Below, piece after piece: positions 1 through 64,000 of a stretch of DNA of 64,000 nt. The stretch comes from a virus. The notes under the pieces were generated by a model that saw only the letters and a program-made list of their open reading frames with translations, did no database searches and was not told the origin of the DNA. Both the position numbers and the translations under genes were made by a program. Position 1 is the stretch's first letter; the number at the start of each line of letters is the position of its first letter. Location: the UHGV virus genome UHGV-1375844. One strand, 5' to 3'.

Positions 1-2225
1 TTGGTCAAAATGCCTATCGCCATGAGATCAATATCACTAAGGTGTTCAATCTCTTTGGCTACAGTGCGCAGGTGCTCGCTGAACCCATCTCCGGCAGCAC
101 ATGGCGCACCGTCACTCATGACCAGCATAATTTTTTTGTCTTCTGTTCGTCCCGAAAAGAGTGAGGCCAGTTGCGCGATACTCTCCCCATCAACGTTGTT
201 GAGTAACGGGAACGTTTCTCCGACGCAACCCATACGAGCGCGGATCTCTGGTGAGTTAGCTTTCTCGTTCCAGTTTTTGATGATAGGCAACATCAGGGCT
301 TCAAAACGCGAAAAACCACGTTTCGACATTGTTCCATGATCAGGGGCGCCGAATGTGGTAAAGCCGGTGATGATATTCGGTACGTTAATACGATCGAGTG
401 CATCAGCGATTGTGTAGGCACTGGCGAGTGCCAGATGAATCTTTCTGCCGCCCATTGAACCTGACAAATCGATTACCTGCTGCACACAGGCGTTAACTGC
501 CTTGTGATCTTCTTTCCGTCGAAATACGCGATCATCCTTCATTGCCAGACGATAAAGACTTGAGCCATGAACACGCCCTCGACGTTGGCCAGGGACAAAC
601 TGCACACGATTACGACTGGCGATCGCCCGTTCCAAATCTTTGGCCAGGGTTGAAGACACTCCGGCTGAAAGGTGTTCTTCAACCTGCAATTCAAACAGTT
701 TTCGTCCCTCTGGAACCATACGATAGCGATCAACAGGAGAGTGCATAGGGATTGCGCCAAAAACCTTTTTGGCCCGCTTGATATGCTCTTCCGCCTCGTC
801 AATTGGGCCGATGAAATCGTAAGAGCGGTCATACGGACGGTAATCAGAAAGAGAGCCGCTCATCAGCTCTTTGCTGATGGTTTCCGACAGCGCATCCTCA
901 GTCATTTCATCGGTACCGTCTTCTATTTCATCAAGCGCCTTCAGTGCATCTTCCAGCGTCATTCCGTCTGTTTCTGCAACGAAGCCTGTGTCACCATCAG
1001 GCGTCTCTTCTGTACCCTCGTCCTTTTCGCTCCCGTAGCTCTCTTCATCTTCTTCGCCGGGCACCCCATCGCCATCGCCAGCTCCACCATGTTCGGCAGT
1101 GTCATCTTCTCCTGACCCATAACCATCGGAATCATCGGCGTCATCTTGAATGCCGTCACCAGGGGCCGGAGACCCATCGCCCTCTGAGCCAGAACCTTCT
1201 TCATTTGCAGAATCCGGTGGTGTGGTGCTGCCGTCTTCGTCGGTATCTGGGTGTTCTCCGTGTTCTTCTTTACCTGTTTCTGAAGAATCATTACTTGTAT
1301 CACTTATGTCTTTATCGTCAGTAGGTAAGTCCTTATCTAATAAATCAGGCGAATCAGAATCACCAGAATCGCGATCTTTGGCTTCTTCTTCTTTGTCTCC
1401 GCCTTCTTCTTTCCGCCCTGGTGTGGCTTCTTCACGGCTGGGTTTTTCTGGCGCTTCAGGTTTATCTCCAGACTCATCATCGCGCTTGGAGGGCTTCTTT
1501 GCAGAAGATTTCATTTCAGGAAGTTTACCTTCTGGTTTTTCCTTCATGTCTTTCATGATCTGCGCAATAGCCGCGGCAACTTTGACGCAGTCTTCAGTAC
1601 TCGACATGTTGCGAACGGCAGCGTCGATACCGTGTTCTTTAAGCAGGGCGACGGGTTTTGAGATGTAATGCCAGTTATCTTCCATAAACTCGACGAAAGG
1701 GCTTTGGCCATCCCAGGCTCTGACTACAGGGCACAGGAAAAACTTCAGAAACAGATCTCGCTGATCCCCGCGACAGATAGATACTGCCTCGACTACTTTC
1801 GTCTTAAAGTATTTGTCGATAATGAGGTTTTGGGTTGCCAGAAGGTTACGACGAGTCCCATTAAAAACCTGCCCCATCCTGCGTTCGATAAAGACATCTT
1901 CCAGGGCATTCCAGAGACCTGTAGATGGCGCTTTTCCTTTCTCGCGCATCTTCATGGCGACCTTCGGATCAGTAAAAAGGATATGGGCTACCTCATGGTC
2001 TAGAAAGCCGCGTACCGCGTTCATCAGCGTAGGTGTTGCATCATCAGGTATGGATGGTATGTTGACCAACACCGGCTCTCCACGCTTGTTGTAGCGTACA
2101 AATGCTTCATTACCACGCTCCGCTACAGGGATGCTTTTTCCGGAAAGCATGGCGACTACTCGTTTAACGCAATCGCGAAAGTCCTGTACCTCTTTCAGTA
2201 CAGCTTTAGAAGATGCTTTAGACAT
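1..2225 (-). CDS. VWA-domain protein, CobT-like; C-terminal end lies beyond the window start
   Basis: Uninterrupted minus-strand frame from ATG at 2225 (MSKASSKAVLKEVQDF...) to the window edge, absent from the ORF track because it has no in-window stop; MIDAS-like DLSGSMGG motif; ~150-aa D/E/G/S-rich acidic linker; AAGGA 8 nt upstream of the ATG. Confidence 0.6.
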   Translation of the reverse strand, partial: MSKASSKAVLKEVQDFRDCVKRVVAMLSGKSIPVAERGNEAFVRYNKRGEPVLVNIPSIPDDATPTLMNAVRGFLDHEVAHILFTDPKVAMKMREKGKAPSTGLWNALEDVFIERRMGQVFNGTRRNLLATQNLIIDKYFKTKVVEAVSICRGDQRDLFLKFFLCPVVRAWDGQSPFVEFMEDNWHYISKPVALLKEHGIDAAVRNMSSTEDCVKVAAAIAQIMKDMKEKPEGKLPEMKSSAKKPSKRDDESGDKPEAPEKPSREEATPGRKEEGGDKEEEAKDRDSGDSDSPDLLDKDLPTDDKDISDTSNDSSETGKEEHGEHPDTDEDGSTTPPDSANEEGSGSEGDGSPAPGDGIQDDADDSDGYGSGEDDTAEHGGAGDGDGVPGEEDEESYGSEKDEGTEETPDGDTGFVAETDGMTLEDALKALDEIEDGTDEMTEDALSETISKELMSGSLSDYRPYDRSYDFIGPIDEAEEHIKRAKKVFGAIPMHSPVDRYRMVPEGRKLFELQVEEHLSAGVSSTLAKDLERAIASRNRVQFVPGQRRGRVHGSSLYRLAMKDDRVFRRKEDHKAVNACVQQVIDLSGSMGGRKIHLALASAYTIADALDRINVPNIITGFTTFGAPDHGTMSKRGFSRFEALMLPIIKNWNEKANSPEIRARMGCVGETFPLLNNVDGESIAQLASLFSGRTEDKKIMLVMSDGAPCAAGDGFSEHLRTVAKEIEHLSDIDLMAIGILT

Positions 2226-2243
2226 TAGAATTTCCTTGTTTTT

Positions 2244-2264
2244 AAAACAATTTGTTTTCTGATG
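2244..2264 (-). promoter_or_regulatory. Conserved promoter-proximal near-palindrome (AAACAATTTGTTTTCT family), copy 1, upstream of the VWA gene
   Basis: Plus-strand aaaacaatttgttttctgatg lies between a GATACA -10-like hexamer and the RBS of the gene starting at 2225; same motif at 8 other gene starts. Confidence 0.45.
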
Positions 2265-2339
2265 TGTGAAATGTATCACTGTACGAACAGGCCGCTAAAC
2301 TGTTCGTACAGGTCAACTTAGGGGATCAGGGAAGGACGT

Positions 2340-2561
2340 TTAGTTCGTTCTGACTGCTAAGGAGCCGCAGCCGGTATTGATGAGTGTGAAGCGCTTATCA
2401 CAAAGTTCGAAGGTAAAGGCGGTGGCGTCACCCATATCGAGGGAAATCTGTTTTGCTGGAAGGTCGGCTAGGATTGCCGCCACCTTTTCCTCGTGCAAAG
2501 AGAAAATATGGCCAACTTCAAGTTTGTTCAAATTACAGGCTATTTTTTCCATTTCATTCAT
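2340..2561 (-). CDS. Hypothetical small protein (73 aa)
   Basis: ORF track; divergent from the HTH gene across an AT-rich intergenic region (2562-2814); followed by a 10-bp-stem hairpin at 2281-2313. Confidence 0.35.
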   Translation of the reverse strand: MNEMEKIACNLNKLEVGHIFSLHEEKVAAILADLPAKQISLDMGDATAFTFELCDKRFTLINTGCGSLAVRTN

Positions 2562-2814
2562 CCAACTACAACGGTTTCTAAACGTTTCTGAATACTACTA
2601 CCTATTGTATCAATAAGGAATATTTTCATATCAGATGTTTCTGCTTGCGTGACAATGAAAATGCAAATCATTATTCGCTTAAGTCTTGCCCTGTCTGGGA
2701 TTTAAGAGCATAATGTGCCGCCAACAAATGATAGATAAGTCTTTACAACCCTGACCTTTGATGTAATATCAGTAAGCACTTACCAGAGACAAATAAAACA
2801 CGCAGGGTTTAATC

Positions 2815-3195
2815 ATGGCTACCAATGAAACAAAACAAGGTCGCTACGCCGCCTATATCGACTCTCTCATCACCATTTCTCCAAAAAGTCAGGCCACTAT
2901 TGCTAAGGAAATTGGGTACAAAAACCCCAATAATCTATCGCTTATCAAAAGTGGCAAAATTCCTCTGCCGGTGGACAAGGTTCGCCCGTTGGCCAACTCT
3001 TTGGATGCTGATCCAGTACGTCTCATGCTCATGGTTCTCGAAGAGCGTCACCCTGAGCTTCTTGAGTTCTTCCGTGATGAAGGCACAGCTCCGCTTTCCC
3101 AAGACGAAAAACAGGTATTGGATGCTTTTCGTAAGCGTTTCGATGGTCAACAAGGTGCTTCAGAACAGGTCGTCGAGGCCATCAAGTCAATGTGA
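2815..3195 (+). CDS. Putative HTH transcriptional regulator (candidate lysogeny-switch protein)
   Basis: N-terminal segment SQATIAKEIGYKNPNNLSLIKSGK resembles an XRE-type helix-turn-helix; divergent promoter region with 2340..2561; convergent with and adjacent to the integrase; variant of the intergenic palindrome (agtaagcacttac, 2771-2783) upstream. Confidence 0.5.
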   Translation: MATNETKQGRYAAYIDSLITISPKSQATIAKEIGYKNPNNLSLIKSGKIPLPVDKVRPLANSLDADPVRLMLMVLEERHPELLEFFRDEGTAPLSQDEKQVLDAFRKRFDGQQGASEQVVEAIKSM

Positions 3196-4293
3196 GAAAT
3201 TTATACGAATAAGCTCTGTCGCTAGACGATCTCCCTTGAAATTATGGTCTATCTCGTCTAAATCTGGTTGTTCTACGATGGATGCGATGTACGCCGAAAA
3301 TTTACATAAGGCGTCTCGCATTTCATCCATATAGTCGTGACGGTCGTAAACCCGATCTATACCTTCAAGGCTATGGTTCATGATTTTACGAGAGACTTCC
3401 TGATTAATACCCAGGGCAGGGAAATAGCTACGCGCAGTTCTTCGCAGATCGCGTGGGGTGAAAACCTCAACCTCCATCAACTCCGGACGTTCCAAAATCC
3501 TCCGGAGCGCCTGTGATATGGCTACTTTAGACATTGGCATGTCCTTATCGCGTTTCTTGTTTGAGGGCACCAGCCACTGGCTGTCTTTCCCATATTTAAA
3601 CAGTTCCTCGACGCACTTCCTCATCAGCGGGCTTAACGGTAGAGCATGTTGCCTGGCCGATTTATTACGTGTGCCTTGATTCCATACATCACGTTGAAGG
3701 TTGAACTCACTCTTCTTGGCCCGGAGCACTTCATCGGGTCGCCTGGCAGCCACGAGACATAATCTGGCCGCCCACTTTGTCCCTTCGCATACGTTGAAAT
3801 AATCCCAGACGTTCCAAAAAACCCAAACTTCGGCGTCCGTTAGCTTCCGTTCCCGGGGCGTAGGTTTGGCGCCACCAGCGACTTTGTTGAGCGACATATC
3901 GTTCAACGGCGACGTTTCGATGACCCCCTGGAAGGCGCACCAGCCCAAAAACTGCTTCATCAGGGAAAACACACGCCTGCCCATGACGATCTTCCCTTCC
4001 AGAATGAGCGGGTTCACCAGCTGGTTGACGAGAACCCTACTAATGTCACTTACTTTTACATCAGAGATAAAAGGTAAAACATGTATCAAAACACAATGGA
4101 CGGCGATCTCCGGTCGGCGTCTTGTTATGAGTAAAGATAAGCGAGTGAATAACAAGAAGGCATCTGAAAACTTCATGTCGCCACTTACCAGAGAGGCTGC
4201 CATCGCATTCATTTGCGAAGCCCGTTCCAGAAACTCAATCGCTTCTCGTGAGGTGTTTTCGGCTGCGCGTGCTCGATCAAACGAATTTTTCAT
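3187..4293 (-). CDS. int: Tyrosine recombinase / phage integrase (P4-like)
   Basis: C-terminal FTPRDLRRTARSY ... NHSLEGIDRVYDRHDY matches the box II / catalytic Tyr region of tyrosine integrases, but with Arg where the first box II His is usual; 368 aa. Confidence 0.75.
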   Translation of the reverse strand: MKNSFDRARAAENTSREAIEFLERASQMNAMAASLVSGDMKFSDAFLLFTRLSLLITRRRPEIAVHCVLIHVLPFISDVKVSDISRVLVNQLVNPLILEGKIVMGRRVFSLMKQFLGWCAFQGVIETSPLNDMSLNKVAGGAKPTPRERKLTDAEVWVFWNVWDYFNVCEGTKWAARLCLVAARRPDEVLRAKKSEFNLQRDVWNQGTRNKSARQHALPLSPLMRKCVEELFKYGKDSQWLVPSNKKRDKDMPMSKVAISQALRRILERPELMEVEVFTPRDLRRTARSYFPALGINQEVSRKIMNHSLEGIDRVYDRHDYMDEMRDALCKFSAYIASIVEQPDLDEIDHNFKGDRLATELIRINFSH

Positions 4294-4559
4294 AGTCCAA
4301 TCACTTAGTTAGCCGTAACACTGTATGTATAAACAGTATATTAGGCATTGTTTCTTATGGGATCAAGCCTAACGTTACAGTGATTTTACCAATGATTCCA
4401 TACTTAATAGGTATGGAATCATTAGAGGGCATTTTTTTGAATTTTTACCAGTATTTGGGGGGAGAGATTATGGAAACAGTGACCAGTTGCAGAAACGATT
4501 AAAAAAGAGTGGCTAAGCGCGGTAAGCCCAAACCGAATGAAGAGTTACCGCGCGAAATT

Positions 4560-5183
4560 TTAAAAATCTTCCGCTTGTTCGTACCAGTCGCGTTCGGTAT
4601 CCGATTCTATGCGAGTAATTTCAAAATCCTCATCAATAAAATTCCACTTTTCATCACGCCATGACAAACGAACTTTGGCCTCTACATCAAACTCTGTACC
4701 GGAATAAACATGGTCAGGCAGCTGATCGCCCAAATAGTTGAATGCCACCTGCATGTCAAGAATACCCTTTGTTTCATCGTAAGCAGTATCGAGTACCGTT
4801 AGATCATCAATGACGAAACCTTCGGCGTTCGTGGTTGCGATATCTGCTGCTAACTCGTCATCCACGGCCATTTCAAGAGAGAGAAAGGGGCCATTATGAT
4901 AGATAGCTTCTTCGAAATTATTGTCACCAAAAGCGGCCATTAACAAACGAGACTCAAGCGGCGTTTCTTTGGAAACCTTAGTAAGCTCATGATAATTAGA
5001 GAAGTTCGAGTTTTTGGCGATGATCTCTAATGCCTGAGAATGCGTGAGAGAAACATCTGAGCGAGCCAGTTTTTTGGCTTTGGTTTTGATGAGTTCAAGA
5101 CAAGAATATTGTGACATGGCCGTTCTCCAAATTTCTGACGCTTTTGGAAACCGATAGCCTGCTAACCGGACTCCGCGCGTCAC
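4560..5183 (-). CDS. Hypothetical acidic protein (likely start at internal Met, MSQYSCLELIKTK)
   Basis: ORF track; no recognisable motif. Confidence 0.45.
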   Translation of the reverse strand: MTRGVRLAGYRFPKASEIWRTAMSQYSCLELIKTKAKKLARSDVSLTHSQALEIIAKNSNFSNYHELTKVSKETPLESRLLMAAFGDNNFEEAIYHNGPFLSLEMAVDDELAADIATTNAEGFVIDDLTVLDTAYDETKGILDMQVAFNYLGDQLPDHVYSGTEFDVEAKVRLSWRDEKWNFIDEDFEITRIESDTERDWYEQAEDF

Positions 5184-5385
5184 AAATGTGGGCGAGCCAA
5201 GTATTTTAAGGGTAAATCATGATGGGCTATTGCTTCGCGAGACAGGCGCCAGGTGACCATCACCACCTGGCGTCATAATGGCAAATTCATCTAATTAAGT
5301 CAAACTGAGCATCTCTGGTGCGGGTTGATCCAAAAAGATTGCCGTATAAATTACTATTACTGAACGTGGCTAATGTGGGCCTTTT

Positions 5386-5634
5386 TCATAGCGTACTCAC
5401 CAGTGCCGCAAATTCTGTATAACCCCCGATAGGCTCACCATTTACGAACACCTGCGGTATGGTTTCCACCGGCTTGCCAACCAGGTCGCTCAACTTCTCT
5501 TTGTCGATCCCGGCCGCCATGATGTCAATGTATTCGTAATCACCAAAGCCGTGGCCCTGCAGCTGCTTCGCCAGCTCGACCGCACGTTTGCAGTATGAGC
5601 AATTATCGCGTCCGTAGATAACGACCTTCATCAC
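5386..5634 (-). CDS. Glutaredoxin (NrdH/Grx-like)
   Basis: 82 aa; VVIYGRDNCSYCKRA CxxC active site and TIPQVFVNGEPIGGYTEF glutaredoxin signature. Confidence 0.8.
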   Translation of the reverse strand: MMKVVIYGRDNCSYCKRAVELAKQLQGHGFGDYEYIDIMAAGIDKEKLSDLVGKPVETIPQVFVNGEPIGGYTEFAALVSTL

Positions 5635-5996
5635 TTCACCTCGTGCAGCTGCTGCTTGAGAAGATAGCCTTCCAGGGGCCAGATTTTGGCAATCGCGTTC
5701 TGGCGTGCAATTTTACGTCCGATCTCCGGATCAAAGTTCTCCGGGCTGGCGCACGCAGACTCGCCAGTTACCGTGTAGCCGTTCTCCAGCACAAGAACGC
5801 AGAAGGTCAGCAGTTCGAGTGATTGCGGGGCCGGCTCAGGCTCTTCCTGCTTCAGCCACAACGGTGAGCTGCGATATCCGTCCGCGCCGGTAAAGTAAAA
5901 CTCGCCTGAGATAACGGCTTCGATGCGTTCCGGGGTAACACGCGCGGCCGTTTTGCCTTTGGCCACGATCTCTTTCTCGATATCCATATCGGTCAT
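5631..5996 (-). CDS. Gp49-like phage protein (PF13876-like)
   Basis: 121 aa; segment VTGESACASPENFDPEIGRKIARQNAIAKIWPLEGY resembles the N4 gp49 / Sf6 gp66 family as I recall it; 4-nt overlap with the glutaredoxin gene. Confidence 0.45.
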   Translation of the reverse strand: MTDMDIEKEIVAKGKTAARVTPERIEAVISGEFYFTGADGYRSSPLWLKQEEPEPAPQSLELLTFCVLVLENGYTVTGESACASPENFDPEIGRKIARQNAIAKIWPLEGYLLKQQLHEVK

Positions 5997-6011
5997 TTTG
6001 GTTTCCTTACG

Positions 6012-6242
6012 TTAAAAACGAGCAATCCGGGTACGAAGAATCAGCTCATAGGCTTTCATCGCGTCCAGCTGCTTAATGAGCATGTTGCGGTCGACATCAG
6101 GGAGACGACTAAAAATCTCGGTGGCTGTGAAGCACTCCAGCTTGAAAATACGGCGCGACAGATCTTCCTGTTCCTCTATCACGCGCTGCTGGTGAGGCAG
6201 ATATTCTTTGGTCACGCTTATCTCCTTATTGGTAGGCTTCAA
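6012..6242 (-). CDS. Hypothetical small protein (76 aa)
   Basis: ORF track; overlaps the end of the PhoH gene by 17 nt. Confidence 0.4.
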   Translation of the reverse strand: MKPTNKEISVTKEYLPHQQRVIEEQEDLSRRIFKLECFTATEIFSRLPDVDRNMLIKQLDAMKAYELILRTRIARF

Positions 6243-6999
6243 GCGCTATTTTGCATAACTCAGACCGTACACAGTCCTCGCTCTCAAACTCAATCCGACC
6301 AACATATTCAGACGGCTTAAAGCGCTCCATAGCGTCTTCCAGCCCGGATTTGACGCTGCCAGGAAGATCGCATTGGGTGATGTCCCCGTTAACGATAACC
6401 GTGACGTTTTCTCCCATACGGGTCAGGAACATTTTCATTTGTGACGCTGTCACGTTTTGAGCTTCATCCAGAATCACCACAGCGTTTTCGAAAGTGCGCC
6501 CACGCATGTAAGCGAAGGGGGCAATCTCCACTTTGGCCACCTCTGGCTTTAAGTAGTATTCGAGAAACGAGCCACCCAGACGCTTCTGTAGCACGTCATA
6601 GACTGGCCGGAAGAACGGAGCGAACTTCTCGCTCATGTCGCCCGGAAGAAAGCCCAGATCTTCGTCTGCTTGCAATACCGGCCGAGTCACGATGATCTTG
6701 TCTACTTCCTTATTAAGTAGACGCTGCGCTGCAACGGCCGCGGCCAGGTACGTTTTACCGCAGCCAGCTTCGCCAGTGGCGAACGTTAGCGTTTTGGTAT
6801 CGAGGGAGATGAGATAGTGGGCCTGGGCCTCGTTTCGCGCTTCGAGAGGAGAGTTGTCGCGCTTCGGTTTCGGAGGCAGAGCAGGGGCGGCAGCCAGTTC
6901 GTCAACAATGATTGTGTCAATTTCATAGCCACGAATACGTGATTTTGACTTCAGCGCCTGGCGAGCTGCGCGACGCGCCTGTTTACGTTTGTTTCCCAT
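6226..6999 (-). CDS. phoH: PhoH-like ATPase
   Basis: Walker A GEAGCGKTYLAAAVAA and downstream PhoH-like motifs; start re-placed at the internal ATG at 6999 (MGNKRKQARR) which has AGGA 6 nt upstream. Confidence 0.85.
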   Translation of the reverse strand: MGNKRKQARRAARQALKSKSRIRGYEIDTIIVDELAAAPALPPKPKRDNSPLEARNEAQAHYLISLDTKTLTFATGEAGCGKTYLAAAVAAQRLLNKEVDKIIVTRPVLQADEDLGFLPGDMSEKFAPFFRPVYDVLQKRLGGSFLEYYLKPEVAKVEIAPFAYMRGRTFENAVVILDEAQNVTASQMKMFLTRMGENVTVIVNGDITQCDLPGSVKSGLEDAMERFKPSEYVGRIEFESEDCVRSELCKIALEAYQ

Positions 7000-7046
7000 G
7001 TTGAGTCCTTTCAAGTGAGTCACCGGCCTGACTATAGCTAAATATG

Positions 7047-7066
7047 ATAAGTAAGTCATTACTTAT
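7047..7066. repeat. Intergenic palindrome family (ATAAGTAAG-n-CTTACTTAT), copy
   Basis: ataagtaagtcattacttat between the PhoH start and the plus-strand moron. Confidence 0.6.
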
Positions 7067-7205
7067 TTATCGTGGCTTTGTGCTAGGTTAAAACAGCTTT
7101 GGGGAGCTGGTGCGCTTAAGGCCTTCCAGAAAACTCAAACTAGCTGAAATAGTAGGGTCAATTAGGTATCATTCCTTTTCAAATTTAACCAAAGACTCTT
7201 ATAAA

Positions 7206-8438
7206 ATGCCTGCTTTGTTAATTCTCATAATTGGGACATTGATGATTATTTTCTGGGATGTGATTAAGGAAAACGTAGAGGTTATAGGTACGCTTGCCAC
7301 TTCACTTGCCTTTTTTGCTACTGCCTGGGCTGCTTACGAGGCAAGGCATAGTGCAAAGGCGGCAATGAAGGCGACCCAGCTGACGGCTGATTCACTTCTT
7401 GAAATGAAAAAAGCCTCTTTTAAGGAGTGGTACGGCATTTTACTTGAACAGCATAATAAATTACTTGAGGATGTTAATAAGACCTTATTGGATGACAATG
7501 AACTTAATACCAGGTTGAATATTAATGTCATAAGAGGTATTTATTATCACGTAACCAAAAATCCTGCTTACATTAAGTATATTAATCACATAATTTTAAT
7601 CCTGAATTATGTAGATAAAGACTTTTATCTGCCGTCCTCGGCGGAAAATGAAAAGAGATCTTATATAGAACAGTTGCGCAACAGCATTAGCCCAAAAGTA
7701 AGCCTGCTGATTGCTATTTTTGGCCTTAATATCGACAATAATAAAACTTATGATGCAAAGAAACTTTACAACCTTCTAAGCAAATATAACTTTTTTGAAA
7801 ATGAGCTATTTTTTGAAGTTGCAATATCAAAAGTTCATTACTTAGACACTTATGTCGCCGAGATATTTGACAAAGAATACCGAAAAGACGTTGAATTTTA
7901 TGTTGATGAAACGGTTTGTGGTCGTGCGCTCTCTTTTATCAATACGACATGCCGACACCATAGGATTACTTTCGCAGTTCAGTGGTCTTACAACAACCCC
8001 TGCCAAAAGCATTTGCTGAAAAGATTCAATGACCTACCTATGCACATGAGAAACGTCATTGGGCTGAACATGGAAAAAGCAGCCGAGAAAGTGGCTACGT
8101 TTAATTCTGAGTTGCCTGGTTTTGTCGGCTGGGAAATTAAGATTGCTAATAATAAGGTGAGAGTAATTAAGGATGAAAAAGAACTGAAAAGGCTAATAAA
8201 GCTTTACTATAAATACCCCTTTGACCCTCGACAAACTGGTATCGTGTTAACCAATGGTTTCACCAATAGATTCGCCGATGAGATTAGGAATAGTATGTCT
8301 AGCTATGCTTTACATAAAGCCTATCTAGAACTCAGCTCTAATCCGAACAAAGATCAGGTAATTGATGAGATTGTGTCAGAGGTTGAAAAAATGGTCGATA
8401 AATTTAAAACAGAACTTAATTCTTTCTGCTTTAACTGA
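7206..8438 (+). CDS. Hypothetical membrane-anchored protein, AT-rich moron
   Basis: Only plus-strand gene in a minus-strand block; markedly AT-rich, K/N/I/Y-rich; N-terminal hydrophobic helix (PALLILIIGTLMIIFW); own terminator; ORF track begins at GTG 7110, first ATG at 7206, no clear SD. Confidence 0.55.
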   Translation: MPALLILIIGTLMIIFWDVIKENVEVIGTLATSLAFFATAWAAYEARHSAKAAMKATQLTADSLLEMKKASFKEWYGILLEQHNKLLEDVNKTLLDDNELNTRLNINVIRGIYYHVTKNPAYIKYINHIILILNYVDKDFYLPSSAENEKRSYIEQLRNSISPKVSLLIAIFGLNIDNNKTYDAKKLYNLLSKYNFFENELFFEVAISKVHYLDTYVAEIFDKEYRKDVEFYVDETVCGRALSFINTTCRHHRITFAVQWSYNNPCQKHLLKRFNDLPMHMRNVIGLNMEKAAEKVATFNSELPGFVGWEIKIANNKVRVIKDEKELKRLIKLYYKYPFDPRQTGIVLTNGFTNRFADEIRNSMSSYALHKAYLELSSNPNKDQVIDEIVSEVEKMVDKFKTELNSFCFN

Positions 8439-8446
8439 CTAAAAGA

Positions 8447-8474
8447 AAAGGGGCCGAAGCCCCTTTGGATTTTG
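8447..8474. terminator. Bidirectional rho-independent terminator
   Basis: ggggc-cgaa-gcccc hairpin flanked by an A-run (8441-8449) and a T-rich run (8464-8473); sits between convergent genes 7206..8438 (+) and 8639..9250 (-). Confidence 0.7.
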
Positions 8475-8638
8475 CGCTGAAAAAAGTCTAACTACGATGC
8501 TAAGAAGCACTATGGTTAAGAACGTCTGCCGTGTCTATCACAGCGTTGAACGGTCTGGGTGACGTTAGCGGAGTCATTTAGTGAATGGAATCCCAAACCG
8601 TTCAGCGATGTGCTGGCCTCCGCAGAGGCCAGTCGGTA

Positions 8639-9250
8639 TTACGATTTGCCGGCGTTAACTACCACGCCCTGGCGACGAGAGTCAGCTTCGGCAATCTTCA
8701 GTCGAGTTTCGCGTTCGGCCTTCAGCTCGCCCTGCAATTGGGCCACCTGCGACTCAAGGAACTCGATACGAGAGTCTTTCGCGGCGCTGGATGCGTTCAG
8801 TTCCGCCATTTCCACACGATGATCAGACTTCAGCTGGTTGACTTCCGCAGTAAATTTGCTGGCAGCTGCGCTATAGCCAGCTTCGCGAGCTGTGTTAACC
8901 GCCTCTTCGTTGTTGTCCAGCGCGTTTTCAAGATCGCGCTTAAGCTGAGTCAGCTCGACGTTGGAAATGCTGGCCAGACCGCGCTTCTTCATCAGATCCG
9001 CAAGTACGCCATCTTCGTTTTCGATTACCTTCAGACGCAGTTCCGCAGCCTTTTCTCGCTCTTTACTTGCGAACTGGCTATCCAGACCAGCCAGCTCAGC
9101 CTGGCGATATTCAATTTCTTCGGCCAACGTAACGCTGGTTTGTGAAAGGGTGTTCAGCTCGGTCGCAACCTTCGCCATATCACCGGCAGCTTTAACCATT
9201 GCTTTGGTGGAACGCTCAGTTAGGGAGATGACTTTCTTAACTTCGGACAT
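8639..9250 (-). CDS. Hypothetical coiled-coil protein
   Basis: 203 aa, heptad-rich (AELAGLDSQFASKEREKAAELRLK..., VAQLQGELKAERETRLK); immediately downstream of the tRNA cluster. Confidence 0.5.
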   Translation of the reverse strand: MSEVKKVISLTERSTKAMVKAAGDMAKVATELNTLSQTSVTLAEEIEYRQAELAGLDSQFASKEREKAAELRLKVIENEDGVLADLMKKRGLASISNVELTQLKRDLENALDNNEEAVNTAREAGYSAAASKFTAEVNQLKSDHRVEMAELNASSAAKDSRIEFLESQVAQLQGELKAERETRLKIAEADSRRQGVVVNAGKS

Positions 9251-9275
9251 GTGTTTTCCTTCGTCGCTTTTATAT

Positions 9276-9362
9276 TGGCGGAAGGTAATGGAATCGAACC
9301 ATCACCGCGCTCGCAGTGGGACGGTTTTCAAGACCGCTTGAGCACCATGCTCCCTACCTTCC
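9276..9362 (-). tRNA. tRNA-Ser: tRNA-Ser (anticodon UGA), class II with long variable arm
   Basis: Reverse complement gives GGAAGGT...GGTCTTGAAAACCG...GGTTCGATTCC...ACCTTCCGCCA; 7-bp acceptor stem, encoded CCA, anticodon loop CTTGAAA. Confidence 0.7.
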
Positions 9363-9604
9363 GTTATTTAGTGTGGTGGCCGGCGCTGATCTCCGGCATA
9401 ACAACCCGACTTAAATTCGCGACTTTAAATCGGTTCCTCCGTTTGTCCACTTTAGCCCGGAGTTAGCAACCTCAGTCACTCACCGATATGCCTATCGGTG
9501 GCGCGCATCAGCCTGCGCATTCACCACAACGGTGAGAGCACTCTTGGCGAACCTGTAGATTGGGCTATGATCCCGTTACAAGCGAATGCTCTTACCTGTT
9601 GTGT

Positions 9605-9737
9605 TGGTGCCGGTTAACGGACTCGAACCGTTGACCTCTGGCCTAACATCGGATCGTTGTCATTGACCAGCCATGCTGTCTACCGAAGTAGAAACGATGC
9701 TTTGGCTCTCGCGCTCTACCAACTGAGCTAAACCGGC
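9605..9737 (-). tRNA. tRNA-like element with a ~58-nt internal insertion (disrupted or intron-bearing tRNA)
   Basis: Reverse complement starts GCCGGTTTAGCTCAGTTGGTAGAGC (acceptor + D arm) and ends AACGGTTCGAGTCCGTTAACCGGCACCA (T arm + acceptor + CCA), but 79 nt separate the D arm from the T arm; the insert contains a UUCG-tetraloop hairpin (tctac-ttcg-gtaga). Confidence 0.35.
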
Positions 9738-9739
9738 AT

Positions 9740-9814
9740 TGGCGATGATGGGTGGATTCGAACCACCGACCAGTTGATTAACAGTCAACCGCTCTACCAC
9801 TGAGCTACACCATC
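9740..9814 (-). tRNA. tRNA-Asn: tRNA-Asn (anticodon GUU)
   Basis: Reverse complement GATGGTGTAGCTCAGTGGTAGAGCGGTTGACTGTTAATCAACTGGTCGGTGGTTCGAATCCACCCATCATCGCCA folds as a canonical cloverleaf; anticodon loop CTGTTAA. Confidence 0.8.
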
Positions 9815-9829
9815 AATTTCGCAGCGGTA

Positions 9830-10530
9830 CTGGCTTCAAAGATGAAGTTTTCCCGCAACTTGCACTTTGCGTTAGTGCCAGACGAGGCTTGCGGCTCGCT
9901 CAAATAGAGCGAAGATCTTAAACACTGCTCGGTGCTTCAGAGAGCGCCGGGGAGTCAGATCTTATTGGATGTATGGAATCATCCGTGTTGTGGCAGCTAC
10001 ATGCTAAAACCAGAGGGTATTACTATTGCCACAACGTTGAGGCCACTAAACCAGTAATGTTTGCCCAACATCTTTGTCAGTCGCTACAGCCTCTGTGGAT
10101 TCACCTGTATGATTGAAAGAAACAGTGGCCTCAACGTTGTGTGCTGGCTAACCAGGCCAGCCGGGTTACGTCGCCGATCTTCTTTAACCCAAGACAAAAC
10201 GACATAAGTAATGGAAATGACGTAACAGGATGAACGGTCGATAACTGAAACCGGGATAGGTGAATGGAATGAGGAAACCAACCGCCCATCCTGTTACTTC
10301 ATCGGAGAGGGCATGGGTGGTGCCGTATCATGCCCTCTCCTGCGTTCTGCAATCACACTCGCTCAGTGTGTCCCATTTCGGTGACGAGGCTGGAAACTGA
10401 CCTCGCTGGTGTTTGGCTTATTATGCTACTGCCAGATACTGATTGTCGTTTGCAGTTATCTTTAAACGTTCAAACAGTCGCGTACTAACGAAAACAAAGC
10501 AATCTTATACATATCATAAAAATAAGTAAA
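9830..10530. other. ORF-poor, highly structured non-coding region (candidate ncRNA or origin)
   Basis: Perfect 17-bp inverted repeat acaacgttgaggccact (10031-10047) / agtggcctcaacgttgt (10124-10140); perfect 12-bp-stem hairpin ggagagggcatg (10304-10315) / catgccctctcc (10329-10340); 11-bp inverted repeat gtaacaggatg / catcctgttac; no convincing ORF. Confidence 0.4.
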
Positions 10531-10537
10531 TACTTAT
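10521..10537. repeat. Intergenic palindrome family, copy
   Basis: aataagtaaatacttat. Confidence 0.5.
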
Positions 10538-10839
10538 CTATCGGTTATGCGTTCAGTTGATAACTTTTTGATCAGAGTCCCCTTCGAAGAGGGGGTTCGT
10601 GAGACAGTGGCGGTAAATCGCTTACCGTGGATAGTAATACTCTCGTGCTCCTTCAGTTCCCCATAGCGGATTTCCAATAGGGCGCCAAGACGCCATAGTC
10701 CATCATCGATACGCTTTTTACTGGCAAACTTTATCAGCAACCATTTCACAATAAATTGGCCTGCAGCGAATGCGCACGCAACGCCAGCTGCCGTAAAGTA
10801 GGCGACCAGCCACCAGTCGAGTGAGGTCAGTTCCGTCAT
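10534..10839 (-). CDS. Hypothetical membrane protein (101 aa)
   Basis: N-terminal hydrophobic helix (WWLVAYFTAAGVACAFAAGQFIV); start overlaps the stop of the upstream small ORF (ATGA). Confidence 0.5.
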   Translation of the reverse strand: MTELTSLDWWLVAYFTAAGVACAFAAGQFIVKWLLIKFASKKRIDDGLWRLGALLEIRYGELKEHESITIHGKRFTATVSRTPSSKGTLIKKLSTERITDR

Positions 10840-10988
10840 TTTGGCGCCCCTGTTTCATGAACTACACGATATACACGCTTGCCTATGCGCATAGATTTTG
10901 TTTTAAGCTGCTGCTTAACCAGATGTCGATGTGCGATGAAGCCGAGGCTCGCGCCAACAATCAAAGCTAATGTGATGTATGGAATCAT
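10836..10988 (-). CDS. Small membrane protein (50 aa), not in ORF track
   Basis: Own translation: MIPYITLALIVGASLGFIAHRHLVKQQLKTKSMRIGKRVYRVVHETGAPK; start/stop overlaps (ATGA) with both neighbours indicate translational coupling. Confidence 0.4.
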   Translation of the reverse strand: MIPYITLALIVGASLGFIAHRHLVKQQLKTKSMRIGKRVYRVVHETGAPK

Positions 10989-11194
10989 GAGTAAGCACCT
11001 GTTTCCGTCAGTTGTTTCAGTAATTCTCGGCCTTTTTTGGTCAACTGATAGTTCTCTGTTTTGCCCTCTGGCTCGACGTTGGCGACAAGGTTCATCCTCT
11101 CAAGTTTGGCACGCGTTTTTGGCTGCCAGTGTGCGTAGAAACACGACCATTTGCTGATTTCTCGAAGGGTGTCTCGTTCCCGCTTACTAAGCAT
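10985..11194 (-). CDS. Hypothetical small protein (start at internal Met, MLSKRERDTL)
   Basis: ORF track 10985..11233; C-terminal segment resembles a winged-helix DNA-binding protein. Confidence 0.4.
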   Translation of the reverse strand: MLSKRERDTLREISKWSCFYAHWQPKTRAKLERMNLVANVEPEGKTENYQLTKKGRELLKQLTETGAYS

Positions 11195-11352
11195 GATCAT
11201 CATTAACCCCCTGCAACTTATCAGTAATATCAATGATGCGATAAATGCGCCCTCTTCTCTGCATGATGCCCTCTTTCACGTAATCATTGAGACAACTACT
11301 CATCACCATGCTGCCGATAACAATCCCCAACCCCAAAAAAGCAATCATCCAG
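11187..11352 (-). CDS. Small membrane protein (~55 aa), not in ORF track
   Basis: Own translation: MMLGWMIAFLGLGIVIGSMVMSSCLNDYVKEGIMQRRGRIYRIIDITDKLQGVNDDHA; AGGAG RBS upstream; directly downstream of the ligase. Confidence 0.35.
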
Positions 11353-11359
11353 CCAAGCA

Positions 11360-12682
11360 TCATTCCTTGTCTCCTATGCGATCTTCCGTATCACGTAAGC
11401 AGCGCGGCCACTTCAATCGAGGGTGACGCAAACTACCGTCTGGCGTTTTCTCGTGACAGTGAACCTCTACAATGCGCCCGCGATACTTCTCCTGATTGTT
11501 CCAAATTTCATCCAGGTAACGGTGCTTTATGCCACTGGCTCGAACGACAACTCCATTCTCCAGCCGGATAACGATTTTCCCCAATGTATGTGCAAAACCA
11601 GAGTCCGGATCGCCTGGCTCGAAGTCGATAATTTCCCCGTCTTCAGAGTCTTCGTCTTTTAGCTTCCACCAGCTGCGGGAGCGCTTAAACTCATAAACAG
11701 AATCCGGATCTTTGCCCATCTCCCCTTCTTCATTGTCATCGAGGCGTTTCATAAAGCGCTCAATGAAGTCTTCATGGCTATGGATTATGTAGAACGGGTG
11801 CAAATGGATGTCCGGTGCATAGTCTTCACCGCGGGTGTTTCTGAACCATGCCACCAGCGAGGACAGGCGTTCTTTCAGCTTCATGCCCGTCTTCGCATAT
11901 TCTTTTGACTTAGCCAGAGAGCGCCATTCCGGCAAGAAGAAGTCAAAAATGTGATAGACCGCGCCGATCGCTTTTACGTTTTTCTTCCGCAGCGCGGAAA
12001 CAGACTGATTGAACGAACCTGCAGTTCCCTCTCCATCAAAGAAAATGTGTTTGTGGCCAGTGAGTCTCCCCAGCTCTAACATGGCCGGCTTTAAGTGATC
12101 GAGCGAAGTGATCGGGTTGCCTGTACGTGAAAGGAAATTAACCTCTTCCTCATCGACAATGACCTCACAAATGACGCGCAGCCCATCCAGCTTGAGGCTG
12201 CCGATCATTGGCCATTTTGCCTTCGGATTTGGCTTGAACGGATATTTGTCGCCTTTCTCCTTATATGCTGTTGCCAGCTGCACCTCGAACTTGGGAATTG
12301 GGGTTTCAAATACCTTGTTGCATAAACTTATGCCAACGCCGGCTTTCGGATCTTTGAGCAGAAAGCGGCGAAAAACATCCTGCCCATCAGCGCACATCGA
12401 GGCCACAATAGACTCAACGGCAGTGATGGCCGCATTACCGGTTAGTTCGCGTGCTGCGAGTTTCTCCAGTAACTCAACTGCCTTTTCATCGCTTGGAACC
12501 GACTGTTCCAGCGGCATGGCCACTTTATATTTCTTTACCCCGAATCGAATAAACGGGTTGAGCATCAGCGAAACCATGCTCTGTTCGAAAGCATCCATGC
12601 TGGCCAATGCCTCTTTTTTGGCATTGGTTCCCATCGTTTTAATGGCATCCAGCTTATGCTTCAAGGCGATCAATTTTTCCAT
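11360..12682 (-). CDS. ATP-dependent DNA ligase
   Basis: 440 aa; adenylation motif I K-x-D-G (SLKLDGLRVICEV). Confidence 0.8.
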   Translation of the reverse strand: MEKLIALKHKLDAIKTMGTNAKKEALASMDAFEQSMVSLMLNPFIRFGVKKYKVAMPLEQSVPSDEKAVELLEKLAARELTGNAAITAVESIVASMCADGQDVFRRFLLKDPKAGVGISLCNKVFETPIPKFEVQLATAYKEKGDKYPFKPNPKAKWPMIGSLKLDGLRVICEVIVDEEEVNFLSRTGNPITSLDHLKPAMLELGRLTGHKHIFFDGEGTAGSFNQSVSALRKKNVKAIGAVYHIFDFFLPEWRSLAKSKEYAKTGMKLKERLSSLVAWFRNTRGEDYAPDIHLHPFYIIHSHEDFIERFMKRLDDNEEGEMGKDPDSVYEFKRSRSWWKLKDEDSEDGEIIDFEPGDPDSGFAHTLGKIVIRLENGVVVRASGIKHRYLDEIWNNQEKYRGRIVEVHCHEKTPDGSLRHPRLKWPRCLRDTEDRIGDKE

Positions 12683-12716
12683 AGCTATTCAACCTCCATC
12701 GGTCGCTCGGGAGTTC

Positions 12717-13184
12717 TCATGTGTTTTCTTTTGTTGCTTCTTCAACAAGTGCCGCGTACACGTCAGTGACGGGCGCCAGTGATTCTTTAGATGTGGTATC
12801 TGGGTTCGCTTTCTTAGTACGCTTGACCAGACTGTTTATGTTTGTGGAATTGCGTTTGCGGTGGTTGGTTGTGGCGTTCCTGTTGCGCTCTTCAACTTCC
12901 TTAATGAGAGCTGCCATATCGACGAAGTAGATGGGTTCCCCTTTGCGGATCTCCTCAACCATCATCTTTACCGCTTTGCATTTGCCAGCGGCAATAGCCG
13001 TGGCGCAGGATGTAAAGGACGTTGCCGGCAAACGCTTCTCTTTGTAAGCGAGTATGGTGTGCTGGCAGACGGTGTAGCTGCAATGCGCATCATCACCGCC
13101 TATCTTCACTTCGGGACAGCGAAGCGAATAGCCGTTGTTTCCGGAGATGGACGGGATTTTAGAAAAATCTGTTCTTGTGGACAT
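12717..13184 (-). CDS. Hypothetical Cys-rich protein (possible zinc-binding)
   Basis: ORF track 12717..13232, start moved to ATG 13184 (MSTRTDFSK); CPEVKIGGDDAHCSYTVCQH ... SCATAIAAGKCK. Confidence 0.45.
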   Translation of the reverse strand: MSTRTDFSKIPSISGNNGYSLRCPEVKIGGDDAHCSYTVCQHTILAYKEKRLPATSFTSCATAIAAGKCKAVKMMVEEIRKGEPIYFVDMAALIKEVEERNRNATTNHRKRNSTNINSLVKRTKKANPDTTSKESLAPVTDVYAALVEEATKENT

Positions 13185-13202
13185 ATAACAAACCGTAGTC
13201 TT

Positions 13203-13220
13203 GTACTTACTTAATAAGTG
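13203..13220. repeat. Intergenic palindrome family, variant copy
   Basis: gtacttacttaataagtg. Confidence 0.35.
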
Positions 13221-13265
13221 GATTCTAAACAAGCCCCATCAGGGGGCTAAGTGTTTAAGTAAGGC

Positions 13266-14060
13266 TTACCAGGTCGCCCAGCCGGTCATCTTGCCTTGTG
13301 CGGCCTCGAATCTAAACGGCTCAAGTAGTTCATTGGCGTGGTGGACGGCATATGATTTGGCCTCCTGCTTAACCATTGGGAGATCATTAGCCAGACGGAC
13401 AACCTGCCCCGCAAAGCTCGCGAGGACGCCATCGCAAGCCTGTCCTGCATCGACAATGATGCGCACCAGGTCAAGGTCGCTATGACACATATCGCAGATG
13501 GTGCCGTATTCAACCTCACGAACACGCTCCACAGCCTTCTTGGTGTCAGCATTTACAACTAAATCCAGCAGACCAGGCGGGGTCTTCAGCTCAGAAGAAC
13601 GTTCCATTACTTCAGGCAATTCGATGATGCTTAAGAATGCGGCGCAGGCTGTGTCCTCTTCCGTTTCCGCTCTGTTTTTGATCGCTCTTAGGGTGATGTC
13701 TACGACACTAAGAAGATCTTCACCATGCAGGCATTGGGCGTAATTTGTGAAGACGATACGGCCGTCGTACCAGGCACCGGTACGTATCTCCATCGCTCCA
13801 TTCTCAGCCTTCTTCATGAAAGCCACCAACGCGGCACGCTTCGGTTTAATGCCCGGTAATTCAGGGGACTCTCCAAAGCGAACCCACACCCGCATGTAAG
13901 AAGAACCTTCAGCAAGCGATACGGTCTTTAGCACCTGTGCAATATGCTTCAACGCCGCATCGATGGCTTCACCAACAATTTTCTGGCGTTCGTCAGCGTC
14001 GATTTCCACGCCCGATTTATCAATCATCTCTGTCACGGATTTTTGAATGTCTTCTTTCAT
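13266..14060 (-). CDS. Hypothetical protein (264 aa)
   Basis: ORF track; between ligase and primase in the replication module; no motif recognised. Confidence 0.5.
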   Translation of the reverse strand: MKEDIQKSVTEMIDKSGVEIDADERQKIVGEAIDAALKHIAQVLKTVSLAEGSSYMRVWVRFGESPELPGIKPKRAALVAFMKKAENGAMEIRTGAWYDGRIVFTNYAQCLHGEDLLSVVDITLRAIKNRAETEEDTACAAFLSIIELPEVMERSSELKTPPGLLDLVVNADTKKAVERVREVEYGTICDMCHSDLDLVRIIVDAGQACDGVLASFAGQVVRLANDLPMVKQEAKSYAVHHANELLEPFRFEAAQGKMTGWATW

Positions 14061-14101
14061 CGGTATTCCTCACTCAACAATGCGCTTATTCTTACAGAAA
14101 T

Positions 14102-14121
14102 ATAAGTAAGCATCTACTTAT
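14102..14121. repeat. Intergenic palindrome family, copy
   Basis: ataagtaagcatctacttat between primase and the 264-aa gene. Confidence 0.6.
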
Positions 14122-14138
14122 CATAAAGGCTATAAAAC

Positions 14139-15254
14139 CTACACGAGAGCTTTGATGCCAAGCACCTTGCTTTGCAGTTCAAGCTGTCTTGTGTAGGGTT
14201 TCGCACGATAATAGGCTTTGAGGATTTGCTCTGGCGTCGCGTCGCCCGGGTCAAGTCCTTCCTCTCCTAAGCAGGCGACTTTAACGTTGATGCCCAGACT
14301 GGCGAGTCGTCTGGCCGCCGACATCGTGTTGCGGATCGCTTGCTTCTCGCTATCCCACATCATAATGACGTTTCGCAGACCACGGGCCTTCAGTGTCAGG
14401 AACGCGCCCAGCTGGTCTTCTGCATCTTCCGTTGTATTTCCGGATAAGTGCATCCCGAACGTACCTATTGGCTCGACGTACTCTCGCAACGTCTCTTCTT
14501 CGAATATGGCGCGCTTAACCCCCATGACATCAAACGCACCTTCACACACGACGACCGTCTGCTTTCCGACCGCGTTATGGCCGTTGTAGAGAAACTTTCC
14601 GGAGGCTGGCAGCTGCATGGGGAAAAGGTAGCGACGTTCTGCTGTGCCGGTGACATCACGCCCCTGGAATGTCTTCATGACACCATCCAGATCGTAAACC
14701 GGTATGAGAATGCGCATGTCAAACACCTGCCCCTTCACCTGGTCGGTGTAGGGATCGACATACGCGTGCTTGCCTTCCACGCAATAACGAAGGTCAAAGT
14801 ATCTGGCCATTTCCGGCGTTATGAGACGCTTAACGAGATAATCAGGAAGTCGCCCATCGATAGGCAGTTCATAGTGGCGCGGAAGAGCAACTGGCCCCTC
14901 AAGCTCAACACCACTGGATAACACCACTTCTTCTTTCTTCGGCGCCCACCCCTGCGAGATTAAGGCATTCTGAACGTATGCCTCGAAATCCCGGCGTGAT
15001 TTGCCACTGTAGTGCTTGAGAAAAACCAGCTTGTTAAACTGAATCTCTTCGGGGTGATCGCCCGCAAAACATTTACCTACGCCATGAGAGAGGTTGAAAT
15101 ACACTTTCCAGTTTGAGCTGCCGCATACCGGACACTCTTTGATGTTAATTTCTCGTCCGCGCGTACTCACTCCGCCGCGACGATAGATAACGCCTTCAGT
15201 ATCGAGCCATTGTTCAAAATCCAGCTCGGTCAGTAACTCTTTCAGGTCGCTCAC
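14139..15254 (-). CDS. DNA primase (zinc-ribbon + TOPRIM-like)
   Basis: CPVCGSSNWKVYF...GVGKCFAGDHP zinc ribbon; VVVCEGAFDVMG TOPRIM-like acidic motif; immediately downstream of the helicase. Confidence 0.75.
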   Translation of the reverse strand: MSDLKELLTELDFEQWLDTEGVIYRRGGVSTRGREINIKECPVCGSSNWKVYFNLSHGVGKCFAGDHPEEIQFNKLVFLKHYSGKSRRDFEAYVQNALISQGWAPKKEEVVLSSGVELEGPVALPRHYELPIDGRLPDYLVKRLITPEMARYFDLRYCVEGKHAYVDPYTDQVKGQVFDMRILIPVYDLDGVMKTFQGRDVTGTAERRYLFPMQLPASGKFLYNGHNAVGKQTVVVCEGAFDVMGVKRAIFEEETLREYVEPIGTFGMHLSGNTTEDAEDQLGAFLTLKARGLRNVIMMWDSEKQAIRNTMSAARRLASLGINVKVACLGEEGLDPGDATPEQILKAYYRAKPYTRQLELQSKVLGIKALV

Positions 15255-15404
15255 GTTTAAACCTACTTTTTTCAGGCAATATTTTGATTACTCTCGGTTT
15301 TTAGTTACCATAGAGGCTCATGTGTTTTTCTTTTGTGGTTTTGGCAAAAGAAAACTTAAATCTCTGATGGATTAAGGCGTGGAGAGACTTTCCACGCCTG
15401 TTTT

Positions 15405-16745
15405 TTATAAAACATCCATGATTCTTTCGATAAACCGCATTTGTTCCAGGTTCTGTTTGACACGGATGCTCACCCCGCCCTTCTGGTTACGTGAACCAGC
15501 AAAGTAGAGTCTTGCCTCGCCTTTTGCTTCTTCCTCTTCCGTTTTGTTGATAGTGATGACCAGGTCAGCGATACGCACCTTCTCGATGTTGTCTGCTGCG
15601 TGCATCATGGTCGCCACTTCCGATGCCCCACCTTCCCTGTTTGTTTGGGATGCGGTGATGCCGGCAACGTTGTGCTTGTCGTACAGCGCACGAAGATCGG
15701 TGTAAATGCTTCGTATGTTTGCCCGGTCATCACGGAGGTCGTAGCTCGGCCGCATCAGATCGGCATAATCGACAACCACCATATCCGGGATCATGCCATT
15801 TGCCTTCATGCCACCCAGCATACGGTCAAGATCTGCAGGCGATACGCTTCCGGATGGCCGCTCAACAATCCACAAGCTCCCAACCCCTTTCGTCGCCCCC
15901 AGCTCCGCCAGTTTGCGGTGGACGTCGTCGCGGCGCTCCACCAGCTTGGACATTTCCGTCTCGGACAGACGGGCGTCGAAACGGTCTGACAGAATAGAGG
16001 TGTGTACTTCCAGCGACAGATACAGGACGTTGTAACCGGCAAGCGTGGCGTTGACAGAGAACTCACCCATCGCCGTCGATTTACCAGACTTCGCGAAGCC
16101 CATGAACAGCACCATTTCACGCTTGGCCCAGCCTTTCTGGTAAAGCAGTTTATCGAGCAGGGGGAGACCCGTTGTGATGCTGTTTGGCACGTAATCGTCA
16201 GATGCCTCGTACTCACGCGTCTTGTAACGCTCTGCTGACTCAGAGAAGTAATCGTAGATGCCGGTCGCTTCGTTAGAGCCGATTTGCTGGACTTTGGCCA
16301 TGATTGCCATCGCGCCCTGGAAATCGCCCTTCTCCTTCATCTCAGCCGCTTTGATTAGCGCGTCGTCGAACGCCACGCTTTTGGCGAACGTCGCGACCTG
16401 GTCGACCATGTACGCCGTGTCTGACAGCTTCTCAGCGAGAATCCGCTTAAACGCCTCAACAACATCGGGGAACAGCTCTTCGCGGATCGTCTTATCGCGT
16501 TTGGCGCGTTTGAGCATGTCGAGGATGGCCGACGACGAAGGTGCGCTTTTGTACATTCTGTAATAGCCAGACACCATATTCACCAGCAGGGCATTGGCCG
16601 CGTTGGAGAACTGGTTAGGTGCAACCAAATCGCCTGCACGAGTCAGAAACTCATGGTCGCGACAGAAATAGGCTGCGAGCCGGTTCTGGAAGTCGTCATC
16701 GAACTCTTCTGACAACCCTCGTCCTGTGTGGCAAAGTTCGGTCAT
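15405..16745 (-). CDS. Replicative DNA helicase, DnaB-like
   Basis: 446 aa; Walker A GFAKSGKSTAMGEF; RecA-like C-terminal domain; adjacent primase. Confidence 0.8.
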   Translation of the reverse strand: MTELCHTGRGLSEEFDDDFQNRLAAYFCRDHEFLTRAGDLVAPNQFSNAANALLVNMVSGYYRMYKSAPSSSAILDMLKRAKRDKTIREELFPDVVEAFKRILAEKLSDTAYMVDQVATFAKSVAFDDALIKAAEMKEKGDFQGAMAIMAKVQQIGSNEATGIYDYFSESAERYKTREYEASDDYVPNSITTGLPLLDKLLYQKGWAKREMVLFMGFAKSGKSTAMGEFSVNATLAGYNVLYLSLEVHTSILSDRFDARLSETEMSKLVERRDDVHRKLAELGATKGVGSLWIVERPSGSVSPADLDRMLGGMKANGMIPDMVVVDYADLMRPSYDLRDDRANIRSIYTDLRALYDKHNVAGITASQTNREGGASEVATMMHAADNIEKVRIADLVITINKTEEEEAKGEARLYFAGSRNQKGGVSIRVKQNLEQMRFIERIMDVL

Positions 16746-16763
16746 GTGCTTTCCTTTAGTTCT

Positions 16764-16784
16764 TAAACAAATTGTTTTCTAATG
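16764..16784 (-). promoter_or_regulatory. Conserved promoter-proximal near-palindrome, copy 2, upstream of the helicase
   Basis: taaacaaattgttttctaatg, 19 nt upstream of the helicase start. Confidence 0.45.
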
Positions 16785-16805
16785 CTAAAAAAGCCAGATA
16801 GGGGA

Positions 16806-17531
16806 TCAACAGAAACGCCGCGCTTCTTCCAGCTCTTCCGGAAAGTGGGCGTAGATAACTCGCTCAGGCACAACTTCCATGAGCCAGATGGCAGAAAAAA
16901 TTATGCGTATGCGCTTATCCCGGGTGATGCCACGTAAACGCTCCAGAACCCACTCAAAATAGCTTTCCTGAATCGGGTCGTGCTGCATGTCTCCCATATG
17001 CTTAAAACTCACCAGAGAGTCATCCAGACGGGTTACAGCGCGTTTAGCTAACTTCTCTTCGAATATCTCGATTAGCTCTGGCTGCCAGAGATGTTGTGGG
17101 CGAGGTAATTTGTCCCACAACCGGCGTGCAGCTGCGGAGAGAACGGTGGAGATGAAGTAGTCATAAGAGCAGCAATAACGATCTGCGAACTGCCTGGCTT
17201 TCCAGAGAGAAGTCTTATTGGCTGTGGATAGCTCCTGATATGGCAAACGCTTCAGGCCAGTTGTAAACGGTGCTGTCTCGAAGTGTTCACGTCCATGCGA
17301 CAGCATGATGTAGGAGTACTGCCGCTTGTATGCTTCGGTGAACAGACATGTCGCCATTAGCGGGTGCATATCGCGGTAGTCGAACCACTTGGAGTCATAC
17401 AACTCGGCCTCATCCTTACAGCGCGAAAGACCGATGTTTTCGGCCACCCACTTGTCCATGACAGCGGTGTCCCACTCCTTCATGAAGGCGTACTGGTCGT
17501 TGTCGATAGTGTTGAAGAAAATCTGGCTCAT
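16806..17531 (-). CDS. Hypothetical protein (241 aa)
   Basis: ORF track; no motif recognised. Confidence 0.5.
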   Translation of the reverse strand: MSQIFFNTIDNDQYAFMKEWDTAVMDKWVAENIGLSRCKDEAELYDSKWFDYRDMHPLMATCLFTEAYKRQYSYIMLSHGREHFETAPFTTGLKRLPYQELSTANKTSLWKARQFADRYCCSYDYFISTVLSAAARRLWDKLPRPQHLWQPELIEIFEEKLAKRAVTRLDDSLVSFKHMGDMQHDPIQESYFEWVLERLRGITRDKRIRIIFSAIWLMEVVPERVIYAHFPEELEEARRFC

Positions 17532-17544
17532 GTGATCCGCTATG

Positions 17545-17563
17545 GTAGGTAGTTACTTACTTA
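17545..17563. repeat. Intergenic palindrome family, copy
   Basis: taggtagttacttacttat. Confidence 0.5.
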
Positions 17564-17649
17564 TCAAAGTGAGCGAATCATAACGACTGGAGACAGCTTT
17601 TGGAAGTGGCAACTGAAGGGAATGTGTCTGGGAAGCTCGTTGTGAAAAG

Positions 17650-17706
17650 ACCTGCTTCCGTATAAATAATAATAAGTAACTTAGTATTTATATACAGAAG
17701 CAGGTT
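17650..17706. repeat. Long palindrome A (CCTGCTTCCGTATA - AT-rich centre - TATACGGAAGCAGG family)
   Basis: acctgcttccgtata ... tatacagaagcaggt, 14 of 15 arm positions paired, ~27-nt AT-rich centre; second copy at 51708-51765. Confidence 0.6.
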
Positions 17707-17720
17707 ATAAAATCCTTTAT

Positions 17721-18131
17721 CTATTTTTCGATAACTCTTTGTTCAACTTCTTGCATCTGCTTTTCAGTGAGACTAGAAATGTGTTGATTCAGCAACAGAT
17801 TGCGGTAGAAACTTTTTTGAGCCTCCGATAAATCCTGTCGCTTATCAATGTTTCTCAAAGCATTGCCGTAACTCTCGCTGATCGCATCACCATTGAATGC
17901 CTCAATAATGGTTTTCACATTCATAGCCAAGACGCCAAAGATAAAACAACCAGTGTTGTATACCCAGTCTACAACAAACCCTTTGGCGTACAAGAAAGGG
18001 GTTAAAATGTGAAGAATAACCCAAAGCAAAGCGCCAATTATTATTCCAAAAGCAGTTCTAAGCGGATAGCCCAAAAACAGAATATCTATTGCCCGATTTA
18101 AATTCCGACTAAAGAAATCATGATCTGGCAT
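17721..18131 (-). CDS. Hypothetical membrane protein (136 aa), AT-rich
   Basis: Two predicted TM helices; last gene of the ParA operon; start overlaps upstream gene. Confidence 0.5.
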   Translation of the reverse strand: MPDHDFFSRNLNRAIDILFLGYPLRTAFGIIIGALLWVILHILTPFLYAKGFVVDWVYNTGCFIFGVLAMNVKTIIEAFNGDAISESYGNALRNIDKRQDLSEAQKSFYRNLLLNQHISSLTEKQMQEVEQRVIEK

Positions 18132-18762
18132 CTAAAACCCCCTTTCCCAATTCTTCCCCTGGAATTTCTTCCGAGGCAGGGGTATTAAATATTTTACGCC
18201 TTCTGCCGCTTCCACCATCATCGATCTTGTCGATATTATTTTCGATGAACTTTAAAAGCTGTATAGCCTCTGTACTATTGTTGCCGTAAAACCCTTTGGA
18301 AATACGATATGTCAGAACGCGCTCTTTCAGCTCAAGTAAAACAAAGACAACAATCCCGATAATAGTTACAATGGGGCTAAAGCCCCAAAAGTAACCCATT
18401 GAAGCACCAAGAAAAATCATCAGCACCGATAAAAACTTAACCTTAAGGAAGGTTTTTTTCTCATATAAAAGATAAAGCTCGGAAATAGTTTTCCTTTTCA
18501 AAAACTCTTGCTCTTTCTTTAAATTGTCCTCATGTTTTGCTTTTATCTCTTGTAATTTTATTCTGTACTCTTCTGATTTTATATAACTCAATGTATTACG
18601 ATACAAGAAACTACATACCATACCTATCATTGAGCCAATAACAGAAATGACACCTTGGTTTGAAATTCCCAACAACCCCATAACCTTTCCAAAGATCACG
18701 GCGGCTATAATGGCTAACATTAGACCTACGAACCATCCGAAATGTCTATTCAGGAATTTCAT
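18118..18762 (-). CDS. Hypothetical multi-pass membrane protein (214 aa), AT-rich
   Basis: Several hydrophobic helices; K/E-rich coiled segment; composition clearly more AT-rich than flanking genes. Confidence 0.5.
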   Translation of the reverse strand: MKFLNRHFGWFVGLMLAIIAAVIFGKVMGLLGISNQGVISVIGSMIGMVCSFLYRNTLSYIKSEEYRIKLQEIKAKHEDNLKKEQEFLKRKTISELYLLYEKKTFLKVKFLSVLMIFLGASMGYFWGFSPIVTIIGIVVFVLLELKERVLTYRISKGFYGNNSTEAIQLLKFIENNIDKIDDGGSGRRRKIFNTPASEEIPGEELGKGVLDARS

Positions 18763-18766
18763 TATA

Positions 18767-19126
18767 TTAGCCTTTCTTCATCAGCTCGCGCTTGATCTCG
18801 TCTGTGCGCATCGTGACGTCAGCAGCGGTGATCGCCTCGTTCAGTTTCACAATGTCCTCGATTTCCTGCGGCGACTTCTCTGCCAGATGGTAAATGGCTG
18901 CACGAATCACGTCAGAACGGGTGAACTTCTCAAAGCGAGGGATGAATTTCATCATCTCCAGCAGATCGAAGTATTCGTCCTCCAGCGACATGGTACGGCT
19001 CTTTATTTTCTCTTTCCCACGAGTCGGGCGGCCCTGTGGTCTGACTGGCTGGCGCAACGGCGTGCTGTTTTTGGCCGGAGCATCCGGTTCTTTGCGCTTG
19101 GCAAGGTCTCCCATCTTCATGGACAT
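18767..19126 (-). CDS. Small basic protein, candidate ParA partner (centromere-binding, ParG/ParB-like role)
   Basis: 119 aa, basic N-terminus; start/stop junction with parA. Confidence 0.4.
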   Translation of the reverse strand: MSMKMGDLAKRKEPDAPAKNSTPLRQPVRPQGRPTRGKEKIKSRTMSLEDEYFDLLEMMKFIPRFEKFTRSDVIRAAIYHLAEKSPQEIEDIVKLNEAITAADVTMRTDEIKRELMKKG

Positions 19127-19791
19127 TACTCTTCCTCCAGACTCAAGATATAATCAACAAACTGTTCAAACTCGGCTTCTGCCTTCTTGTCGCGTTCGGC
19201 GCCAGTCATTTCAAAGATAGAGCGACCAGCCTCTTCTGCATCATCGTAAACGTTACGGTTGTACAAATTGACCGGTGCAGCTTCGATACCAAACGTCTCA
19301 ACGATTTCTTTGGCGGCCAGAATACGCGACACCTGGGAAGGTAGTGACGGGCACTGGTTGATAACGGCACGTATTTTCACCTTCTCGTTCACATTGCGTA
19401 CATTGTCGATAATCGGGTCGATGTCGCGCAGCGATTTCAGGTCACGACGTTTAGGGCGCAGCGGTATGACGATAACATCAGCCATCAGCATAGCTTGTCG
19501 CTGGATTTCGGAGTCGAAGCCCCCTGCGTCTACAACCACGTAATCGAAGCGCCCCTGAAGCGATTTGAGATGCTTAACGACGTCTTCCTGAACGTAAGCG
19601 AAAGGAATGAGATCGAGATCTTCATTCTGTCGACGGTCTTCGCACCAGCTGGTAGTGGTGCGCTGGATGTCGATGTCGGTAACTTGGATTTTCTTTTTCT
19701 TTTTGACTTTCAGGCAAACCGCTATTTGCTGGGCAACGGTCGATTTACCCGGGCCACCCTTCGTGCCGCCAACCACAATGATCCTAGTCAT
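19126..19791 (-). CDS. parA: ParA/MinD-family partition ATPase
   Basis: Deviant Walker A GGTKGGPGKST at the N-terminus; 221 aa; unusual KKKKKI insertion encoded by an A-rich tract (19681-19700). Confidence 0.75.
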   Translation of the reverse strand: MTRIIVVGGTKGGPGKSTVAQQIAVCLKVKKKKKIQVTDIDIQRTTTSWCEDRRQNEDLDLIPFAYVQEDVVKHLKSLQGRFDYVVVDAGGFDSEIQRQAMLMADVIVIPLRPKRRDLKSLRDIDPIIDNVRNVNEKVKIRAVINQCPSLPSQVSRILAAKEIVETFGIEAAPVNLYNRNVYDDAEEAGRSIFEMTGAERDKKAEAEFEQFVDYILSLEEE

Positions 19792-19825
19792 TGAATAGTT
19801 CCCTTTGCGTGAATTATTGTCGTAT

Positions 19826-19845
19826 GAAACAACTTGTTTTCTTAT
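19826..19845 (-). promoter_or_regulatory. Conserved promoter-proximal near-palindrome, copy 3, upstream of parA
   Basis: gaaacaacttgttttcttat, 35 nt upstream of the parA start. Confidence 0.4.
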
Positions 19846-19986
19846 ATGCGATATAGCCTAAATGCCTACGGCTGCGGTGTAAAGGTGAAATGGTAGGTAT
19901 TATCGAGATAGAGAGGGTCTTGAGATTAAGAATGAGAAGAGGTAAACAACTTTTGGCGAGAAGGCGGCACATAGCCGCCAGACTGT

Positions 19987-20736
19987 TTATTTAGTGTATA
20001 GGCCGACAGGTGCTCTTGAGCAACGAGAGATGATTAGAACAATGAACTTCTGTACATTGACCTGAACTTTGTTAGGCAGCCATGAACTGAGTTCGGGATC
20101 GAGCAGTAACCCACGATTCCAAGGTAAAAAACCCGTGTTCTTGCCCATGCCGTATTCACCCAGCACGTCCTCGAACGTTTCTGTTTTGGCATTGTATATA
20201 CGCACATCGCCGGTACGCATGAGAGGGCCAGCCCAGATCTTAGCGCCAGGAATGGTTTGTTTATCGTCGCAGACTAAATGCTCGTACCAATGAAGAAGGA
20301 AAAGATAGGTACGGTGACACAATCCTCGCTGACGAAGCGCTCTGACGGTTTCGACCCCTGCTACCTGGTAACAGTCAATCTCGTTGCCGTCTTCAATAAA
20401 ACTATATCCACGCAGAGCTATCCTGCCGGCGATCGTGTTTTTGCTTTCGTCCAGCAGTCCGGACTGGAGCGCCTCTTTGATGATCTCTTCTTCAGGGGCA
20501 TCTTCATCAGCTCGATCTAAGATAAATTCACTCAGGTCGCCCTGGTCGTGCGCGCCGACTCGCTCCATAGAGACATACAGGCAAATGTCATCTTCTGGCT
20601 CGATGATTTCAATTTCTGAGATTTTATAGAGGGAGGCTTCGTTGATGAGAAAGCCAAAACGAGCAACACGAGTCTCCCCTTGATGAGGAAACTCGCTTAG
20701 ATCTTTTGAATATGCGGTATCTAGTGTAGGAGCCAT
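19987..20736 (-). CDS. Hypothetical protein (249 aa)
   Basis: ORF track; acidic; no motif recognised. Confidence 0.45.
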   Translation of the reverse strand: MAPTLDTAYSKDLSEFPHQGETRVARFGFLINEASLYKISEIEIIEPEDDICLYVSMERVGAHDQGDLSEFILDRADEDAPEEEIIKEALQSGLLDESKNTIAGRIALRGYSFIEDGNEIDCYQVAGVETVRALRQRGLCHRTYLFLLHWYEHLVCDDKQTIPGAKIWAGPLMRTGDVRIYNAKTETFEDVLGEYGMGKNTGFLPWNRGLLLDPELSSWLPNKVQVNVQKFIVLIISRCSRAPVGLYTK

Positions 20737-21104
20737 CTTGTAGCAGAGTCATCAGCCTTAACCGTACTGACAATGCTACCATGATTACGTAAGAAGCGGC
20801 GAATAGAATGTTCAATAACCTCCGAAAAAGCCTCGATAAAACGAGACAGCTCAGGGTACTGTTTGGCTGGCTTCACTACAAAACGAACACGACCATTCAG
20901 GTAAATTGCTTCAGCCAACGGTTTCACGCTTGCACCGGCGCGCTCGACATCGTCTTTAAAGGTAACGATGAAGCGTGAGTCTTCAGGTTCAATAGCGTCG
21001 TTATTGAGCTTACGTACTTCGAGCTTGTGCTGATGCAGCACATGAGTCTCGATAATACTCGTGCAATCGCGAATAGTTTGTATAGAACGTTTCTCGTTCA
21101 GCAT
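20721..21104 (-). CDS. Hypothetical protein (127 aa)
   Basis: ORF track. Confidence 0.45.
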   Translation of the reverse strand: MLNEKRSIQTIRDCTSIIETHVLHQHKLEVRKLNNDAIEPEDSRFIVTFKDDVERAGASVKPLAEAIYLNGRVRFVVKPAKQYPELSRFIEAFSEVIEHSIRRFLRNHGSIVSTVKADDSATRWLLH

Positions 21105-21346
21105 GTGTCCACCTTAGCCGTTAACACAAGTGTCATTGCGGCACCCCTTCCGGGGTTAAAGGCTACGAGTATGCGTAGCTTGTATGTGTCCCACTTACGT
21201 GGATGCCTAATAAATCTACATCAAATTGCTAAATGGTTCAACATGAGGTTGCGTGAACAGGCGTGTATACGGGTGAAGATGCCATCTTTAGGATAAAAGG
21301 TAAATTGGAGGCGCCACATAATTTCTGGCGCCCATAAATCACCAAC

Positions 21347-21574
21347 TCAGCTCCGGTGCTCCCACTTACACAACCTTTCACCTATCGTATTGTGGATAAG
21401 CAGCTGTCGCTCTGTTTCCTCGGTCATAAAATCCTCTCTACTCACATAGATAGGATTTGCGGCATCGCAGAATTGTACGCCCAAGGTCTGGGGTTTAATC
21501 ACGCATCCACTTATCGCGAAGCTCGCGATGAATGGCAGAAGCATCCTTAGCCCTGACTTCATTAATCGTTTCAT
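21347..21574 (-). CDS. Rz1-like o-spanin lipoprotein
   Basis: Signal peptide + lipobox (LLPFIASFAISGC); 75 aa; 80 nt of its 5' end overlap the 3' end of the Rz-like gene in another frame. Confidence 0.5.
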   Translation of the reverse strand: MKRLMKSGLRMLLPFIASFAISGCVIKPQTLGVQFCDAANPIYVSREDFMTEETERQLLIHNTIGERLCKWEHRS

Positions 21575-21746
21575 TTTTCACATCCACTGTGTTCTGAAGC
21601 CGTTTCCTGTCGTCTTGCCGCGCCTTTTCTTCCATTGCTTGCCGCGCCGCACGACCACCCATCGTATAGGCGCCTGCAAGCACTAAAAGAACGGCAGCCG
21701 CGGTAATCAGAGCAATCTTTAGCTTCGAAAATAGGCTGCCGAACAT
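21495..21746 (-). CDS. Rz-like i-spanin
   Basis: Internal ATG at 21746 with AAAGGA RBS (MFGSLFSKLKIALITAAAVLLVLAGA...); N-terminal TM helix then charged coiled-coil; the longer ORF-track frame (to 21944) overlaps the upstream gene and is taken as spurious. Confidence 0.5.
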   Translation of the reverse strand: MFGSLFSKLKIALITAAAVLLVLAGAYTMGGRAARQAMEEKARQDDRKRLQNTVDVKNETINEVRAKDASAIHRELRDKWMRD

Positions 21747-21747
21747 A

Positions 21748-22440
21748 TCAGACGATTCCTTTCTGATGCTTTCTGACCTGCGACCAGGCAATGAAGCCGG
21801 CCACGACGATAGTTGCGATCCCGAAGACGATGCGGATCGTGTCACCGCTGGTAATGTGGCCCTGTGCCTTGTCCATTGCCACCGATACCTGTGGCATGAC
21901 ATCGGCCAGCTGCGCCAGGCCAATACCTGCCGTAACGGTCGCACCGGCAGTCTCTTTGGTAACGGGAACAGCTTTTACAGTCTTTACCGGTTTGACAATG
22001 CCGGCACGTCGCAGACCTTCTTCGATAAGCTCGGATGCATACCAGGTATTTGGTGTTTTCAGCGGACCTCGACCATTTTCGTGTCTGATGATCGCCTCTA
22101 CCAGCGGTCTTAGGGTCTCGTAGTCATGTAAATCGATCACCATGTCCGGCGTGACACCAACAGCTTTGGCCACCTCATTCACGTAAGCCACAGTGTTGTT
22201 CTCATGTGGAGGCGCCCAGCGCTCAATAACTTCGCGGATCGTGTCGATGCTTGAGCCGTCTTTGGCTCGACGTTTGTCATGGTAGGTGATGAGCGTAACT
22301 GCCAATGCGCGAATCCCCCATACGGGATCTTTGAAAGTGCAGAAGCGCGGTTCTGAAGGGTTGTCGACTAAGCCCTGCCACGGCGAACCTTTATCAAGAT
22401 TGCCAGGGTTGTTGTTGCGAATACCTCTTGGAGTTTTCAT
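21748..22440 (-). CDS. Putative endolysin / peptidoglycan hydrolase-like protein with C-terminal TM helix
   Basis: Position between holin candidate and Rz/Rz1; N-terminal RGIRNNNPGNL motif that I associate with phage lysozyme-like proteins (recall only); C-terminal hydrophobic helix IVFGIATIVVAGFIAW. Confidence 0.4.
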   Translation of the reverse strand: MKTPRGIRNNNPGNLDKGSPWQGLVDNPSEPRFCTFKDPVWGIRALAVTLITYHDKRRAKDGSSIDTIREVIERWAPPHENNTVAYVNEVAKAVGVTPDMVIDLHDYETLRPLVEAIIRHENGRGPLKTPNTWYASELIEEGLRRAGIVKPVKTVKAVPVTKETAGATVTAGIGLAQLADVMPQVSVAMDKAQGHITSGDTIRIVFGIATIVVAGFIAWSQVRKHQKGIV

Positions 22441-22451
22441 CCTTGATCTCC

Positions 22452-22787
22452 TTATTGCAGTCCATTTTTAACGCCGTAAGCGGCCAGCCCCAACAGCAGT
22501 ACGGTAATCAGGAACGACGTAATCTTTGAGACAATGCCGCCAAAAAACCCGCTGGAGATGGAGTCGAGCCGATTAAGAAGTTTGTCCAGATTTGAATGCT
22601 GGATGCTGTGTTGTGCCGGGGTCATATCGCCAAAGTAGGTCTTGAGCTGATCGTTAACTTCCTGACCAATCTCCTCGCGCAGTTCTTTGCCCAATTTGCC
22701 GACTACCTCGCGGGCAACAATCGCGGCAATGCGCTCTACCTGCTCTGGCGTTACGCCTGCCATCTCGTTCGACATTATTTCCTCCAT
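22452..22787 (-). CDS. Putative holin (position-based), C-terminally anchored membrane protein
   Basis: 111 aa; single C-terminal TM (ITSFLITVLLLGLAAYGV); first gene of the lysis cassette. Confidence 0.35.
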   Translation of the reverse strand: MEEIMSNEMAGVTPEQVERIAAIVAREVVGKLGKELREEIGQEVNDQLKTYFGDMTPAQHSIQHSNLDKLLNRLDSISSGFFGGIVSKITSFLITVLLLGLAAYGVKNGLQ

Positions 22788-22838
22788 GAAAAGTCAAATC
22801 GGGATGGCAGGGTTATAACACATTAGCAAACAATTTTG

Positions 22839-22857
22839 TAGGTAAGCACTTACTTAT
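22839..22857. repeat. Intergenic palindrome family, copy
   Basis: taggtaagcacttacttat. Confidence 0.6.
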
Positions 22858-22865
22858 TAATGCAT

Positions 22866-23690
22866 TTAAACACGGGTGCCATGAATTGTGCCAACCGTCA
22901 CCCACGTTGGGGCATTACCATTAACAGCAGCGCCACCAGCCCCACCTGCATACGGGGTGATATTCTTCCCCCCTCCAGACTGCGAAGCAGCTGCACCAGC
23001 GGAACCCAAGTCACCACCTTTCCCGCCAACAGATGTTCCAAGGCTTGTGGAGGTATTCCCTGCACCTGGAGCCGTAAGCGAAGCATTGCTGCCGTTGCCA
23101 CCGCCGCCGCTGGGGTAGGTTTTTGTACCACCGACGCCAAATGGTCGCCCGCCGCCGCCGCCTGAATAAGTTGGTTTATTATTACCAGCCCCAACAGCGC
23201 CGCCGCCTCCACCACCGCCTCCAATAATGCCGTTATTTTGGATGCGCAGTTTGCTTCCGATGGCATTGGTGATCGCAGGACCGCCCGGCTTACCTTTGTT
23301 GGCATCGCCGTTTCCTCCACCGCCGCCATTTCCCCCACGGCCAAGCACCATTTGTCCCGAGTTAATCACAAGCAAGATATAAGCGCAGCTGGCAAGCTCG
23401 CTTGTAAAATTGAGACAGGGCGCACTGGCAGAACTCGACACAATGGTACCGGTGATGTTGACTCTGATGGCGTTGTCCTTCACGCCTAAAGACTTAATCT
23501 GATTGACTAGAGTAGACCAGGAATAGTTGTTGTTCGCTGAAACATTGATGACCTGCTCTCTGGACTTGCCTACCAGGGTTTTCATCCAGAAAGGGGCGCC
23601 AACCCGTACAGATCTGCCGGCAGCTGACATCCATCGTTGCCCAGTCTCACTTACTGCGGAGGAGCCAACCCATCCGGAGTTGATGGTCAT
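22866..23690 (-). CDS. Tail fibre / receptor-binding protein 2, glycine-rich C-terminal domain
   Basis: Start re-placed at ATG 23690 (MTINSGWVGSSAVSETGQRWMSAAG...); N-terminal ~40 aa paralogous to 25124..25681; long poly-Gly runs (GGGGGGGG). Confidence 0.6.
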   Translation of the reverse strand: MTINSGWVGSSAVSETGQRWMSAAGRSVRVGAPFWMKTLVGKSREQVINVSANNNYSWSTLVNQIKSLGVKDNAIRVNITGTIVSSSASAPCLNFTSELASCAYILLVINSGQMVLGRGGNGGGGGNGDANKGKPGGPAITNAIGSKLRIQNNGIIGGGGGGGGAVGAGNNKPTYSGGGGGRPFGVGGTKTYPSGGGGNGSNASLTAPGAGNTSTSLGTSVGGKGGDLGSAGAAASQSGGGKNITPYAGGAGGAAVNGNAPTWVTVGTIHGTRV

Positions 23691-23694
23691 TTTC

Positions 23695-23840
23695 TCATCT
23701 CCTTGAGTTCCATAACCTCTTTTTCGACGCTTTAACAGCTTCGACCATAATCCCAATGATACCGTTACATTTCAGACGAAGGCGTTCTTCTCCTGAATGG
23801 TCGTTTTTATCGGCTGTAACCAGCTCTGGTTGCAACTTTT
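23695..23840 (-). pseudogene. Remnant of a tail-fibre C-terminal intramolecular-chaperone domain
   Basis: Start-less frame KLQPELVTADKNDHSGEERLRLKCNGIIGIMVEAVKASKKRLWNSRR aligns with the C-terminus of the L-shaped fibre (KVQPELVTVDKNDQSGEERLRLNYNGVIGLLVEAVKELRDEI); DNA homology to 25681-25840. Confidence 0.6.
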
Positions 23841-23941
23841 ACATCTCGGGCGGTCAAGCTACCCGCCATCTTGCCCGACATCATTTCCTTAATGAAAGTC
23901 AGTTCAGATGGCAGGTAATACTATACTTTTTTTACCGGTCT

Positions 23942-23961
23942 ATAGGTAAGCACTTACCTAT
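23942..23961. repeat. Intergenic palindrome family, copy
   Basis: ataggtaagcacttacctat. Confidence 0.6.
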
Positions 23962-23975
23962 ATAACAAGCTAATT

Positions 23976-24221
23976 TTAGGATTTTGGGCAGTTGATGGAG
24001 GTGAACGCCCCTTGCCCCACCCAACGCCAGTTAAAAATACTCCCGGCCCGATAAAGCGTATACTTACCTTCTTTCTTGATCGCATAAATTGGCACACTCG
24101 TTGACGAACCGCCAACCATTGCCTTCCCATAGCAAACAGGCTCTGGTAATTTTTGACAGGCGCTCAATGTAAGTGTTACGCCTAGTAATAAAACTAATTT
24201 CTTCATTTTATATTCCATCAT
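23976..24221 (-). CDS. Small lipoprotein (candidate Cor/Llp-like superinfection-exclusion protein)
   Basis: Signal peptide with lipobox (MKKLVLLLGVTLTLSAC); ~60-aa mature part; sits inside the receptor-binding gene cluster. Confidence 0.5.
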   Translation of the reverse strand: MMEYKMKKLVLLLGVTLTLSACQKLPEPVCYGKAMVGGSSTSVPIYAIKKEGKYTLYRAGSIFNWRWVGQGAFTSINCPKS

Positions 24222-24826
24222 CCGTAGAGATTTCTGTTTAAGACTGGAACTCGGTTGTTGATAGCAAGGCTCGCCCCTCCATTAATTTCATTAACAAGGA
24301 TAGAACTCACGGTATTTCCGTAGCATGTGTAGCCGTAAACCAGCGTCTTAGCGCCACCCGGCATTGGAATAGCAAAGGCGTTAGCGTAAGTTGGCACAAC
24401 CGCTACCGGATAATTGAATACGTGCTTATCATTACTGTTCCAGCTATTATTATCAAGAAATGTGAAAGACAGTGGGATATTTGCCGTGTTATAGATCTCA
24501 ACCCCTGAAGAATTGAAAAAACTCATTCCCCATTTTTCTTTTCTGGTTATGCCCGTAGCGAAAACATACACAGTTACGTTTGAATCACTCCCACGTCCAC
24601 CGAAGCTGTAAATAACCTGGTTATTGCGAACTATACGATTCGCAAGCAGTGAAACAGCTTTTGTATACGCCACGAAGACCATAGGGGACCGATCAGGAGA
24701 TAGTCCCGTATTGAACTCGCTCCCCCCTTTCAGTGAGACAACATGTTTGCTCTGGAAAACCAGAGGCGTAAGGCTTGGAGACATCCAGACCTTTCCATCA
24801 GATCGAACGATTTTGCTTCCGTACAT
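24218..24826 (-). CDS. Hypothetical protein (202 aa), tail-fibre locus
   Basis: ORF track; start overlaps the upstream stop (TAATG). Confidence 0.45.
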   Translation of the reverse strand: MYGSKIVRSDGKVWMSPSLTPLVFQSKHVVSLKGGSEFNTGLSPDRSPMVFVAYTKAVSLLANRIVRNNQVIYSFGGRGSDSNVTVYVFATGITRKEKWGMSFFNSSGVEIYNTANIPLSFTFLDNNSWNSNDKHVFNYPVAVVPTYANAFAIPMPGGAKTLVYGYTCYGNTVSSILVNEINGGASLAINNRVPVLNRNLYG

Positions 24827-25080
24827 TATTTCTGAAACACCATTAGGTAGATGGTTCCGTATGCATTTGTCCAGTTAATCTGGTTTCCTGAAATGGTTAC
24901 ACTGCCAATGTTGCCATTCAGTGTTTCCATAATGTAGTAATCAAGAGACATCCCCGACTCGACAGCATACCTTCTGCTGCCGCTACCGGTTGGCTGAAAA
25001 TAATCCAGATAATAAATTGGCGCTAAGGCGTCGACCATTTCCTGTCTGCTCGGCGACCAAATTTTTGCTCCATAACTCAT
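24826..25080 (-). CDS. Hypothetical protein (84 aa), tail-fibre locus
   Basis: ORF track. Confidence 0.4.
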   Translation of the reverse strand: MSYGAKIWSPSRQEMVDALAPIYYLDYFQPTGSGSRRYAVESGMSLDYYIMETLNGNIGSVTISGNQINWTNAYGTIYLMVFQK

Positions 25081-25123
25081 ATATCATCCTTGATTATGTA
25101 AGGCGCTTGTGGGCGCCTTCTAA

Positions 25124-25681
25124 TTAAATTTTAGTTACGGCAATCGTTTTGCCATTTTGATTGTAAAGCCAGCCTCCTGCTGTACTCGCTCTATAATGCC
25201 TGGTGTTATATGCAAAGTGGCTCGGAGTGAAGGTAAAATTAGTTCCACCAAAAGAAAGCGTGAAATTTTGGTTCGGCCCATTAGTTAAACCTATATACAT
25301 GGTTGTCGCATTTTGAACCTGGGAAACATGCGTAATAGCACACCCCAATAATGTTCCACTAACAGAGCCTGTTGCGTTAATCGAGAGCGGTTGTTGCGCA
25401 CCGCTTACGACTGTTGCAGCAATGGCTCCTGTTTGAACGGAGTTATTTGAAAAACCACCATACGAGGATGTCCCTTGAATGAATTGACCGTTCGAAATCT
25501 GCGCTCTGAAAGCGTATGTGTTCCGGCCAACCACCACCGTGAAGTCCTGCATCGCTTTTCCAACCAGAGAACTCATCCAAAACGGAGTGCCAACCTTAAC
25601 TTTGGAGCCAGCGGCAGACATCCACCGCTGGCCAGTAGTTGATACGGCTGACGACCCGACCCATCCTGAGCCAATCGCCAT
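25124..25681 (-). CDS. Tail fibre / receptor-binding protein 1
   Basis: N-terminus MAIGSGWVGSSAVSTTGQRWMSAAG... paralogous to 22866..23690; start overlaps the stop of the L-shaped fibre (TAATG). Confidence 0.6.
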   Translation of the reverse strand: MAIGSGWVGSSAVSTTGQRWMSAAGSKVKVGTPFWMSSLVGKAMQDFTVVVGRNTYAFRAQISNGQFIQGTSSYGGFSNNSVQTGAIAATVVSGAQQPLSINATGSVSGTLLGCAITHVSQVQNATTMYIGLTNGPNQNFTLSFGGTNFTFTPSHFAYNTRHYRASTAGGWLYNQNGKTIAVTKI

Positions 25682-28600
25682 TATCTGTTCTCCTTGATTT
25701 CACGGATTTCGTCACGCAGCTCTTTCACCGCTTCGACCAGCAGTCCAATGACGCCGTTATAGTTCAGACGCAGACGCTCTTCCCCGGATTGGTCATTTTT
25801 ATCAACCGTTACCAGTTCTGGCTGTACCTTCTGAACATCCTGAGCGATCAGGCCACCAGACTGCTCGTATCGATCATGTACCTGAATCTCATACAGAACC
25901 CCTTCAATCTGCCCCAGCTTGTCGAGTGCGCTCTCGATTTTGCGGATATTCCGCTTACTTCTACGGTCAGAACGGATATATACGTCGTTGAAGCTACCAT
26001 TACCGCCACATACCCAAGTGCCATCGTTTTGCAGATATGCCTGGGCATCCGTACCGTTGGCCGTCCGTGAGTTGTTGATCATGTAAAAACCAAACTGGCT
26101 GTTACCCAGACCGCCGACGAAAAACTTACGATCGGCATGATCTTGTCTCAACAACGCTTGGGCCGAGCTGGTTGACACGGCATTCCGTCCAAAAATAACG
26201 TTCTGATCACGCATGTTAATCCACGAGCCAGAGCCGCTATTGATGGCGAAGCGACCTGCGTAGACCCACGCACTTGAAGTAATGTCTCCTGACACAGAAA
26301 GGGGCTTATTGCTTTGCAACGTCCCGTTGACGAATCGGAACACATGAGCGCTATTGGCGTAGACATCCAGTACGCCATCCCCATTTTGCTTAAACCCGGT
26401 ATCGTTATCTCCCAGAACAATAGAGTTCCCACCTAATCCATTCGTTACGCCTAAACCGAGGCTGCCGGCAATAGTTGCGCCACCAGCGATATCAAGGCCG
26501 TTAGCCATCGACGCACGACCAGAAGTGTTGTTAATGGTCAGCGGTCGAAGGCCGTTCCATCCACCAAACTTGTCGCCTGATGCCGTTAAAAGGAAATAGG
26601 TGCTGCTGCCATCGTTTCGGATGAAGAAGCCAAAGTTACCGTAAGCAGCTCGCAGAGCATTGGCGCTTAATGAGGTGATCTCATTTCTTGCACGAACACC
26701 ATATCCAGTGTTGATAATGAGTTCCTCTTGCGCGTCAGTATTCCCTGTCGCCCAACGGATAGTTCCACCCTGAACCGTCTCGTGCCAGATTGTGTCGCTA
26801 CTTCCCCCGCGGTATTTGCGGAGATATTTCTTACCCCCTGTCGTGCCTCCACATAAAGCGGTGGCCATGTACGTGCCCTGGGCGCCGCCATCCTGATTAA
26901 TGGTTCCGGTAACTGCTCCACCGCCTGTAGGGAGTGCCCCAACCTCAGCGGCGCTCGGTTTGTTAGCCGTGGTGTAGATCTGCGCCCAACCAGACCAATT
27001 GGCGTCAGTGGTATCACGACGAGAGCGGATGTAAGCTGGGGCATGGCCACCGCTGGTGCCACTCCAGCCGAGTAACAACTCGCCTTCGCCTGCAGCAGAC
27101 CCTCCTTTAAAATGAAGAACGTTGCCGTAAGTTGTTGGATAGCCGTTGTTGTAGGCTTCATACATCTGGATACCCGGCATGGCCCCCTGCGTACTTCCGG
27201 CCAGCGCGGTAACGCGACCGCGAGATACCAGAGTAGGGATGCTGATATTCGCGGTACCATCAAAAGCGACATTGTTGATCGATCTTGCCGTCTGCAATTT
27301 GCTCGCTGAGACCGCATTAGCACCTGAAGCAAGAGCGCCAATATCGGCAGGCGTTGGCTTATTACGGGTGTTATATAAGCGACGCCAGCCTGGTCCATAG
27401 CCGTCACCATTATTTACGTAAATAAACTCGGCGTTAGTTACCCCACCATGACCTGTCGTCGTTGGTGTGGTAATGCGGATCGTGTAGTTACCTGAGTTTC
27501 CATTGCTGAAAACTTCAATAACTGAACCAGAGAGATCAATCCTGCCGCATCCAGTGTCGTCAATGTAGTTATTGCTGGCGTAAGACCATGAGCAACGCGC
27601 GATCCAACATTTATACCCAAAAGCACCTTGTTCATTAAGCCAGGTAACAAACTGAGCTGTGGTAAAGGCCGCACCACTGCCACTATTCAGCCAACCACTA
27701 ACTGCTGCCGCAGCATTGATGTTTGCCGGGCTAATGTTAATGTCAGAAGAACCGTCGAAGTTTACACCTGCGATTTTACGTGCGGTTTGTAGCTTAGTTG
27801 CAGTCGCTGCGTTGCCTGTCGTGCTTTGATTTCCCTGGGTGTTAACACCAGGCAAGTTGATATCGGCGGAACCGTCAAAATTCACCCCACCAATTTTTCG
27901 GGGCGTCCTGAGCTTGCTGGCCGTACCCGCATTCCCTGATGTTGACTGGTTCCCCTCGGCATTCACACCCGGAAGATTGATGTCCTGGCTGCCATCGAAC
28001 AGCACCCCACCAATACGACGTCCCGTCTGGAGTACCGTCGCAGTACTCGCATTGCCCACCAGTGAGCCTGTAATAGCACCATTGATGTCTGAAAGTACTC
28101 GATGATATACCGTTCCCTCTACGGCGCCTTCAGGCAACGAGTCAACCGATTCGATCACTTCCAGCGATTCAACCGCGGCGCCGGAGAATTGCAGGTTCAC
28201 AATTAACTTTTGAGCGCCCGCGCCCACGCGAAGGTAGATGTCGTAATTTTCTTCGTCGGTATTAACGGTGGCCACGCTATTTACAGCGGAGTCCTGCGTT
28301 AAATAGGCAACAGCATTGAGACCTTTGGGATCGCCCCCCGCTGTGCGAAGAACAATGTCAGCCATCGCAGCCTGGCCTGGGCTATCGGTATCATAGCCAG
28401 CGCCACCGATCACTTCGATGTAGACAGTGCTGGTCGCTTGCGGCATACGCGCACGCGAGACTTTTACCCACTTGGGCGTATCAGAGGTCAAGTCCAGTTC
28501 GGCGGACGTACCTTTCCATTTCACGCTGGCGATACTGGACTGCGCATTCTGCGCATATTCGTATGCCTTGTCCTCAGACGCTTTCGCTTTCGTCTGGGAT

Positions 28601-29880
28601 GCTTTGGCCTCAGCTGCCGAAGTCGAGGCCTCGGACGCTTTTGCTGTCGCGAGTGTGGCCGACTCAGCGGCTTCTGTTGCCTTTGCTTCAATACCTGCCA
28701 GCGCGTCAGTTGCGGTGGTCGCAGATGCGGCTGCGCTTGCCTCAGACTTCTTCGCTTCGCCAGCACTTGATGCAGCTGCATCTTTGCTGGCCTCTGCCGC
28801 ATCAGCATATTCGCCAGCTGTAGTGGCGCTCCCCGCCGCCGCGTCAGCGCTTAAACCGGCAGCCACTTTACTCGCGGCGGCGGCTGTTTCCGAGGCGGCA
28901 GCGTTGGTTTCAGACACTTTAGCCGCGGCAGCGCTGGCGGCCGACCCGTCGGCGCTCTGCGCCGCGTTTGTTTCAGATGTTTTGGCTGCGTTCTGAGATG
29001 CAAGTGCGGCAGCTGCACTACCCGCTGCTGCGTTTTCCGATGCGGCGGCATTGCTCTCAGAAACTTCAGCAGCCGCAGCGGAATTAGATGCTGCGGTCGC
29101 AGAATCCGCAGCAGAGACAGCGCTGCCAGCAGCGTTAGTTTCTGAGGCTTTCGCGGCATTTTTGGACGCTGCGGCACTCGAAGCAGATGCCCCTGCTTCG
29201 GCGGCTTTCTCCGTTGCGGTGGCAGCTGAAGCTACAGCAGTCTCTTTATAGCTTTCTGCATTCGTTTCGGAGGTCTTTGCACCCTTAGCGGCTTCGCTGG
29301 CAACGCTTTCGGATGCAGCAGCTGCGGCAGCACTTTTACTGGCCTCAGTCGCCTTTGTTCCGGCAGTGCTTGCGCTATTGGCAGCTGCTGCTGCGCTGGC
29401 GGCTGCCTGTTTAGCTTTGTCACCCGCGGCATCGATTGCATCCGTATTGTCTCTGTACCATTGCTGGTTGGCATTGTGCTCATTGACGATTTGGGTGAGC
29501 GATTTGACTGTCACCTCAGTGCCGTCCTCGCGTTCGAGTGTCACTTCATCAATGGCAGTTAACCAGCTTCGCATTGTCTTCGAGTCGGCTGACATTCGAG
29601 TCATCAATGCCGTGAAGCGAGCACTGAACTGTGTCAGATCGCCTTCATAGGTAGTGATGATGCGGCATGGGACATCATTCTGGGTCTCACCCGAGTACTG
29701 CTCCATAAGTGTCAGGCGGGTGTCATTTAGCACACGCTTAATTTCGTACAGCTTGTTATCGGGGCCGATGACAATCATGCCCGGCAACACGCCATTGGCA
29801 GTGACGTTCCAAAACGTGCCAGTGCCCTCAAGCGTGTCACTTCCCTGTGTAAATGTGATAGTACCTTCCCTGTACCACAT
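25681..29880 (-). CDS. L-shaped tail fibre-like protein with C-terminal intramolecular chaperone (peptidase S74-like)
   Basis: 1399 aa; ~290-aa Ala/Ser-rich low-complexity repeat region; C-terminus ...IRSDRRSKRNIRKIESALDKLGQIEGVLYEI... resembles the self-cleaving chaperone domain of T5 pb1 and endosialidases. Confidence 0.75.
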   Translation of the reverse strand: MWYREGTITFTQGSDTLEGTGTFWNVTANGVLPGMIVIGPDNKLYEIKRVLNDTRLTLMEQYSGETQNDVPCRIITTYEGDLTQFSARFTALMTRMSADSKTMRSWLTAIDEVTLEREDGTEVTVKSLTQIVNEHNANQQWYRDNTDAIDAAGDKAKQAAASAAAAANSASTAGTKATEASKSAAAAAASESVASEAAKGAKTSETNAESYKETAVASAATATEKAAEAGASASSAAASKNAAKASETNAAGSAVSAADSATAASNSAAAAEVSESNAAASENAAAGSAAAALASQNAAKTSETNAAQSADGSAASAAAAKVSETNAAASETAAAASKVAAGLSADAAAGSATTAGEYADAAEASKDAAASSAGEAKKSEASAAASATTATDALAGIEAKATEAAESATLATAKASEASTSAAEAKASQTKAKASEDKAYEYAQNAQSSIASVKWKGTSAELDLTSDTPKWVKVSRARMPQATSTVYIEVIGGAGYDTDSPGQAAMADIVLRTAGGDPKGLNAVAYLTQDSAVNSVATVNTDEENYDIYLRVGAGAQKLIVNLQFSGAAVESLEVIESVDSLPEGAVEGTVYHRVLSDINGAITGSLVGNASTATVLQTGRRIGGVLFDGSQDINLPGVNAEGNQSTSGNAGTASKLRTPRKIGGVNFDGSADINLPGVNTQGNQSTTGNAATATKLQTARKIAGVNFDGSSDINISPANINAAAAVSGWLNSGSGAAFTTAQFVTWLNEQGAFGYKCWIARCSWSYASNNYIDDTGCGRIDLSGSVIEVFSNGNSGNYTIRITTPTTTGHGGVTNAEFIYVNNGDGYGPGWRRLYNTRNKPTPADIGALASGANAVSASKLQTARSINNVAFDGTANISIPTLVSRGRVTALAGSTQGAMPGIQMYEAYNNGYPTTYGNVLHFKGGSAAGEGELLLGWSGTSGGHAPAYIRSRRDTTDANWSGWAQIYTTANKPSAAEVGALPTGGGAVTGTINQDGGAQGTYMATALCGGTTGGKKYLRKYRGGSSDTIWHETVQGGTIRWATGNTDAQEELIINTGYGVRARNEITSLSANALRAAYGNFGFFIRNDGSSTYFLLTASGDKFGGWNGLRPLTINNTSGRASMANGLDIAGGATIAGSLGLGVTNGLGGNSIVLGDNDTGFKQNGDGVLDVYANSAHVFRFVNGTLQSNKPLSVSGDITSSAWVYAGRFAINSGSGSWINMRDQNVIFGRNAVSTSSAQALLRQDHADRKFFVGGLGNSQFGFYMINNSRTANGTDAQAYLQNDGTWVCGGNGSFNDVYIRSDRRSKRNIRKIESALDKLGQIEGVLYEIQVHDRYEQSGGLIAQDVQKVQPELVTVDKNDQSGEERLRLNYNGVIGLLVEAVKELRDEIREIKENR
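28560..29430. repeat. Low-complexity Ala-rich repeat-coding DNA within the L-shaped fibre gene
   Basis: Reiterated A-S-E-T-N-A-A-like units; produces spurious long ORFs on the opposite strand. Confidence 0.6.
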
Positions 29881-29917
29881 ATTCGCTCCTTGAAAGGACG
29901 GGCATCCTTGCCCGTCA

Positions 29918-29937
29918 TTAAGTAAGTACCTACTTAT
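29918..29937. repeat. Intergenic palindrome family, copy
   Basis: ttaagtaagtacctacttat; adjacent 7-bp-stem hairpin gacgggc-atcctt-gcccgtc (29896-29916). Confidence 0.6.
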
Positions 29938-29967
29938 TTTTACCGATATAAAGAAATATTTCTACTA

Positions 29968-32900
29968 TCAAAGCAAGCCAATGCGCACCCGGAGAACATT
30001 GTTGTCATCATAAACATCAATGCGCTGACCATTAATGACCAAACGACCGTTGCCACCGCTGTTGCCGTTAATCTCCAGAACTCCGTTTTTGCCAAACCGC
30101 CACCCAGAGCGCCCGGAAACAAAATTCGTAGACTGGAGATCGCCCACTTTGGCATTGGTAATCGTGCCATCCTTGATATAGGCGCCATTCATGTAAGCAA
30201 TGCTGTTTTCAACCACGAACGGCGTTGTAACCTTCCCGTTCACTGAGTTCACCAATCCAAAACGGTCGGCTTGAACAAGGAATTGAGACAGGCCAGTGCT
30301 GTCGATCCCCAGCGCGATGCCGGCAACATACTTCTGCCCGCCGCTGGTGGATGTCTCCATCTTAAGTGTCCAAGCTGTAGAGACCTTTTTATTGGTATCT
30401 GCAATAGCTGTCGCCTGTTGCCTAATCGTTGCAGAGTTACCGTCAACAGAGGCTTTTAGCGTGTCGATACGTGACCCCAACGCCCCATCAGCATTAGCCC
30501 TGGCGTTCGCCTCGGACGTAATCGCTGCATTAATGTCCTTGCCAGTCTGGGCTTTCAGGCTTGTGATCTGCCCGGCCAGCGCCGAATCGGCATCAGTACG
30601 AGCTTTAGTCTCAGTAGCAACCGCTGCTTTGATGTCCTGTGCAGTCTGGGCCTTTAACGTGCTGATCTGGGTTGCCAGTGCGCTATCCGCGTCAGTACGC
30701 GCTTTCGTTTCACTGGCAACTGCCGCCTTAATATCCTCCCCCGTCTGAGCCTTGAGGCTGGTAATTTGTTTGGATAATGCCTCATCCCCTGAAGCTCGTG
30801 CGGTCTGCTCTTCCGTAAGAGCCGCACTAATGTCACCTTCTACCTTCGCCTGCAGTGACGTAATCTGCCTGGAAAGCGATTCATCCGCAGTCGCTCGGGC
30901 CTCCTGCTCAGAAACAATGGCCGCAGAAATATCATCATTGATCTGGGCTTCCAGCTTGGTGATTTGTGTTGCGATCGCCTTATCAGCTTCAACACGAGCT
31001 GTCGTCTCTTCGGTAATAGATGCCCGGATGTCCTCACCAATCTCTGCGCGGATCTCTTCCACTTTGGAGGCCATCGCAGACATATCGTCAGCAAAGGTCT
31101 TTTGAGTGGTGGCGATCTTCGCATTATTGACCATCTGCTTATGCTGGTCTTCGTCCTGTCGCAGTGCGAGGTCGATGTTGGTTTTGGCCAATGCCTCGAT
31201 ATTAGTCGTCACTTCCGCGCTGGCACGTTCGACTTCGGCAACGGTCTTTTTCATCTCTTCGACAGCGGCTACGCTATCATCGACAGAAGACTTAATCGCC
31301 TCGATCTGTTTGGCGTTCGCCTTGTCACCCTCTACTCTGGCCTCTCGCTCTTCAGCAATTAAGGCAGATGAATTGTCCAGGGCCGCTTGAGCCGCTTCAA
31401 CCGCGCCGGCCACTGCTTTGCCCTGTTCAGACACAGTCTCCTGCAATTCAACCAGGGCGGCGTTTGAGTCTTCGACTTGACTCAGCGCCTCGTTAACCTT
31501 ATCGAGCGTGCCAGACACCTCTGTTTTCAGGTCATTCTGGGCCTGCTCAAGTCTGTCGCTGGTCTCTGACAGCTTCCCGTCCAGATCGGAAACAGACTGG
31601 TCGAGTTCTTTGAGGCTTTCCTCCATCTGCTTATTGATAGCGTCAACGGCTTCTTGAGAGGCTTTGGTGTCAATTTCCTCCAACAGTTCCTGCCCCAGCT
31701 CAGAAGACGTGATCTTACCTGTCAGGAAAGAAAGCACGTCTTTCGTCATAGCCTCTGTACCCAGATTAGAGTTAGGCGGACTTAACATGCCTCGTTTATT
31801 GGCTGCACGTACCCAATAGAACCAGGTCTCGCTATCCCCTAAACCCGCATGGGTAAAGGTCGTGCTGGCCGACTCAGCGATCAGCTTGGCTGTGTCCAGA
31901 TTGTTAGTCTGGGATGCATATACGTTGATATGGTCGAGGTCGATTGAGTCTGGGTTTACCCAATTCAAAATCACATTTCGGTAGTCGCCAACGGCCGTCA
32001 AAGCAGTCGGGGCGTCAGGCGGAGTCATCGTTCCCTGCACTTTGTATACGGTGCTGATAATCTCCGTCTTCTTACCGCTAAACGACACTGCGTACAGCTG
32101 GATGTCGTACTGCCCGTTTTCAGCAATATTGATGATCTCATATTGCTCTTCCGTTACGCGTGCCGACTGCCAGTTAGAAACGTTGTTAGCATCAGAACGT
32201 CGCCAGCTGATCCAGTATTCAGCAGATTTACCTTCCCACGTAGCAATGAGCTTGATTGAAAGGTTGCCCGGGCTGGAAATATACGTCCCTTCCGTAACCT
32301 GCAAATTTGTCGGCTTCGAGAAAGTCGGGTCAAGAACAGTATTGTTTTCCGGAATCAACGTCGCCCCGTTGTCGATGGCTTCGTATTTCGATGGGTTGTT
32401 CTGGACAACCGTAACATCGAAAGATCCCTGGGCATCACCTTGCGCAACGTTAATAACACGCACACGCATTGGCTCCAGATCTGGCTCGGTGATAGTCCAG
32501 ACGCCGTTCAACACAGGCATATCGCCTGACGACAGCGATTTTGAGAAGGTAACTTTGGTAAGGTTCTCACCGGTCTCAAGAATGTCTCTCTCGACGATTT
32601 TACCTTCCTGATTCATGACACGGATGTAGCTGCCGCCTTTCTTCAGCGTTACCGGCGCATCGAGCGTGATGCTGTTCTTGTTGAACGCCATAATGCGCCC
32701 GGAATTGCGTTTGCCGGCGCGATATTTGTTCTGAATCAGAACAGTCTCGCCAGGCATTAAGAAAGAGGCATCCAGACCTGCAGTAAAGGTGATTACGTCA
32801 GATTCCATGCGAGCGGTATACAGGAGCCACAGCCCGACTCGATGCGCCTGGCCACGACTGGTGCAGCCAAACGCCACGACTTCAGTTTTGCGCTCGCCAT

Positions 32901-34251
32901 AGCGACGCATCGCCTCCTGGTCTTCAACGTATTCGATGTTCTGCTTATAGCCATCTTCCTTGTTGTTGTAGGTTACAAGTGCAACGGAAGGACGGTCTTT
33001 GCGAGCAGATCCTTTGTAGCTGAATAAACCATCTTTGACGTTGGCATTAGTGAACATCATTACCGGATCAGATGGGCTATCCTGCATGACATTAACCATA
33101 CCACCAGCCCAGAAAACCATACCGCGGAACGCTCCAGCGATGTCCTGAATCAGTCGGTAAGCGTCCTGTCGGCTCGTGATCTGAGTGTTGATAGCGAAGC
33201 GTTTTTCTTTACCGCCGAAACCATCGTCGATCTCTTCATCGCAATAGCGGCCAATTTGGTAGAGCTGCCCCAGGTCGATCATGGATTCGGAAACGAACTG
33301 CCCGAGGCCGTAACGTGCGTTTGTCAGTACGTCGAAAAGAATCCACGCCGGGTTCGAAGATGACAACAGCTTAAAGGTGCCATCCCAGATGCCTTCATAG
33401 GTGTTAGTTTTTTCGTTGTAGTTTGACGGCACACGAATTTTTAAACCGCGAACCAGATACGAACGAGAAGGCATAGAACTACCAAACTGCTCGGAGTTAA
33501 CCTTAAGCCCCACCAGAGCGGAGTTCGGGTAGTTCATTGGCGTATCAACGATCTCACCGATCGAGTCAACCCAGGTGTCGTTATACAGATACTGAGTTTT
33601 ACTGTCGTCAGTAAGCCGGATGACGCGAACCTTATATGCCCGGCCAGGTTTCGGCAGCTTCAGCTCATAGCTGCGGTAGTAAACGCCTGTTTTCTTCGCT
33701 GTCAGCGCGATCTCAACGTTTTTCTCTCCTTCGGCAACCACGTCAGAGAATGTTCCGTCGCCGTTGGCGATCTGAAACTTGTACTGGACGGTCGTACCAT
33801 TGGTATCCCCGGATTTTTTATCCACGCTACGCAATGAAGGAAACTTGAGGATGACGCGAACGCGATCGGCTTCGTCGTTGTCGATGGAGACCGTAACGTC
33901 ATGCGTTTTTTTCAACTGAATGTTGATGGACTTCGGCGTCTCGACGAAATCAAAACCGGCCATAGGCGTCTGGTCTTGCGAGCCATCGCGAAAATCCCAT
34001 GTAATGCCGCTGTAGTTTGCAGAGCCGTCTTCGTTGAGGATCGGCAGATCGTCGATAAAAATCGACTTCGCGCCATCTACCAAGCCACCAATAACACCTT
34101 CCCCGAGCAGATCGAGGATGGATGCCATAGCACGCGAGTTAACGGTATCATCCGCTTCAACCGGTGTGCGGCTTGAGCCACTGCTTTTCTTACCGCCTGC
34201 ACCTGCGATCAGGAGAGGAAGTCTTTTCTTCTTGAACTGTTCCATGTTCAA
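29968..34251 (-). CDS. Central tail fibre / host-specificity protein, lambda J-like
   Basis: 1427 aa; follows the I-like gene in lambda order; C-terminal tandem ~32-aa coiled repeats. Confidence 0.75.
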   Translation of the reverse strand: MNMEQFKKKRLPLLIAGAGGKKSSGSSRTPVEADDTVNSRAMASILDLLGEGVIGGLVDGAKSIFIDDLPILNEDGSANYSGITWDFRDGSQDQTPMAGFDFVETPKSINIQLKKTHDVTVSIDNDEADRVRVILKFPSLRSVDKKSGDTNGTTVQYKFQIANGDGTFSDVVAEGEKNVEIALTAKKTGVYYRSYELKLPKPGRAYKVRVIRLTDDSKTQYLYNDTWVDSIGEIVDTPMNYPNSALVGLKVNSEQFGSSMPSRSYLVRGLKIRVPSNYNEKTNTYEGIWDGTFKLLSSSNPAWILFDVLTNARYGLGQFVSESMIDLGQLYQIGRYCDEEIDDGFGGKEKRFAINTQITSRQDAYRLIQDIAGAFRGMVFWAGGMVNVMQDSPSDPVMMFTNANVKDGLFSYKGSARKDRPSVALVTYNNKEDGYKQNIEYVEDQEAMRRYGERKTEVVAFGCTSRGQAHRVGLWLLYTARMESDVITFTAGLDASFLMPGETVLIQNKYRAGKRNSGRIMAFNKNSITLDAPVTLKKGGSYIRVMNQEGKIVERDILETGENLTKVTFSKSLSSGDMPVLNGVWTITEPDLEPMRVRVINVAQGDAQGSFDVTVVQNNPSKYEAIDNGATLIPENNTVLDPTFSKPTNLQVTEGTYISSPGNLSIKLIATWEGKSAEYWISWRRSDANNVSNWQSARVTEEQYEIINIAENGQYDIQLYAVSFSGKKTEIISTVYKVQGTMTPPDAPTALTAVGDYRNVILNWVNPDSIDLDHINVYASQTNNLDTAKLIAESASTTFTHAGLGDSETWFYWVRAANKRGMLSPPNSNLGTEAMTKDVLSFLTGKITSSELGQELLEEIDTKASQEAVDAINKQMEESLKELDQSVSDLDGKLSETSDRLEQAQNDLKTEVSGTLDKVNEALSQVEDSNAALVELQETVSEQGKAVAGAVEAAQAALDNSSALIAEEREARVEGDKANAKQIEAIKSSVDDSVAAVEEMKKTVAEVERASAEVTTNIEALAKTNIDLALRQDEDQHKQMVNNAKIATTQKTFADDMSAMASKVEEIRAEIGEDIRASITEETTARVEADKAIATQITKLEAQINDDISAAIVSEQEARATADESLSRQITSLQAKVEGDISAALTEEQTARASGDEALSKQITSLKAQTGEDIKAAVASETKARTDADSALATQISTLKAQTAQDIKAAVATETKARTDADSALAGQITSLKAQTGKDINAAITSEANARANADGALGSRIDTLKASVDGNSATIRQQATAIADTNKKVSTAWTLKMETSTSGGQKYVAGIALGIDSTGLSQFLVQADRFGLVNSVNGKVTTPFVVENSIAYMNGAYIKDGTITNAKVGDLQSTNFVSGRSGWRFGKNGVLEINGNSGGNGRLVINGQRIDVYDDNNVLRVRIGLL
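30260..31000. repeat. Tandem ~96-bp coding repeats in the J-like gene
   Basis: Protein units of type ITSLKAQTGEDIKAAVASETKARTDADSALATQ repeated at least 4 times. Confidence 0.6.
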
Positions 34252-34261
34252 AAATCCCTTA

Positions 34262-34852
34262 TTACATAAGCTGGTCGATAGTGATTGAAGAACTCACAAC
34301 CTGCGAACCAACCAAAATTTCTTCTCCGTAGATGAGCTGCACCGGATTGCCCTGATTGGTGGTGTTTTGCGGCCCATCGAAATAAAACGAGTTGGAATTG
34401 TCTGCCTGCCGAACGCTATCGTTCGTAGCCTGTGGGGAGATCAGCTGCGCCACCCCCCCCATCATCAGAGACAATCCCAACGGTGCTAGGGCGGGAACCC
34501 AGATTGAGGCAACTAGCAGGACTGCGCCGACAACGGTCTGAAACCACCCAAATGCAGAGCCGCCGCTACCGCGAGGAACTGGCGTGATGCGGATCTTCGC
34601 GATGTTTTCAGACTGCCCCATCATCTGGTACTCACCTTCGTCGACAGACCATTTGTGGCCTTGTTTGTTGGTGATCTGGATGTGGTAACTGTCATATCGT
34701 TTAATGTTGCGCTTCATCCAGGCTTTAAATCCCGGTCGGTTTGCGTCGATTAAATCCAGCGCCTGCTTGGTATTACGCACCTTCAAATGCCAGTGGCGGC
34801 CAAAGTGTTTGGCCATCGGGCCGCCAAGTTGAACATGAACTAACTCAGACAC
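34262..34852 (-). CDS. Tail assembly protein, lambda I-like
   Basis: C-terminal GGSAFGWFQTVVGAVLLVASIWVPALAPLGLSLMMGG hydrophobic segment; lambda gene order. Confidence 0.65.
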   Translation of the reverse strand: MSELVHVQLGGPMAKHFGRHWHLKVRNTKQALDLIDANRPGFKAWMKRNIKRYDSYHIQITNKQGHKWSVDEGEYQMMGQSENIAKIRITPVPRGSGGSAFGWFQTVVGAVLLVASIWVPALAPLGLSLMMGGVAQLISPQATNDSVRQADNSNSFYFDGPQNTTNQGNPVQLIYGEEILVGSQVVSSSITIDQLM

Positions 34853-35637
34853 GTCTCATCTCCCTTGAGTAAGTCTCTATGACGCAGGTGATGCGTCGTA
34901 TGTTTCTGGTACATTCCTCCGTAATAAGCCCGGCAGCTAAGACGGTCGATTTGGTGATGGAGAATCATTCCCTCTCCGATATAGACCGCGCAGTGATCAG
35001 GCATCTTCCCGTACTGGATGAAGAAGATGTCTCCTGGCTGTGGTTCCGTCCCTGGTGCCAGGCGCACTAACCCTTCTTTGCGATAGTTCTGATCAAGAAT
35101 GTCGTTGTCGCCCGTGTACCACGATGGAATGTGCAAATGAGCATTGGGGTTAAGGTCGACGCCGAACTCGCGCTTAAGGTAGTCGCGGCACAACATCCAG
35201 CAATCGAAAACGCCAAACACATACGGCCGGCCTACATAGGGCATTTCGAAGCCATCCGGGGTGATCACGTTCATCTCGCTAAAGTGGAAAGAAGCATCCC
35301 CCTCAACATTCTTGCGAACAGCCAGAATCATCCACGGTACCTCCGTGGCTTCGCAGCCTGCACGATCGGCATCTGACGCTTCCGCAGACTCATCAGTATG
35401 TGAATGCCAGATAGCAATCACCTCGCCTGCATCTTCTGCGGCCATGATGTCGTCGACGTGCATAACGAAAGTGTTTTGCGGGTTTTCCGACACGTTCCGA
35501 GCTTCCATAAAGCGATATTTATCGCCATGAGTACGCACCAGAAAGCCACACGCTTCGTTAGGGTAGCGATTGATGGCGCAGAGATAGATTTGCTGCATAA
35601 CGTCCGAACCAAGTTCAGGGAGCGCTTTATTACCCAT
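34840..35637 (-). CDS. Tail tip protein, lambda K-like (MPN/JAB + NlpC/P60-like)
   Basis: AIWHSHTDESAEASDAD JAB-type metal site; Cys-containing FDCWMLCRDY segment; lambda gene order. Confidence 0.7.
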   Translation of the reverse strand: MGNKALPELGSDVMQQIYLCAINRYPNEACGFLVRTHGDKYRFMEARNVSENPQNTFVMHVDDIMAAEDAGEVIAIWHSHTDESAEASDADRAGCEATEVPWMILAVRKNVEGDASFHFSEMNVITPDGFEMPYVGRPYVFGVFDCWMLCRDYLKREFGVDLNPNAHLHIPSWYTGDNDILDQNYRKEGLVRLAPGTEPQPGDIFFIQYGKMPDHCAVYIGEGMILHHQIDRLSCRAYYGGMYQKHTTHHLRHRDLLKGDETCLS

Positions 35638-36361
35638 AACGCGTTGCTCCTATAAACCCGCCAAAATGGATAACGCCATTGGCGAAGAAATTTCGACGAG
35701 CGTTGCATGAGTCGTAGCGTTTCGTGCAGTAATCCGCGCCTGACATCGTGGTTTGCTGGTTGTTCTTGTCGAAGTACGGACCGGTGTAGCCGCATTCGGG
35801 GCCACGGTACTTCCACGGACAGGTATTTTTGATAATCTGGCGATACGGCAGCTGCACGCCCATTAGATCGAACACACTGGACAACTCGAACTCGACAACC
35901 TCATGTGTTTCGAGAGTTTTTTGTTCGATAAACCACATTTCATCCGGGAAATGCTGGTTTGGATCGGCGGTGGGATTGCCGTCTTTGAAGTTGGCCGCAT
36001 CGAGGAAACGGGCCAGCGTCATCTTGCGAATTACACGACACCCAACCAGATCATCATTGGCCTGGACTTCAGCCGAGACGGTTCCTGCAAAGTTGGAAAC
36101 CTGAATTTTTGGACGCGGCAAAGTACCCTGACCAGTCTTATCAAAGCCTGATGCTTTGATTGGCCACGGTTCATAGGTCACCCCCTGCCAAACGACTGGC
36201 TCCATCAGTTCGTTCGTGCCGGCGTGAAAATACAGCTTGCCCCCAGAAGTGGTGTTCGACATATCCAGCTCGAACAGCTCAATGAGCGCGGAGGGTGACA
36301 AGCTTTGAATATCAGCTTTAATACCCATTGTTTCATCCTTGAAATTAACAGGCGCCAACAT
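35630..36361 (-). CDS. Minor tail protein, lambda L-like
   Basis: C-terminal Cys cluster (CPWKYRGPECGYTG...CTKRYDSCNARRNFFANGVIHFGGF); lambda gene order. Confidence 0.7.
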   Translation of the reverse strand: MLAPVNFKDETMGIKADIQSLSPSALIELFELDMSNTTSGGKLYFHAGTNELMEPVVWQGVTYEPWPIKASGFDKTGQGTLPRPKIQVSNFAGTVSAEVQANDDLVGCRVIRKMTLARFLDAANFKDGNPTADPNQHFPDEMWFIEQKTLETHEVVEFELSSVFDLMGVQLPYRQIIKNTCPWKYRGPECGYTGPYFDKNNQQTTMSGADYCTKRYDSCNARRNFFANGVIHFGGFIGATRYG

Positions 36362-36387
36362 CCTGTCAGCGCCTACAAATAATAGTA

Positions 36388-36403
36388 AATAAGCACTTAC
36401 TTA
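36388..36403. repeat. Intergenic palindrome family, copy
   Basis: aaataagcacttacttat between the M-like and L-like genes. Confidence 0.55.
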
Positions 36404-36417
36404 TCCAGTAGGATAAA

Positions 36418-36753
36418 TCAACCCTCAAACACTTGTCTGAACGTAGCTGTGAGTAAGAGATGCCCCTGATAGCGTTTCACCGTGTGGCTGTCGCACACCA
36501 CAATGATTTTCTTGCCTCTCGGGTTCGTCCAATAAAATGACTCGACCGCGGCCCGCTCTGTCAGGAAATCGTCAATGGCGTTAATCACATCATGTGTTCT
36601 TGTGAAGGTTAGAGACCACTCTTCTTTAATGCGATTAAGCCCTTTGCTCTGGCGCTGCTCATAATCGTCGCCAAAATTTAAAACTGTCACATTCGGTTTG
36701 ACGGTTTTTTCAGACTCGTAATCCGGGTACCAAGTGAAGGTTTTTCTTTCCAT
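36418..36753 (-). CDS. Minor tail protein, lambda M-like
   Basis: Start at internal ATG 36753 (MERKTFTWYPDY...); several segments align by eye with lambda gpM (KTF.W, FGDGY.QR, GLN, F.WT.P). Confidence 0.65.
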   Translation of the reverse strand: MERKTFTWYPDYESEKTVKPNVTVLNFGDDYEQRQSKGLNRIKEEWSLTFTRTHDVINAIDDFLTERAAVESFYWTNPRGKKIIVVCDSHTVKRYQGHLLLTATFRQVFEG

Positions 36754-36793
36754 TTCACGTCCTTGTGATGCTGCCCGCCAGGGCAGCAATTGG

Positions 36794-39700
36794 TTAGTTA
36801 CGTTTCGAGTTCGGGTTAAGTGATCCGCCAGGTCTCTTTTCCTGAGCGATGGTTTCGAGTGCGATCGCTTTCATTCGCTGTGCGGCATTGTTCCATGCAC
36901 TCTCTGTGTTAGCGCTCTCTGTTGTGCTTCCATCGCTGTTGACGTTGATCGCAATGGAAACCGGGGACACAACGCTTCCACCACCTTTAAACCCATCGGT
37001 GTTAAGCGTAACCGGAATGGTTCGTCCATCAGGCAGAGGTACGTATGCTTCGTTCATATCCCCTTCGCCAAACAGCGCAAGCTGCGGTGAATTGGCAATC
37101 CCGCCGTTCCGATATGCGCGAAGCGGAACAACGCCGTCCTTGCCGAAAATGCCACCGTTAGCGAACTTAGGAATATCAGGAATACCACTCGTTCCATCCG
37201 CGGCTGAACCGGTCAGGTTGTTAAAACCTGATGTTGAGCTGGATGAGCCAGAAGATGTGCTGTCAAACCCACCTCCTGCCCAGGCAGACGCCAGCCCAGA
37301 GGCGATGGTCATACCAAAGCCCAACCACTTGTTACCTGAACCCGATGCATTCGCGCCCAGCATGGCAAATGCGGCAGAAAGAGCGCCGGTTACAGAACTG
37401 AGGTTTTGCATAGAGAAGATGGAAGTCTTCACCGCTTTGGTTTCGGCATCTTTGGCCTCAGTACTGGTGAACAATCCATTTACCCAGCTGCCGATCGCGT
37501 TCGTTGCCGAGCCGATCGCATTTGCTGTCTCCTGGGTCGTCTGCCCCAGACCGGACACAGAGCTGGAGGTCTCCTTCGTTGCTTCACCTACAGATTTGTC
37601 ACCATTGACAGCGTTCATACGGACGCCCTGGTTCGCGACGGCTGAAGATACGCCTGTCAGCAGGTTTCCGCTTTGAGAGCTGCCGGGCGCCGTCGTCCCC
37701 ATGCCCAGCATGTTCATAAGCGGCAGAGTGATCTGCGTCTTAATAACCATGTTGGTGATGTCACGGAGAATGGATTCGGCCAGGCTGGAGAAATCCATTT
37801 TCCCCTTCATGACAAAGTCGGTGAGCGTGTCTGTCAGGCTACTGAAGAGATTGCTCCAGCTGCTTTCCAGCTGCTCGGCCAGGTTCTCATATTCAAGCGC
37901 CAGCTTTTGTGTAGCAGTCCCGGTCTCTTTAATGAGCGCGGTATTACCAGCGGCAACAAGCTGGTTGATCTGCTTCGTATACAGGGCCACGATTTTCGGG
38001 TCGGAAGCCTGTTCGCGCAGATCCATCAGAGCTTTCAGATTACGATTGTAGGTGTCGTTGAAATCAGCCACCTTCTCTTCACGAGACTTCGTATACCCTG
38101 CGCTAATGATGGAGTCGGACTCCGGCGCCCAGGTAGAGATCATCTGCTCGACGTTGCGGCGATTGAACATCTCACGATAGTCGTCGCTCGCATTCGCCAG
38201 ATCAGCCAGGCGAGATTTTGCCTTGTCGATCATCTCCTGAGTGATGAACTCGTTCGGAACAGCGTTAGCAAGGTCAGTCAGTGATTTTGTGGTATTTCGA
38301 AGAGACTGATCAAACGACACGGTCGCTTTAGAGCTTTCACCCATTTGCCCCATCAGCTGATCGGCTTTATCCAATGCTTTCTGGTAGCCGGCCGCCAGTT
38401 TACGCTGCGCACTCTCTTCTTTCTTCGCTGCACGCTGGGCAGCGTTTGCTGTACGCTGGCCCGCTTTTTCTGCTGCTGCTGCGTCCTGCTCACGCGCTTT
38501 GGTAAGAGCGGCAATAGCTGCGGTTCGCTCCTCATCGCTCATTTTCTCCAGAGAACTGGCACTTGAGGCTTTTTGCAGGTTCAGCTGAGTCTTGAGCTGC
38601 TTAGGCCCAATAATCGGCTTACCCTCAAAGTCCATCATCGGTGTGCCGTCTGGCAAGGTTCGCTGGTACGTTCCAGAATCCATCTGGTTGCGCATAAACT
38701 GAGCCACAGCTTTCTGAGCAGCTTTATCGGTCGTCCCCAGGCCCAGAACCGTCCCCTGGTTGGAAAGGACGCCCTTACCAGTTTTGGCCGCATTATCACG
38801 CTCAAACTCTGCCTGAGTCAGTTCCTGAGCAACCGCCTCCAGATGCTCCTGATAGCCGCGAATACTCCCTTGCAGCTTCTGTACCTGCTCGGTATTACCC
38901 TCCTTTTTGGCTTTCTCCAGCAGGTCGCTAAAATGTGCAATCTGCTTTTCGGTAGCAGTCTTACGTGATGACAAAGAGTCGACCAGCTTTTGTGCTGGTT
39001 CCAGATAGGACTTGTTTACCGTTTCGCGAAGCGGTTTGAGCAGGTTGTTCTTCTCTTCGTCAGAGAGAGATTTGTCGTCATTGATTTTCTGGATCTGTTC
39101 CAGTGCATCCTGACGCGCCTTCACGAATGTCGCGGAAAATACCTGGTTATCCGCACGGATTTTTTCAATCTGGGATTCGGCAGCCTCTTTTGCCAGACGC
39201 TTCGCTACAGCGCCATCCCCAAGCGCGATCGTGCCGGTGAGCGTTTTGTACTCTTCCTGATTCTTTTTCAGGCGAGCCTCAATATCAGCCTTCGACTCAG
39301 TAACGGTCACAGCACCGACAGTGCGAGAGACATAGTTCAGCCCTTGCCCTGTTTTCAGGGCTTGCTGGTCTGCCTGAATTTCTTTTTCAAGTTTGCCTGC
39401 ACGTTCTGCCATCTGCGCACGTTTGGCCGCCGTCATCGCTTCCGGGATCTTGCGAATCTCGTCCACAACTTTTGACGTTTCGCTGCGGAGCATGGTCATA
39501 TACGTGATCAGCCCGGCAACAGCTACGGTAGCAACGGTAAAAGCTGCACCAATGGGGTTGGCTGCGATGAACGCAGTCAGTCCGGCGAAAGCTCCCTGCA
39601 GACCCGTAATCGCACCACGAATGGCAAAAATGAGTGATGGGATCGGGGCCAGGCCCAACCGAGCTGCGCGGTTGAATCGGGTAATGGCCGTCGCGCCAAG

Positions 39701-41395
39701 ATTGAACGGCGCCTGGAGAACAGTCGACATCGTCGCGAACGTATTCACCATCTGTCCGGCTGTGCCGATCACGCCCATGATGCCGGCTCGCATCAGTTTG
39801 AAAGCCACCATCGCGGCCACAACCTTACCGAGATTGATGATCAGTTCCTGATTCTTCGCCAACCACTGAGCCAGCTCTCTCAGGGCGTCAATAGCAGTGG
39901 AAAGACCAGCTCCCAGAGAATTAGCAAAGGAAATGCCTTCTGCGCTGTTCATGATGGAAGCCAGCTCTTTCATCCCCTTGGAAAGAGAATCCAGATAGCC
40001 CGCCTGACCGATGCGATCAGCAAACAACGTGAAGGAGGTTTGCAGCTGCGCCAGCGCACCGGTGTAGGTTTGCATCATGTCTTTGGCCGCGTTTTCGTTT
40101 TCAGCACGCAGCCCAACAAACATCAGCGATAGCGCCTGTTTCGCTTCCACTGTACCGGTGGAAACTGCTTTGGTCAGTTCCCCCATAGTGATACCGGCAG
40201 CGTCTGCCATCGCTTTCATCGCGTTAGGAACGGCTTCACCCAATTGCTGACGCAGTTCTTCCATCGACACGACGCCCTTACCGGACATCTGCTGGACAGC
40301 TACGGCTGCACGTTTAAGTAGTTCACTGTCCCCGCCAAAACGTGCGACCGAGTCCACCAGCGCTTTCAAAGAGCCGTCAGTAGGATCAAGACCAGCCGAA
40401 CGGAATTTGACGAAGGAGTCGGTCAGCGCCTGCATAGCGAACGGGGCATTTTGTGCCATATTGACGATGTACTGCATATCGTCAGCGGCCGCCTGGCCAG
40501 GGTTGGCCTTGTCCTTATTCAGACCGCGCAGCATGACGCGCATACGCTCCATCTCGGCAGCGGCTTCAATAATCGGCTTCTGCCAACCGAAAAGAATGTC
40601 GGTTACTGTTCGGGCCGCATCACCGATCTCACCCAACAGAAAAATGTTACCGCGCAGCCCGGAGAACATGCCTCCTTCATAGCTTCTGCCGCCATGACCG
40701 GAAGACCAGCCGCGGCGACCATTTCCGCCATAACCAGAGCCATTCCCATCGCCCGTCGCCCGGACACGTACCGGTTTGCTAATGAGCTGCTGGCGACTGA
40801 TAACCGCATCCATCTGATCGCGGACCTTTTTAAGCCCTTCGGCAGCCTGGTTGGTCGTGACGCCCCAATTACTTAATCGCTTAGTTGTGGTGTTAAGGCG
40901 TGTATTCATGCCGCTGACGGATGCAGAGGCTTCCTTTACCTCCGTACCAAAGCGGCCAGCGCTTTTGCTCGCAAACGTTGCCCAATCTGAAAACTCATTG
41001 AGTTCAGACTGAACCTTTCGCAGCGAGGAAGTCAGTTTGTTGACGGATGAGATTGTGTGGTCGACTCTTTCAACCAGGGTTTTTAAGCCTGAGTTGAGAC
41101 TGGTGATGTTGCTACGCGTTTTACGAGAAGCATCAGAAACAAGCTCGAAGCCGGCAGCTACGTCCTGTAGTTTGTCTGCCGTGGCATCGAGCTTAGATTC
41201 AAGAACGCCGATGATGCGGGAGACCGAACCCAGCGAGCGTTCCAGACTATTAATTTTTTGAGCTGGCTTAGTGGCCTGCTCTCCGAATCTGGTAAGTAGC
41301 TTACCCGCCCGGTCAATTGACGCTGTAAACTGTTTGTCTTCCAGCGACAGGATAAACTCTACGTTTTGTGACATTCCCTTGTCATCCTCTGCCAA
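36794..41395 (-). CDS. Tail tape measure protein
   Basis: 1533 aa, largely helical, directly downstream of the G/GT chaperone genes. Confidence 0.85.
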   Translation of the reverse strand: MAEDDKGMSQNVEFILSLEDKQFTASIDRAGKLLTRFGEQATKPAQKINSLERSLGSVSRIIGVLESKLDATADKLQDVAAGFELVSDASRKTRSNITSLNSGLKTLVERVDHTISSVNKLTSSLRKVQSELNEFSDWATFASKSAGRFGTEVKEASASVSGMNTRLNTTTKRLSNWGVTTNQAAEGLKKVRDQMDAVISRQQLISKPVRVRATGDGNGSGYGGNGRRGWSSGHGGRSYEGGMFSGLRGNIFLLGEIGDAARTVTDILFGWQKPIIEAAAEMERMRVMLRGLNKDKANPGQAAADDMQYIVNMAQNAPFAMQALTDSFVKFRSAGLDPTDGSLKALVDSVARFGGDSELLKRAAVAVQQMSGKGVVSMEELRQQLGEAVPNAMKAMADAAGITMGELTKAVSTGTVEAKQALSLMFVGLRAENENAAKDMMQTYTGALAQLQTSFTLFADRIGQAGYLDSLSKGMKELASIMNSAEGISFANSLGAGLSTAIDALRELAQWLAKNQELIINLGKVVAAMVAFKLMRAGIMGVIGTAGQMVNTFATMSTVLQAPFNLGATAITRFNRAARLGLAPIPSLIFAIRGAITGLQGAFAGLTAFIAANPIGAAFTVATVAVAGLITYMTMLRSETSKVVDEIRKIPEAMTAAKRAQMAERAGKLEKEIQADQQALKTGQGLNYVSRTVGAVTVTESKADIEARLKKNQEEYKTLTGTIALGDGAVAKRLAKEAAESQIEKIRADNQVFSATFVKARQDALEQIQKINDDKSLSDEEKNNLLKPLRETVNKSYLEPAQKLVDSLSSRKTATEKQIAHFSDLLEKAKKEGNTEQVQKLQGSIRGYQEHLEAVAQELTQAEFERDNAAKTGKGVLSNQGTVLGLGTTDKAAQKAVAQFMRNQMDSGTYQRTLPDGTPMMDFEGKPIIGPKQLKTQLNLQKASSASSLEKMSDEERTAAIAALTKAREQDAAAAEKAGQRTANAAQRAAKKEESAQRKLAAGYQKALDKADQLMGQMGESSKATVSFDQSLRNTTKSLTDLANAVPNEFITQEMIDKAKSRLADLANASDDYREMFNRRNVEQMISTWAPESDSIISAGYTKSREEKVADFNDTYNRNLKALMDLREQASDPKIVALYTKQINQLVAAGNTALIKETGTATQKLALEYENLAEQLESSWSNLFSSLTDTLTDFVMKGKMDFSSLAESILRDITNMVIKTQITLPLMNMLGMGTTAPGSSQSGNLLTGVSSAVANQGVRMNAVNGDKSVGEATKETSSSVSGLGQTTQETANAIGSATNAIGSWVNGLFTSTEAKDAETKAVKTSIFSMQNLSSVTGALSAAFAMLGANASGSGNKWLGFGMTIASGLASAWAGGGFDSTSSGSSSSTSGFNNLTGSAADGTSGIPDIPKFANGGIFGKDGVVPLRAYRNGGIANSPQLALFGEGDMNEAYVPLPDGRTIPVTLNTDGFKGGGSVVSPVSIAINVNSDGSTTESANTESAWNNAAQRMKAIALETIAQEKRPGGSLNPNSKRN

Positions 41396-41744
41396 AAATT
41401 TGCATCAGTTGCTCTTTGGCGTCAGGGTCTGCCTTATCCTTACGTGGATCGTAGACTTTATCGGTAACGACTGGTCTTCCAATCCTGAGTTGCAAACCCT
41501 CCATGAACGCCTTCACGCCCTCGCCATCTGCCTGGGCAGCGCGAGCGACTTGTAGGTTGCGGACATCCTCTTCCGCACGTAGACGGTCGATGTTGCGACT
41601 GAGCATCCAGAACATCGTGAGAGGGACGCCCAGCAGCTCTATTGGCGACACGGCGTAGTGAGCAACTACACGACTGAAATAGAACCCGAGATCTATCGAG
41701 ACGGTCTTTATCCCGGATTCATCGCGGGAAACTACTTTGCCCCT
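41382..41744 (-). other. Candidate -1 frameshift extension of the tail assembly chaperone (GT fusion segment)
   Basis: Frame -1 relative to G is open from 41744 to the stop at 41382 and overlaps the G stop; proposed slip on A-AAG with TAG in the A site (caAAGTAG, 41732-41739). Confidence 0.4.
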
Positions 41745-42049
41745 TCACCAGCCGCTTTTTCGTTCTCTTCATCAATCACTTCCATAGCGAAGGTGAAGAT
41801 CTGCTGAAGCTGCGGAACAGTTAGTTTTTCCAGCACTGCATCAGGTACGGATGGGATGACCTTGCGCACAAGATCGGCATAGGCAGTAACCTGCTCTACC
41901 GGGGACATGTTCTGAAGGTCTTTCCCTTCCATTTGTTTGATGGAAACGAACAGGCCAACAGTCATTTCAACGATGGGGTATTCCTGACCGCCGAATTTGA
42001 TGCTTTTCTTCGGAGGCAGAATGGAGTCGAGATCGAGTAATTTGGTCAT
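41732..42049 (-). CDS. Tail assembly chaperone, lambda G-like
   Basis: 105 aa acidic protein between the major tail and tape measure genes. Confidence 0.6.
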   Translation of the reverse strand: MTKLLDLDSILPPKKSIKFGGQEYPIVEMTVGLFVSIKQMEGKDLQNMSPVEQVTAYADLVRKVIPSVPDAVLEKLTVPQLQQIFTFAMEVIDEENEKAAGEGAK

Positions 42050-42109
42050 TGGTTAAAATCCTTTTTGAAGAGAGGCTCTTCCTGAGCCTCTGCTTAATTA
42101 ACACCACGA

Positions 42110-42856
42110 TTAACTGGCAGCAGTCACCGTTACAGATTTGGTGGCCTTCTTGCCGCCGCTATTAGCAGTAAACGAAATGTTGACTGCGCCTTCTGCAACA
42201 CCGCGAACCAGTCCGGACTGGTCTACGGTTGCTTTTTGTGGATCTTCTGATGCCCAGACACCGGTTTTGTCTGCAACATCATCTGGTTGAACTTGCGCCG
42301 AAAGTTGAACCGTAGCCCCTACTTTGCAGGTCGGTGAACCCGGAGAGATGGTTACGGTTTTAACCGGCTTTGGGCCGCTCATTTTCCCCAGAACGCCGTT
42401 GTCATCCGGATATGCGGTGAACTGAACGGAGAAAACGCGAACATCATCAGACTGGTAGGTCATGGTGAAGTTGCCTGCGGTTGCGGCTTTCGGGATTGTC
42501 AGAACGTAGTCGGTCGTATCCTGCGGGGTCAGAATCAACTCTTTAGCAACGTCGATCAGGTTGACGCCCTGGGCAGAGGTAATGGTCACAGAATTGTCTT
42601 CTTCGCTCATGGTTGAACCAGGCATAAGATCGACCATGTTCTGCAACACGGACTCGGCCAGCGGCGCAGTGATGGTAATGTTACGACCCTGTACCAATTC
42701 TGAGATGGTGGTCTGCCCCAACTGGTCGACGGTCACTTTGAGGGTCTCTGTCGCAACTTCGACCTGAACGCCGCCTTTGGTGTAACCCAGATCCACGCCA
42801 CCAAACGACACTTTACAAGCGCCAAGTTTGATGTTTTTTACATGGGTATTGGACAT
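42110..42856 (-). CDS. Major tail protein with C-terminal Ig-like (Big_2-like) domain
   Basis: Start re-placed at ATG 42856 (MSNTHVKNIKL) with AAGGAG RBS; C-terminal TVTISPGSPTCKVGATVQLSAQV Ig-like segment. Confidence 0.7.
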   Translation of the reverse strand: MSNTHVKNIKLGACKVSFGGVDLGYTKGGVQVEVATETLKVTVDQLGQTTISELVQGRNITITAPLAESVLQNMVDLMPGSTMSEEDNSVTITSAQGVNLIDVAKELILTPQDTTDYVLTIPKAATAGNFTMTYQSDDVRVFSVQFTAYPDDNGVLGKMSGPKPVKTVTISPGSPTCKVGATVQLSAQVQPDDVADKTGVWASEDPQKATVDQSGLVRGVAEGAVNISFTANSGGKKATKSVTVTAAS

Positions 42857-42905
42857 TGTTGGAAAACTCCTTTTTCCGTTAATCGGCACCGTCATCGTGC
42901 CAATG

Positions 42906-42925
42906 ATAAGTATATACTTACTTAT
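42906..42925. repeat. Intergenic palindrome family, copy
   Basis: ataagtatatacttacttat. Confidence 0.6.
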
Positions 42926-42929
42926 TTTA

Positions 42930-43286
42930 TTAATTCAACAAATAGCCAGCAAATTCAACGGGGATGCCGGCTTCAATTAGCGCCCCATCGTTTTTGGGAT
43001 AGGTTATTGGCATCGTCATTGGGCGCACCAACCGAAAATGAACGCCTTCCGACTCAGTTTCCTCTACGGGCAGCATGGCCATAATTTTATTGGCCTTTTC
43101 CATAGTCTTTGTGATCGTCGCGTTTCTCACAATGATGGTAAAAGACTCATAGAAGAAACCCTGTAACTCGTGGTCAATACCAATGCCGCTGTTGGGGTTG
43201 ATCAGCAGAACGCCTGACTTCACATTGGCCGGCATAAAATGACAAAAAATGTCTGTTCCTACTTTCCCGATCTTCGCCTTTTGCAT
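42930..43286 (-). CDS. Putative tail terminator (lambda U position)
   Basis: Position only; start set at internal ATG 43286 to avoid a 65-nt overlap with the upstream gene. Confidence 0.35.
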   Translation of the reverse strand: MQKAKIGKVGTDIFCHFMPANVKSGVLLINPNSGIGIDHELQGFFYESFTIIVRNATITKTMEKANKIMAMLPVEETESEGVHFRLVRPMTMPITYPKNDGALIEAGIPVEFAGYLLN

Positions 43287-43314
43287 CAGGCTCGCAAATG
43301 CTTCAATAAACACA

Positions 43315-43788
43315 TTAACCTCTCGTAAAACCGGCTTTCCTTGCCGCGTCTGCAATTGTCTGCGAGAAACGCTTCTCACTAATCAACGCTGCCCTTTCGA
43401 GGAAGAAAGGCCCAACACGAGGCTGCACGCCAGCTACGGGCGGGTTGGTAACACTTTTCATGCGGGAAAGGTACCCGAGACGATATTTACCCAGCTCCAT
43501 ATATTCTGCGTAGTCGCCCACTTCCACGCCCGGGTGCCCCTCACGCGACTTTGCCCCTGAAACAGACAGCTCGATCCGCAACCCTGAATATCCCTCTTTA
43601 ACAACGCGAGCAAATATGGCGCTTTCCAACGAACCGGTCTCGATCGGTGCCATAGCACGCGCCAGACGCTCGACAAGCCTGGCCAGTTTCTCCATATCGC
43701 GGATCAAATAGCGTTTGAAGGCTTTTTGACTGTTGTTAAGTCGCTCACCAGCGCGTTTAAACTGGTGTGCGTCATAGCTTAAACCCAT
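43315..43788 (-). CDS. Putative tail completion / head-tail joining protein (lambda Z position)
   Basis: Position only. Confidence 0.35.
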   Translation of the reverse strand: MGLSYDAHQFKRAGERLNNSQKAFKRYLIRDMEKLARLVERLARAMAPIETGSLESAIFARVVKEGYSGLRIELSVSGAKSREGHPGVEVGDYAEYMELGKYRLGYLSRMKSVTNPPVAGVQPRVGPFFLERAALISEKRFSQTIADAARKAGFTRG

Positions 43789-44237
43789 ACGTTTGCCCCC
43801 ACTTCAAAATGCCCTGGGCGCTCACGGAGTCCCCAGCGGCGATGCACGCTTGATACTTTCAACTTTTGCCCTTCAAGTATCAGTACATCATCCAGCTGAA
43901 CAGTGGCTTCAAGAGGTAGTACCAAGACCGCATCGAACAATTCCAGATTCGCTTTGCCGCGGCTGCCTGAGCTATCGGCACGCACTGATGACTTCTCGTT
44001 GCTCTGCTCAAACTTAACAATACCGGCGCTCGTCTTTCTGACGAACTGCAACTGTGCCTCGCCGTAGACGTTTTTTGCACCGAAACGGTAGATTGCTAAT
44101 TCAGCTTGCCATGAAATATTCATCCACTCTCCCTCGTGATGATCGCCACACTCAAAACCAGGCGAAGGCGCGATTCCTCGTCTTAAGCCTTTCGACCAGA
44201 AGTAGATCATGCGGCGAGCGTTACGCACGGCGTACAA
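43779..44237 (-). CDS. Putative head-tail connector protein (lambda FII position); likely start at internal Met MNISWQAE
   Basis: Position only. Confidence 0.35.
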   Translation of the reverse strand: MYAVRNARRMIYFWSKGLRRGIAPSPGFECGDHHEGEWMNISWQAELAIYRFGAKNVYGEAQLQFVRKTSAGIVKFEQSNEKSSVRADSSGSRGKANLELFDAVLVLPLEATVQLDDVLILEGQKLKVSSVHRRWGLRERPGHFEVGANVWV

Positions 44238-45054
44238 TCATTCGATTGTTAATGTAACTGGTCAGCAGCCGCCAGGTACTGCGTGCCACTCGTACATTTG
44301 CCGCTTTACCGGTTCGATACATATTGGTGGTTTCACCAATAGACTCAGACAAGATGCCGTCCTCGCGGGCTGCCGCCACGTCATTACCGTTAGCGATCTC
44401 GCAGGCTTCATTTACCACGGCCAGCATCAGTGCCTCTTTGAAGTAGTCCGGTAACTCATCAAATTTTTCCTGTGTCATTCGCTCCCAATCGACAATATCG
44501 TGACGGTATACACCGTCAGCGCCCCACGGAATGTCATAGACGTTCAGCATATTCTGGGGTCGATCGTAACGGTCAAAGTCGATGCGCAGAATCTTGCGAA
44601 TGGAGAACGGGAGCGTTTTGACTCGCCTGGTGGCCTCGATGAGCCGTTTGCGCATTAGTCCTTCGCCATCGGCCAGCAAAGTGTCGCCATTCAGCATATC
44701 AATGGCTTGCATCTGAGCATCAGCCACTGTTGCGAATGACTGATCGGGAATAGCCAGCTCGAAACTGTTCAGGAGAACGTACATCTGTCGCTCTTCATGC
44801 GTCAGCCCTGCAGCAGTAGCTTTGACGATGACATAGCGCAAATCTCGCTCTTTATCGATCAGCTGGTTGTGCTCGGCCGACACGACAACCGGAATGGACA
44901 TCTGGCCTTCACTAATTTCGATTGGCTCGCCATCAACGAGGGTAGTCCCAGAGCTGTCTTTGACGGTGAAAGTGGCCGACTGAATATCGAGCACATTAAA
45001 CGCAAACGACAGTGAAACAGGTTCACCACTACGGTACGTGTCGATCTGAGCCAT
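44221..45054 (-). CDS. Hypothetical structural protein (277 aa)
   Basis: ORF track; within the head-tail joining block. Confidence 0.4.
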   Translation of the reverse strand: MAQIDTYRSGEPVSLSFAFNVLDIQSATFTVKDSSGTTLVDGEPIEISEGQMSIPVVVSAEHNQLIDKERDLRYVIVKATAAGLTHEERQMYVLLNSFELAIPDQSFATVADAQMQAIDMLNGDTLLADGEGLMRKRLIEATRRVKTLPFSIRKILRIDFDRYDRPQNMLNVYDIPWGADGVYRHDIVDWERMTQEKFDELPDYFKEALMLAVVNEACEIANGNDVAAAREDGILSESIGETTNMYRTGKAANVRVARSTWRLLTSYINNRMIVRRA

Positions 45055-45485
45055 TATTCACCGCCTTGCGCTTTAAGAATGCCTTCGATCATTTCGACAA
45101 TGCCTTTGGCTTTCACACCAATGGAGTTCCCAATCTGGCGAAGACCGGCGATACCTTCGCAGTCTGCAATGGACTCCAGCTCTTCCCGGGTAAACCGTTG
45201 CATTGGCTTGGCAACCTCTTCAGAGCCGCGTTTCAACGGGACAATATCAGGGGCAGTCTGCTCGACAATCTGATCGGCCACCAATTCATTACGGCGACTG
45301 TATGCGGCAGAGGGGGAAACGTTCGTCCCTTCTACGGTAGAGGCGCGCATAGACGCACAAATTCGTTGCTGATCTACGAATGGCAGTTCAGACACCGATA
45401 CGCCCTCCACGAACTGAACGCCGCATAAAATGCCCGTATAGCCTACGAATTGGGGTTCTAATAAACGAATTTTTGCTGGTTTCAT
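45054..45485 (-). CDS. Hypothetical structural protein (143 aa)
   Basis: ORF track. Confidence 0.4.
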   Translation of the reverse strand: MKPAKIRLLEPQFVGYTGILCGVQFVEGVSVSELPFVDQQRICASMRASTVEGTNVSPSAAYSRRNELVADQIVEQTAPDIVPLKRGSEEVAKPMQRFTREELESIADCEGIAGLRQIGNSIGVKAKGIVEMIEGILKAQGGE

Positions 45486-45524
45486 AATTTCTCACTTATG
45501 GGCGGCCTGGCCGCCCATGTGTTG

Positions 45525-46187
45525 TTACGCGTCTGGAGATTCGGTCACTTGCAAAGATGCAGTGGCCTTATGGCTTCCGTCTTCTGAGACGATTTCAATG
45601 GTTGCAACACCAGCTGCGACACCCGTTGCCAAGCCTGACTGATCGATGGTTGCGAACTCTGGATTCTTCGAAGCCCAGGTCACTTTTTTATTCGATGCAT
45701 TGGCTGGCAGGACATTAGCGGCCAGTCTTACGGTCGCGCCTTTCTCCACTGTGGCGGAATCCGGTTTAATGGATACCGACTCAACGGAAACAGGTTTCAC
45801 GGTTAACTCAACTGTCGCTGATAGATTCGTTTCCGAATCCGTCGCGGTGATCTGCACTTTCCCTGCCGCTACGCCTGTCACCAAGCCAGCGGTATTAACG
45901 GTAGCAATCGCGTTGTCGGCGCTTTTCCATGTAAATGAACCCGCACCTTCGCTCATAGTGATAGCTGCACGTAGCTGTACAGTTTTCCCTACCAAAACAG
46001 AGGGCGAAGCCGGTGTGATTGACACGGTCTGACTGAATGGAACGGCCTGGAGACAAGCGGCAAGATGGCCCTGCTGACGCTCACTTAAAGGCTCGTTGGA
46101 AATGGAGTTAGTGAATCCGGCTCGGCACATATGGCCAGTAAAATCCGAAAACGCCTCTTCCATAATTTTCATCTTTTGCTCTGGCAT
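45525..46187 (-). CDS. Ig-like (Big_2-like) domain protein, candidate capsid decoration protein
   Basis: Two tandem Ig-like segments (VSITPASPSVLVGKTVQLRA...; VSIKPDSATVEKGATVRLAA...); immediately downstream of the major capsid gene. Confidence 0.6.
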   Translation of the reverse strand: MPEQKMKIMEEAFSDFTGHMCRAGFTNSISNEPLSERQQGHLAACLQAVPFSQTVSITPASPSVLVGKTVQLRAAITMSEGAGSFTWKSADNAIATVNTAGLVTGVAAGKVQITATDSETNLSATVELTVKPVSVESVSIKPDSATVEKGATVRLAANVLPANASNKKVTWASKNPEFATIDQSGLATGVAAGVATIEIVSEDGSHKATASLQVTESPDA

Positions 46188-46204
46188 TCTTCTGCTCCTA
46201 CAAA

Positions 46205-46229
46205 AAGGGTGGGCGTATAGCCCACCCTT
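46205..46229 (-). terminator. Rho-independent terminator / attenuator after the major capsid gene
   Basis: aagggtgggc-tata-gcccaccctt hairpin followed by TTTTTG on the minus strand. Confidence 0.6.
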
Positions 46230-46233
46230 AACA

Positions 46234-46253
46234 GTAGATAACTACTTACCTAC
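46234..46253. repeat. Intergenic palindrome family, copy
   Basis: gtagataactacttacctac. Confidence 0.5.
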
Positions 46254-46261
46254 TACACTGA

Positions 46262-47143
46262 TCAAATTTTGACGTTTTTCAGTGCCGCGATAGCTTTATC
46301 GTGCTTATTCGCCAGCGAGCAGTACCATTTAACACGGGTACGAACTGCGTCTTTGTTCTGAACAGTGCCGATATTTTCCACAACGATACCGGCATTCTCG
46401 CCACCGTACAGGCCAGTCACACCGTTTTCTTCAGACAGATGCAGACAGTAAATGTCAGCCGCATCATTCTCTTCAGTTTTAGGAATGAAGTCGTTGATGA
46501 TGAACGGAATACCGTTGTGGCACAGCATCGGGCGACCGAAGTTTTCCAGCATAATTTCGGACGGACCGACATTTACGGTACGCAGCAGTGCTCGGTATGC
46601 ACGCAGGTGCTCAGAACGCATCATGATGCAGTCAGCGCCCAGATCCTTCACTGCGTCGACCAGCTCATCGAACATAGAGAAGGTCATGGAAGCCTTCGCA
46701 ATGTCAATTTTCTGATCGTCGTGCATCAGCTTAGGAATGCCGTCGAACGCTTTGGTGTTCTCGGTAGAGTTACCAAGAATCAGGTTACGACGGAAAGCAC
46801 GCGCCAGGCCTTTTACCTTCTGACGAACCTGAATTGCGAGCTGGCTGTTGGTGTCAGACATAGTGGTCGCCAGGAATTTGTCGACGTCTACGTCGCCTGC
46901 CAGAATACGCAGCTTCGCCACATGCTCGGTGAAGGTTGCCGCGCCTTCGGAGATGGTGTCGTTCACATCAATGAAGGTCGCTTCGCTCAGGGTAGCTTCA
47001 CGGTTGTAAAGGTACGCTTTGGAGTCGATCTTCATGAACGGCAGAATGGCGAACAGATCATCGCGGTCAATAATAGTTTCGATCACGCCCTGTTCGAGTT
47101 CGTTGTTAGACAGCTTTTCAGCTTCTTCACGCAGTAATGGCAT
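46262..47143 (-). CDS. Major capsid protein (lambda E-like by position and local similarity)
   Basis: 293 aa between scaffold and decoration genes; GLYGGENAGIVVENIGTVQNKD resembles lambda gpE GMYGDVAIVVYSGQYVENGVKK; followed by an attenuator. Confidence 0.65.
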   Translation of the reverse strand: MPLLREEAEKLSNNELEQGVIETIIDRDDLFAILPFMKIDSKAYLYNREATLSEATFIDVNDTISEGAATFTEHVAKLRILAGDVDVDKFLATTMSDTNSQLAIQVRQKVKGLARAFRRNLILGNSTENTKAFDGIPKLMHDDQKIDIAKASMTFSMFDELVDAVKDLGADCIMMRSEHLRAYRALLRTVNVGPSEIMLENFGRPMLCHNGIPFIINDFIPKTEENDAADIYCLHLSEENGVTGLYGGENAGIVVENIGTVQNKDAVRTRVKWYCSLANKHDKAIAALKNVKI

Positions 47144-47168
47144 CTTTCATTTCCCTATGATTAAGATG

Positions 47169-48065
47169 TTACTTGAGTCCGATTTTCCCCAGACCGGAAG
47201 TCAACTTATCCATTGTCGACCTGTTCTTCGGCTGGTTAACTTTATGGGTCGGTTTGCTGTTTGAACCGGCACCCTGCTTGGCTTCGCTGCGCATCAATGC
47301 GTCAGCCTCCGGATCAGCACGCAGAATGCGCTCAATCGCGGATTCGAACGGTAACGGCTTACCTTCGCCGTCAACCAGAACTGCACGTTCCTTCTGACCG
47401 GCCGGCTTGTCATAGCCAACAACGCTACCGTCTTCACCCACTTCAAAATGAGAGCCGTAGATAACGCGTGCTTTTGCCGGTGTCATCAGAACCTTTTCAC
47501 GCAGGAAGGTAGAGCCGCTGAATGACGCGCCGACAGTCATTTCGACCAGCTGGGCTTTTAAGGCGGCGTTTTCACTCTCCAAAGCGGAGAATCGTTCGTC
47601 ACGCTGTGCCAGCTCATGCTGATGCGCTTCGATCATCTGCTTTTTGACAGCGTCGAACTCGCCTCGGCGTTCCAGTTCAGCTTGCTCCGCCTCACGGCGT
47701 GCATTTTCTGCGGCTTGTTCAGCTTCCAGAAGCTGACGAGCACGCGCCGGGTCAATGTCACCGTACTGAGCAAGCTGATCGGATAAAGAGCGCTCTTTTT
47801 CCTTGCGCTTCATATTCTCTTTCAGCAGGTCAGCGCCAGCTTTCTTAGACTTACGCAGTTCGGCCAGCAACTCTTCAGGAGTCAAACCAGCTAAATCGTC
47901 GTCTTCACCCTTCGGCTGCTCTTTTTGCTCACCCTGTTTGCCTGGGTCTTGAGTACCCTGCTCGTTATCACCAGCAGGAGCACCAGCACCTGCGCCGCCA
48001 CGCTCATGCGATTCGGCTACATCCATCAGGCCACGACGGGCCATAAGCATTTGCCACAGATTCAT
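47169..48065 (-). CDS. Scaffolding protein (possibly with protease function)
   Basis: 298 aa; highly charged coiled-coil core (EQAAENARREAEQAELERRG...); between portal and capsid. Confidence 0.6.
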   Translation of the reverse strand: MNLWQMLMARRGLMDVAESHERGGAGAGAPAGDNEQGTQDPGKQGEQKEQPKGEDDDLAGLTPEELLAELRKSKKAGADLLKENMKRKEKERSLSDQLAQYGDIDPARARQLLEAEQAAENARREAEQAELERRGEFDAVKKQMIEAHQHELAQRDERFSALESENAALKAQLVEMTVGASFSGSTFLREKVLMTPAKARVIYGSHFEVGEDGSVVGYDKPAGQKERAVLVDGEGKPLPFESAIERILRADPEADALMRSEAKQGAGSNSKPTHKVNQPKNRSTMDKLTSGLGKIGLK

Positions 48066-48086
48066 AGAAATTCCTTTTGTTACTTA

Positions 48087-49661
48087 TCACTCGGTCTCTT
48101 GAGTAGATGAGTCCCCATTCCCTCGGGGTTGATCTTGCCCGCTCTCTTGGGCTGCATCTCGATCATAAGTAAGTACTGACTTATTTTCAAGGGTGTTTAG
48201 ATCATTTTTTAGAGGAAATTTCAAGAGGTCTTTATCAAATTCCTTTTTCATCGCTTCGGAAATGTTAGGGAAGACTTTCTCGATAAGCATTTCCATCTGG
48301 TGCCGACGAACAGAATCTGGCGCCTGCAGCAATGCGAGTTTCTCAGCAACAGCAAATTCGTCAGTCAGCCCGCGAATATCGAAACTCTCCGGGTAAGCAA
48401 TTAAAGAGTGGTCTTCGTCCAGTTCGACACCCATCCACTTCGCGGCCAGCATCATCATTTGGCGCTCGGCTCTTTCGAGACGTTCAGCCTTTGTCACCAG
48501 CAGACTGTTAACTCTCTGGAAGTCGTACATTTTGGCTGCGCCTGATGAGTTATCGATACCCTGCGCGTTATCCTGCTTGGTTCGCTCTCCTGCAACACCA
48601 ACGGAGTGGTAGATCTCATTAATCACGGTCTTAATCGTGGTAATGATCATCTGCGCTTGTTTTGGGTCAGGCGAAAGGTAAAACGGCTGGTTCCCGCCCT
48701 CGGAATCGTAGGTGAAAACACGCTTCGTCCCCATCTCCAGCACCTTGTCGTGATTTTCATCGCCCGGCAGTAGAGACTGAACAGGGATAGCAAGCTGGCT
48801 AAATGTCTGATCCTGAATGATGGCGTCCAGGTTCGAGAGATAGTTAGCGACGGCCCGATCGAGATAGGCAATATCATCAATGAGTGACGGGCTGAAATAA
48901 GGTGATTCACTTTCCCCGATGCAATCTACCGGGAATACCGGTACCGCGCCCAACTTGTGCTCACCGTAGTCCTCCAGCACGACTTTTGCCTGCCTGCGAC
49001 CTGCGCCACCGGAACTCTTTTTCACCTCTTCACGGAAGAGATACCATTCATTTTGTGTCCATAGACGATAACGCTGGTATTCCTGACCAGTTGAGGTGAA
49101 AGGGTCCGTATCGTCACGCGCAATTTCTACGATCAGCGCCCACAGCATATTGCCATCTTCGTCCCAGGCCACATCAAGCAGCTGCTGCGGCGAAATCCAG
49201 TAGGCATAGGCTCGCGCCCCCTTCTGTTTCTCGTCAGCAACGGACTCAACGTCACCGTTCATTGTGCTATCGACCACAACCCAGATGCGGCCGTAAATAG
49301 ACGACTGAAGATCGATTGCCGCCATGAACGCATCAATGGAAGCATTCTGCCGTGTGGCTCGTTTCCAGAAATTGCGGATCTGCTCGGGCGCCTCTTCGAT
49401 ATTGCGATGAATATCCTCTTTGAAGAGATATTTGTTGATCAGGTTTACCACTTCGCGAGTGTGGTTAAAGCGATACGCTCGCTCAAGGCGCTCCTTGAAC
49501 TCCTGATCACCCTCTTTGAAGTAACGAAAGATATTTTCGCTGAACCAGGCTCGCCCGCCAGCGTAAGTGCTGGCGAGAAAATCCCAATGTTCTTTTTTCT
49601 TCTCATATTCGGGGTGGCGCCGGGCCACCAGATCTTTGATTTGCTTATCAGTCAATTCCAT
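48087..49661 (-). CDS. Portal protein
   Basis: 524 aa directly downstream of the large terminase; AGGAG RBS; a palindrome copy (48165-48184) lies inside its 3' end. Confidence 0.7.
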   Translation of the reverse strand: MELTDKQIKDLVARRHPEYEKKKEHWDFLASTYAGGRAWFSENIFRYFKEGDQEFKERLERAYRFNHTREVVNLINKYLFKEDIHRNIEEAPEQIRNFWKRATRQNASIDAFMAAIDLQSSIYGRIWVVVDSTMNGDVESVADEKQKGARAYAYWISPQQLLDVAWDEDGNMLWALIVEIARDDTDPFTSTGQEYQRYRLWTQNEWYLFREEVKKSSGGAGRRQAKVVLEDYGEHKLGAVPVFPVDCIGESESPYFSPSLIDDIAYLDRAVANYLSNLDAIIQDQTFSQLAIPVQSLLPGDENHDKVLEMGTKRVFTYDSEGGNQPFYLSPDPKQAQMIITTIKTVINEIYHSVGVAGERTKQDNAQGIDNSSGAAKMYDFQRVNSLLVTKAERLERAERQMMMLAAKWMGVELDEDHSLIAYPESFDIRGLTDEFAVAEKLALLQAPDSVRRHQMEMLIEKVFPNISEAMKKEFDKDLLKFPLKNDLNTLENKSVLTYDRDAAQESGQDQPRGNGDSSTQETE

Positions 49662-49677
49662 TTGCTTTACTCTCCTG

Positions 49678-49697
49678 ATAGGTAAGCACTTACTTAT
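49678..49697. repeat. Intergenic palindrome family, copy
   Basis: ataggtaagcacttacttat between terL and portal. Confidence 0.6.
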
Positions 49698-50956
49698 CTT
49701 GATCCGCCAAGAATAACACGATTTTTAACCGGATACCTACGATGAACTGGATAACCTAATGCATCCGCGCTGTGCTCAATGCCACCACTCTTATCCATAT
49801 CCCGTGAGCCAGGTTTATAAATTACTTTTTCAAGCGAATCGATAAGGTGTTTGCATTTCGGGTCGATATAAAGCCGCGTTTCGCCAGATGCGCTTAACAG
49901 CATACGGTTTACGGCATTCACACGATCCGCTATTGGCGGGTGCTTCTTCGGAAAATCAACCCGTAGAAAACCCTTTTCCTTAAAAATGTCTACGTCTGAC
50001 TCACCACGAGCGTGCTGACGATACGCGCCGGCAGGGTCGGGGAAAATGGTCACATGTGATTTCCATCGCCAGTAACGGCGCTCCAGCTCATCACACACTT
50101 CTGCCGTGTTGGATGAGAAAAGCACCAACTCGTCAACCGCCCACAACTCGCCATTTGGCTGTGGCTGGAGAATGACAGAAGACATCGGATCGATGTTGAA
50201 GTCCTGACCAACCCAGATCGGCAGCTTTGGATTGAACTGCAACGGCTTCACATGCACGCTTCGGTCGAAAGGATAGTAAACACGACCGGACATGTTTTCG
50301 AAGCTGGCCAGGTACTCCTGAGCGAACGACTTAGGGTCCATATCATTCTTCGCGGCTTCGATTTCAGCGGTCGGAACAAACGGAGAGTCAGCAGTAACAA
50401 ACTGCCAGCTCTTCCACTGGCCTTTACGCTGTAGCTCTTTGTTCTGGCCGATCGTCCACAGCTTATGGAACTCAGAGAAGCCTTTCGGCGTACCGATGAT
50501 CAGCGCCCCGCCCCGGGTGGATGACAACGTCGGTCGAAGAACCTTATACCAGGTGTCCGGCTTCATATCCTGAAACTCGTCGAGTACCACGAAGTGAAGC
50601 GCAACACCACGGAGCGTATCGGGCTTATCGGCGCCTTTGAGCGCGATCTCAGAGCCGTTCTTCAGCACGATTGTCATCGTGGTATCGTTTTTCTTACGAA
50701 TCCATTTCCGGGGTAAAACTTCCTGCAGGTCATCCCACAAAATCTGGCGTGCCATCTGATAAGTCGGCGCGACATACCAGACACGTTGTTTTTTCTCTTT
50801 GGCCGCGGCTCGGATAATGGTGGAAATCGACAACCGGGATTTACCCCAGCGTCGACCCGCACATACCACCTTGAATCGATGTGGCGACTGGAAGACTTTC
50901 ATCTGTCCAGAATGCAGCTGTACGAGACTCAGAGACGACGGGATGCTCATAATCAA
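49694..50956 (-). CDS. terL: Terminase large subunit
   Basis: Walker A VVCAGRRWGKS, Walker B-like VVLDEFQDM; 420 aa; overlaps terS by 4 nt. Confidence 0.8.
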   Translation of the reverse strand: MIMSIPSSLSLVQLHSGQMKVFQSPHRFKVVCAGRRWGKSRLSISTIIRAAAKEKKQRVWYVAPTYQMARQILWDDLQEVLPRKWIRKKNDTTMTIVLKNGSEIALKGADKPDTLRGVALHFVVLDEFQDMKPDTWYKVLRPTLSSTRGGALIIGTPKGFSEFHKLWTIGQNKELQRKGQWKSWQFVTADSPFVPTAEIEAAKNDMDPKSFAQEYLASFENMSGRVYYPFDRSVHVKPLQFNPKLPIWVGQDFNIDPMSSVILQPQPNGELWAVDELVLFSSNTAEVCDELERRYWRWKSHVTIFPDPAGAYRQHARGESDVDIFKEKGFLRVDFPKKHPPIADRVNAVNRMLLSASGETRLYIDPKCKHLIDSLEKVIYKPGSRDMDKSGGIEHSADALGYPVHRRYPVKNRVILGGSR

Positions 50957-51594
50957 ACACTCCCATCACTTTCATCGTCCGACGCGTCAGAATCGATTTC
51001 AGCTTCGCTCAGCGCTTCCTCTTCCAGCGACTCAAGCAGTTCATCATCGATCAACTCAGGCTCATCGTCTTCCTTACGCAGCTGCGCAACCTGTGAAGGT
51101 GTAAGTTCGCCAAACACCAGGTTCGGAATTTCATCTTCCTCATTTTCGGCGCGATCCATGCCGAGCGCTTTCGAAGAGATTTCGAAGCACTTGGCCAGTG
51201 TGCCGCTGGCTCGCTGGAGACTTTTAAGGTCATCTTCTATAGCTGCGAGAGGTCTGCCATCCTTTTTGGCAGTGGCAACTTCGTGCATGACCATGCGCCC
51301 GAGTGCAAACGCCCAATCGTCGTAGCGAGTACGCCGCTCTTCAATTTTGTCTGCTCTCGCTTTGGCACGAAGCTCCGCATCGGATTTGAGCGATTCGCGA
51401 ACCATCTTTCCAACAGAGTCAGCGCCCTTCTCTAATCCACGCTTTTTGAAATGTCTGGAGAGCGTTTCACGACGAATGCCGTACTCTTCCTCCAGTTTTG
51501 AGAGCGTATACTCGCCTGAAGTCCACTTCGCTTCGGCTTCTGCCCACTCAGCTGGCGTCAGGCGAGTTTTGGTCTCGTCTTTTTCTACCGTCAT
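50953..51594 (-). CDS. terS: Terminase small subunit
   Basis: 213 aa; N-terminal HTH-like segment, acidic C-terminus; immediately upstream of terL. Confidence 0.6.
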   Translation of the reverse strand: MTVEKDETKTRLTPAEWAEAEAKWTSGEYTLSKLEEEYGIRRETLSRHFKKRGLEKGADSVGKMVRESLKSDAELRAKARADKIEERRTRYDDWAFALGRMVMHEVATAKKDGRPLAAIEDDLKSLQRASGTLAKCFEISSKALGMDRAENEEDEIPNLVFGELTPSQVAQLRKEDDEPELIDDELLESLEEEALSEAEIDSDASDDESDGSV

Positions 51595-51634
51595 AGATCC
51601 CTCTAAAACACGCAGAGCGCATCCTTGCGCCCTC

Positions 51635-51682
51635 TAAACAATTTGTTTAAATCTCTGTCTAACCAATTTGTTTTCTGGGTGG
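51635..51682 (-). promoter_or_regulatory. Conserved promoter-proximal near-palindrome, copies 4 and 5 (tandem), upstream of terS
   Basis: taaacaatttgtttaaatc (51635-51653) and accaatttgttttctgggtgg (51662-51682). Confidence 0.45.
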
Positions 51683-51707
51683 TTTATCAAAACTTGAGAG
51701 TTGCAGA

Positions 51708-51765
51708 ACCTGCTTCCGTATATAATTAATAAGTGACTTAATATTTATTTATACGGAAGCAGGCT
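51708..51765. repeat. Long palindrome B (same family as 17650-17706)
   Basis: cctgcttccgtatata - AT-rich centre - tatacggaagcagg, perfect arms. Confidence 0.65.
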
Positions 51766-51788
51766 CCACATCTGACTCCCAGACCTGC

Positions 51789-52055
51789 TTACATCACCAG
51801 TAACTTGGCCCTTGCTCGACCCAATGCAGTCAGCCCCAGCGTGCGGCGGTGATAGCCTGAATCCCCGCGCTGCCGACACATTCCCTTCTCCACCAGCCCC
51901 TTTTTCACCAGTGCGCGGATAGAGAACTGCATACTCTGCTTGGTCGTTTTGTACGGCAGGACTTCAAGCAGCTCGTCCAGATCAAGCAGATTCCCTCGCT
52001 CGTGCCCTAAATTGATGGTTTTAATGATGTCTTTCTGTTTGTCGGTCAAAGTCAT
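51789..52055 (-). CDS. Putative winged-helix DNA-binding protein (88 aa)
   Basis: Basic C-terminal half; last gene of the ParB-ATPase-GNAT operon. Confidence 0.4.
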   Translation of the reverse strand: MTLTDKQKDIIKTINLGHERGNLLDLDELLEVLPYKTTKQSMQFSIRALVKKGLVEKGMCRQRGDSGYHRRTLGLTALGRARAKLLVM

Positions 52056-52064
52056 GGCAAATCC

Positions 52065-52964
52065 TTATGCCGGTAAAGCAATTTCAAGTGGTTTATCCAA
52101 AGGCTGTTTGTCGAACGCCAGCAGCGGCAGAGTTTCTGGCAACGAGCGACCAAAATCCGGGTTGCGGTACACCCCATATAACGGTGAGGTGAAGCTCAGG
52201 TTATGAATATCTTTGAGTAGCTTCACGATGCTGGCTTCATCCACCAGGCTGTCGGCAATATCCTGAATGGTAGTGCCTCGGTTACGCCCGGCTTTGGCCA
52301 GTGAACTGTTCTTGTGGTAGTCGGCAACCAGATCACGCAGCGCACGACGACGGCGAGATTCGCTCATGGCGAACAGCTCTTTGACGATCGCTTCGTTGTC
52401 GCCAGGGTCGGAACGAAAATGACGCTGGAAGACGCGCAGCGCACTCTCATAGCTCTTCGGACGCTCCGGACGGATGAACTGGAACCCTGCTTTCATGGCG
52501 AACGGGTTGTATTTGCTCATCGATGACTGGATCTCGATGATTGGCCGGTCATGCATCCTGCTAACCAGGTTAATCATTCGATAGGAGACGCCGACACCGC
52601 GATACTGCGTATCCACTACAGAACGGCTGATCACTGCAAAGTTATTGTTCACGTACCGGCCCCAATACTGGTTGGCCACAGTGGTATTGGTCGTTGGCTT
52701 CAGCTTAGGAAACATGCGATGGCGAGGTGCCAGTAGAAGTTTCGGATAGGCCATGACCACGACGCCCACCAGCCGGCCGTCCAGCTCGCAGCGATAATAC
52801 GTGGGCGCGAACGGTTTACCGTCCGTCTTGTAGTGCAGCGACTTCAGCGCGTGCCAGTCTTCAACAGTGCCTTTGGATACGGTCATTCGTTCCAGAAAGT
52901 CCAGATGCCGCGGGAACTCTTCCGGACGGTAGCGTTTGATGATGATGTCTGCCATGTCGATCAC
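52065..52964 (-). CDS. GNAT-fold acyltransferase-like protein (299 aa)
   Basis: VVDTQYRGVGVSYRMINLV matches GNAT motif A (R-x-x-G-x-G/S); SKYNPFAMKAGFQF matches motif B. Confidence 0.5.
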   Translation of the reverse strand: MIDMADIIIKRYRPEEFPRHLDFLERMTVSKGTVEDWHALKSLHYKTDGKPFAPTYYRCELDGRLVGVVVMAYPKLLLAPRHRMFPKLKPTTNTTVANQYWGRYVNNNFAVISRSVVDTQYRGVGVSYRMINLVSRMHDRPIIEIQSSMSKYNPFAMKAGFQFIRPERPKSYESALRVFQRHFRSDPGDNEAIVKELFAMSESRRRRALRDLVADYHKNSSLAKAGRNRGTTIQDIADSLVDEASIVKLLKDIHNLSFTSPLYGVYRNPDFGRSLPETLPLLAFDKQPLDKPLEIALPA

Positions 52965-53215
52965 CTGCGCTCGATATTGGCATTAATGAAATCCAGGCGA
53001 AGAGATTCCATCGCTCCCACCATGACATACGGGCGCCCGCCGTTATGCCAGCAATCAAGAACACTGCCGTCATTGTTGATCATCAGCAGCGCCAGGCTCT
53101 GGCTTTTGCCTTCTCTGGCGTACTGAAGTGCTTCTTCCAGCAGGCGGATGACTTCAACGTTATTGTTGTCAGCCTCTTTCGATGGCTTCAGCTCTACGAT
53201 CTTCAAATCAGGCAT
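52961..53215 (-). CDS. Hypothetical protein (84 aa)
   Basis: ORF track; start/stop overlaps with both neighbours. Confidence 0.4.
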   Translation of the reverse strand: MPDLKIVELKPSKEADNNNVEVIRLLEEALQYAREGKSQSLALLMINNDGSVLDCWHNGGRPYVMVGAMESLRLDFINANIERR

Positions 53216-53846
53216 ATTCCACCTTCACGCGTTCTTTGTAGTGCTTGGTGATCTGCATATCCGGCCGCAGGGCGTTCTTCAGATCTTCGTGTGTCGTCGC
53301 CACCATTACCGTCGCGCCAACCTTACGAGCGGCACGCTGGAGGTTCGACGCAACAACCTGAGCGGTTACACGGTCGAGTACGGCACCAAATTCGTCGGCC
53401 GCCCACACTTTCGCGCCGGACTCGATTAGCTTGGCGATTTTGAGACGGTATTTCTGGCCGTCAGACATTTCGGATGGCTTGCGCACAAAGAGATAGGCGT
53501 CATTCAATCCGGCCATAGACAACAGCCCCAGCGCTTCGCTGGTGGTTTTGCCCAGCTGGTCGATGACGTTAACCTCATTGTCGAAAGCAAAATCATCGAT
53601 TGAGGCCACAGAAAGACCTTCATCCTTCATCTGGCGTTGCAGCTCGCGCAGCACAACGGATTTGCCTGAACCGGATTGTCCGGTGATGTACACAACATCA
53701 CCCTGCTTCACTTCCAGCTCCAGATTGTCGTAAAGCGTCCACTCTTTTTCGTCCAGACCAAGACCGAACGATTCGGCAATTTCCAGCGTTCGCGTGGTTT
53801 TGTTCACGCGGGTCTGGAACGACACGTTGATGGTGTACTTACTCAT
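53208..53846 (-). CDS. ABC-type ATPase (stand-alone nucleotide-binding domain, 212 aa)
   Basis: Walker A GQSGSGKS, signature-like MSDGQKYR, Walker B VWAADEFGA, H-loop-like VATTHEDL. Confidence 0.65.
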   Translation of the reverse strand: MSKYTINVSFQTRVNKTTRTLEIAESFGLGLDEKEWTLYDNLELEVKQGDVVYITGQSGSGKSVVLRELQRQMKDEGLSVASIDDFAFDNEVNVIDQLGKTTSEALGLLSMAGLNDAYLFVRKPSEMSDGQKYRLKIAKLIESGAKVWAADEFGAVLDRVTAQVVASNLQRAARKVGATVMVATTHEDLKNALRPDMQITKHYKERVKVEYA

Positions 53847-54511
53847 GCAGCCAGCTCCCCGGAGGACACTTTCTCCGCATACGCCACGAAAGCGTTCACC
53901 CCGCGCTCTCCCGTGATTTCTTCCATGTGGGCGAGCAAATCCCCAACCACAATGGCAGAGCCAGCAGGAAGCGTTTTAAAGCCCAATACGTCGATGACAC
54001 GGACTTCTTCAGCGGCCACTTCGCGACTGATCTCGGTGTGCTCTTCTTTCTGGCGTTCCGTCTCTTCGCCCAGATCGAGCACCAGAGAGCCGGTTTCCAT
54101 CTCTTCGGTCATGCTGCCGACAAGCACATTCAGTTCACGCTCTTCAAAACCGAAGACCTCGACGTCGCCCAGCACCAGGGATTCCAGTTCCTGCTGCAAT
54201 TTGATGGCGTCGTAATCGATACTGGCAAGGCGGTTGTCTTCCAGACGCTTCGCCTTCACCTCTTCTTCATTCAGATCGTCGCGAACAATGACCGGCACAC
54301 GCTCCAGACCAGCCAGAAGCGCCGCCTCGCGACGACCATGACCAGTAATGATGACGCCGTTCTTGTCGATCGTGATCGGCTGGTCAAAACCGCGCTTTTT
54401 GATGGCGGCAGCCAGATCGCGGATCTGCTGTTCATCATGTTTTTTGGCGTTCATCTCATACGGGATGAGTTCAGCCGGGTTTCGATAGACGATTTCAAAG
54501 TTCTTGGTCAT
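53843..54511 (-). CDS. ParB/Srx-like N-terminal domain protein 2
   Basis: Start at ATG 54511 overlapping the upstream stop (TAATG); GVIITGHGRREAALLAG resembles the ParB arginine-patch motif; acidic C-terminus. Confidence 0.6.
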   Translation of the reverse strand: MTKNFEIVYRNPAELIPYEMNAKKHDEQQIRDLAAAIKKRGFDQPITIDKNGVIITGHGRREAALLAGLERVPVIVRDDLNEEEVKAKRLEDNRLASIDYDAIKLQQELESLVLGDVEVFGFEERELNVLVGSMTEEMETGSLVLDLGEETERQKEEHTEISREVAAEEVRVIDVLGFKTLPAGSAIVVGDLLAHMEEITGERGVNAFVAYAEKVSSGELAA

Positions 54512-55209
54512 TACATACGCTCCTTGTAGTAGTCGACCAGCCACACCAGGGCTTCCCCGGCGTTCTCCATTTCGTTACCGGTGTTGATCCCCTGCTCTTT
54601 GATGATGGTTTTGATGGTGTCGGCGACGCGATCTGACGCATCAAACGTCACTTTGAAGCGCATCGTCTGGTGTTCTGCGCCAACACGCTCCGTTTTCTCG
54701 CGGCGATCGTCGTCAGCTGGCTCATCATCGCCGCGGGAAAGCGCTTCCAGCGCTTCGAGATCAATGGCAGAGGCTTTGGCAAGGGTGGCCGCCATTTCAT
54801 CGTCATAGGGGGCAATATCGGAAAGCCGGTAGTCGATTTCAGACTGGATTTCTTCGATCAGTCGCTGCAAAGCGATCTGATCGTCTTCGCCGTAACGTTC
54901 GTTATCGACAAGTGACATCTGCTTGGCCACCAGGTCGTTGATTTTGCCAACCGAGATGACAGGAACAGTCGAAATTCCCTGCTCTATCGCAGCCCGCCAG
55001 CGATGTTCGCCGCCGAGGATCTGGAAAGTGCCACCGTCCAGCTCACGGGCCAAAATTGGCTTAAAAAAGCCCAGCTTCTCGATAGAACCTTTCAGTTTTT
55101 CGAAGTTTTGCGCCCCCACCGAGTTGGTGTTCCAGGGATTCGGACACAGTTTCGCAACTTCAACCTGCAAAATCGTAATTTTCACATCCATTTTCTTGAT
55201 ACAATCCAT
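54511..55209 (-). CDS. ParB/Srx-like N-terminal domain protein 1
   Basis: FQILGGEHRWRAAIEQG ParB-box-like motif; acidic C-terminus; palindrome copy immediately upstream of the ATG in place of a classical SD. Confidence 0.6.
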   Translation of the reverse strand: MDCIKKMDVKITILQVEVAKLCPNPWNTNSVGAQNFEKLKGSIEKLGFFKPILARELDGGTFQILGGEHRWRAAIEQGISTVPVISVGKINDLVAKQMSLVDNERYGEDDQIALQRLIEEIQSEIDYRLSDIAPYDDEMAATLAKASAIDLEALEALSRGDDEPADDDRREKTERVGAEHQTMRFKVTFDASDRVADTIKTIIKEQGINTGNEMENAGEALVWLVDYYKERM

Positions 55210-55212
55210 TGT

Positions 55213-55229
55213 ATAAGTACTTACTTATT
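55213..55229. repeat. Intergenic palindrome family, copy, in the divergent region between the ParB operon and the helicase
   Basis: tataagtacttacttat. Confidence 0.6.
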
Positions 55230-55273
55230 ATAATAGCCAATTAACACACAAAAGGCACGAAGGAAAGAGGTTT

Positions 55274-56833
55274 ATGACAGTTCGTATTGTATCGAATGCC
55301 GTCAATGCACTTATTTCGGGTGCAGATGACAATGTAAAAAGGCTCGTTCAGGAAATGTTGAGCTACGAAGTAGAGGCTGGTGACTGGAAAGGCACCAGCA
55401 CGATGTTCAACTGGAGCAAAAATGCGTTCCCGGCCGGCTTCGCCAAGCCAGTGGCAGCCAACCTTCTCAAAGCGGGCATCAAATGCGTCCACGTTCGTAA
55501 GGATAAAGCGACGCCGCTTGGCAAGCCTAATCCAGTCGTTAATCCGTTTCCGTACAACCCAGACTATGCCTATCAAGATCAGACTGTCGAAACGCTCGTT
55601 CGCGAGGGGATGATGATCGCGCAAATTGCGACAGGGGGCGGGAAGTCTAACGTAGCGTGTAAAGCAGCAGCACGTATTGGGCGAATGACGTTGTTTTTAA
55701 CCACGCGTTCTGTTTTGATGTTCCAGATGGCTGAAAATTTCCAAAAATCTATCGATTATCGAGCTGAAAACGGAGAACCGTGGCTTAAAGGCCAGAAGGT
55801 GGGCGTAATAGGATCTGGTCAGTGTCAGGTTTCACGCCATATCAACGTCGCAACGGTGCAAACCCTGGCCAGCTTCCTTGAAGAACCGCCACGCGATGCT
55901 TCACCGGAAAAGAGGAATCACCACCTTAGACGTCAGGGGCTTGTTAAGCGGTTCCTTTCCAGCGTTTCCCTCCTGATTCTGGAAGAAGCCCACGAATCAT
56001 CAGGCTCCAATTTCTACGATATAGCGCGGTTATGCATTAATGCTGATTATCGACTGGCTCTGACAGCTACACCGTTCATGAAGGATTCGACGGAAGCGAA
56101 CATGCGTCTCATGGCAGTGGCCGGGCGAATTGAGATCAAAGTCACCGAAAAATACTTGATCGACCGAGGTATTTTAGCAAAGCCCTACTTTCTTTATCAT
56201 AAGATCTCGTACACTCCGGATGAGGTACGAATCCGGGCCGAACTAGCTTCAAAACATCTCAATTTCAGGGTCGGAATGAGCACTGCGTATCAGAAAGCCT
56301 ATCAATTAGGTATTGTCTACAATCTGGCTCGCAACGAAGCCATTGTGCGTGAGGCGCTCATGTACAAAAGCCACGGCCTGAACTGTATGACACTGGTGCG
56401 TCTGAAAAGGCATGGACAGATCCTGATGGAAATGATGAGAGAGAGCGGCCTTAACGTCGACTTTATCTATGGGGAGTCAAATCAGTCTACCCGGCAAGCC
56501 AAACTGAGCAGCTTAGCGGCAGGCAAGATAGACGTTTTGATTGGCTCAACCATACTGGATGTAGGCGTCGACGTTCCTAGCGTCGGGGCGGTAATTCTGG
56601 GTGGTGGAGGAAAGGCCGAAGTTGAAATGCGTCAGCGCGTAGGACGTGGCCTTCGAGCCAAAAAAAATCAGGCGAATGTGTGTTTTGTTACCGACTTCAT
56701 CGATGTGAGCAACAAATATCTCATGTCGCACTCATATGAACGGAAAAACATCATCGACACTACGCCTGGGTTTGCCGAGGGCGTATTGCCAGTGGGTAGC
56801 ACCTTCGATTTTACTGTTTTAAATAGAGAGTAA
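55274..56833 (+). CDS. Superfamily 2 helicase (DEAH-like)
   Basis: Motif I ATGGGKSN, motif II LILEEAHES, motif VI QRVGRGLR; AAGGAAAGAGG RBS; 519 aa. Confidence 0.75.
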   Translation: MTVRIVSNAVNALISGADDNVKRLVQEMLSYEVEAGDWKGTSTMFNWSKNAFPAGFAKPVAANLLKAGIKCVHVRKDKATPLGKPNPVVNPFPYNPDYAYQDQTVETLVREGMMIAQIATGGGKSNVACKAAARIGRMTLFLTTRSVLMFQMAENFQKSIDYRAENGEPWLKGQKVGVIGSGQCQVSRHINVATVQTLASFLEEPPRDASPEKRNHHLRRQGLVKRFLSSVSLLILEEAHESSGSNFYDIARLCINADYRLALTATPFMKDSTEANMRLMAVAGRIEIKVTEKYLIDRGILAKPYFLYHKISYTPDEVRIRAELASKHLNFRVGMSTAYQKAYQLGIVYNLARNEAIVREALMYKSHGLNCMTLVRLKRHGQILMEMMRESGLNVDFIYGESNQSTRQAKLSSLAAGKIDVLIGSTILDVGVDVPSVGAVILGGGGKAEVEMRQRVGRGLRAKKNQANVCFVTDFIDVSNKYLMSHSYERKNIIDTTPGFAEGVLPVGSTFDFTVLNRE

Positions 56834-56835
56834 TA

Positions 56836-57114
56836 ATGAGCGATAAACGCGCTATACATTGCCAGGTGCAACTGACCGAGAAGGCCAACGACAAGCTGGA
56901 AAACTTTCAAAATCGTCTTCGTGAACGCAACATTAAGTTGTCAAAGGCAGACATCATCAATCTGGTGCTGGCCAACATGACAGTTGCCGATTTTGATAAG
57001 GCAGCGACATCTCTGGAGGCGTCAGCGAAAGCTCGTGAAAAAGTCATGAAAATTTACGAGAACTCGGGGATGACCAAAGAAGATTTGGCCGATATTCTAA
57101 AACGTCTCGACTGA
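56836..57114 (+). CDS. Hypothetical small protein (92 aa)
   Basis: ORF track; followed by terminator hairpin atggcgcc-ttta-ggcgccat + GTTTT (57121-57145). Confidence 0.45.
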   Translation: MSDKRAIHCQVQLTEKANDKLENFQNRLRERNIKLSKADIINLVLANMTVADFDKAATSLEASAKAREKVMKIYENSGMTKEDLADILKRLD

Positions 57115-57120
57115 ATCAAG

Positions 57121-57145
57121 ATGGCGCCTTTAGGCGCCATGTTTT
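57121..57145 (+). terminator. Rho-independent terminator
   Basis: Perfect 8-bp stem, 4-nt loop, T-rich tail. Confidence 0.6.
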
Positions 57146-57176
57146 AATGAACTGATAAGGACTTTGTTCAGGTACG

Positions 57177-57599
57177 ATGAAATACGTAATAATTCCACTA
57201 ATCACCACCTCTGCTTTACTTCTTTCCGCATGTCAGTCCCGTCCTGTTTCTGTTTCTGATGCAAAACCCGCGCCGCAGGCCAGAGTATTCAAATATCAGA
57301 CTCCAGAAGCCTCCACCCTGGTGGTCTTACGTGATAAAGGCATGGTCGGCTCTGGATGTGACGCTTCCATCTTCATCAATGGGGAAACCGTCGCAAAACT
57401 GGAGACAGGTGAAAAAGCCACTTTCCATCTTGCAGCTGGAGAATGGATCGTCGGAGCCTCGCTTGAAGGTTCCGGACTGTGCGCACTTAACCCGGCACGA
57501 CAGGAGCGTGAAACAATTACCAAAGCCGGTGACACGAAAGTGTTCAGGGTGTTTACCAGCAATGCTGGTGACATAGATATTCTTCCAACGACGCTGTAA
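57177..57599 (+). CDS. Lipoprotein (140 aa)
   Basis: Signal peptide and lipobox (IIPLITTSALLLSAC). Confidence 0.55.
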   Translation: MKYVIIPLITTSALLLSACQSRPVSVSDAKPAPQARVFKYQTPEASTLVVLRDKGMVGSGCDASIFINGETVAKLETGEKATFHLAAGEWIVGASLEGSGLCALNPARQERETITKAGDTKVFRVFTSNAGDIDILPTTL

Positions 57600-57603
57600 T
57601 GAC

Positions 57604-58131
57604 ATGACGAACATAACTGACATCACCTACGGTATACCTGCAGAAGTCTGGCCGCGGGATTATTCTAACGTCGAGAAGGCACTCATGTTCTGGCGTAAAT
57701 CCCTCATTCCTGTAAGGGTCACGATGGAGGATGGTCAGGTGTTCTGCATGTATGTGCAGGGTCTCATGTCATCCCGCAATAAGGTTGATCTTTGCTCTGC
57801 CCCGTTCGACAAAGAAAATCGTATAAGGCTCCCACTTGAGCGGATCAGCACGATTGAGTCGGGTGTGACAGAAAGTATTGGACACGACTTCAAGGGGCGA
57901 ATCACGATTAACCCCGAATATGTTGATAATCGGCCATCTCGCCGGGACTTCTTCAAAATCTGTCGGCAGGCTCATGCGTCTCAGAAGTCTATAAGGGTGT
58001 ACATGGCGGATGGCCGTGAAATTGAAGGTGTGTCATTAGGCGTTGACGCTTGCCAGGTCACGATCGGCATTGGTGAAGGTCGCAAGATGGTGGTCTTGTT
58101 CGATTGGGTCGAAAGGATTATACCGTTTTAA
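57604..58131 (+). CDS. Hypothetical protein (175 aa)
   Basis: ORF track; 4 nt after the lipoprotein gene. Confidence 0.45.
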   Translation: MTNITDITYGIPAEVWPRDYSNVEKALMFWRKSLIPVRVTMEDGQVFCMYVQGLMSSRNKVDLCSAPFDKENRIRLPLERISTIESGVTESIGHDFKGRITINPEYVDNRPSRRDFFKICRQAHASQKSIRVYMADGREIEGVSLGVDACQVTIGIGEGRKMVVLFDWVERIIPF

Positions 58132-58452
58132 ATCTATAAGGGTAATAACCGGCTAAGTCCGGTTATTATTTTATGGGTCACTTCTTCACTATATATTCCT
58201 TACAGCCAATTCCCGCCAATAATATATAAGGGCAATCTCACAATTGCGTTATTTATTTAGGGAACACCTTCAAGAAAAACGGATTTATTTCTAAGACTTT
58301 GATTTTTATTGAATAAAATTTTTTCCTGCTACCTTACAAAAAATACTTGCTTTTAAAATTCATATAGCGATAATTACACACATCGAAAGCGAACACGCTA
58401 ACGATAAATAAAAAACAAATTAATTTTCAATATTACATAAGGATTAAATATT

Positions 58453-59100
58453 ATGTCTAACGTTATCTCTAAAAAAGCTATCATCGACGCTGCTGTAGTT
58501 ATCACTGAAGAGCTTCAGATCAAAGCAAATGAAGCAAGCCAGACACGCGAACAACGCGCTAAAAATGGAACTGCTACCAAAGCAGATAAAGCTAACGAGC
58601 TTGCAGCCACTACTAAACTTGCATACTTCACTAACAACGTATTAAACGCGCTTAAAGATGAAAAATTAGCTGGTGTCTTTTACTACGCGATTAAAGCCAG
58701 CAAGCAAGATCCAGAAGTATTTTTCCGTGAAGCGATGACTAATAGCTACTCTCTCGAAAAGCTGGTTTATCTGGTGAAGTCTATTAAGTCTGGCAAATGT
58801 GTTTATTCAGTCGCTGATATGTCAGGATCTCGCGTATTCGCATTAATCGAAATGATTAATGATGAAATGGAAACTTTTACTAATGGCGCTGTATTCGATT
58901 TAATGAATGAAGCTAAAAAAGCATGTGAGATTAAATTAGACGCTGGCTACACTCAAGCCAATCAGCTTATCAATTTGTGTGAACGTCTGGGACTGGTCGA
59001 GAAGATCAAAGGAATGGGCGCTGCTAAAAACGGATCTCAGCAATATCGCTTTATCAAGAATGATTTTTATAACTATCTGGCTGAAGCGTTCAAAGCGTAA
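58453..59100 (+). CDS. Hypothetical protein (215 aa), AT-rich moron-like gene
   Basis: Preceded by a ~300-bp very AT-rich promoter-like region (58140-58450); followed by a strong terminator. Confidence 0.5.
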   Translation: MSNVISKKAIIDAAVVITEELQIKANEASQTREQRAKNGTATKADKANELAATTKLAYFTNNVLNALKDEKLAGVFYYAIKASKQDPEVFFREAMTNSYSLEKLVYLVKSIKSGKCVYSVADMSGSRVFALIEMINDEMETFTNGAVFDLMNEAKKACEIKLDAGYTQANQLINLCERLGLVEKIKGMGAAKNGSQQYRFIKNDFYNYLAEAFKA

Positions 59101-59112
59101 TTAGATGGATAT

Positions 59113-59138
59113 AGCGCCCACTATGGGCGCTAGTTTTA
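59113..59138 (+). terminator. Rho-independent terminator (agcgccca-ctat-gggcgct + T-run)
   Basis: Hairpin followed by agtttt. Confidence 0.6.
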
Positions 59139-59150
59139 AGGATAAAAATC

Positions 59151-59354
59151 ATGACAAGCTATGACCAGATCCTCGCGGAGTATCGCGCAAAATATCGCGC
59201 TTATAAACTTGAATTAATCGACGATCTAAAAGCGCAACGCGATAAACTAAATTTTACTTTTGCTGATTTGCTTAACAGTAAAAGAGACTGTAAACGCAAG
59301 CGTGAATATTTGCGCTTGTCTGAAATGATCGGAAAACTGCAAAACAGCATTTAA
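59151..59354 (+). CDS. Hypothetical small basic protein (67 aa)
   Basis: ORF track; AGGA RBS; flanked by two near-identical terminator hairpins. Confidence 0.45.
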   Translation: MTSYDQILAEYRAKYRAYKLELIDDLKAQRDKLNFTFADLLNSKRDCKRKREYLRLSEMIGKLQNSI

Positions 59355-59356
59355 AC

Positions 59357-59430
59357 AAAAGCGCCCACTATGGGCGCTTTTTTCGTTTCAGGATCTCCAC
59401 CATAACGCGCCAACAATGGCGCGTTTTCTT
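59357..59430 (+). terminator. Tandem rho-independent terminators
   Basis: aaagcgccca-ctat-gggcgcttttttcg (59357-59382) and aacgcgcc-aacaat-ggcgcgttttctttt (59404-59430). Confidence 0.65.
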
Positions 59431-59859
59431 TTGTCTGGCGTTCACTCATTCACAACAAAAATAAGCTCCATAAAAACGCCACTGCGACGCGTTTTAACGT
59501 GTGGCAATACGTACCCATAGCTAAAACAAAAAAGCGCTCAGAATGCGAGGTGTGGCGTTTTAGTGTATGGCTTATTTTATGCTGTCGTGGGCGTGATCGT
59601 CTGGCGTTATCTGGCGACGTGATCCGCGCCATCCTTCGGGACGTGTCGGCAATAATGGCGTGATCCGTGGGCGCTCGCGTATAGTCTCCACGTTGGCGCA
59701 ACGTGTACGCGCTTACAGTCTCGTTTATTCAGTGATTCATAATCACATAGCGAAAGCTATCCGGATGGCTCAGGGGCTGAAAAGCCCACCAGCACCACCC
59801 CAGCGCCTCTGTGCATTTTCTGGTGTGATTCTGAGCGTCTCCCGCTCGGTTTCTACATA

Positions 59860-59990
59860 GAGGCAAACCCAGCCGTTTCCCGAAAATTCCCTGGCCGTTT
59901 CCCTACGGCTGCCCGAATCGCTCTCTGGCCGTTCCTGAAGTTTTCCCCTGCGGCAGCGGGCGTCCAAAAAGAAAGGGCCGTTTCCAGCCC
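59860..59990. repeat. Iteron-like array 1 (GCCGTTTCC motif, 4 copies)
   Basis: cagccgtttccc, ggccgtttccct, ggccgttcctg (variant), gggccgtttccag at irregular 25-40-bp spacing. Confidence 0.55.
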
Positions 59991-59998
59991 CTCCCCTC

Positions 59999-60481
59999 TC
60001 ACACGCCAGGCAGGATATGAATGCGGTTGCTGACATACATCTCTTTCACGAAGTCCCCGCATGTGACTTTCCATTCACTGACACCGGCTTCATAAACCAC
60101 GTTTTTGCATTTAAGTGCATTGTCAGCGATACGCACACCCTGCGCTGTTGCTTCCTGGTCGGTGAAGTCGAACCCGGATTCAGTTTTGACCCACACGGCA
60201 ATTTGTGTTGCCAGCTCGATGAGTTTTGACTGGCAGAAGCGACCGCGTCGTACCGGGAAGATAAATACCCCGAACCCCGCGGTGGTAACGTAGGCTTTTT
60301 CGAATACGCGTTTATGTCGACGGTTACAGATAATGTTGCTGGCGATCTGCTGCTTCTCTTTCCCTGACAACTCAATGGTCTCATTGCCACGCCAGGCGCC
60401 CAGCACGCTTTTTTCAATGTCAGAGTAAGTCACGGAGATCGTGCCATGCTCGGGAGTGTTCACAGTAGCGATATAGTTCAT
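59999..60481 (-). CDS. Hypothetical early protein (160 aa)
   Basis: ORF track; own promoter-proximal motif upstream. Confidence 0.5.
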   Translation of the reverse strand: MNYIATVNTPEHGTISVTYSDIEKSVLGAWRGNETIELSGKEKQQIASNIICNRRHKRVFEKAYVTTAGFGVFIFPVRRGRFCQSKLIELATQIAVWVKTESGFDFTDQEATAQGVRIADNALKCKNVVYEAGVSEWKVTCGDFVKEMYVSNRIHILPGV

Positions 60482-60493
60482 CGAGATAATCCT

Positions 60494-60517
60494 TTAAACA
60501 ATTTGTTTTCTTGATGG
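60494..60517 (-). promoter_or_regulatory. Conserved promoter-proximal near-palindrome, copy 6
   Basis: ttaaacaatttgttttcttgatgg; on the minus strand follows GATAAT (-10-like) with a TTGGAC -35-like box 16 nt upstream. Confidence 0.5.
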
Positions 60518-60704
60518 TTTAATTATCGCTACGCGTATCAGGCGTCCAAGCGCTCTATTCCGGCATCTGTTTGCCTGAAGGGAGTCAGAGGGTCGTTCGG
60601 TAGCCTGGCGGTAAGAGGTGGGTGTTTTGCCTGATGTGATGAGGTTGGTATATCTGGCGGGCAAGCGGTGCTATCTTGGCCGCAGGTAACTCAGGAGACT
60701 CAAG

Positions 60705-60893
60705 ATGTTAGATAAACTGGATAATCTGCAATTAAGCGAAGAAGAGGCAACGGCTCTGGCCCAGCTCGTCAAACGACTCACCTGGACTGATATGCGAGGC
60801 TGTGCCGTTGACGATGATGAGGCGTATACCATCAGTGATGCGGTCGCCAAATTGCAGAAGAGTCTCGCTGAAGCAGGCTTCGCTCCGCGATAG
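60705..60893 (+). CDS. Hypothetical small protein (62 aa)
   Basis: ORF track; AGGAG RBS. Confidence 0.35.
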   Translation: MLDKLDNLQLSEEEATALAQLVKRLTWTDMRGCAVDDDEAYTISDAVAKLQKSLAEAGFAPR

Positions 60894-60920
60894 GCCACCA
60901 GCAAGGGTGGCCCCGTTCTC

Positions 60921-61202
60921 TTAGTGGAGCAGACCGACGTCGATGGTGTCGCCGGAGTCTGTGATGCGGATCATCAGCATGGCGAAGGCATTTAACGGAT
61001 AGCCTGCGTGCCACTCCGGGAAACGATCGTCTCGCATGAAATCGGCAATGTCATACACGCTGTCCTGAAAACGGAAGAAGCGGGTGGCGCTCTGCTCGTC
61101 GTATTCAACATGATCCATCTCCTGCTGTTCTGCCGGCGACAGGTCCAGCCAGGACTCCAGGTAAACATTTTCAGCTTTAGGGGTAATTGTAAAATCGGTC
61201 AT
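60921..61202 (-). CDS. Hypothetical early acidic protein (93 aa)
   Basis: ORF track; own promoter-proximal motif. Confidence 0.45.
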   Translation of the reverse strand: MTDFTITPKAENVYLESWLDLSPAEQQEMDHVEYDEQSATRFFRFQDSVYDIADFMRDDRFPEWHAGYPLNAFAMLMIRITDSGDTIDVGLLH

Positions 61203-61220
61203 GTGCTTAATCCTCAGTGC

Positions 61221-61244
61221 GTAAACAATTTGTTTTCTTGTTGG
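61221..61244 (-). promoter_or_regulatory. Conserved promoter-proximal near-palindrome, copy 7
   Basis: gtaaacaatttgttttcttgttgg followed by taattatcgc (GATAAT on the minus strand). Confidence 0.5.
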
Positions 61245-61329
61245 TGTAATTATCGCAGTGTGAATAAGGCAGAAAACATTTTGTTATCGGGGGCAAGTAA
61301 GTGGCGCGGGATTCGCGCCACTGGCGGGA

Positions 61330-61722
61330 TTAGGCGAACACGCTTTCAGGGATGTAATCATCAATGAGTGCGCCGGAGTTAATGCGCAAACCGTACTGAC
61401 CCATCCAGGTGCTGTTAGGGTTAAGATCTGAGGTGAACAGCGCGTTCACTTTCGTCATAAGCGATTCGAACATCGTACTATCGACGGTGCGGAAGTAGGC
61501 TTCCAGTTTGAGCAGTAGCGGATCTGATGCGTCGCTAATGTTCTGGTAGCCAATGGCGTATGTGCTCTTATCAGTACCCTTACGCACTAAGGTGCTGGTA
61601 TGTACCTCAGTTCCGGTGGTGTTATCACGCACAACAACGGTCAGTTTGGCAGTGGCTTCGCCGGAGGTGGTCTCAGATGCATAATGCAGATCGAGTACCA
61701 GATTTTCACGTAAAACAGTCAT
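61330..61722 (-). CDS. Hypothetical early protein (130 aa)
   Basis: ORF track. Confidence 0.45.
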   Translation of the reverse strand: MTVLRENLVLDLHYASETTSGEATAKLTVVVRDNTTGTEVHTSTLVRKGTDKSTYAIGYQNISDASDPLLLKLEAYFRTVDSTMFESLMTKVNALFTSDLNPNSTWMGQYGLRINSGALIDDYIPESVFA

Positions 61723-61762
61723 TATCTTCTCCCTGTGTTAGACCCCTTTTATATTATTGTCA

Positions 61763-61778
61763 TAAGTAACTACTTACA
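61763..61778. repeat. Intergenic palindrome family, copy
   Basis: ataagtaactacttac. Confidence 0.45.
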
Positions 61779-61852
61779 ATACAGAGTAGCCAAAAAAGCC
61801 CCGAAGGATGGACGGGGCTGTCGTAAATTCGACTAAACGCTTTTGCACATGG

Positions 61853-62164
61853 TCAGGCTGTGGCTTGAAGAGAGACGCGCTGTATTTCCTGCTGGGCTGC
61901 TTTATTGGCTTCAAGTAATGCCAGCTCAAGCTCCCCTTCTGGCCATATCATTTGTTTGGACACCCATCCTGTTTTCCCCTGGCGTCTGACACTCATCACA
62001 TAGCGCGAGCGGGCGCCATTTTCGAACGTGACAAGTGTCTCCTTGAAGAGCCTGATGGATGTACCGTTTGCGATAACATCAAGGAGAGTCAGTTGCTTCA
62101 GTATTGTTGGCTTGGCCTTTTTTGGCTGCCCAACACTCAGTCTGGAAATCATCCCGATATTCAT
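61853..62164 (-). CDS. Hypothetical early protein (start at internal Met, MNIGMISRLSVGQ)
   Basis: ORF-track frame extends through the promoter motif; ATG at 62164 lies just downstream of motif copy 8. Confidence 0.45.
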   Translation of the reverse strand: MNIGMISRLSVGQPKKAKPTILKQLTLLDVIANGTSIRLFKETLVTFENGARSRYVMSVRRQGKTGWVSKQMIWPEGELELALLEANKAAQQEIQRVSLQATA

Positions 62165-62175
62165 ACACAACTCCG

Positions 62176-62199
62176 TAAACAATTTGTTTTCTTGATGGC
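62176..62199 (-). promoter_or_regulatory. Conserved promoter-proximal near-palindrome, copy 8
   Basis: gtaaacaatttgttttcttgatgg; TATTAT -10-like hexamer on the minus strand. Confidence 0.5.
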
Positions 62200-62304
62200 G
62201 TAAATAATACCAGTGTGAAAACGGTGACAAAGCGTGTCGTTACGGCGCTGCGCTGCCCCGGAGGTGGCAAACAACAAAAAGCCACCGTGCTGGTGGCCTC
62301 ACTC

Positions 62305-62523
62305 TTAATCTTCTTCGTCCGGGAACTCGCTGTGTACCGCGTCCACCAGCTGCCGCTTTTCATCTTCACTCAGCAGGTGCCAGATATCCTTCCCTTTGGG
62401 CGATTCCCCTTCTGCCGGGACGAACGACCATAGCTTGCGGTGCAGTTCCGGCCCTACAGCATCCAGACATTCGGCCAGCGAATCCACACTCCACACCTCA
62501 ACCAGCACAGGCATCTTAATCAT
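62305..62523 (-). CDS. Hypothetical early acidic protein (start at internal Met, MIKMPVLVEVW)
   Basis: ORF track 62305..62601; internal ATG 62523 has a GAGGG RBS. Confidence 0.4.
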   Translation of the reverse strand: MIKMPVLVEVWSVDSLAECLDAVGPELHRKLWSFVPAEGESPKGKDIWHLLSEDEKRQLVDAVHSEFPDEED

Positions 62524-62533
62524 CTCTTCGCCC

Positions 62534-62752
62534 TCACTTCGTTTCTGACGTTGTGCAGTTCCACGCGACGGACATTGGGCTGTCCTCGATATGGAAATCA
62601 AACGTCCCTTCTCTGTACCCTTCAGAGATAAGCGTCGCTACGCGAGTAGTGACATCCTGGGAACGGATAACGTCATCGAGGGAGATCTGGAGTTCGTCAG
62701 TGCATGTCTCTTCTCCGCAAAGGGTGATGCTGATATTAAGATGCTTGTACAT
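62534..62752 (-). CDS. Hypothetical early protein (72 aa)
   Basis: ORF track; promoter-proximal motif upstream. Confidence 0.45.
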   Translation of the reverse strand: MYKHLNISITLCGEETCTDELQISLDDVIRSQDVTTRVATLISEGYREGTFDFHIEDSPMSVAWNCTTSETK

Positions 62753-62767
62753 GTGTTTCTCCTTTGT

Positions 62768-62790
62768 CTAAACACGTTGTTTTCTTATTG
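62768..62790 (-). promoter_or_regulatory. Conserved promoter-proximal near-palindrome, copy 9 (variant AAACACGTTGTTTTCT)
   Basis: ctaaacacgttgttttcttattgg followed by ttattatcgc. Confidence 0.45.
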
Positions 62791-62897
62791 GTGTTATTAT
62801 CGCAATAAGAAAACGGGGAAAAAGCATTCATTAAAGGCTGATGTGTTTGTGTCGATTTATTGCTATGTATGTATCTGGCTAACTCAGAGGGAATGTG

Positions 62898-63140
62898 ATG
62901 AGCACTAACAACTACACAGACGGCTACTTCAGCATCGATGTCGAGAGAGGCGAACTGCTACATGGCGGCGCCTCTGTTGGACGCATTATTCTGGTCAACG
63001 GCCAGATTTACACAGAGCTGGACGATAGCAGTGCAGACACACCTGTCGTCTCCGGTCCCTTCGGGACAAGAGAGGAGGCGTTAGATGATTTGTGGGACAA
63101 CAGGGATGATGCAAATCAGGGCAGCGAGATTTTCGAATAA
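62898..63140 (+). CDS. Hypothetical acidic protein (80 aa)
   Basis: ORF track starts at GTG 62895; ATG at 62898 with GAGGGA RBS. Confidence 0.4.
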   Translation: MSTNNYTDGYFSIDVERGELLHGGASVGRIILVNGQIYTELDDSSADTPVVSGPFGTREEALDDLWDNRDDANQGSEIFE

Positions 63141-63289
63141 ACGTCCTCGGCAATTTCGCCACCAAAACCCTTAACCCTTTACACTAGCTCTGGCTTCCCG
63201 ACATGAGCGTGCGAAGCTAGTCTGGTCTCAACACTCAATTGCGGGACTCACAAGTTCCCGCAATATTCAGGTTAACGAGAAGCAAGACA

Positions 63290-63450
63290 CACTCCCGCAG
63301 CGCTCCCTCGCTCTTTACCGGGATGCATCCGTTTCCTGACCTGAAGCCAGCCTTTTCCCGGTTCGCATGACGGGATTCTCCCCGTTTCCCTGAAAAACCC
63401 AGCCGTTTCCCTGCGGCGATGCTCCCGTTTTCCAGTAGGGATGCAGCCTT
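63290..63450. repeat. Iteron-like array 2 (CCGTTTCC motif, 5-6 copies)
   Basis: atccgtttcctg, agccttttcccgg, ccccgtttccctg, agccgtttccctg, cccgttttccag, agccttttctctg. Confidence 0.55.
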
Positions 63451-63499
63451 TTCTCTGGATGGCCCGCAGGTTGACCGTAGGGGTGGGGAGGGACGTTAC

Positions 63500-64000
63500 G
63501 GGAGATAAAATCATGGCTTGAATAAATACGGGAAAAGTAGCGATCCCCCTCTTCCCCTTCCCACTTATACCTCCAGTTAAATCTCTGCGTTCCTCTCTCC
63601 TTTAATCGAATCTGTCTTCCCTCCGATAAGGCTCAATACGATGACTACCTCTGTACGTGAAATGGGTGGTTCGTACTCTCTGCCGGCATATGTCTTTTTG
63701 CGCTTCTTGAGGCTGTTCTTCTATGCGTTTTCTTCTGGGTTGTTTTCGTCTCTTTGGGTGTTCTTCTTCTCTGGGTATTGAGTAATGGCAGGTGTGCTTT
63801 CCTCTTCGTTTACTTGCTGAGAAGGAAGTGTGGGGAATGGCAGTAGGGCGCTTTAGTTGTTCTCTGCATATCAAGTAATAGCGTTCCCTGCTTTTCAGGA
63901 CTTTGCGCTCTCTTCAGGGGTAATGGTGGGTAAGTAAGATTGCAACGGCTCCTGTTCTGGTCTGGGTTTGCCCGGGGTTGCATTCTGAGCGCTGTTCTCT
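63500..64000. other. ORF-free pyrimidine-rich (T/C-skewed) region at the window end
   Basis: Strong T+C excess on the plus strand; no RBS-supported ORF; follows iteron array 2. Confidence 0.4.

What the first reader, a model, noticed from the sequence alone, without database searches (positions are those of the whole stretch)
9830..10530. 700-bp ORF-poor region beside the tRNA cluster packed with long perfect inverted repeats
A perfect 17-bp inverted repeat separated by 76 nt (10031-10047 / 10124-10140), a perfect 12-bp-stem hairpin (10304-10340) and an 11-bp inverted repeat sit in a region with no credible ORF. This density of long stems is unlikely by chance at this spacing and suggests a structured non-coding RNA or a replication or recombination site.
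Basis: seen in the sequence. Interest (0 to 1): 0.5.

Follow-up and report, generated by a model that had tools for sequence, protein, structure and literature searches.

The report
Phage RNA carrying a tmRNA tag template
The "empty" 700 bp is the gene for a large folded RNA of a phage-plasmid whose front end copies the message part of the bacterial ribosome-rescue RNA (tmRNA) but lacks its tRNA part and begins with a stretch complementary to the host's own tmRNA, so the phage may rewrite the tag that the host puts on unfinished proteins.

Summary
The region has three perfect inverted repeats with arms of 18, 12 and 11 bp; 1000 dinucleotide shuffles average 0.014 such repeats.

They are helices of a roughly 680-nt RNA read from the minus strand (about 10495 to 9815), from its own conserved promoter into the tRNA cluster. 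In 29 relatives, 99% of 101 pairs hold and 13 pairs show compensatory changes.

The window is an SSU5/pHCM2-like phage-plasmid. The first ~150 nt of the RNA is a module shared with hundreds of unrelated enterobacterial phages:
- a tmRNA-type linker with the essential A at -4;
- a GCA resume codon;
- a 10-codon tag frame (ANDNQYLAVA, then UAAUAA) under purifying selection;
- a helix around the stop codons;
- a covarying pseudoknot.

No tRNA-like domain was found in the window or in the DNA held around relatives' copies (up to ~15 kb each). Instead the 5' end is antisense to host tmRNA nt ~81-105 (linker, resume codon, codons 2-5). This is strong in relatives (z about -6) and short in this window.

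Best reading, which is inferred: the RNA docks on host tmRNA and supplies a replacement tag template. Rfam, RefSeq annotation and the literature searches show no such family. The 3' 530 nt, which holds the flagged stems, is lineage-specific and its role is unknown.

The parts
10502..10530 (-). Sigma-70-type promoter: -35 TTTACT (10530-10525), 17-nt spacer, -10 TAAGAT (10507-10502). Predicted start at G10495.
   Evidence: Both hexamers are conserved in position in SSU5, Cyrano and pJN2-26. Felix O1-type phages (TTGACA-17-TATAGT) and the L016 type have better promoters at the same place. In each case the G of GUUUUCG lies 7 nt after the -10. The site is 8 of 12 to consensus, below the cut-off of the generic scan. 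The start site is inferred.
10472..10495 (-). 5' leader with two invariant blocks, GUUUUCGUU (10495-10487) and GCGACUGUUU (10481-10472), separated by a variable 5-nt loop. The blocks are antisense to host tmRNA nt 95-105 and 81-92.
   Evidence: RNAduplex maps the blocks colinearly onto E. coli tmRNA. Relatives carry a longer version: 19 of 20 nt match the reverse complement of tmRNA 86-105, with z about -5.5 to -6.2 and Smith-Waterman p < 0.0005. In this window the match is weak on its own (z -1.9, p 0.013). The leader does not match the RNA's own tag region.
10454..10471 (-). Single-stranded linker GAACGUUUAAAGAUAACU with A at -4 (10457) and U at -5, the counterparts of tmRNA A86 and U85.
   Evidence: A(-4) is invariant in all aligned family members. 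A86 is essential for frame setting on tmRNA (PMC2481249). The Rfam tmRNA model aligns here.
10418..10453 (-). Tag reading frame: resume codon GCA (10453-10451), ten codons ANDNQYLAVA, then stops UAA UAA (10423-10418).
   Evidence: Read directly from the sequence. The frame is intact in all true hits of the scans whose patterns leave all or part of the frame free, with synonymous variants. RF00023 model positions 83-140 align at 10463-10412 (9.7 bits, E 0.037 in a 231-nt search).
10406..10435 (-). Helix-5 equivalent: CUGG (10435-10432) pairs with CCAG (10409-10406), with an inner AGC/GC stem. The stop codons lie in the loop.
   Evidence: 100% paired in A2 and A4. The inner pair covaries CG/UA/UG.
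10371..10405 (-). H-type pseudoknot. Stem 1 is CGAGG (10405-10401) with CCUCG (10389-10385). Loop UUCCA (10395-10391) pairs with UGGGA (10375-10371).
   Evidence: In 33 relatives both stems are 100% paired. Stem 1 has three covarying pairs and the pseudoknot stem has two, GC/AU 19:14 and AU/GC 27:6. Stems are invariant or change on one side only within the SSU5 group.
10354..10370 (-). Hairpin CACACU-GAGCG-AGUGUG. In other phage groups its loop forms a second pseudoknot.
   Evidence: Two pairs covary (CG/UA; CG/UA/GC) in A4. The loop-to-downstream pairings GCCC/GGGC, CCCUGA/UCAGGG and GGCGGGAG/CUCCCGCC were seen.
10304..10340 (-). CAUGCCCUCUCC).
   Evidence: Helix 6 has five pairs with changes on both sides (GC to AU or UA in 2-8 sequences).
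10217..10302 (-). Long 24-pair stem with a variable apical part.
   Evidence: Helix 7 is 99.4% paired, with many G-U/G-C alternations that pair only on the minus strand.
10143..10207 (-). Two hairpins: UUAUGUCGUU (10207-10198) with GGCGACGUAA (10175-10166), and GCUGGC (10161-10156) with GCCAGC (10148-10143).
   Evidence: Helices 8 and 9 are 100% paired. Helix 8 has four invariant U-G pairs, which form only on the minus strand.
10030..10141 (-).
   Evidence: Helix 10 is 99% paired, with three covarying pairs (GC/AU in 12 and 8 sequences).
9968..9982 (-). Invariant unpaired block AUGAUUCCAUACAUC.
   Evidence: Invariant in A2. It could pair with tmRNA nt 317-330 (-12.3 kcal/mol), but z is only -1.5. 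This is a lead only.
9815..9878 (-). 3' domain: hairpin GCAC (9878-9875) with GUGC (9865-9862) and loop UAACGCAAA; helix GCGG (9856-9853) with CCGC (9827-9824); UGCG (9823-9820) pairs with leader CGCG (10482-10479); tail AAAUU abuts tRNA-Asn.
   Evidence: Helices 11, 12 and 1 have two, one and no covarying pairs. No terminator was found, so a 3' end made by RNase P at the tRNA-Asn 5' end is inferred. The loop AACGNAAA can pair in cis with the leader UUUUCGUU.

Best explanation
The region is a gene for a roughly 680-nt structured RNA on the minus strand of an SSU5/pHCM2-like phage-plasmid. It is transcribed from its own promoter and probably released at its 3' end when RNase P cuts the adjoining tRNA-Asn.

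Its first ~150 nt is a tmRNA-derived module without a tRNA-like domain. In order it holds a 5'-terminal antisense seed against host tmRNA, a tmRNA-type frame-setting linker, a GCA resume codon, a ten-codon tag frame (ANDNQYLAVA), stop codons inside a helix-5 equivalent, and a pseudoknot.

Proposed mechanism:
1. The seed anneals to the single-stranded linker, resume codon and first codons of host tmRNA (nt ~81-105). This masks the host tag template.
2. The annealing places the phage linker and resume codon next to host pseudoknot 1 and the host tRNA-like domain.
3. SmpB and the ribosome then resume on the phage template, so rescued proteins receive the phage tag instead of ANDENYALAA.

Shown here: the RNA structure, the strand, the conserved and selected tag frame, the frame-setting A, the absence of a tRNA-like domain in the sequence available, and the complementarity to host tmRNA. 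Inferred: expression, pairing in vivo, translation of the tag, and any effect on proteolysis.

I put about 0.9 on the identity (a structured RNA with a tmRNA-like template) and about 0.4 on the tag-swap mechanism. The 3' 530 nt, which holds the flagged stems, is specific to this lineage and its role is unknown.
For: Structure and strand:
- 101 pairs are 99.0% kept in 29 relatives, with 13 pairs and 77 cells changed on both sides (0 of 500 shuffles reach this). Slid controls pair at 33-47%.
- The core in 33 other phages is 98.1% paired with 8 covarying pairs, including a pseudoknot stem.
- G-U pairs form only on the minus strand.

tmRNA likeness:
- The only Rfam match in 10330-10560 is the tmRNA template region.
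- A(-4) is invariant and is essential in tmRNA.
- The stop codons lie in the helix loop.

Selection on the peptide:
- Three scans, two of them not constraining all or part of the frame, always find ten codons plus a stop.
- Synonymous codon variants occur (GCA/GCT, AAC/AAT, GCA/GCC, GTA/GTG, TAT/TAC, TTT/TTC).
- There are two tag clades, AN[DE]xx[YF]LAVA and ANDDLMMVAA-like.

No tRNA-like domain: ARAGORN, even at 85% thresholds, Rfam, and BLAST of E. coli tmRNA against the window and all loci find none.

Antisense:
- The leader is the reverse complement of tmRNA ~86-106 in long-form phages (L010: AGUUUUCGUC..GUUAGCGACU, 19 of 20 nt; the Felix O1 type is similar with one more mismatch).
- Duplexes reach -37 to -47 kcal/mol, with z -5.5 to -6.2 in four long-form representatives and -3.3 to -4.3 in the others tested (L005, L074, Felix O1-type wV8). 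Pairing of the leader with the RNA's own template is only -14 to -19 kcal/mol.
- The phage tags differ from the host exactly at the targeted codons.
- The invariant blocks are the predicted duplex segments and the variable nucleotides are the predicted internal loop.
- The promoter puts the seed at the 5' end in three lineages.
- Cofolding favours the heterodimer by -5 to -16 kcal/mol.

Spread: 399 phage records, 808 plasmids and 246 of 5426 complete E. coli genomes, always next to tRNA genes or in ORF-free gaps.
Against: - There are no expression data. A Y. pestis sRNA catalogue lists two pMT1 sRNAs, neither at this locus.
- In this window the antisense is only 9 + 10 bp and is not significant alone (z -1.9; Smith-Waterman p 0.013, and about 0.13 in other SSU5-type members).
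- The apparent extension into pseudoknot 1 in long-form phages is ambiguous, because that region of tmRNA is self-complementary.
- The leader can also pair in cis with a 3' hairpin loop.
- Nobody has shown that a template docked in trans can be read. Whether the duplex fits on the ribosome is unknown.
- The model gives no role to the 530-nt extension.
- The sequences used for covariation are related, so shuffle controls overstate significance.
Confidence: 0.42

Rival explanations
1. It is an anti-tmRNA inhibitor or decoy. The 5' seed masks the host resume codon and blocks tagging or ribosome rescue. The template-like part only mimics tmRNA to bind SmpB, S1 or RNase R and is never translated.
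For: - The same antisense evidence applies.
- A phage precedent for interfering with host tmRNA exists: the DS6A tRNA-like-domain-only form inhibits E. coli tmRNA (PMC11915505).
- No tRNA-like domain is present.
Against: - A decoy does not explain an always-intact ten-codon frame with synonymous substitutions and conservative replacements.
- It does not explain the invariant frame-setting A or the stop codons kept in the helix loop.
Confidence: 0.2
2. It is the coding piece of a phage-encoded two-piece tmRNA. Its acceptor piece is one of the unusual tRNA-like modules nearby or elsewhere in the genome, and the similarity of the leader to antisense host tmRNA is a relic.
For: The neighbourhood is rich in odd tRNA-like RNAs:
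- a tRNA-Thr whose anticodon arm is replaced by a 71-nt insert;
- a GUUGUGGUG...CCACCACAC module at 9363-9530;
- conserved-stem hairpins with T-arm-like inserts in relatives;
- a degenerate tRNA with G3-U70, A73 and CCA after the element in phage wV8.
Against: - None of these modules is shared by all lineages that carry the element. SSU5 has only tRNA-Asn, and the insert-bearing tRNA-Thr is in 2 loci.
- None has G3-U70 together with complementarity to the coding RNA.
- ARAGORN's permuted-tmRNA search is negative apart from one spurious call.
- The promoter leaves no 5' acceptor strand.
Confidence: 0.18
3. It is a structural or processing RNA of the tRNA operon, such as a spacer, scaffold or nuclease decoy, in the manner of other large phage RNAs beside tRNAs. 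The tmRNA-like part is an inactive relic.
For: - Most of the length, including all the flagged stems, is lineage-specific ornate structure beside tRNAs.
- Such placement is typical of GOLLD/ROOL-type RNAs (own knowledge).
Against: - The tmRNA-like module is the only part shared by five or more unrelated phage groups, and it is the best conserved.
- A relic would not keep the frame, the A(-4) and the antisense blocks.
- No Rfam family matches.
Confidence: 0.12
4. It is a DNA-level element: a lytic replication origin or a recombination or packaging site built from inverted repeats.
For: The inverted repeats are dense, and both strands fold well.
Against: - Compensatory changes pass through G-U intermediates on one strand only.
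- There are no iterons, no A+T-rich unwinding stretch and no skew switch.
- The module also sits inside the tRNA clusters of lytic phages with other replication systems.
Confidence: 0.03

Closest known systems
tmRNA (SsrA; Rfam RF00023), one-piece form of Enterobacteria
   Same: - A-rich linker with the essential A four nucleotides before a GCA resume codon.
- A ten-codon frame beginning ANDx, as in the host tag ANDENYALAA.
- Stop codons in the loop of a helix-5 equivalent, followed by H-type pseudoknot(s).
   Different: - No tRNA-like domain (no acceptor stem with G3-U70, T-arm or ACCA) and no P2 helix.
- Pseudoknot 1 is replaced by a leader antisense to host tmRNA.
- The tag ends LAVA, not ALAA.
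- The score is 9.7 bits against a gathering score of 47.
- In this lineage there is a 530-nt extension unrelated to tmRNA.
Two-piece (permuted) tmRNAs of alpha- and beta-proteobacteria and cyanobacteria
   Same: The template sits on an RNA separate from the aminoacylated 3' end, so function would depend on intermolecular pairing.
   Different: In the known cases both pieces come from one permuted gene and pair through the acceptor stem and P2. Here no acceptor piece is encoded, and the proposed partner is the host's intact tmRNA, bound at its template region.
Mycobacteriophage DS6A tmRNA form made of the tRNA-like domain only, reported to inhibit host tmRNA (PMC11915505)
   Same: A phage carries a partial tmRNA that is expected to interfere with host trans-translation.
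   Different: It is the mirror image. DS6A keeps the tRNA-like domain and lacks the template. This RNA keeps the template and lacks the tRNA-like domain.
Large ornate phage RNAs beside tRNA genes (GOLLD, ROOL)
   Same: Several hundred nucleotides long, with many covarying helices, phage-borne and adjacent to tRNA genes.
   Different: No match to their Rfam models. They carry no template-like frame.
Trans-encoded base-pairing sRNAs with 5'-terminal seeds
   Same: A conserved seed sits at the predicted 5' end and is complementary to a single-stranded region of a host RNA.
   Different: The target is tmRNA rather than an mRNA. No Hfq-type terminator module was found. The RNA is ten times longer and carries its own template.

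Membership tests
tmRNA (RF00023) | tRNA-like domain: acceptor stem with G3-U70, T-arm, 3' ACCA | tested here: not met
   ARAGORN finds none in the window, even at 85% thresholds, and none in 122 related segments apart from one spurious permuted call. Rfam finds none. BLAST of E. coli tmRNA gives only scattered chance 10-14-mers.
tmRNA (RF00023) | Resume codon preceded by a single-stranded linker with A at -4 (A86) | tested here: met
   GAUAACU|GCA at 10460-10451. A(-4) is invariant in alignments A3 and A4. Its role in tmRNA is described in PMC2481249.
tmRNA (RF00023) | Short tag frame with a hydrophobic, Ala-rich end, conserved as a peptide | tested here: met
   ANDNQYLAVA plus two stops. The frame is intact with synonymous variants in every true hit of three scans.
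tmRNA (RF00023) | Helix 5 enclosing the stop codon(s) | tested here: met
   CUGG/CCAG plus an inner stem. Pairing is 100% for the outer stem and 91% for the inner stem, and the inner stem has one covarying pair.
tmRNA (RF00023) | Pseudoknot 1 before the template and pseudoknots 2-4 after it | tested here: inconclusive
   There is no pseudoknot before the template. One pseudoknot with covariation follows it, and relatives have a second. The count and sizes differ from tmRNA.
tmRNA (RF00023) | Rfam gathering score (47 bits) | tested here: not met
   9.7 bits, template region only.
Two-piece / permuted tmRNA (RF01849-51, RF04321) | Acceptor piece encoded upstream of the coding piece in the same gene | tested here: not met
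   A promoter lies directly upstream of the leader. tmRNA_permuted scores 19.2 bits and beta_tmRNA 13 bits, against gathering scores of 47 and 84. ARAGORN's permuted search is negative.
GOLLD / ROOL and other large phage RNAs in Rfam | Match to the family covariance model | tested here: not met
   No match at E up to 10 in 9200-10700, and none at gathering score in the window or in six related loci.
Trans-acting antisense RNA against host tmRNA | Conserved complementarity to an accessible target, better than chance and better than to itself | tested here: met
   Met in relatives: z is -5.5 to -6.2 in four long-form representatives and -3.3 to -4.3 in the others tested, p < 0.0005 in the Felix O1 and L010 types (0.003 in L006), and pairing with the RNA's own template is only -14 to -19 kcal/mol. 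In this window the complementarity is short: two blocks of 9 and 10 bp, z -1.9, p 0.013.
Trans-acting antisense RNA against host tmRNA | Pairing and effect shown in cells | not testable with these tools
   Needs RIL-seq or CLASH, gel shifts and compensatory mutations.
Replication origin / recombination site | Iterons, initiator boxes, an A+T-rich unwinding element, or a skew switch | tested here: not met
   There are no direct-repeat families beyond chance 10-mers. GC is 0.42-0.50 and the skew is flat across the region.

The most novel reading that the evidence does not exclude
A widespread class of phage RNAs reprograms host trans-translation. With no tRNA-like domain of its own, the RNA docks by a 5' antisense seed onto host tmRNA, silences the host tag template and offers its own. 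Ribosome rescue continues, but the rescued proteins carry a phage-chosen C-terminal tag (for example ...LAVA instead of ...ALAA), which would change their fate at ClpXP/SspB.
Probability: 0.4. Interest if true: 0.92.

Novelty: new variant of a known kind. Interest (0 to 1): 0.82.

Why it matters
tmRNA is universal in bacteria, and until now its template has always been found on the same gene product, or at least the same gene, as its tRNA-like domain.

An RNA that keeps only the template and is aimed at the host's tmRNA would be a new way for viruses to take over a quality-control pathway. It would also show that the template can work in trans.

The idea is directly testable: look for the predicted tag on proteins, and mutate the seed.

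The element is common. It is in about 4.5% of complete E. coli genomes, in 808 plasmids including Y. pestis pMT1-type and Klebsiella phage-plasmids, and in Felix O1-like and Klebsiella phages of the kind used therapeutically. It is unannotated everywhere, so standard tRNA/tmRNA screens of phage genomes miss it.

Tried and rejected
- Rfam at gathering score and at E up to 10: only tRNAs and sub-threshold tmRNA pieces.
- ARAGORN for a tRNA-like domain, including lowered thresholds: nothing credible.
- A phage-encoded tmRNA copy or acceptor piece: BLAST of E. coli tmRNA against the window and 184 loci gave only scattered 10-14-mers. Recurrent ones lie 1.6-3 kb away inside genes.
- 'Module closure': the idea that the conserved hairpin stems (GGUAAGAGCAUUG / CAGUGCUCUUUCC) form an alanine-type acceptor helix with G3-U70 around the template module. 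I dropped it because compensatory changes link the two arms of each local hairpin (L005, L006), the G-U is not kept in L005, and no CCA follows.
- The tRNA-Thr with a 71-nt insert as the missing tRNA-like domain: it occurs in only 2 loci and has a Thr-type acceptor stem.
- Similarity of AGCAUGUAG (10005-9997) to tmRNA 302-310: not conserved among relatives.
- Y. pestis sRNA-seq: the two pMT1 sRNAs are at other loci.
- The genome-contig scan used too loose a pattern.
- Five literature searches found no description of such an RNA.
- A test for wobble-preserving substitutions in the leader was suggestive for the GCGAC block (9 of 10 variants are A-to-G or C-to-U opposite U or G). The sample is too small and the sequences are not independent.
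Full report
WHAT THE WINDOW IS. The window is 99.7% identical over the region to plasmid pSA20094620.2 of Salmonella enterica (NZ_CP030187.1, IncFIB, 106.6 kb). This is an SSU5/pHCM2-like phage-plasmid. Its annotation lists portal, capsid, tape-measure and tail genes plus DnaB-like helicase and DNA ligase, nearly all on the minus strand. The finding lies in the gap between a run of small genes downstream of the ligase (last stop codon at 10534) and tRNA-Asn (9740-9814, minus strand).

THE OBSERVATION. All three inverted repeats exist.
- A perfect 18-bp repeat: 10030-10047 / 10124-10141.
- A perfect 12-bp hairpin: 10304-10315 / 10329-10340.
- A perfect 11-bp core (10222-10232 / 10287-10297) inside a 22-24-bp stem.

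In 1000 dinucleotide shuffles the mean number of perfect repeats with arms of at least 11 bp was 0.014. No shuffle had two, and the longest arm was 13. The 683 nt fold with z = -11.7 on the minus strand and -8.0 on the plus strand. The longest ORF is 65 aa, and relatives annotate nothing conserved there.

IT IS AN RNA, READ FROM THE MINUS STRAND. The gap is conserved at 76-88% identity in 808 plasmids of Klebsiella, Escherichia, Enterobacter, Yersinia (pMT1), Salmonella, Citrobacter and Cronobacter, and in phages SSU5 and Cyrano.

I aligned 29 distinct copies (A2) and counted 101 pairs in 12 helices, taken from RNAalifold plus three helices I added.
- 99.0% of cells pair.
- 13 pairs and 77 cells are changed on both sides; none of 500 shuffles reached 77 cells.
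- Sliding the partners by 1-3 columns drops pairing to 33-47%.

The 12-bp hairpin has five covarying pairs. The 18-bp stem has three, with GC to AU in 12 and 8 sequences. The 24-pair stem has numerous G-U/G-C alternations. Many pairs are invariant G-U or U-G when the minus strand is read and would be A-C mismatches on the plus strand.

The sequences are related, so the shuffle control overstates significance. The slid controls and the double changes do not depend on that.

A promoter is conserved in position among SSU5-type members: -35 TTTACT at 10530-10525, a 17-nt spacer, and -10 TAAGAT at 10507-10502. It scores 8 of 12 and fell below the generic scan's cut-off. No terminator precedes tRNA-Asn, so I infer co-transcription with the tRNAs and a 3' end made by RNase P.

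THE KEY CONTENT: A tmRNA-LIKE TEMPLATE. A distant BLAST of the gap also hit about 110 nt of unannotated DNA in unrelated lytic phages:
- Felixounavirus (wV8, EC6);
- Klebsiella siphoviruses of 46-57 kb (for example Carvaje);
- Ackermannviridae (Taipeivirus UPM 2146).

In each case the hit lies beside tRNA genes or in an ORF-free gap.

Aligned on the minus strand, the shared stretch reads AAAGAUAACU GCA AAC GAC AAU CAG UAU CUG GCA GUA GCA UAA UAA in the window (10463-10418). This encodes ANDNQYLAVA followed by two stops. The E. coli tmRNA tag is ANDENYALAA.

The only Rfam match to 10330-10560 is the template region of tmRNA (RF00023 positions 83-140, 9.7 bits, E 0.037 for that small search). 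That is far below the gathering score.

Downstream elements follow the tmRNA order.
- A helix with the stop codons in its loop: CUGG at 10435-10432 with CCAG at 10409-10406.
- An H-type pseudoknot: CGAGG/CCUCG, with loop UUCCA pairing to UGGGA.
- A hairpin (CACACU/AGUGUG) that forms a second pseudoknot in other groups.

In 33 non-SSU5 members (A4), 24 pairs are 98.1% kept and 8 covary. Two of these are in the pseudoknot stem (GC/AU 19:14 and AU/GC 27:6). No shuffle of 500 reaches the observed count, and slid controls pair at 31-42%.

THE FRAME IS UNDER SELECTION AS A PEPTIDE. A first scan of IMG/VR fixed parts of the frame and gave 122 members with tags AN[DE]xx[YF]LAVA.

A second scan used a pattern wholly outside the frame. 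All of the roughly 87 true hits had an intact ten-codon frame. The same peptide was written with different codons: ANDNTFLAVA from GCA AAC GAT AAT... and from GCT AAT GAT AAC.... GCA/GCC, GTA/GTG, TAT/TAC and TTT/TTC alternations also occur.

A third scan fixed only the leader and the resume codon. It revealed a second clade with tags ANDDLMMVAA, ANDDVVLMAA, ANDDLMLMAA, ANDDLMLAAA and ANDNLMMVAA, again always ten codons.

The nucleotide four positions before the resume codon is A in every aligned member. Its counterpart, A86 of tmRNA, is nearly invariant and essential for choosing the frame, while U85 tolerates C or G (PMC2481249). There is no start codon or Shine-Dalgarno sequence, and no longer frame is conserved upstream. 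These features say the frame is decoded by the tmRNA/SmpB route.

THERE IS NO tRNA-LIKE DOMAIN.
- ARAGORN finds no tmRNA in the window, even at 85% thresholds. In 122 related segments it makes one spurious permuted call.
- Rfam finds none.
- BLAST of E. coli tmRNA against the window and 184 loci returns only scattered 10-14-mers.
- In three lineages (SSU5 type, Felix O1 type, L016 type) a promoter sits so that the G of the invariant GUUUUCG lies 7 nt after the -10 hexamer. This leaves no room for a 5' acceptor strand.
- In some Felix O1-like phages the whole element fits between its own promoter, just downstream of tRNA-Ile, and a tRNA-Arg that starts 154 nt after the resume codon.

THE LEADER IS ANTISENSE TO HOST tmRNA. 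I folded the leaders against E. coli K-12 tmRNA (locus L127).

The long-form leader is CAGUUUUCGUCACGUUAGCGACUUUGCGGACUUUUUAG.... The reverse complement of tmRNA 54-106 is UAGUUUUCGUCGUUUGCGACUAUUUUUUGCGGCUUUUUACGAGG.... The duplexes reach -43 to -47 kcal/mol.

Against dinucleotide shuffles, z is -5.5 to -6.2 for four long-form representatives, -4.3 and -3.7 for two others, and -3.3 for the Felix O1 type. Smith-Waterman p is below 0.0005 for the Felix O1 and L010 types and 0.003 for L006.

The robust part is antisense to nt ~86-106, which covers the -1 triplet GUC, the resume codon GCA and the codons AAC GAC GAA AAC. The apparent extension into pseudoknot 1 is ambiguous because that region of tmRNA is self-complementary.

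The leader pairs poorly with the RNA's own template (-14 to -19 kcal/mol). The phage tags differ from the host's exactly at the targeted codons. The phage -1 triplets vary (ACU, AGU, AAU, AUC) while the leader block GCGAC does not.

In this window the antisense is short. GUUUUCGUU (10495-10487) matches tmRNA 95-105 and GCGACUGUUU (10481-10472) matches tmRNA 81-92. The two sites are colinear and separated by an internal loop. Alone this is not significant (z -1.9, p 0.013). However, these two blocks are invariant in all 29 SSU5-type copies while the loop between them varies, and they align with the stronger leaders of other groups. Cofolding favours the heterodimer by -5 to -16 kcal/mol, with intermolecular pairs running from phage nt 1 to tmRNA nt 104. 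That calculation does not model pseudoknots.

MECHANISM I THINK MOST LIKELY (INFERRED, ABOUT 0.4). The RNA anneals by its 5' end to the single-stranded linker and template start of host tmRNA. That hides the host resume codon.

Because the strands are antiparallel, the phage strand leaves the duplex at the end next to host pseudoknot 1 and P2. From there it runs through its own linker to its own resume codon. The phage linker is 18 nt here and 11-17 nt in other groups; the host linker is 11 nt.

The host tRNA-like domain, SmpB and EF-Tu would deliver alanine as usual, and translation would resume on the phage template. The tag would be (A)ANDNQYLAVA.

From established work on the ssrA tag (Flynn et al. 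2001; my recollection, not checked here), SspB reads AANDxxY, which the main clade keeps. ClpX reads the C-terminal LAA, which is changed here to AVA. The tag may therefore alter, rather than abolish, the handling of tagged proteins. That last step is speculation.

RIVAL READINGS.
- Inhibitor or decoy of host tmRNA (0.2).
- Coding piece of a two-piece phage tmRNA whose partner is unrecognised (0.18).
- Structural or processing RNA with a relic template (0.12).
- DNA-level site (0.03).

The frame conservation argues against the first and third. The lack of any shared tRNA-like partner argues against the second. One-strand G-U covariation argues against the last.

WHAT REMAINS UNEXPLAINED. It is well structured but has no assigned role.

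Its invariant unpaired block AUGAUUCCAUACAUC (9982-9968) could pair with tmRNA 317-330, but not significantly. A 3' hairpin loop (UAACGCAAA, 9874-9866) can pair in cis with the seed. This might mask the seed, or it might be the seed's real partner in this lineage.

There are no expression data. The two pMT1 sRNAs reported in Y. pestis lie at other loci.

COMPARISON WITH WHAT IS KNOWN, AND NOVELTY. The RNA is not a tmRNA. The tRNA-like domain, pseudoknot 1 and the Rfam threshold were all tested and not met. It is not a permuted tmRNA and not a GOLLD/ROOL-type RNA.

It resembles a tmRNA template fused to a 5'-seed antisense RNA. It is the mirror image of the DS6A phage form, which keeps only the tRNA-like domain (PMC11915505).

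It is unannotated in all 246 complete E. coli genomes that carry it. These are 4.5% of the set, and the element is always on plasmids. Five full-text literature searches found no description. Absence from that library is not proof.

I file it as a new variant of a known kind: a tmRNA-derived RNA. If the docking mechanism holds, it would be categorically new.

Noticed in passing
window 9608-9737 (minus strand): A tRNA-Thr gene whose whole anticodon arm is replaced by a structured insert of about 71 nt. The acceptor, D and T arms are intact (Rfam tRNA 46.7 bits). Phage Cyrano has the normal 76-nt tRNA-Thr at this place. The same insert is in one other locus (L041). It is too short for a group I intron.
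   Followed up: partly
window 9363-9607 (minus strand), between the odd tRNA-Thr and tRNA-Ser: Unannotated structured RNA. It starts with a hairpin with a conserved 17-bp stem (ACAACAGGUAAGAGCAUU ... AGUGCUCUCACCGUUGU) and a variable tip. A ~170-nt module then follows, closed by GUUGUGGUG...CCACCACAC, with two hairpin loops that can kiss (GGCUGAU/AUCAGC). In Taipeivirus UPM 2146 and Klebsiella siphoviruses the same modules directly follow the tmRNA-like element. The conserved-stem hairpins recur with swapped inserts, some of them T-arm-like.
   Followed up: partly
L006 (Klebsiella phage UPM 2146, NC_049472.1 88006-91340): A 3.3-kb stretch with no annotated feature next to tRNA-Met/Arg. It contains the tmRNA-like element and the modules above, and may hold further RNAs.
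   Followed up: no
L004:2322-2400 (minus strand; phage wV8, 155-233 nt after its resume codon): A degenerate tRNA (Rfam 31.7 bits, anticodon UCU, no D-arm, long variable arm). Its acceptor end has C1-G72, G2-C71, G3-U70, A73 and CCA, which is the alanine identity set. Related Felix O1-like phages have an ordinary tRNA-Arg there.
   Followed up: partly
window 1076-1089 (plus strand): A 14-nt exact match to the 3' end of E. coli tmRNA (CGCCAGCUCCACCA), inside a coding region and 2 kb from the plasmid's integrase gene (3190-4296). E is 0.07 for the window, so it is probably chance, but tmRNA 3' ends are common integration sites.
   Followed up: no
window 7100-8450: A low-GC island (0.31-0.40 against about 0.50 around it) carrying the only plus-strand gene of the neighbourhood (7242-8438, hypothetical). 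It looks like a recent insertion.
   Followed up: no
window 10278-10287 (minus strand): GGGCGGUUGG, invariant in the 24-pair stem of the extension, is identical in sense to tmRNA 53-62 (pseudoknot 1). E is 0.36. It may be a relic of a tmRNA ancestor or it may be chance.
   Followed up: no

Follow-up and report, generated by a model that had tools for sequence, protein, structure and literature searches.

The closest described counterparts of the palindromes reported here are the operon and moron terminators of temperate phages, intrinsic or Rho-assisted, in which a hairpin with a GC-rich base lies a few nucleotides past the last stop codon, and the REP/BIME elements of enterobacteria, 3'-UTR repeats that protect the upstream mRNA and mark the ends of Rho-terminated transcripts. 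Hairpins and palindromes of other kinds are also known: the early region of phage T7 carries several RNase III hairpins with a characteristic internal loop, the phage-plasmid N15 has dispersed palindromic centromeres, and herpes simplex virus has palindromic origins of the oriS/oriL type. In headful phages such as P1 and SPP1, the known pac sites are single and do not form hairpins.

Here we describe three conserved, concertedly evolving and nested palindromes that lie at the boundaries between modules in a widespread family of phage-plasmids. Two of them (c1 and c2) lie in the window, i.e. the whole 64,000-nt stretch of the virus genome UHGV-1375844 that was analysed; a third (c3) lies outside it. 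The first-pass annotation had reported two copies, both of which are indeed present in the window, while the genome has three; the finding is thus real and wider than first described. Like temperate-phage terminators, the palindromes lie a few nucleotides past the last stop codon and have a GC-rich base, and c1 further shares with them a short U-run followed by a C-rich tract, a drop in expression, and variable upstream cargo genes that share the one element. Ordinary terminators, however, do not show the same arm sequence at three sites with concerted evolution, as these palindromes do. With REP/BIME elements they have in common a repeated, sequence-conserved palindrome at operon 3' ends, transcribed with the upstream genes, and the likely role of a 3'-end hairpin that is not a classical terminator. 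They differ from these in being only three, in occupying fixed syntenic sites on a phage-plasmid, in their AT-rich centre and in their unrelated sequence. We propose, tentatively and at somewhat short of an even chance, that they are transcript-ending or insulating stem-loops at operon boundaries, acting on the transcript. This reading is clearest at c1; a DNA-level role in packaging or replication is possible and is also considered.

Setting and anatomy of the palindromes

The window is from an SSU5-like phage-plasmid; its DNA shares 80-85% identity with Salmonella phage SSU5 and with related phage-plasmids of Klebsiella and Escherichia. Its large terminase subunit (TerL) is 99.8% identical to that of the Salmonella plasmid pSA20094620.2 (IncFIB, 106.6 kb). 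A search with the terminase found 1,034 plasmid records, of which 760 have at least 90% identity; the matched plasmids come mainly from Klebsiella, E. coli, Enterobacter, Salmonella (pHCM2-like) and Yersinia pestis (pMT1). SSU5-like phage-plasmids are thus common, and they carry resistance and toxin cargo. Nearly all genes of the window are on the - strand, and transcription therefore goes from high to low coordinates (Table 1).

Table 1. Coordinates in the window of the palindromes c1 and c2, the gene blocks that they separate and the neighbouring sequence features
Feature	Position	Strand	Content
Gene block after c1	14139-17531	-	241-aa protein 16806-17531, DnaB-like helicase 15405-16745, primase 14139-15254
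Region 3' of c1	17560-17649	-	TCTTTTCAC, then C-rich, G-poor rut-like untranslated tract; CCCAGAC at 17626-17632
c1 palindrome	17650-17705	-	Arms 17651-17664 and 17691-17704; 26-nt AT-rich centre
Gene block ending at c1	17721-19791	-	ParA 19126-19791, then ORFs of 119, 214 and 136 aa
terS/terL	49694-51594	-	Small terminase 50953-51594; large terminase 49694-50956
terS leader, c2 to terS	51614-51676	-	Two palindromic operator/promoter-like motifs 51636-51676; hairpin and U-run 51614-51633
c2 palindrome	51708-51764	-	Arms 51709-51722 and 51750-51763, perfect; 27-nt AT-rich centre
Outer inverted-repeat motif GGTCTGGGAG	51776-51785	-	12 nt 5' of c2 on the transcribed strand
Gene block ending at c2	51789-54544	-	ParB-like protein 53843-54544, two ABC-type ATPases, 88-aa protein 51789-52055

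The first-pass annotation placed a palindrome with GC-rich arms and an AT-rich centre at both sites, and this is confirmed from the sequence, with its coordinates right to within 1 nt. The arms are GC-rich 14-bp segments (CCTGCTTCYGTATA) that flank centres of 26-27 nt, nearly all A+T. The right arm of c1 has one mismatch (TATACAGAAGCAGG on the + strand), which becomes a U.G pair in the - strand RNA. When up to two mismatches are allowed, the arm 14-mer occurs exactly four times in the 64 kb, namely as the four arms of c1 and c2; the chance expectation is 0.29 and none of 100 shuffles reaches four, which bears out the earlier description of the element as repeated. The hairpins predicted for c1 and c2 are far more stable than shuffled controls (z -6.1 to -9.8): the - strand RNA fold of c1 has -23.6 kcal/mol (z -6.35) and that of c2, flanks included, -37.4 kcal/mol (z -9.81). 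Their predicted stems on the - strand RNA are about 25 bp long, with internal mismatches in the AU-rich upper part.

The palindromes are nested within an outer inverted repeat, the partner of which (CCCAGACC) lies 14-24 nt 3' of the palindrome in the relatives, and which is kept there at c1, c2 and c3. By itself, the outer TCTGGG/CCCAGA motif is weak evidence because the 6-mer is common, with 24-28 copies per strand in the window. A search of the whole window against Rfam 15 at the gathering score returned two tRNA genes only, and c1 and c2 match no family; there are just sub-threshold matches to generic long hairpins (miRNA precursors) around c2 and none around c1. The two tRNA genes are neighbours at 9608-9814 (-), the second match being unusually long at 130 nt. 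A literature search found no description of these palindromes.

All three copies are intergenic between co-directional genes, 15-26 nt past a stop codon and 85-190 nt before a start codon. The stop codon at 17721-17723 is 15 nt ahead of c1, and 118 nt separate c1 from the start of the 241-aa gene; at c2 the corresponding distances are 24 nt from the stop codon of the 88-aa gene and 113 nt to the start of terS. Each copy thus sits at the end of an operon, as had been noted before: c1 closes the block of the ParA protein, which has phrog_164 and MipZ/AAA_31 matches (19126-19791), and c2 that of the ParB-like protein and the ABC-type ATPases. The accompanying claim that each lies just upstream of a promoter motif holds at c2 (TAAACAAnTTGTTT, 51636-51676) but not at c1, where the nearest element downstream is a different small palindrome (17546-17563).

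Conservation, concerted evolution and origin of the copies

The third copy stands between an exonuclease/adenine-methyltransferase block, which it follows, and a small ORF with RNase H. Its distance from c2, 23.6 kb further on in the closest complete relative, places it outside the window. A first scan of viral contigs with the arm pattern, in which most arm positions were fixed by design, yielded at least 118 matches and one in the SSU5 record, and all 119 are at the syntenic positions of c1, c2 or c3. The positions of the palindromes are thus conserved in more than 100 related contigs, with spacings of 31-36 kb (c1-c2), 22-31 kb (c2-c3) and 46-52 kb (c3-c1), and the contigs that carry both c1 and c2 are collinear in 13 of 13 cases. 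Because the first scan had preset most arm positions, we re-sampled the loci via neighbouring proteins (terS for c2 and a neighbouring gene for c1). In this unbiased sample, 78 of 78 c1 loci have the element at the shared syntenic position, and it is likewise found at all 73 c2 loci retrieved via terS and at 68 of 78 c3 loci (those with enough sequence to judge). In these genomes of about 80% identity, the arm columns are at or close to 100% identity, which exceeds the conservation of the intergenic flanks and of third codon positions in the neighbouring genes. Watson-Crick pairs make up 92% of the arm cells overall, and six combinations of site and position show two different Watson-Crick pairs, including one change from T-A to G-C. 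Covariation within the clade is weak: as many double-changed pairs as observed turn up in 17 of 500 shuffles.

Within a genome, the centres of c1 and c2 have an identity of 0.905, against 0.873 between genomes, and 1 of 5000 permutations reaches as high a value. They are identical in 7 of 13 genomes, and in several genomes the identity of c1 and c2 extends over 55 nt between unrelated flanks. Thus, c1 and c2 evolve in concert, and we infer that the identity among copies is due to gene conversion and not to a sequence-reading factor. The concerted copies, the long identity between unrelated flanks, the nested terminal inverted repeats and the lack of an Rfam family would all suit a REP- or MITE-like repeat with no dedicated phage function, its copies made uniform by gene conversion and tolerated between genes. 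We consider such an origin quite improbable: a mobile repeat should have many copies, variable sites and insertion polymorphism, whereas the element has just three copies, each match found lies at one of three fixed syntenic sites, and neither copies in other contexts nor target-site duplications were found. Further, the arms are more conserved than neighbouring third positions, and distant lineages show the same design at the terS site.

Among 75 loci, the sequence upstream of c1 sorts into 14 unrelated classes, each of which ends at the palindrome, whereas the other flanks form one class each. Hence, c1 is the exact 3' edge of the main cargo-gene hot-spot of these elements (17706-17720 and upstream), and in SSU5 an extra DUF2971 gene has been inserted right at the edge of the palindrome. 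Such a multitude of flank classes ending at one element is the arrangement of moron genes that share a single terminator.

Two kinds of recombination site were rejected as candidates. The core of a tyrosine-recombinase site of the lox/dif type, with inverted arms of 11-13 bp and rearrangements between copies, is incompatible with the spacer, which is 24-29 nt against 6-8 bp, and with the collinearity of the 13 contigs; CTTCCGTATA resembles the loxP arm (CTTCGTATA). An integron attC site does not agree with the arms (CCTGCTTCYGTATA / TATACRGAAGCAGG), which are without the GTT/AAC of the conserved R''/R' cores (RYYYAAC ... GTTRRRY), nor with the presence of one element per hot-spot and not one per cargo gene; the literature yielded one paper that mentions SSU5 with attC, unrelated to the palindromes.

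In more diverged lineages, the copies carry other arms. In Morganella, c2 and c3 have the common arms AAGCCGTGyTCCCATA...TATsGGAGCACGGCTT, and those of the Xenorhabdus type share GCCTTGCTCCCATA...TATGGGAGCAAGGC. Thus, the arms change on both sides between lineages, yet stay alike among the copies of one lineage. The centre is 24-29 nt long in the SSU5 clade and measures 52, 57 and about 110 nt in the Morganella and Xenorhabdus lineages. This variable length, together with arms that remain complementary while changing on both sides, fits pairing of the arms with each other, and they are therefore less likely to bind a rigid dimer of fixed spacing. Alpha- and beta-proteobacterial relatives have inverted repeats with GC-rich arms and an AT-rich centre upstream of terS, with unrelated arm sequences. 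In distant relatives, the repeats kept specifically at this position have spacers of 70-110 nt and look more like a DNA site, which counts against an action on the transcript. As distant relatives keep repeats at this position, and Faunimonas has a single copy, next to terS, the terS-adjacent copy looks ancestral, with c1 and c3 as later copies. The GC-rich arms are absent from the Acinetobacter relatives; the same repeat family was rejected there, the complete plasmid pDETAB1 having AT-rich palindromes only and no GC-armed repeated one. A search of viral contigs for arms of the Methylocystis type gave no matches.

The proximity of c1 to the downstream end of the ParA operon and of c2 to that of the ParB-like genes would be expected of a parS centromere, bound by the partner of ParA or by the ParB-like proteins and dispersed as in N15. 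That the copies serve in partition, as one of the earlier suggestions had it, is very improbable and finds no backing in the data: there are no tandem repeat arrays, with one palindrome per site, and the spacing of the half-sites is not conserved but ranges from 24 to about 110 nt. Moreover, c3 is near no par gene, isolated half-sites do not occur elsewhere in the window, and the element is missing from the very Acinetobacter relatives that retain the ParA and ParB-like genes.

Two further features of the diverged relatives were observed. In those of the Morganella and Xenorhabdus types, a motif CACTGCGG(AA) lies just 3' of the palindrome at c2 and c3, and is possibly a promoter element of the next operon. 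The large terminase of Xenorhabdus hominickii (2678-4924) is one ORF of 748 aa with an insertion of about 330 aa after ...KGADKPD, which begins with CFDDETDILTVDGW, contains LAFIGFYIAEGC and looks like an intein with a LAGLIDADG-type homing endonuclease.

Proposed ending of transcripts at the gene-block boundaries

On the transcribed strand, c1 is followed by the tail UCUUUUC, of which UCUUUU is kept in the relatives, and then by a C-rich, G-poor tract (C 31%, G 14%). The C-G excess of this tract (+0.167) is at the 98.7th percentile of the 90-nt windows of the window and averages +0.21 in 47 unique relatives; taken together, the tracts after c1 and c3 have excesses of +0.17 to +0.21. At c2, there is neither a U-run nor a C-rich tract (C-G excess -0.03), and a U-run is likewise missing from c3 in the closest relative of the window and from the palindromes of the diverged lineages. 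The first-pass annotation saw no U-run after either copy, which is right for c2, whereas at c1 it missed the TCTTTTC on the transcribed - strand because the wrong strand had been examined. Its verdict that the copies are not classical intrinsic terminators stands for c2 in the same way; for c1 termination was dismissed too early, in view of the UCUUUUC tail, the C-rich tract and the collapse of expression in the relative Cyrano. A consensus terminator scan of the window called neither c1 nor c2, and it revealed no other terminator in the gap after c1. Usual intrinsic terminators have a stem of 5-14 bp and a loop of 3-8 nt, while the stems predicted here are about 25 bp long with an AU-rich, interrupted top.

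The evidence on expression concerns the orthologue of c1 in one relative, the Cyrano lysogen, at the level of genes. RNA-seq values there are 50, 89 and 55 for CYRAN_28, CYRAN_29 and CYRAN_30 of the ParA operon and 6.2 for CYRAN_31 past c1 (PMC9928086, supplementary file 2), and one log2 column has 10.4 before c1 and 2.6 after it (PMC9928086). Expression in this lysogen, at gene level, thus falls 9- to 200-fold across c1, while the genes flanking c2 and c3 are silent on both sides (PMC9928086). A drop in RNA-seq coverage, which had been named beforehand as a check to make at both sites, is hence seen for c1, in its Cyrano orthologue and at gene level, and the silence around c2 and c3 leaves nothing to fall there. 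In Cyrano, c1 starts 24 nt after the stop codon of CYRAN_30 and is the sole strong structure in a gap of 193 nt. We infer that the hairpin itself causes the drop at c1 and that c2 and c3 act in the same way.

Under the proposal of operon-boundary stem-loops, the RNA of each co-directional gene block would have a copy as its last 55 nt, and would there form a hairpin, about 25 bp long, GC-rich at the base and AU-rich at the top, which terminates the transcript or sets its 3' end. At c1 and c3, the ending may come about via the U-rich tail and/or via Rho acting on the following C-rich tract, with the hairpin shielding the 3' end. The next block would then rely solely on its own regulated promoter, so that the replication genes (c1), the terminase and late genes (c2) and the RNase H block (c3) are insulated from what precedes them. 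Specifically, c1 would shield the lytic replication genes from the ParA operon and the cargo genes that are expressed in the lysogen. It thus probably stops cargo and partition genes from driving lytic replication genes, and would thereby bear on the silence of the element and on the harmless addition of new cargo.

We count in favour of a terminator role that in one diverged lineage, where the c3 site retains the right arm only (TATAGGAGCCAGGC), a canonical intrinsic terminator (AGAGATTCAGGCAC-TTAC-GTGCCTTAATCTCT, then GTTTTT) follows directly after it, as in a functional replacement. In contrast, the arms shared by the three sites count against plain terminators, which need no identical arms. 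Since the arms are shared and co-vary by lineage, the terminator reading needs an added assumption, either gene conversion or a factor that reads the sequence.

The non-Watson-Crick pairs of the arms show a bias towards wobble pairs on the sense strand at c1 and c2, which is suggestive only: the ratio of G.U to A.C pairs on that strand is 35:3 at c1, 9:1 at c2 and 8:10 at c3, and the count by independent classes is 11 versus 5 (p = 0.21). The sense RNA folds better than its complement in 24 of 25 c1 and 24 of 32 c2 sequences. As a proof of selection at the RNA level, strand asymmetry was rejected: it looked strong in the pattern-selected sample, with its preset arm positions, but in the unbiased samples it holds at c1 and c2 and not at c3, and it is not significant when independent classes are counted.

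A hairpin in the transcript could also act by being cut. In RNase III-type processing, a stem of about 25 bp in the polycistronic RNA would be cleaved, which would part the messages on either side and set their stability without termination. The predicted stems, at above 20 bp, would be long enough for this, the position is intercistronic, and c2 and c3 are without the tails of terminators. As at the early T7 sites, several similar long hairpins lie between genes of one strand in a single genome, and cleavage with decay of the downstream fragment would give the expression drop at c1 as well. However, the upper stem is AU-rich, mismatched and variable in length, c1 and c3 bear tail features of the terminator type, and the long AT-rich spacers of the diverged lineages are left unexplained; the sequences are also unrelated to those of T7, and the characteristic internal loop is a trait of the latter. 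On balance, processing of this type, which the first-pass annotation had also proposed, is a viable candidate but appears unlikely.

Possible roles in packaging, as DNA hairpins and in sequence-specific recognition

Because all copies share the arm sequence and the site beside terS looks ancestral, DNA-level and factor-dependent readings stay in play. The foremost of these at the DNA level is a pac site, in which the small terminase TerS would recognise the palindrome and TerL would begin headful packaging with a cut within or close to the AT-rich centre, with c2 as the original site and c1 and c3 as secondary copies. Much as in the pac sites of P1 and SPP1, c2 is just upstream of terS/terL, has symmetric motifs around an AT-rich centre and contains the start of a sequence record: the linear GenBank record of SSU5 (NC_018843.1) starts and ends inside c2, about 9 nt from the dyad, at the junction ...CTAAGTGACTTATTA|AATATATACGGAAGCAGG.... 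A contig of Photobacterium ganghwense likewise ends (1-30) in the AT-rich centre of the c2 equivalent. Distant relatives keep a repeat with GC-rich arms and an AT-rich centre at exactly the position upstream of terS, with unrelated arms, Faunimonas has the terS-adjacent copy only, and an arm sequence common to all copies of a lineage is expected of a site that is read by a protein.

Against packaging, there are three copies, two of them far from the packaging genes, and each is a true long palindrome, unlike the P1 and SPP1 sites; no phage is known to use three pac sites. Although the Cyrano record starts 1 nt from the start of SSU5's, it is the plasmid pLF82 re-annotated and re-oriented to SSU5, so that SSU5 offers the only original record start. 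Assemblies often break at hairpins, and the record and contig ends in c2 or its equivalent may be either true DNA ends or such breaks. The ends of long metagenomic contigs coincide with no copy, and the variable length of the centre is at odds with a fixed cutting geometry. TerL has Terminase_6N/Terminase_3 domains and is nearest to P74-26 TerL and T4 gp17, not to the cos enzymes of the lambda/HK97 kind. A role of the copies in packaging, raised in the first-pass annotation, has thus become a small chance overall: it is possible for c2 alone, which adjoins terS and holds the SSU5 record start, and does not extend to c1 and c3, which are not near terS. A cos site, which the starts of the SSU5 and Cyrano records had suggested, was rejected, given the three copies, the re-oriented pLF82 behind the Cyrano record and the long contigs that do not end there, and the family of TerL, too, therefore makes it unlikely. 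A literature search on the termini of SSU5 found nothing.

A near-perfect palindrome with an AT-rich centre favours extrusion, and the copies might accordingly act as DNA hairpins or cruciforms in lytic replication or recombination, either as an origin that unwinds at the AT-rich centre or as the place where the element's own SbcCD/Mre11-Rad50-like nuclease makes a programmed break that leads to recombination-dependent replication. In keeping with this, c1 adjoins the helicase/primase block and is a recombination boundary at the cargo hot-spot, c3 adjoins exonuclease and RNase H genes, SbcC/SbcD-like proteins are encoded by the element, and the strand bias, being tolerant of G.T pairs, would also suit a hairpin on one DNA strand. 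The herpes simplex oriS/oriL origins are comparable in their AT-centred palindrome, their inverted conserved boxes and their three copies per genome; the palindromes described here are situated between co-directional and not divergent genes. We regard a DNA hairpin as very doubtful, as no initiator-binding repeats were recognised, GC skew has no inflection at c1 or c2, and the 13 collinear contigs with c1 and c2 give no sign of rearrangement at the sites. Loops of 50-110 nt, as present in the diverged lineages, extrude poorly, the tight spacing to the upstream stop codon is left without explanation, and nothing specific speaks for a cruciform origin, a candidate of the first-pass annotation.

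There is a modest chance that the phage-plasmid encodes a factor of its own that reads the stem sequence-specifically, be it in the RNA or in a DNA hairpin after extrusion. This would explain why the arms are shared within a genome and change on both sides between lineages, the concerted evolution of c1 and c2, and the terS copy being the oldest. The three copies would then constitute one regulated system, i.e. a switchable set of terminators or insulators that is opened on induction or, alternatively, a signal spread over several sites at which packaging or recombination-dependent replication starts. If a dedicated factor does read the copies, or if packaging or replication starts there, they would offer handles for the control of induction and for engineering.

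Several other elements were observed around the palindromes. The terS leader contains, past the promoter-like motifs, a terminator-like hairpin and U-run (51614-51633, -), and distant relatives have equivalent hairpins ahead of terS. By analogy with lambda pR'-tR', it suggests that the late operon may be under antitermination control. The operator/promoter-like palindrome TAAACAAnTTGTTTTCT, with instances of about 17-28 nt at 2245, 16765, 19827, 51636, 51660, 60495, 61222, 62176 and 62769, sits upstream of ParA, the helicase, terS and a gene cluster at 60-63 kb, and probably serves either as a phage-specific promoter element or for the binding of a master regulator.

Finally, a family of small palindromes of the form TAAGTAAG-NN-CTTACTTA occupies short intercistronic gaps on the - strand, at 49679-49696, 42907-42924, 36386-36403, 22839-22856, 23943-23960, 17546-17563, 14103-14120 and about 10 more sites; their distance past the preceding stop codon is -7 to +27 nt, and that to the following start codon 11-50 nt. 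They may act as hairpins in the intercistronic RNA or be bound by a regulator. Related motifs occur in very distant relatives, including Acinetobacter pDETAB1 and Faunimonas, and the apexes of c1 and c2 match the same motif within 4 mismatches.

What the first reader, a model, noticed from the sequence alone, without database searches (positions are those of the whole stretch)
17721..19845. ParA-type operon carrying two AT-rich membrane proteins in an integrase-encoding phage
A ParA/MinD-family ATPase with a deviant Walker A box and a small basic partner are followed in the same operon by two hydrophobic, AT-rich proteins (214 and 136 aa). Partition systems in phages usually indicate a plasmid-prophage lifestyle (N15 and P1 are the paradigms), yet a tyrosine integrase is also present, so the lysogenic mode is ambiguous. 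The membrane proteins are not part of any canonical par locus and could be a cargo system or novel ParA-associated factors.
Basis: partly seen in the sequence, partly recalled or inferred. Interest (0 to 1): 0.55.

Follow-up and report, generated by a model that had tools for sequence, protein, structure and literature searches.

The report
Membrane gene pair in par-operon hotspot
The partition operon of this SSU5-type phage-plasmid ends in a swap-in slot for anti-phage genes, and here the slot holds an uncharacterised pair of membrane-protein genes that travels between phages, satellites and plasmids and is probably a new phage-exclusion system, not part of plasmid partition.

Summary
The four minus-strand genes exist as described. 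They are a ParF-like (type Ib) ParA, a small basic partner, and two AT-rich membrane proteins (214 aa with 4 TM; 136 aa with 2 TM), tightly coupled and closed by a strong hairpin.

The lysogenic mode is not ambiguous. The window is 99.7% identical to a circular 106.6-kb Salmonella plasmid and is an SSU5-family phage-plasmid. The tyrosine integrase is a backbone gene of that family.

The membrane genes are cargo, not ParA factors:
- The same ordered, overlapping pair occurs without ParA in P2-like prophages and in integrase/AlpA/primase islands.
- Some SSU5-like elements have an empty slot.
- The pair has 37-39% GC, against 50-54% for parA and its partner.

Among 74 SSU5-like contigs, the slot between the partner's stop codon and the hairpin holds PD-T4-3, PD-T7-5, DUF2971/PDC-S31, a KAP NTPase (PDC-S49), an unknown ~357-aa protein, this pair, or nothing.

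The large protein's family has 368 representatives at 50% clustering. It matches no Pfam, PADLOC or PDB entry.

Best reading (about 0.5): an inner-membrane superinfection-exclusion or abortive-infection system expressed by par-operon read-through. No function was tested.

The parts
19792..19898 (-). Conserved about 107-bp leader upstream of parA. This is the putative par promoter/operator and a candidate centromere region. It contains the palindromes TATATCGCATATA (19843-19855) and AAACAAGTTGTTT (19827-19839).
   Evidence: It is nearly invariant in 7 relatives whose coding DNA is only about 76-86% identical, and similarity stops abruptly upstream of 19898. No iterated repeat array was found. 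The simple promoter scan did not score it. Function is inferred.
19126..19791 (-). parA: a type Ib (ParF-like) partition ATPase of 221 aa with the deviant Walker A motif KGGPGKST.
   Evidence: Pfam AAA_31/MipZ/CbiA/VirC1. phrog_164 at E=6e-52. NCBIfam ParA_partition at E=3e-34, but 118 bits against a cut-off of 180. The nearest solved structure is TP228 ParF (4dzz), E=4e-13, over residues 7-199.
18767..19126 (-). Partner gene of 119 aa: a basic, probably disordered N-terminal half and a helical C-terminal half. It is the presumed centromere-binding protein (ParB/ParG analogue).
   Evidence: phrog_5111 over the full length. It is 91-98% identical across SSU5-like elements. The first 50 residues have net charge +7. 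Only a weak ribbon-helix-helix-type hit was found (aCcr1, E=1.4e-4, below cut-off). There is no PDB match and hhalign against ParG is negative.
18118..18762 (-). Cargo gene A (214 aa). Predicted inner-membrane protein: TM1-TM2, a charged cytoplasmic helix (about residues 55-107), TM3-TM4, then a conserved cytoplasmic C-terminal domain with the motif KE..L.YR..KG[YF]FG.N..EA..LIKFI..N.D.ID.
   Evidence: Hydropathy and charge distribution. All-helical AlphaFold model at low confidence, pLDDT 54. A profile search finds 368 representatives at E<=1e-3. R153 and E165 are invariant. No Pfam or PADLOC family matches any of 44 members. GC is 0.371.
17721..18131 (-). Cargo gene B (136 aa). Predicted 2-TM inner-membrane protein with a cytoplasmic N-terminal motif D..S....P.RT..G...G and a helical cytoplasmic tail. 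It is the obligate partner of A.
   Evidence: A homologue lies immediately downstream of, and overlapping, every A homologue: 36 of 36 loci plus 3 of 3 distant ones. AlphaFold pLDDT is 75 and the model is helical. Fold searches found nothing. GC is 0.389.
17711..18764 (-). The exchangeable cargo slot (hotspot) as occupied in this window. It runs from just after the partner's stop codon to just before the terminator hairpin.
   Evidence: Homology with Cyrano and L029 breaks at about 18765 and resumes at about 17710. Across 74 SSU5-like contigs the slot is empty or holds 7 other kinds of cargo.
17650..17705 (-). Conserved hairpin: 15-bp arms (17650-17664 and 17691-17705) followed by UCUUUUC. It is the presumed terminator of the par operon and the right-hand border of the slot.
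   Evidence: Inverted repeat I1. RNA fold of -23.6 kcal/mol, z=-4.7, with 0 of 200 shuffles folding as well. It is present in all relatives, and in empty-slot elements it lies about 30 nt after the partner's stop codon.

Best explanation
The locus is the type Ib partition operon (a ParF-like ParA plus a small basic DNA-binding partner) of an SSU5-family phage-plasmid that is maintained as a circular plasmid.

The 3' end of the operon, between the partner's stop codon and a conserved terminator hairpin, is a recombinational hotspot where different anti-phage genes are swapped in and out. In this window the slot holds a horizontally acquired, AT-rich two-gene cassette.

Inferred steps:
- The cassette is transcribed by read-through from the par promoter, one of the few units active in the plasmid-prophage state. 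The start of B is translationally coupled to the end of A.
- The two products form a hetero-oligomeric inner-membrane complex. Almost all of its non-membrane mass is cytoplasmic: the coiled-coil loop and conserved C-terminal domain of A, and the tail of B.
- The complex protects the lysogen against superinfecting phages. It would do so either by blocking genome entry at the inner membrane (superinfection exclusion) or by permeabilising the membrane on sensing infection (abortive infection).

Shown:
- the anatomy;
- plasmid status;
- independence of the pair from ParA;
- the hotspot nature of the slot;
- strict co-inheritance of A and B;
- the absence of any known family.

The remaining inferences are co-transcription, complex formation and anti-phage function.
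For: Plasmid prophage: 99.7% identity to the circular plasmid NZ_CP030187.1 and SSU5 synteny.

Type Ib ParA: ParF is the best PDB match.

Cargo, not partition:
- The pair occurs with the same order and overlap in Enterobacter and K. aerogenes chromosomal int/AlpA/D5-primase islands without ParA.
- It occurs in P2-like prophages upstream of baseplate gpV, with the P2 capsid gene further upstream, or beside gpD/ogr.
- It occurs in a metagenomic accessory region next to MqsRA.
- Four SSU5-like contigs have an empty slot, with the hairpin about 30 nt after the partner's stop codon.

Hotspot: of 74 slots, 25 hold PD-T4-3-like genes (E=1e-23), 4 hold PD-T7-5, 19 hold DUF2971/PDC-S31, 6 hold PDC-S49/KAP NTPase, 17 hold an unknown ~357-aa protein, 1 holds a lipoprotein, 7 hold the TM pair and 4 are empty. 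PD-T4-3 and PD-T7-5 are experimentally validated defence genes (PMC9519451). A DUF2971 protein is listed as validated system DS-45 (supplement of PMC13092281).

In the chromosomal islands the pair is immediately followed by PD-T7-5 (E=7e-131).

Foreign composition: GC 0.37-0.39 against 0.50-0.54 for the neighbours. The pair is AT-rich in every locus examined.

Fast divergence or allele replacement: A is 30-74% and B is 34-70% identical in elements whose ParA, partner, 241-aa gene and helicase are 82-99.8% identical. dN is 5-8 times that of the neighbours, with omega about 0.1.

A and B diverge together: Pearson 0.96 over 29 pairs.

Topology by the positive-inside rule puts all K/R-rich segments in the cytoplasm.

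Circumstantial: an SSU5-like Klebsiella plasmid lowers phage burst and plasmid uptake by an unknown mechanism (PMC8969562). Its sister plasmid pKp1 (CP086286) carries the pair (H17).
Against: - No functional data exist for any family member. Every database name is 'hypothetical protein'.
- Guilt by location is indirect. Hotspots also carry non-defence morons, and one slot occupant is a lipoprotein of unknown role.
- No PADLOC model matches. There is no similarity to the TM-containing validated systems DS-13 and DS-34.
- Structure models are poor or uninformative, so no pore or channel architecture is shown.
- Co-transcription with parAB is inferred only from spacing.
- The slot survey uses non-dereplicated IMG/VR contigs, so the counts are sampling-dependent.
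- The A-B covariation could reflect shared descent alone.
Confidence: 0.5

Rival explanations
1. The pair is an addiction or stability module: a membrane toxin with a membrane antitoxin, or a post-segregational killing device. It would sit beside the partition genes to reinforce plasmid-prophage maintenance. Anti-phage activity would be absent or secondary.
For: - It lies next to the par operon, where plasmid stability functions cluster.
- TacAT/KacAT-type TA modules flank the same par operon in relatives.
- It is a two-gene, translationally coupled architecture with a small second gene.
- It is found on mobile elements that benefit from addiction.
Against: - It also occurs in integrated P2-like prophages and at moron positions, where segregational loss is not an issue.
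- The slot's other occupants are defence genes, not TA modules.
- No Rfam antisense RNA was found, and there are no Pfam TA families.
- Both proteins are equally conserved and both are polytopic, unlike typical small hydrophobic toxins.
Confidence: 0.15
2. The pair serves some other lysogenic-conversion or phage-lifecycle function at the membrane. Examples are lysis-timing control (holin/antiholin-like), ion or solute transport, envelope-stress modulation, or blocking conjugative or plasmid DNA entry instead of phage entry.
For: - These are small polytopic membrane proteins with short periplasmic loops.
- In P2-like prophages the pair lies upstream of baseplate gpV, downstream of the capsid gene and, by synteny with P2, after the lysis and tail-completion genes.
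- The Klebsiella p2 plasmid also reduces plasmid uptake (PMC8969562).
Against: - The element has its own holin, endolysin and Rz cassette elsewhere (window about 21.3-22.8 kb).
- The pair is dispensable and interchangeable with validated defence genes in the same slot.
- No transporter or holin Pfam family matches at E<=0.1.
Confidence: 0.2
3. The membrane proteins are novel ParA-associated factors, for example a membrane tether or regulator for the partition ATPase.
For: - They are in the same operon, directly after parA and its partner.
- The association recurs in SSU5-like elements down to a very divergent one (L040: ParA 66% and A 34% identical).
Against: - The pair occurs without any ParA in chromosomal islands, P2-like prophages and other contexts.
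- The same parA-partner operon exists with an empty slot or with unrelated genes, some on the opposite strand.
- The composition is foreign.
- The pair is replaced by about 30%-identical alleles while ParA stays about 95% identical.
Confidence: 0.04

Closest known systems
TP228 ParF/ParG type Ib plasmid partition system
   Same: - A small ParA (about 206-221 aa) with a deviant Walker A motif and no N-terminal DNA-binding domain. ParF is the best PDB match.
- It is followed by a small partner with a basic flexible N-terminus.
- A conserved regulatory region lies upstream of parA.
   Different: - The partner (119 aa) shows no detectable sequence similarity to ParG, and its RHH fold is unproven.
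- No array of short centromere repeats was found.
- The operon is extended by a cargo slot.
[quoted passage not shown] 2022, PMC9122126; Vassallo et al. 2022, PMC9519451; PMC13586616)
   Same: - A fixed position between conserved backbone genes carries mutually exclusive, AT-rich, rapidly exchanged anti-phage cassettes.
- The same systems (PD-T4-3, PD-T7-5) appear.
- The TM pair itself is shared with P2-like prophages and a satellite-like island.
   Different: - The hotspot is embedded in the 3' end of a plasmid partition operon of a phage-plasmid.
- I found no description of this position in the papers searched.
Membrane-based prophage exclusion and abortive-infection systems (lambda RexA/RexB, T4 Imm, P22 SieA; from general knowledge) and TM effectors of defence systems
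   Same: - Small polytopic inner-membrane proteins expressed from a prophage in the lysogenic state.
- A two-gene organisation, as in RexAB.
   Different: - No sequence or fold similarity was detected.
- Both components here are membrane proteins and no soluble sensor is present.
- Activity is untested.
DS-13 ('TMO1') two-gene transmembrane defence system from DefensePredictor (PMC13092281)
   Same: A validated E. coli defence system made only of two small TM-containing hypothetical proteins.
   Different: - It has 183 aa with 1 TM plus 233 aa with 2 TM at the N-terminus.
- hmmsearch with the A and B profiles gives 7 bits or fewer, so there is no homology.
P1 and N15 plasmid-prophage partition systems
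   Same: A phage maintained as a low-copy plasmid with its own ParA-type partition operon. P1 likewise carries a tyrosine recombinase (Cre) without integrating (general knowledge).
   Different: - P1 and N15 use type Ia systems, with a large ParA and an HTH ParB.
- This one is type Ib and carries a cargo hotspot.

Membership tests
Type Ib ParA (ParF-like partition ATPase) | Deviant Walker A motif KGGxxK[ST] | tested here: met
   KGGPGKST at residues 11-18, read from the translation. AAA_31, CbiA and MipZ hits.
Type Ib ParA (ParF-like partition ATPase) | Small size (about 200-220 aa) without an N-terminal HTH, with end-to-end similarity to ParF | tested here: met
   221 aa. Residues 7-199 align to ParF 6-189 at E=4e-13.
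Type Ib ParA (ParF-like partition ATPase) | Reaches the curated NCBIfam ParA_partition (NF041546) cut-off | tested here: not met
   118.2 bits against a cut-off of 180. It is a relative, not an equivalog.
Type Ib ParA (ParF-like partition ATPase) | Cognate centromere made of iterated short repeats next to the operon | tested here: inconclusive
   Only a 107-bp ultra-conserved leader with two palindromes was found. There is no repeat array.
Type Ib ParA (ParF-like partition ATPase) | Stabilises a plasmid together with its partner | not testable with these tools
   This needs a plasmid-loss assay.
ParG/omega-type ribbon-helix-helix centromere-binding protein | RHH fold in the C-terminal part | tested here: inconclusive
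   A weak aCcr1 (RHH) hit at E=1.4e-4, 21.7 bits against a cut-off of 60. There is no PDB hit and hhalign against ParG 1p94 is negative. No structure prediction was run for it.
ParG/omega-type ribbon-helix-helix centromere-binding protein | Basic, flexible N-terminal tail | tested here: met
   13 K/R, net charge +7, and a Pro/Gly/Arg-rich composition in residues 1-50.
SSU5-family phage-plasmid | Nucleotide similarity and synteny with SSU5, and existence as a circular extrachromosomal replicon | tested here: met
   About 83% identity and the same gene order as SSU5. 99.7% identity over 25 kb to circular plasmid NZ_CP030187.1.
Mobile-element defence hotspot | A fixed slot between conserved flanks with mutually exclusive, variable content that includes validated defence genes | tested here: met
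   74 loci with 8 content classes, including PD-T4-3, PD-T7-5 and an empty state. The boundaries are sharp.
Known anti-phage defence systems (PADLOC-DB v2; DS-13, DS-34) | Sequence match of A or B to a catalogued defence protein | tested here: not met
   No PADLOC hit for the window proteins, the chromosomal copies or the 44 family members. Scores against DS-13 and DS-34 are 7 bits or fewer. Newer DefenseFinder models and DS-25 were not tested.
MotA/ExbB/TolQ/ZorA stator-like proteins | Match to the MotA_ExbB domain or to ZorA models | tested here: not met
   No Pfam or PADLOC hit in 44 members. The PDB MotA hit at E=0.041 resolves into two hydrophobic stretches with individual E-values of 8.8 and 69. 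Only the 2+2 TM topology is similar.
Holin/antiholin | Membership of a holin family, or a position inside the lysis cassette | tested here: not met
   No holin Pfam family matches at E<=0.1. The holin, endolysin and Rz cassette is a separate locus.
Toxin-antitoxin module | One component toxic and neutralised by the other | not testable with these tools
   This needs expression experiments. There is no TA Pfam family and no Rfam antisense RNA.

The most novel reading that the evidence does not exclude
The A/B pair is a previously unrecognised, widespread two-component inner-membrane anti-phage (exclusion or abortive-infection) system. It has no soluble sensor and no similarity to any catalogued system, and it shuttles between P2-like prophages, satellite-like islands and phage-plasmids. 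In SSU5-family phage-plasmids it, like other defence genes, is wired into the 3' end of the partition operon, so that plasmid maintenance and immunity are expressed as one unit.
Probability: 0.45. Interest if true: 0.65.

Novelty: new variant of a known kind. Interest (0 to 1): 0.5.

Why it matters
SSU5-family phage-plasmids are common in clinical Salmonella, Shigella, E. coli, Klebsiella and Enterobacter. This analysis pinpoints where they keep their interchangeable anti-phage genes, at the tail of the partition operon. That position explains how such genes stay expressed in the plasmid state, and it gives a simple genomic address for mining new systems.

The membrane pair is a concrete, easily cloned candidate of about 1.05 kb. 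Its large subunit belongs to a family of hundreds of sequence clusters with no Pfam, PADLOC or structural assignment. A second unknown occupant, of about 357 aa, comes from the same address.

If the pair is active, it would add a sensor-less, membrane-only architecture to the known defence repertoire. It might also explain the unexplained phage and plasmid resistance conferred by an SSU5-like Klebsiella plasmid.

If it is inactive against phages, the par-linked position would point instead to a maintenance function.

Tried and rejected
- Centromere repeats: the repeat finder and TRF found no iterated array near the operon. Only a conserved leader with two palindromes was seen.
- RHH/ParG identity of the partner: PDB profile search and hhalign against ParG (sequence verified as 1p94) were negative. 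The partner alignment has almost no diversity.
- Structure route:
  - AlphaFold gave pLDDT 54 for A and 75 for B.
  - Foldseek against PDB and BFVD gave nothing below E=1.
  - afdb50 was unavailable.
- MotA/ZorA-like stator idea: rejected as a hydrophobic-composition artefact, with no Pfam or PADLOC support.
- DS-33 and DS-37, reported in Salmonella SSU5-like elements:
  - DS-33 is a GNAT two-gene system. Its GNAT label suggests the TacT/KacT type seen upstream of parA in relatives; this link is an inference and was not tested by sequence.
  - DS-37 is a single gene.
  - Neither is this pair.
- DS-13 and DS-34 TM proteins: no homology.
- DS-25 ('TMO2'): different gene order and sizes (175 aa then 331 aa). 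No sequence was available.
- RefSeq accessions of the pair were not found in the (truncated) DefensePredictor tables.
- The search for related loci with the 44-sequence alignment failed because it was too diverse. The genome scan with a tighter alignment returned only one locus.
- The third homology search was candidate-capped and added little.
- Kp1604 p2 (CP085480) is not in the plasmid collection.
- Rfam found no RNA family in 17000-20500.
- The sigma-70 and terminator pattern scans found nothing useful on the operon strand.
Full report
**Observation.**
- parA: 19126-19791, 221 aa
- partner: 18767-19126, 119 aa
- membrane protein A: 18118-18762, 214 aa
- membrane protein B: 17721-18131, 136 aa

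The genes are packed as an operon. parA and the partner share a TAATG overlap, 4 nt separate the partner and A, and A and B overlap by 14 nt with a good Shine-Dalgarno sequence for B. A 15-bp-arm hairpin at 17650-17705, followed by UCUUUUC, closes the unit. Its RNA fold is -23.6 kcal/mol with z=-4.7.

ParA has the deviant Walker A motif KGGPGKST. It hits AAA_31, MipZ, CbiA and VirC1, phrog_164 and NCBIfam ParA_partition, the last below its cut-off.

The partner's first 50 residues carry net charge +7.

The two membrane genes have GC 0.371 and 0.389 (GC3 about 0.40). parA, the partner and the window have 0.502, 0.539 and 0.500.

Hydropathy gives four TM segments in A and two in B. By the positive-inside rule, every K/R-rich segment is cytoplasmic and the periplasmic loops are only 3-9 residues.

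**What the element is.** The region is about 83% identical to Salmonella phage SSU5, with the same gene order. The first 25 kb of the window is 99.7% identical to pSA20094620.2. That record is a complete circular 106,569-bp, IncFIB-typed, non-mobilizable plasmid of Salmonella enterica.

SSU5 is one of the reference phage-plasmids (PMC7969092; bioRxiv 10.1101/2025.09.12.675607), so the lysogenic mode is not ambiguous.

The tyrosine recombinase (3187-4293, PF00589) is a backbone gene. It is 87.5% identical in phage Cyrano, where it lies next to the repressor. Here it lies next to an XRE-family regulator. Its role was not tested. A role in multimer resolution, as in other plasmid prophages, is a plausible inference.

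**The partition module.** ParA's nearest solved relative is ParF of TP228, E=4e-13 over nearly the full length. That makes it a type Ib system.

The partner is 91-98% identical across SSU5-like elements. It gave only a weak ribbon-helix-helix-type hit (aCcr1). It has no PDB match and no profile similarity to ParG. Its fold therefore remains unproven.

Phage Cyrano annotates the partner as a 'RelE/ParE toxin'. That is probably an error.

The 107 bp upstream of parA (19792-19898) are almost invariant in seven relatives whose coding DNA is about 76-86% identical. Similarity stops abruptly upstream of this block. The block holds the palindromes TATATCGCATATA and AAACAAGTTGTTT. No repeat array typical of type Ib centromeres was found.

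**The membrane genes are cargo.** Three lines of evidence separate them from partition.

First, the same pair occurs without any ParA. It keeps the same order, a short overlap and similar lengths in each of these contexts:
- Enterobacter and Klebsiella aerogenes chromosomes, at the distal end of about 11-kb integrase/AlpA/Bro-N/D5-primase islands;
- P2-like prophages, upstream of the gpV baseplate spike with the P2 capsid gene further upstream, or beside gpD;
- a Xanthomonas campestris P2-like prophage, between gpD and ogr;
- a metagenomic accessory region next to MqsRA and a nuclease.

In every one of 36 loci with an A homologue, a B homologue follows immediately. The three most distant cases were confirmed separately, with E from 3e-16 to 3e-20.

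Second, the boundaries are exact. Homology with relatives that carry other cargo breaks at the partner's stop codon and resumes just before the hairpin.

Third, four SSU5-like contigs have an empty slot, in which the hairpin lies about 30 nt after the partner's stop codon.

**The slot is a defence hotspot.** I fetched 80 SSU5-like viral contigs using the conserved partner. I then classified what lies between the partner and the downstream 241-aa backbone gene, and 74 contigs were assessable.

| Slot content | Contigs |
|---|---|
| ~255-aa GIY-YIG protein matching PD-T4-3 (E=1.3e-23) | 25 |
| Unknown ~357-aa protein alone, or as two ORFs in one locus; no Pfam or PADLOC match | 13 |
| DUF2971/PDC-S31 alone (E to 3e-41) | 10 |
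| KAP-NTPase protein matching PDC-S49 | 6 |
| TM pair alone | 5 |
| PDC-S31 plus the ~357-aa protein | 4 |
| Empty | 4 |
| PDC-S31 plus PD-T7-5 | 3 |
| TM pair plus PDC-S31 | 2 |
| PD-T7-5 alone | 1 |
| Lipoprotein | 1 |

PD-T4-3 and PD-T7-5 are experimentally validated systems (PMC9519451). Both have been reported in SSU5-group phage-plasmids (10.1101/2025.09.12.675607). A DUF2971 protein appears as validated system DS-45 in the DefensePredictor supplement.

In the chromosomal islands the pair is followed directly by PD-T7-5 (E=7e-131).

The contigs are not dereplicated, so the counts show variety, not frequency.

**Evolutionary behaviour.** In elements whose ParA, partner, 241-aa gene and helicase are 82-99.8% identical to the window, A ranges from 30 to 74% and B from 34 to 70%. 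For example, in L032 ParA is 95.5% and the partner 95.0% identical, but A is 29.6% and B 34.6%.

A still more divergent allele (A 303 aa, 34% identical) occupies the same slot in a distant SSU5-like element.

A and B diverge together, with Pearson 0.96 over 29 unique pairs. This shows co-inheritance but not necessarily physical contact.

Both genes are under purifying selection (dN/dS about 0.10-0.13). Their dN is 5-8 times that of the flanking genes.

The pair is AT-rich relative to every host locus examined.

**How widespread and how known.** A word-indexed search found only Enterobacteriaceae relatives. An exhaustive profile search found 368 representatives at E<=1e-3. These share the TM3-TM4 hairpin and a cytoplasmic C-terminal motif, KE..L.YR..KG[YF]FG.N..EA..LIKFI..N.D.ID, with R153 and E165 invariant.

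- None of 44 diverse members matches any Pfam or PADLOC model.
- PHROGs lists both proteins as unknown.
- All source names are 'hypothetical protein'.
- tblastn finds the large subunit on 74 plasmids, all non-mobilizable and nearly all about 105-134 kb.
- Among 50,697 phage records, a search with the P2-type (L036) allele of A found relatives only in SSU5 and pJN2-26.
- Structure prediction gave helical, low-confidence models with no significant fold match.
- A borderline MotA hit is a hydrophobicity artefact.
- The pair is not DS-33, DS-37, DS-13 or DS-34.

**Mechanism (inferred).** The cassette has no room for its own promoter and lies inside the terminator. It is therefore probably transcribed with parAB, which would give steady low expression in the plasmid-prophage state.

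The two products probably form an inner-membrane complex whose soluble parts all face the cytoplasm.

Given the company the pair keeps, the most likely role is protection of the lysogen against other phages. This could work by blocking genome entry at the inner membrane or by infection-triggered membrane permeabilisation. TM proteins in defence systems are generally regarded as such effectors (PMC9122126).

I put this reading at about 0.5. The rivals are:
- another membrane-level conversion or lifecycle function (0.2);
- an addiction or TA-like stabiliser (0.15);
- a ParA accessory role (0.04).

A circumstantial link is that an SSU5-like Klebsiella plasmid reduces phage burst and plasmid uptake by an unknown mechanism (PMC8969562). 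Its sister plasmid pKp1 carries the pair, but p2 itself could not be checked.

**Verdict.** The par operon and the phage-plasmid lifestyle are ordinary and already known, and the integrase puzzle dissolves.

What remains of interest is twofold. First, there is a defence hotspot built into the 3' end of the partition operon, which I did not find described in the papers searched. Second, that hotspot holds an uncharacterised, strictly paired membrane module that moves among three classes of mobile element.

It is a good, cheap experimental candidate and not a demonstrated new system.

Noticed in passing
window 57604-58131 (+): A 175-aa protein matching Pfam Flag1_repress (FljA-type repressor of phase-1 flagellin) at E=2.7e-89, carried on a phage-plasmid. 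This may be a lysogenic-conversion function affecting flagellar phase.
   Followed up: no
window 7001-8438 and 58001-59100: Two further AT-rich islands (GC 0.369 and 0.375 against 0.50 for the window). They hold ORFs with no Pfam match: 442 aa at 7110-8438 (+) and 215 aa at 58453-59100 (+). They may be additional cargo slots.
   Followed up: no
window 19987-21104 (-); L001 7321-8477; L002 6334-7168; L008 5804-6601: The region just upstream of parA is also variable. The window has 249-aa and 127-aa genes. The 249-aa gene is only about 32% identical to its SSU5 counterpart. Cyrano and the Citrobacter plasmids instead carry a TacA/TacT (KacT, GNAT) toxin-antitoxin pair there. That pair may correspond to the validated GNAT system DS-33, but this was not tested by sequence.
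   Followed up: partly
L047 6421-7494 (-) and 16 other loci (e.g. L091, L111): An unknown ~351-374-aa protein occupies the same hotspot in 17 of 74 SSU5-like contigs. It has no Pfam or PADLOC match, so it is another untested defence candidate.
   Followed up: partly
L002 5024-5383 (phage Cyrano CYRAN_29): The 119-aa par partner is annotated 'RelE/ParE putative toxin' in Cyrano. It is 97% identical to the window's partner and shows no TA-family hit, so the annotation is probably wrong.
   Followed up: partly
L008 about 6650-6760 (Citrobacter plasmid CP057631): A long run of TTTTCAG heptamer repeats lies between the TacAT module and the conserved parA leader (alignment). No equivalent array exists in the window. 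It could be an iteron- or centromere-like array specific to that plasmid.
   Followed up: no
L004-L007 (Enterobacter / K. aerogenes chromosomes), 1-10227: About 11-kb integrase/AlpA/Bro-N/DUF4222/D5-primase islands end with the TM pair plus PD-T7-5, and different chromosomal flanks follow. They look like satellite-type elements with a distal defence cargo region.
   Followed up: partly
window 5383-7059 and 11360-12682 (-): The backbone carries PhoH (E=4.5e-75), a GrxA-family glutaredoxin and an ATP-dependent DNA ligase. These are unusual auxiliary genes for a temperate phage, but they are conserved in the SSU5 family.
   Followed up: no
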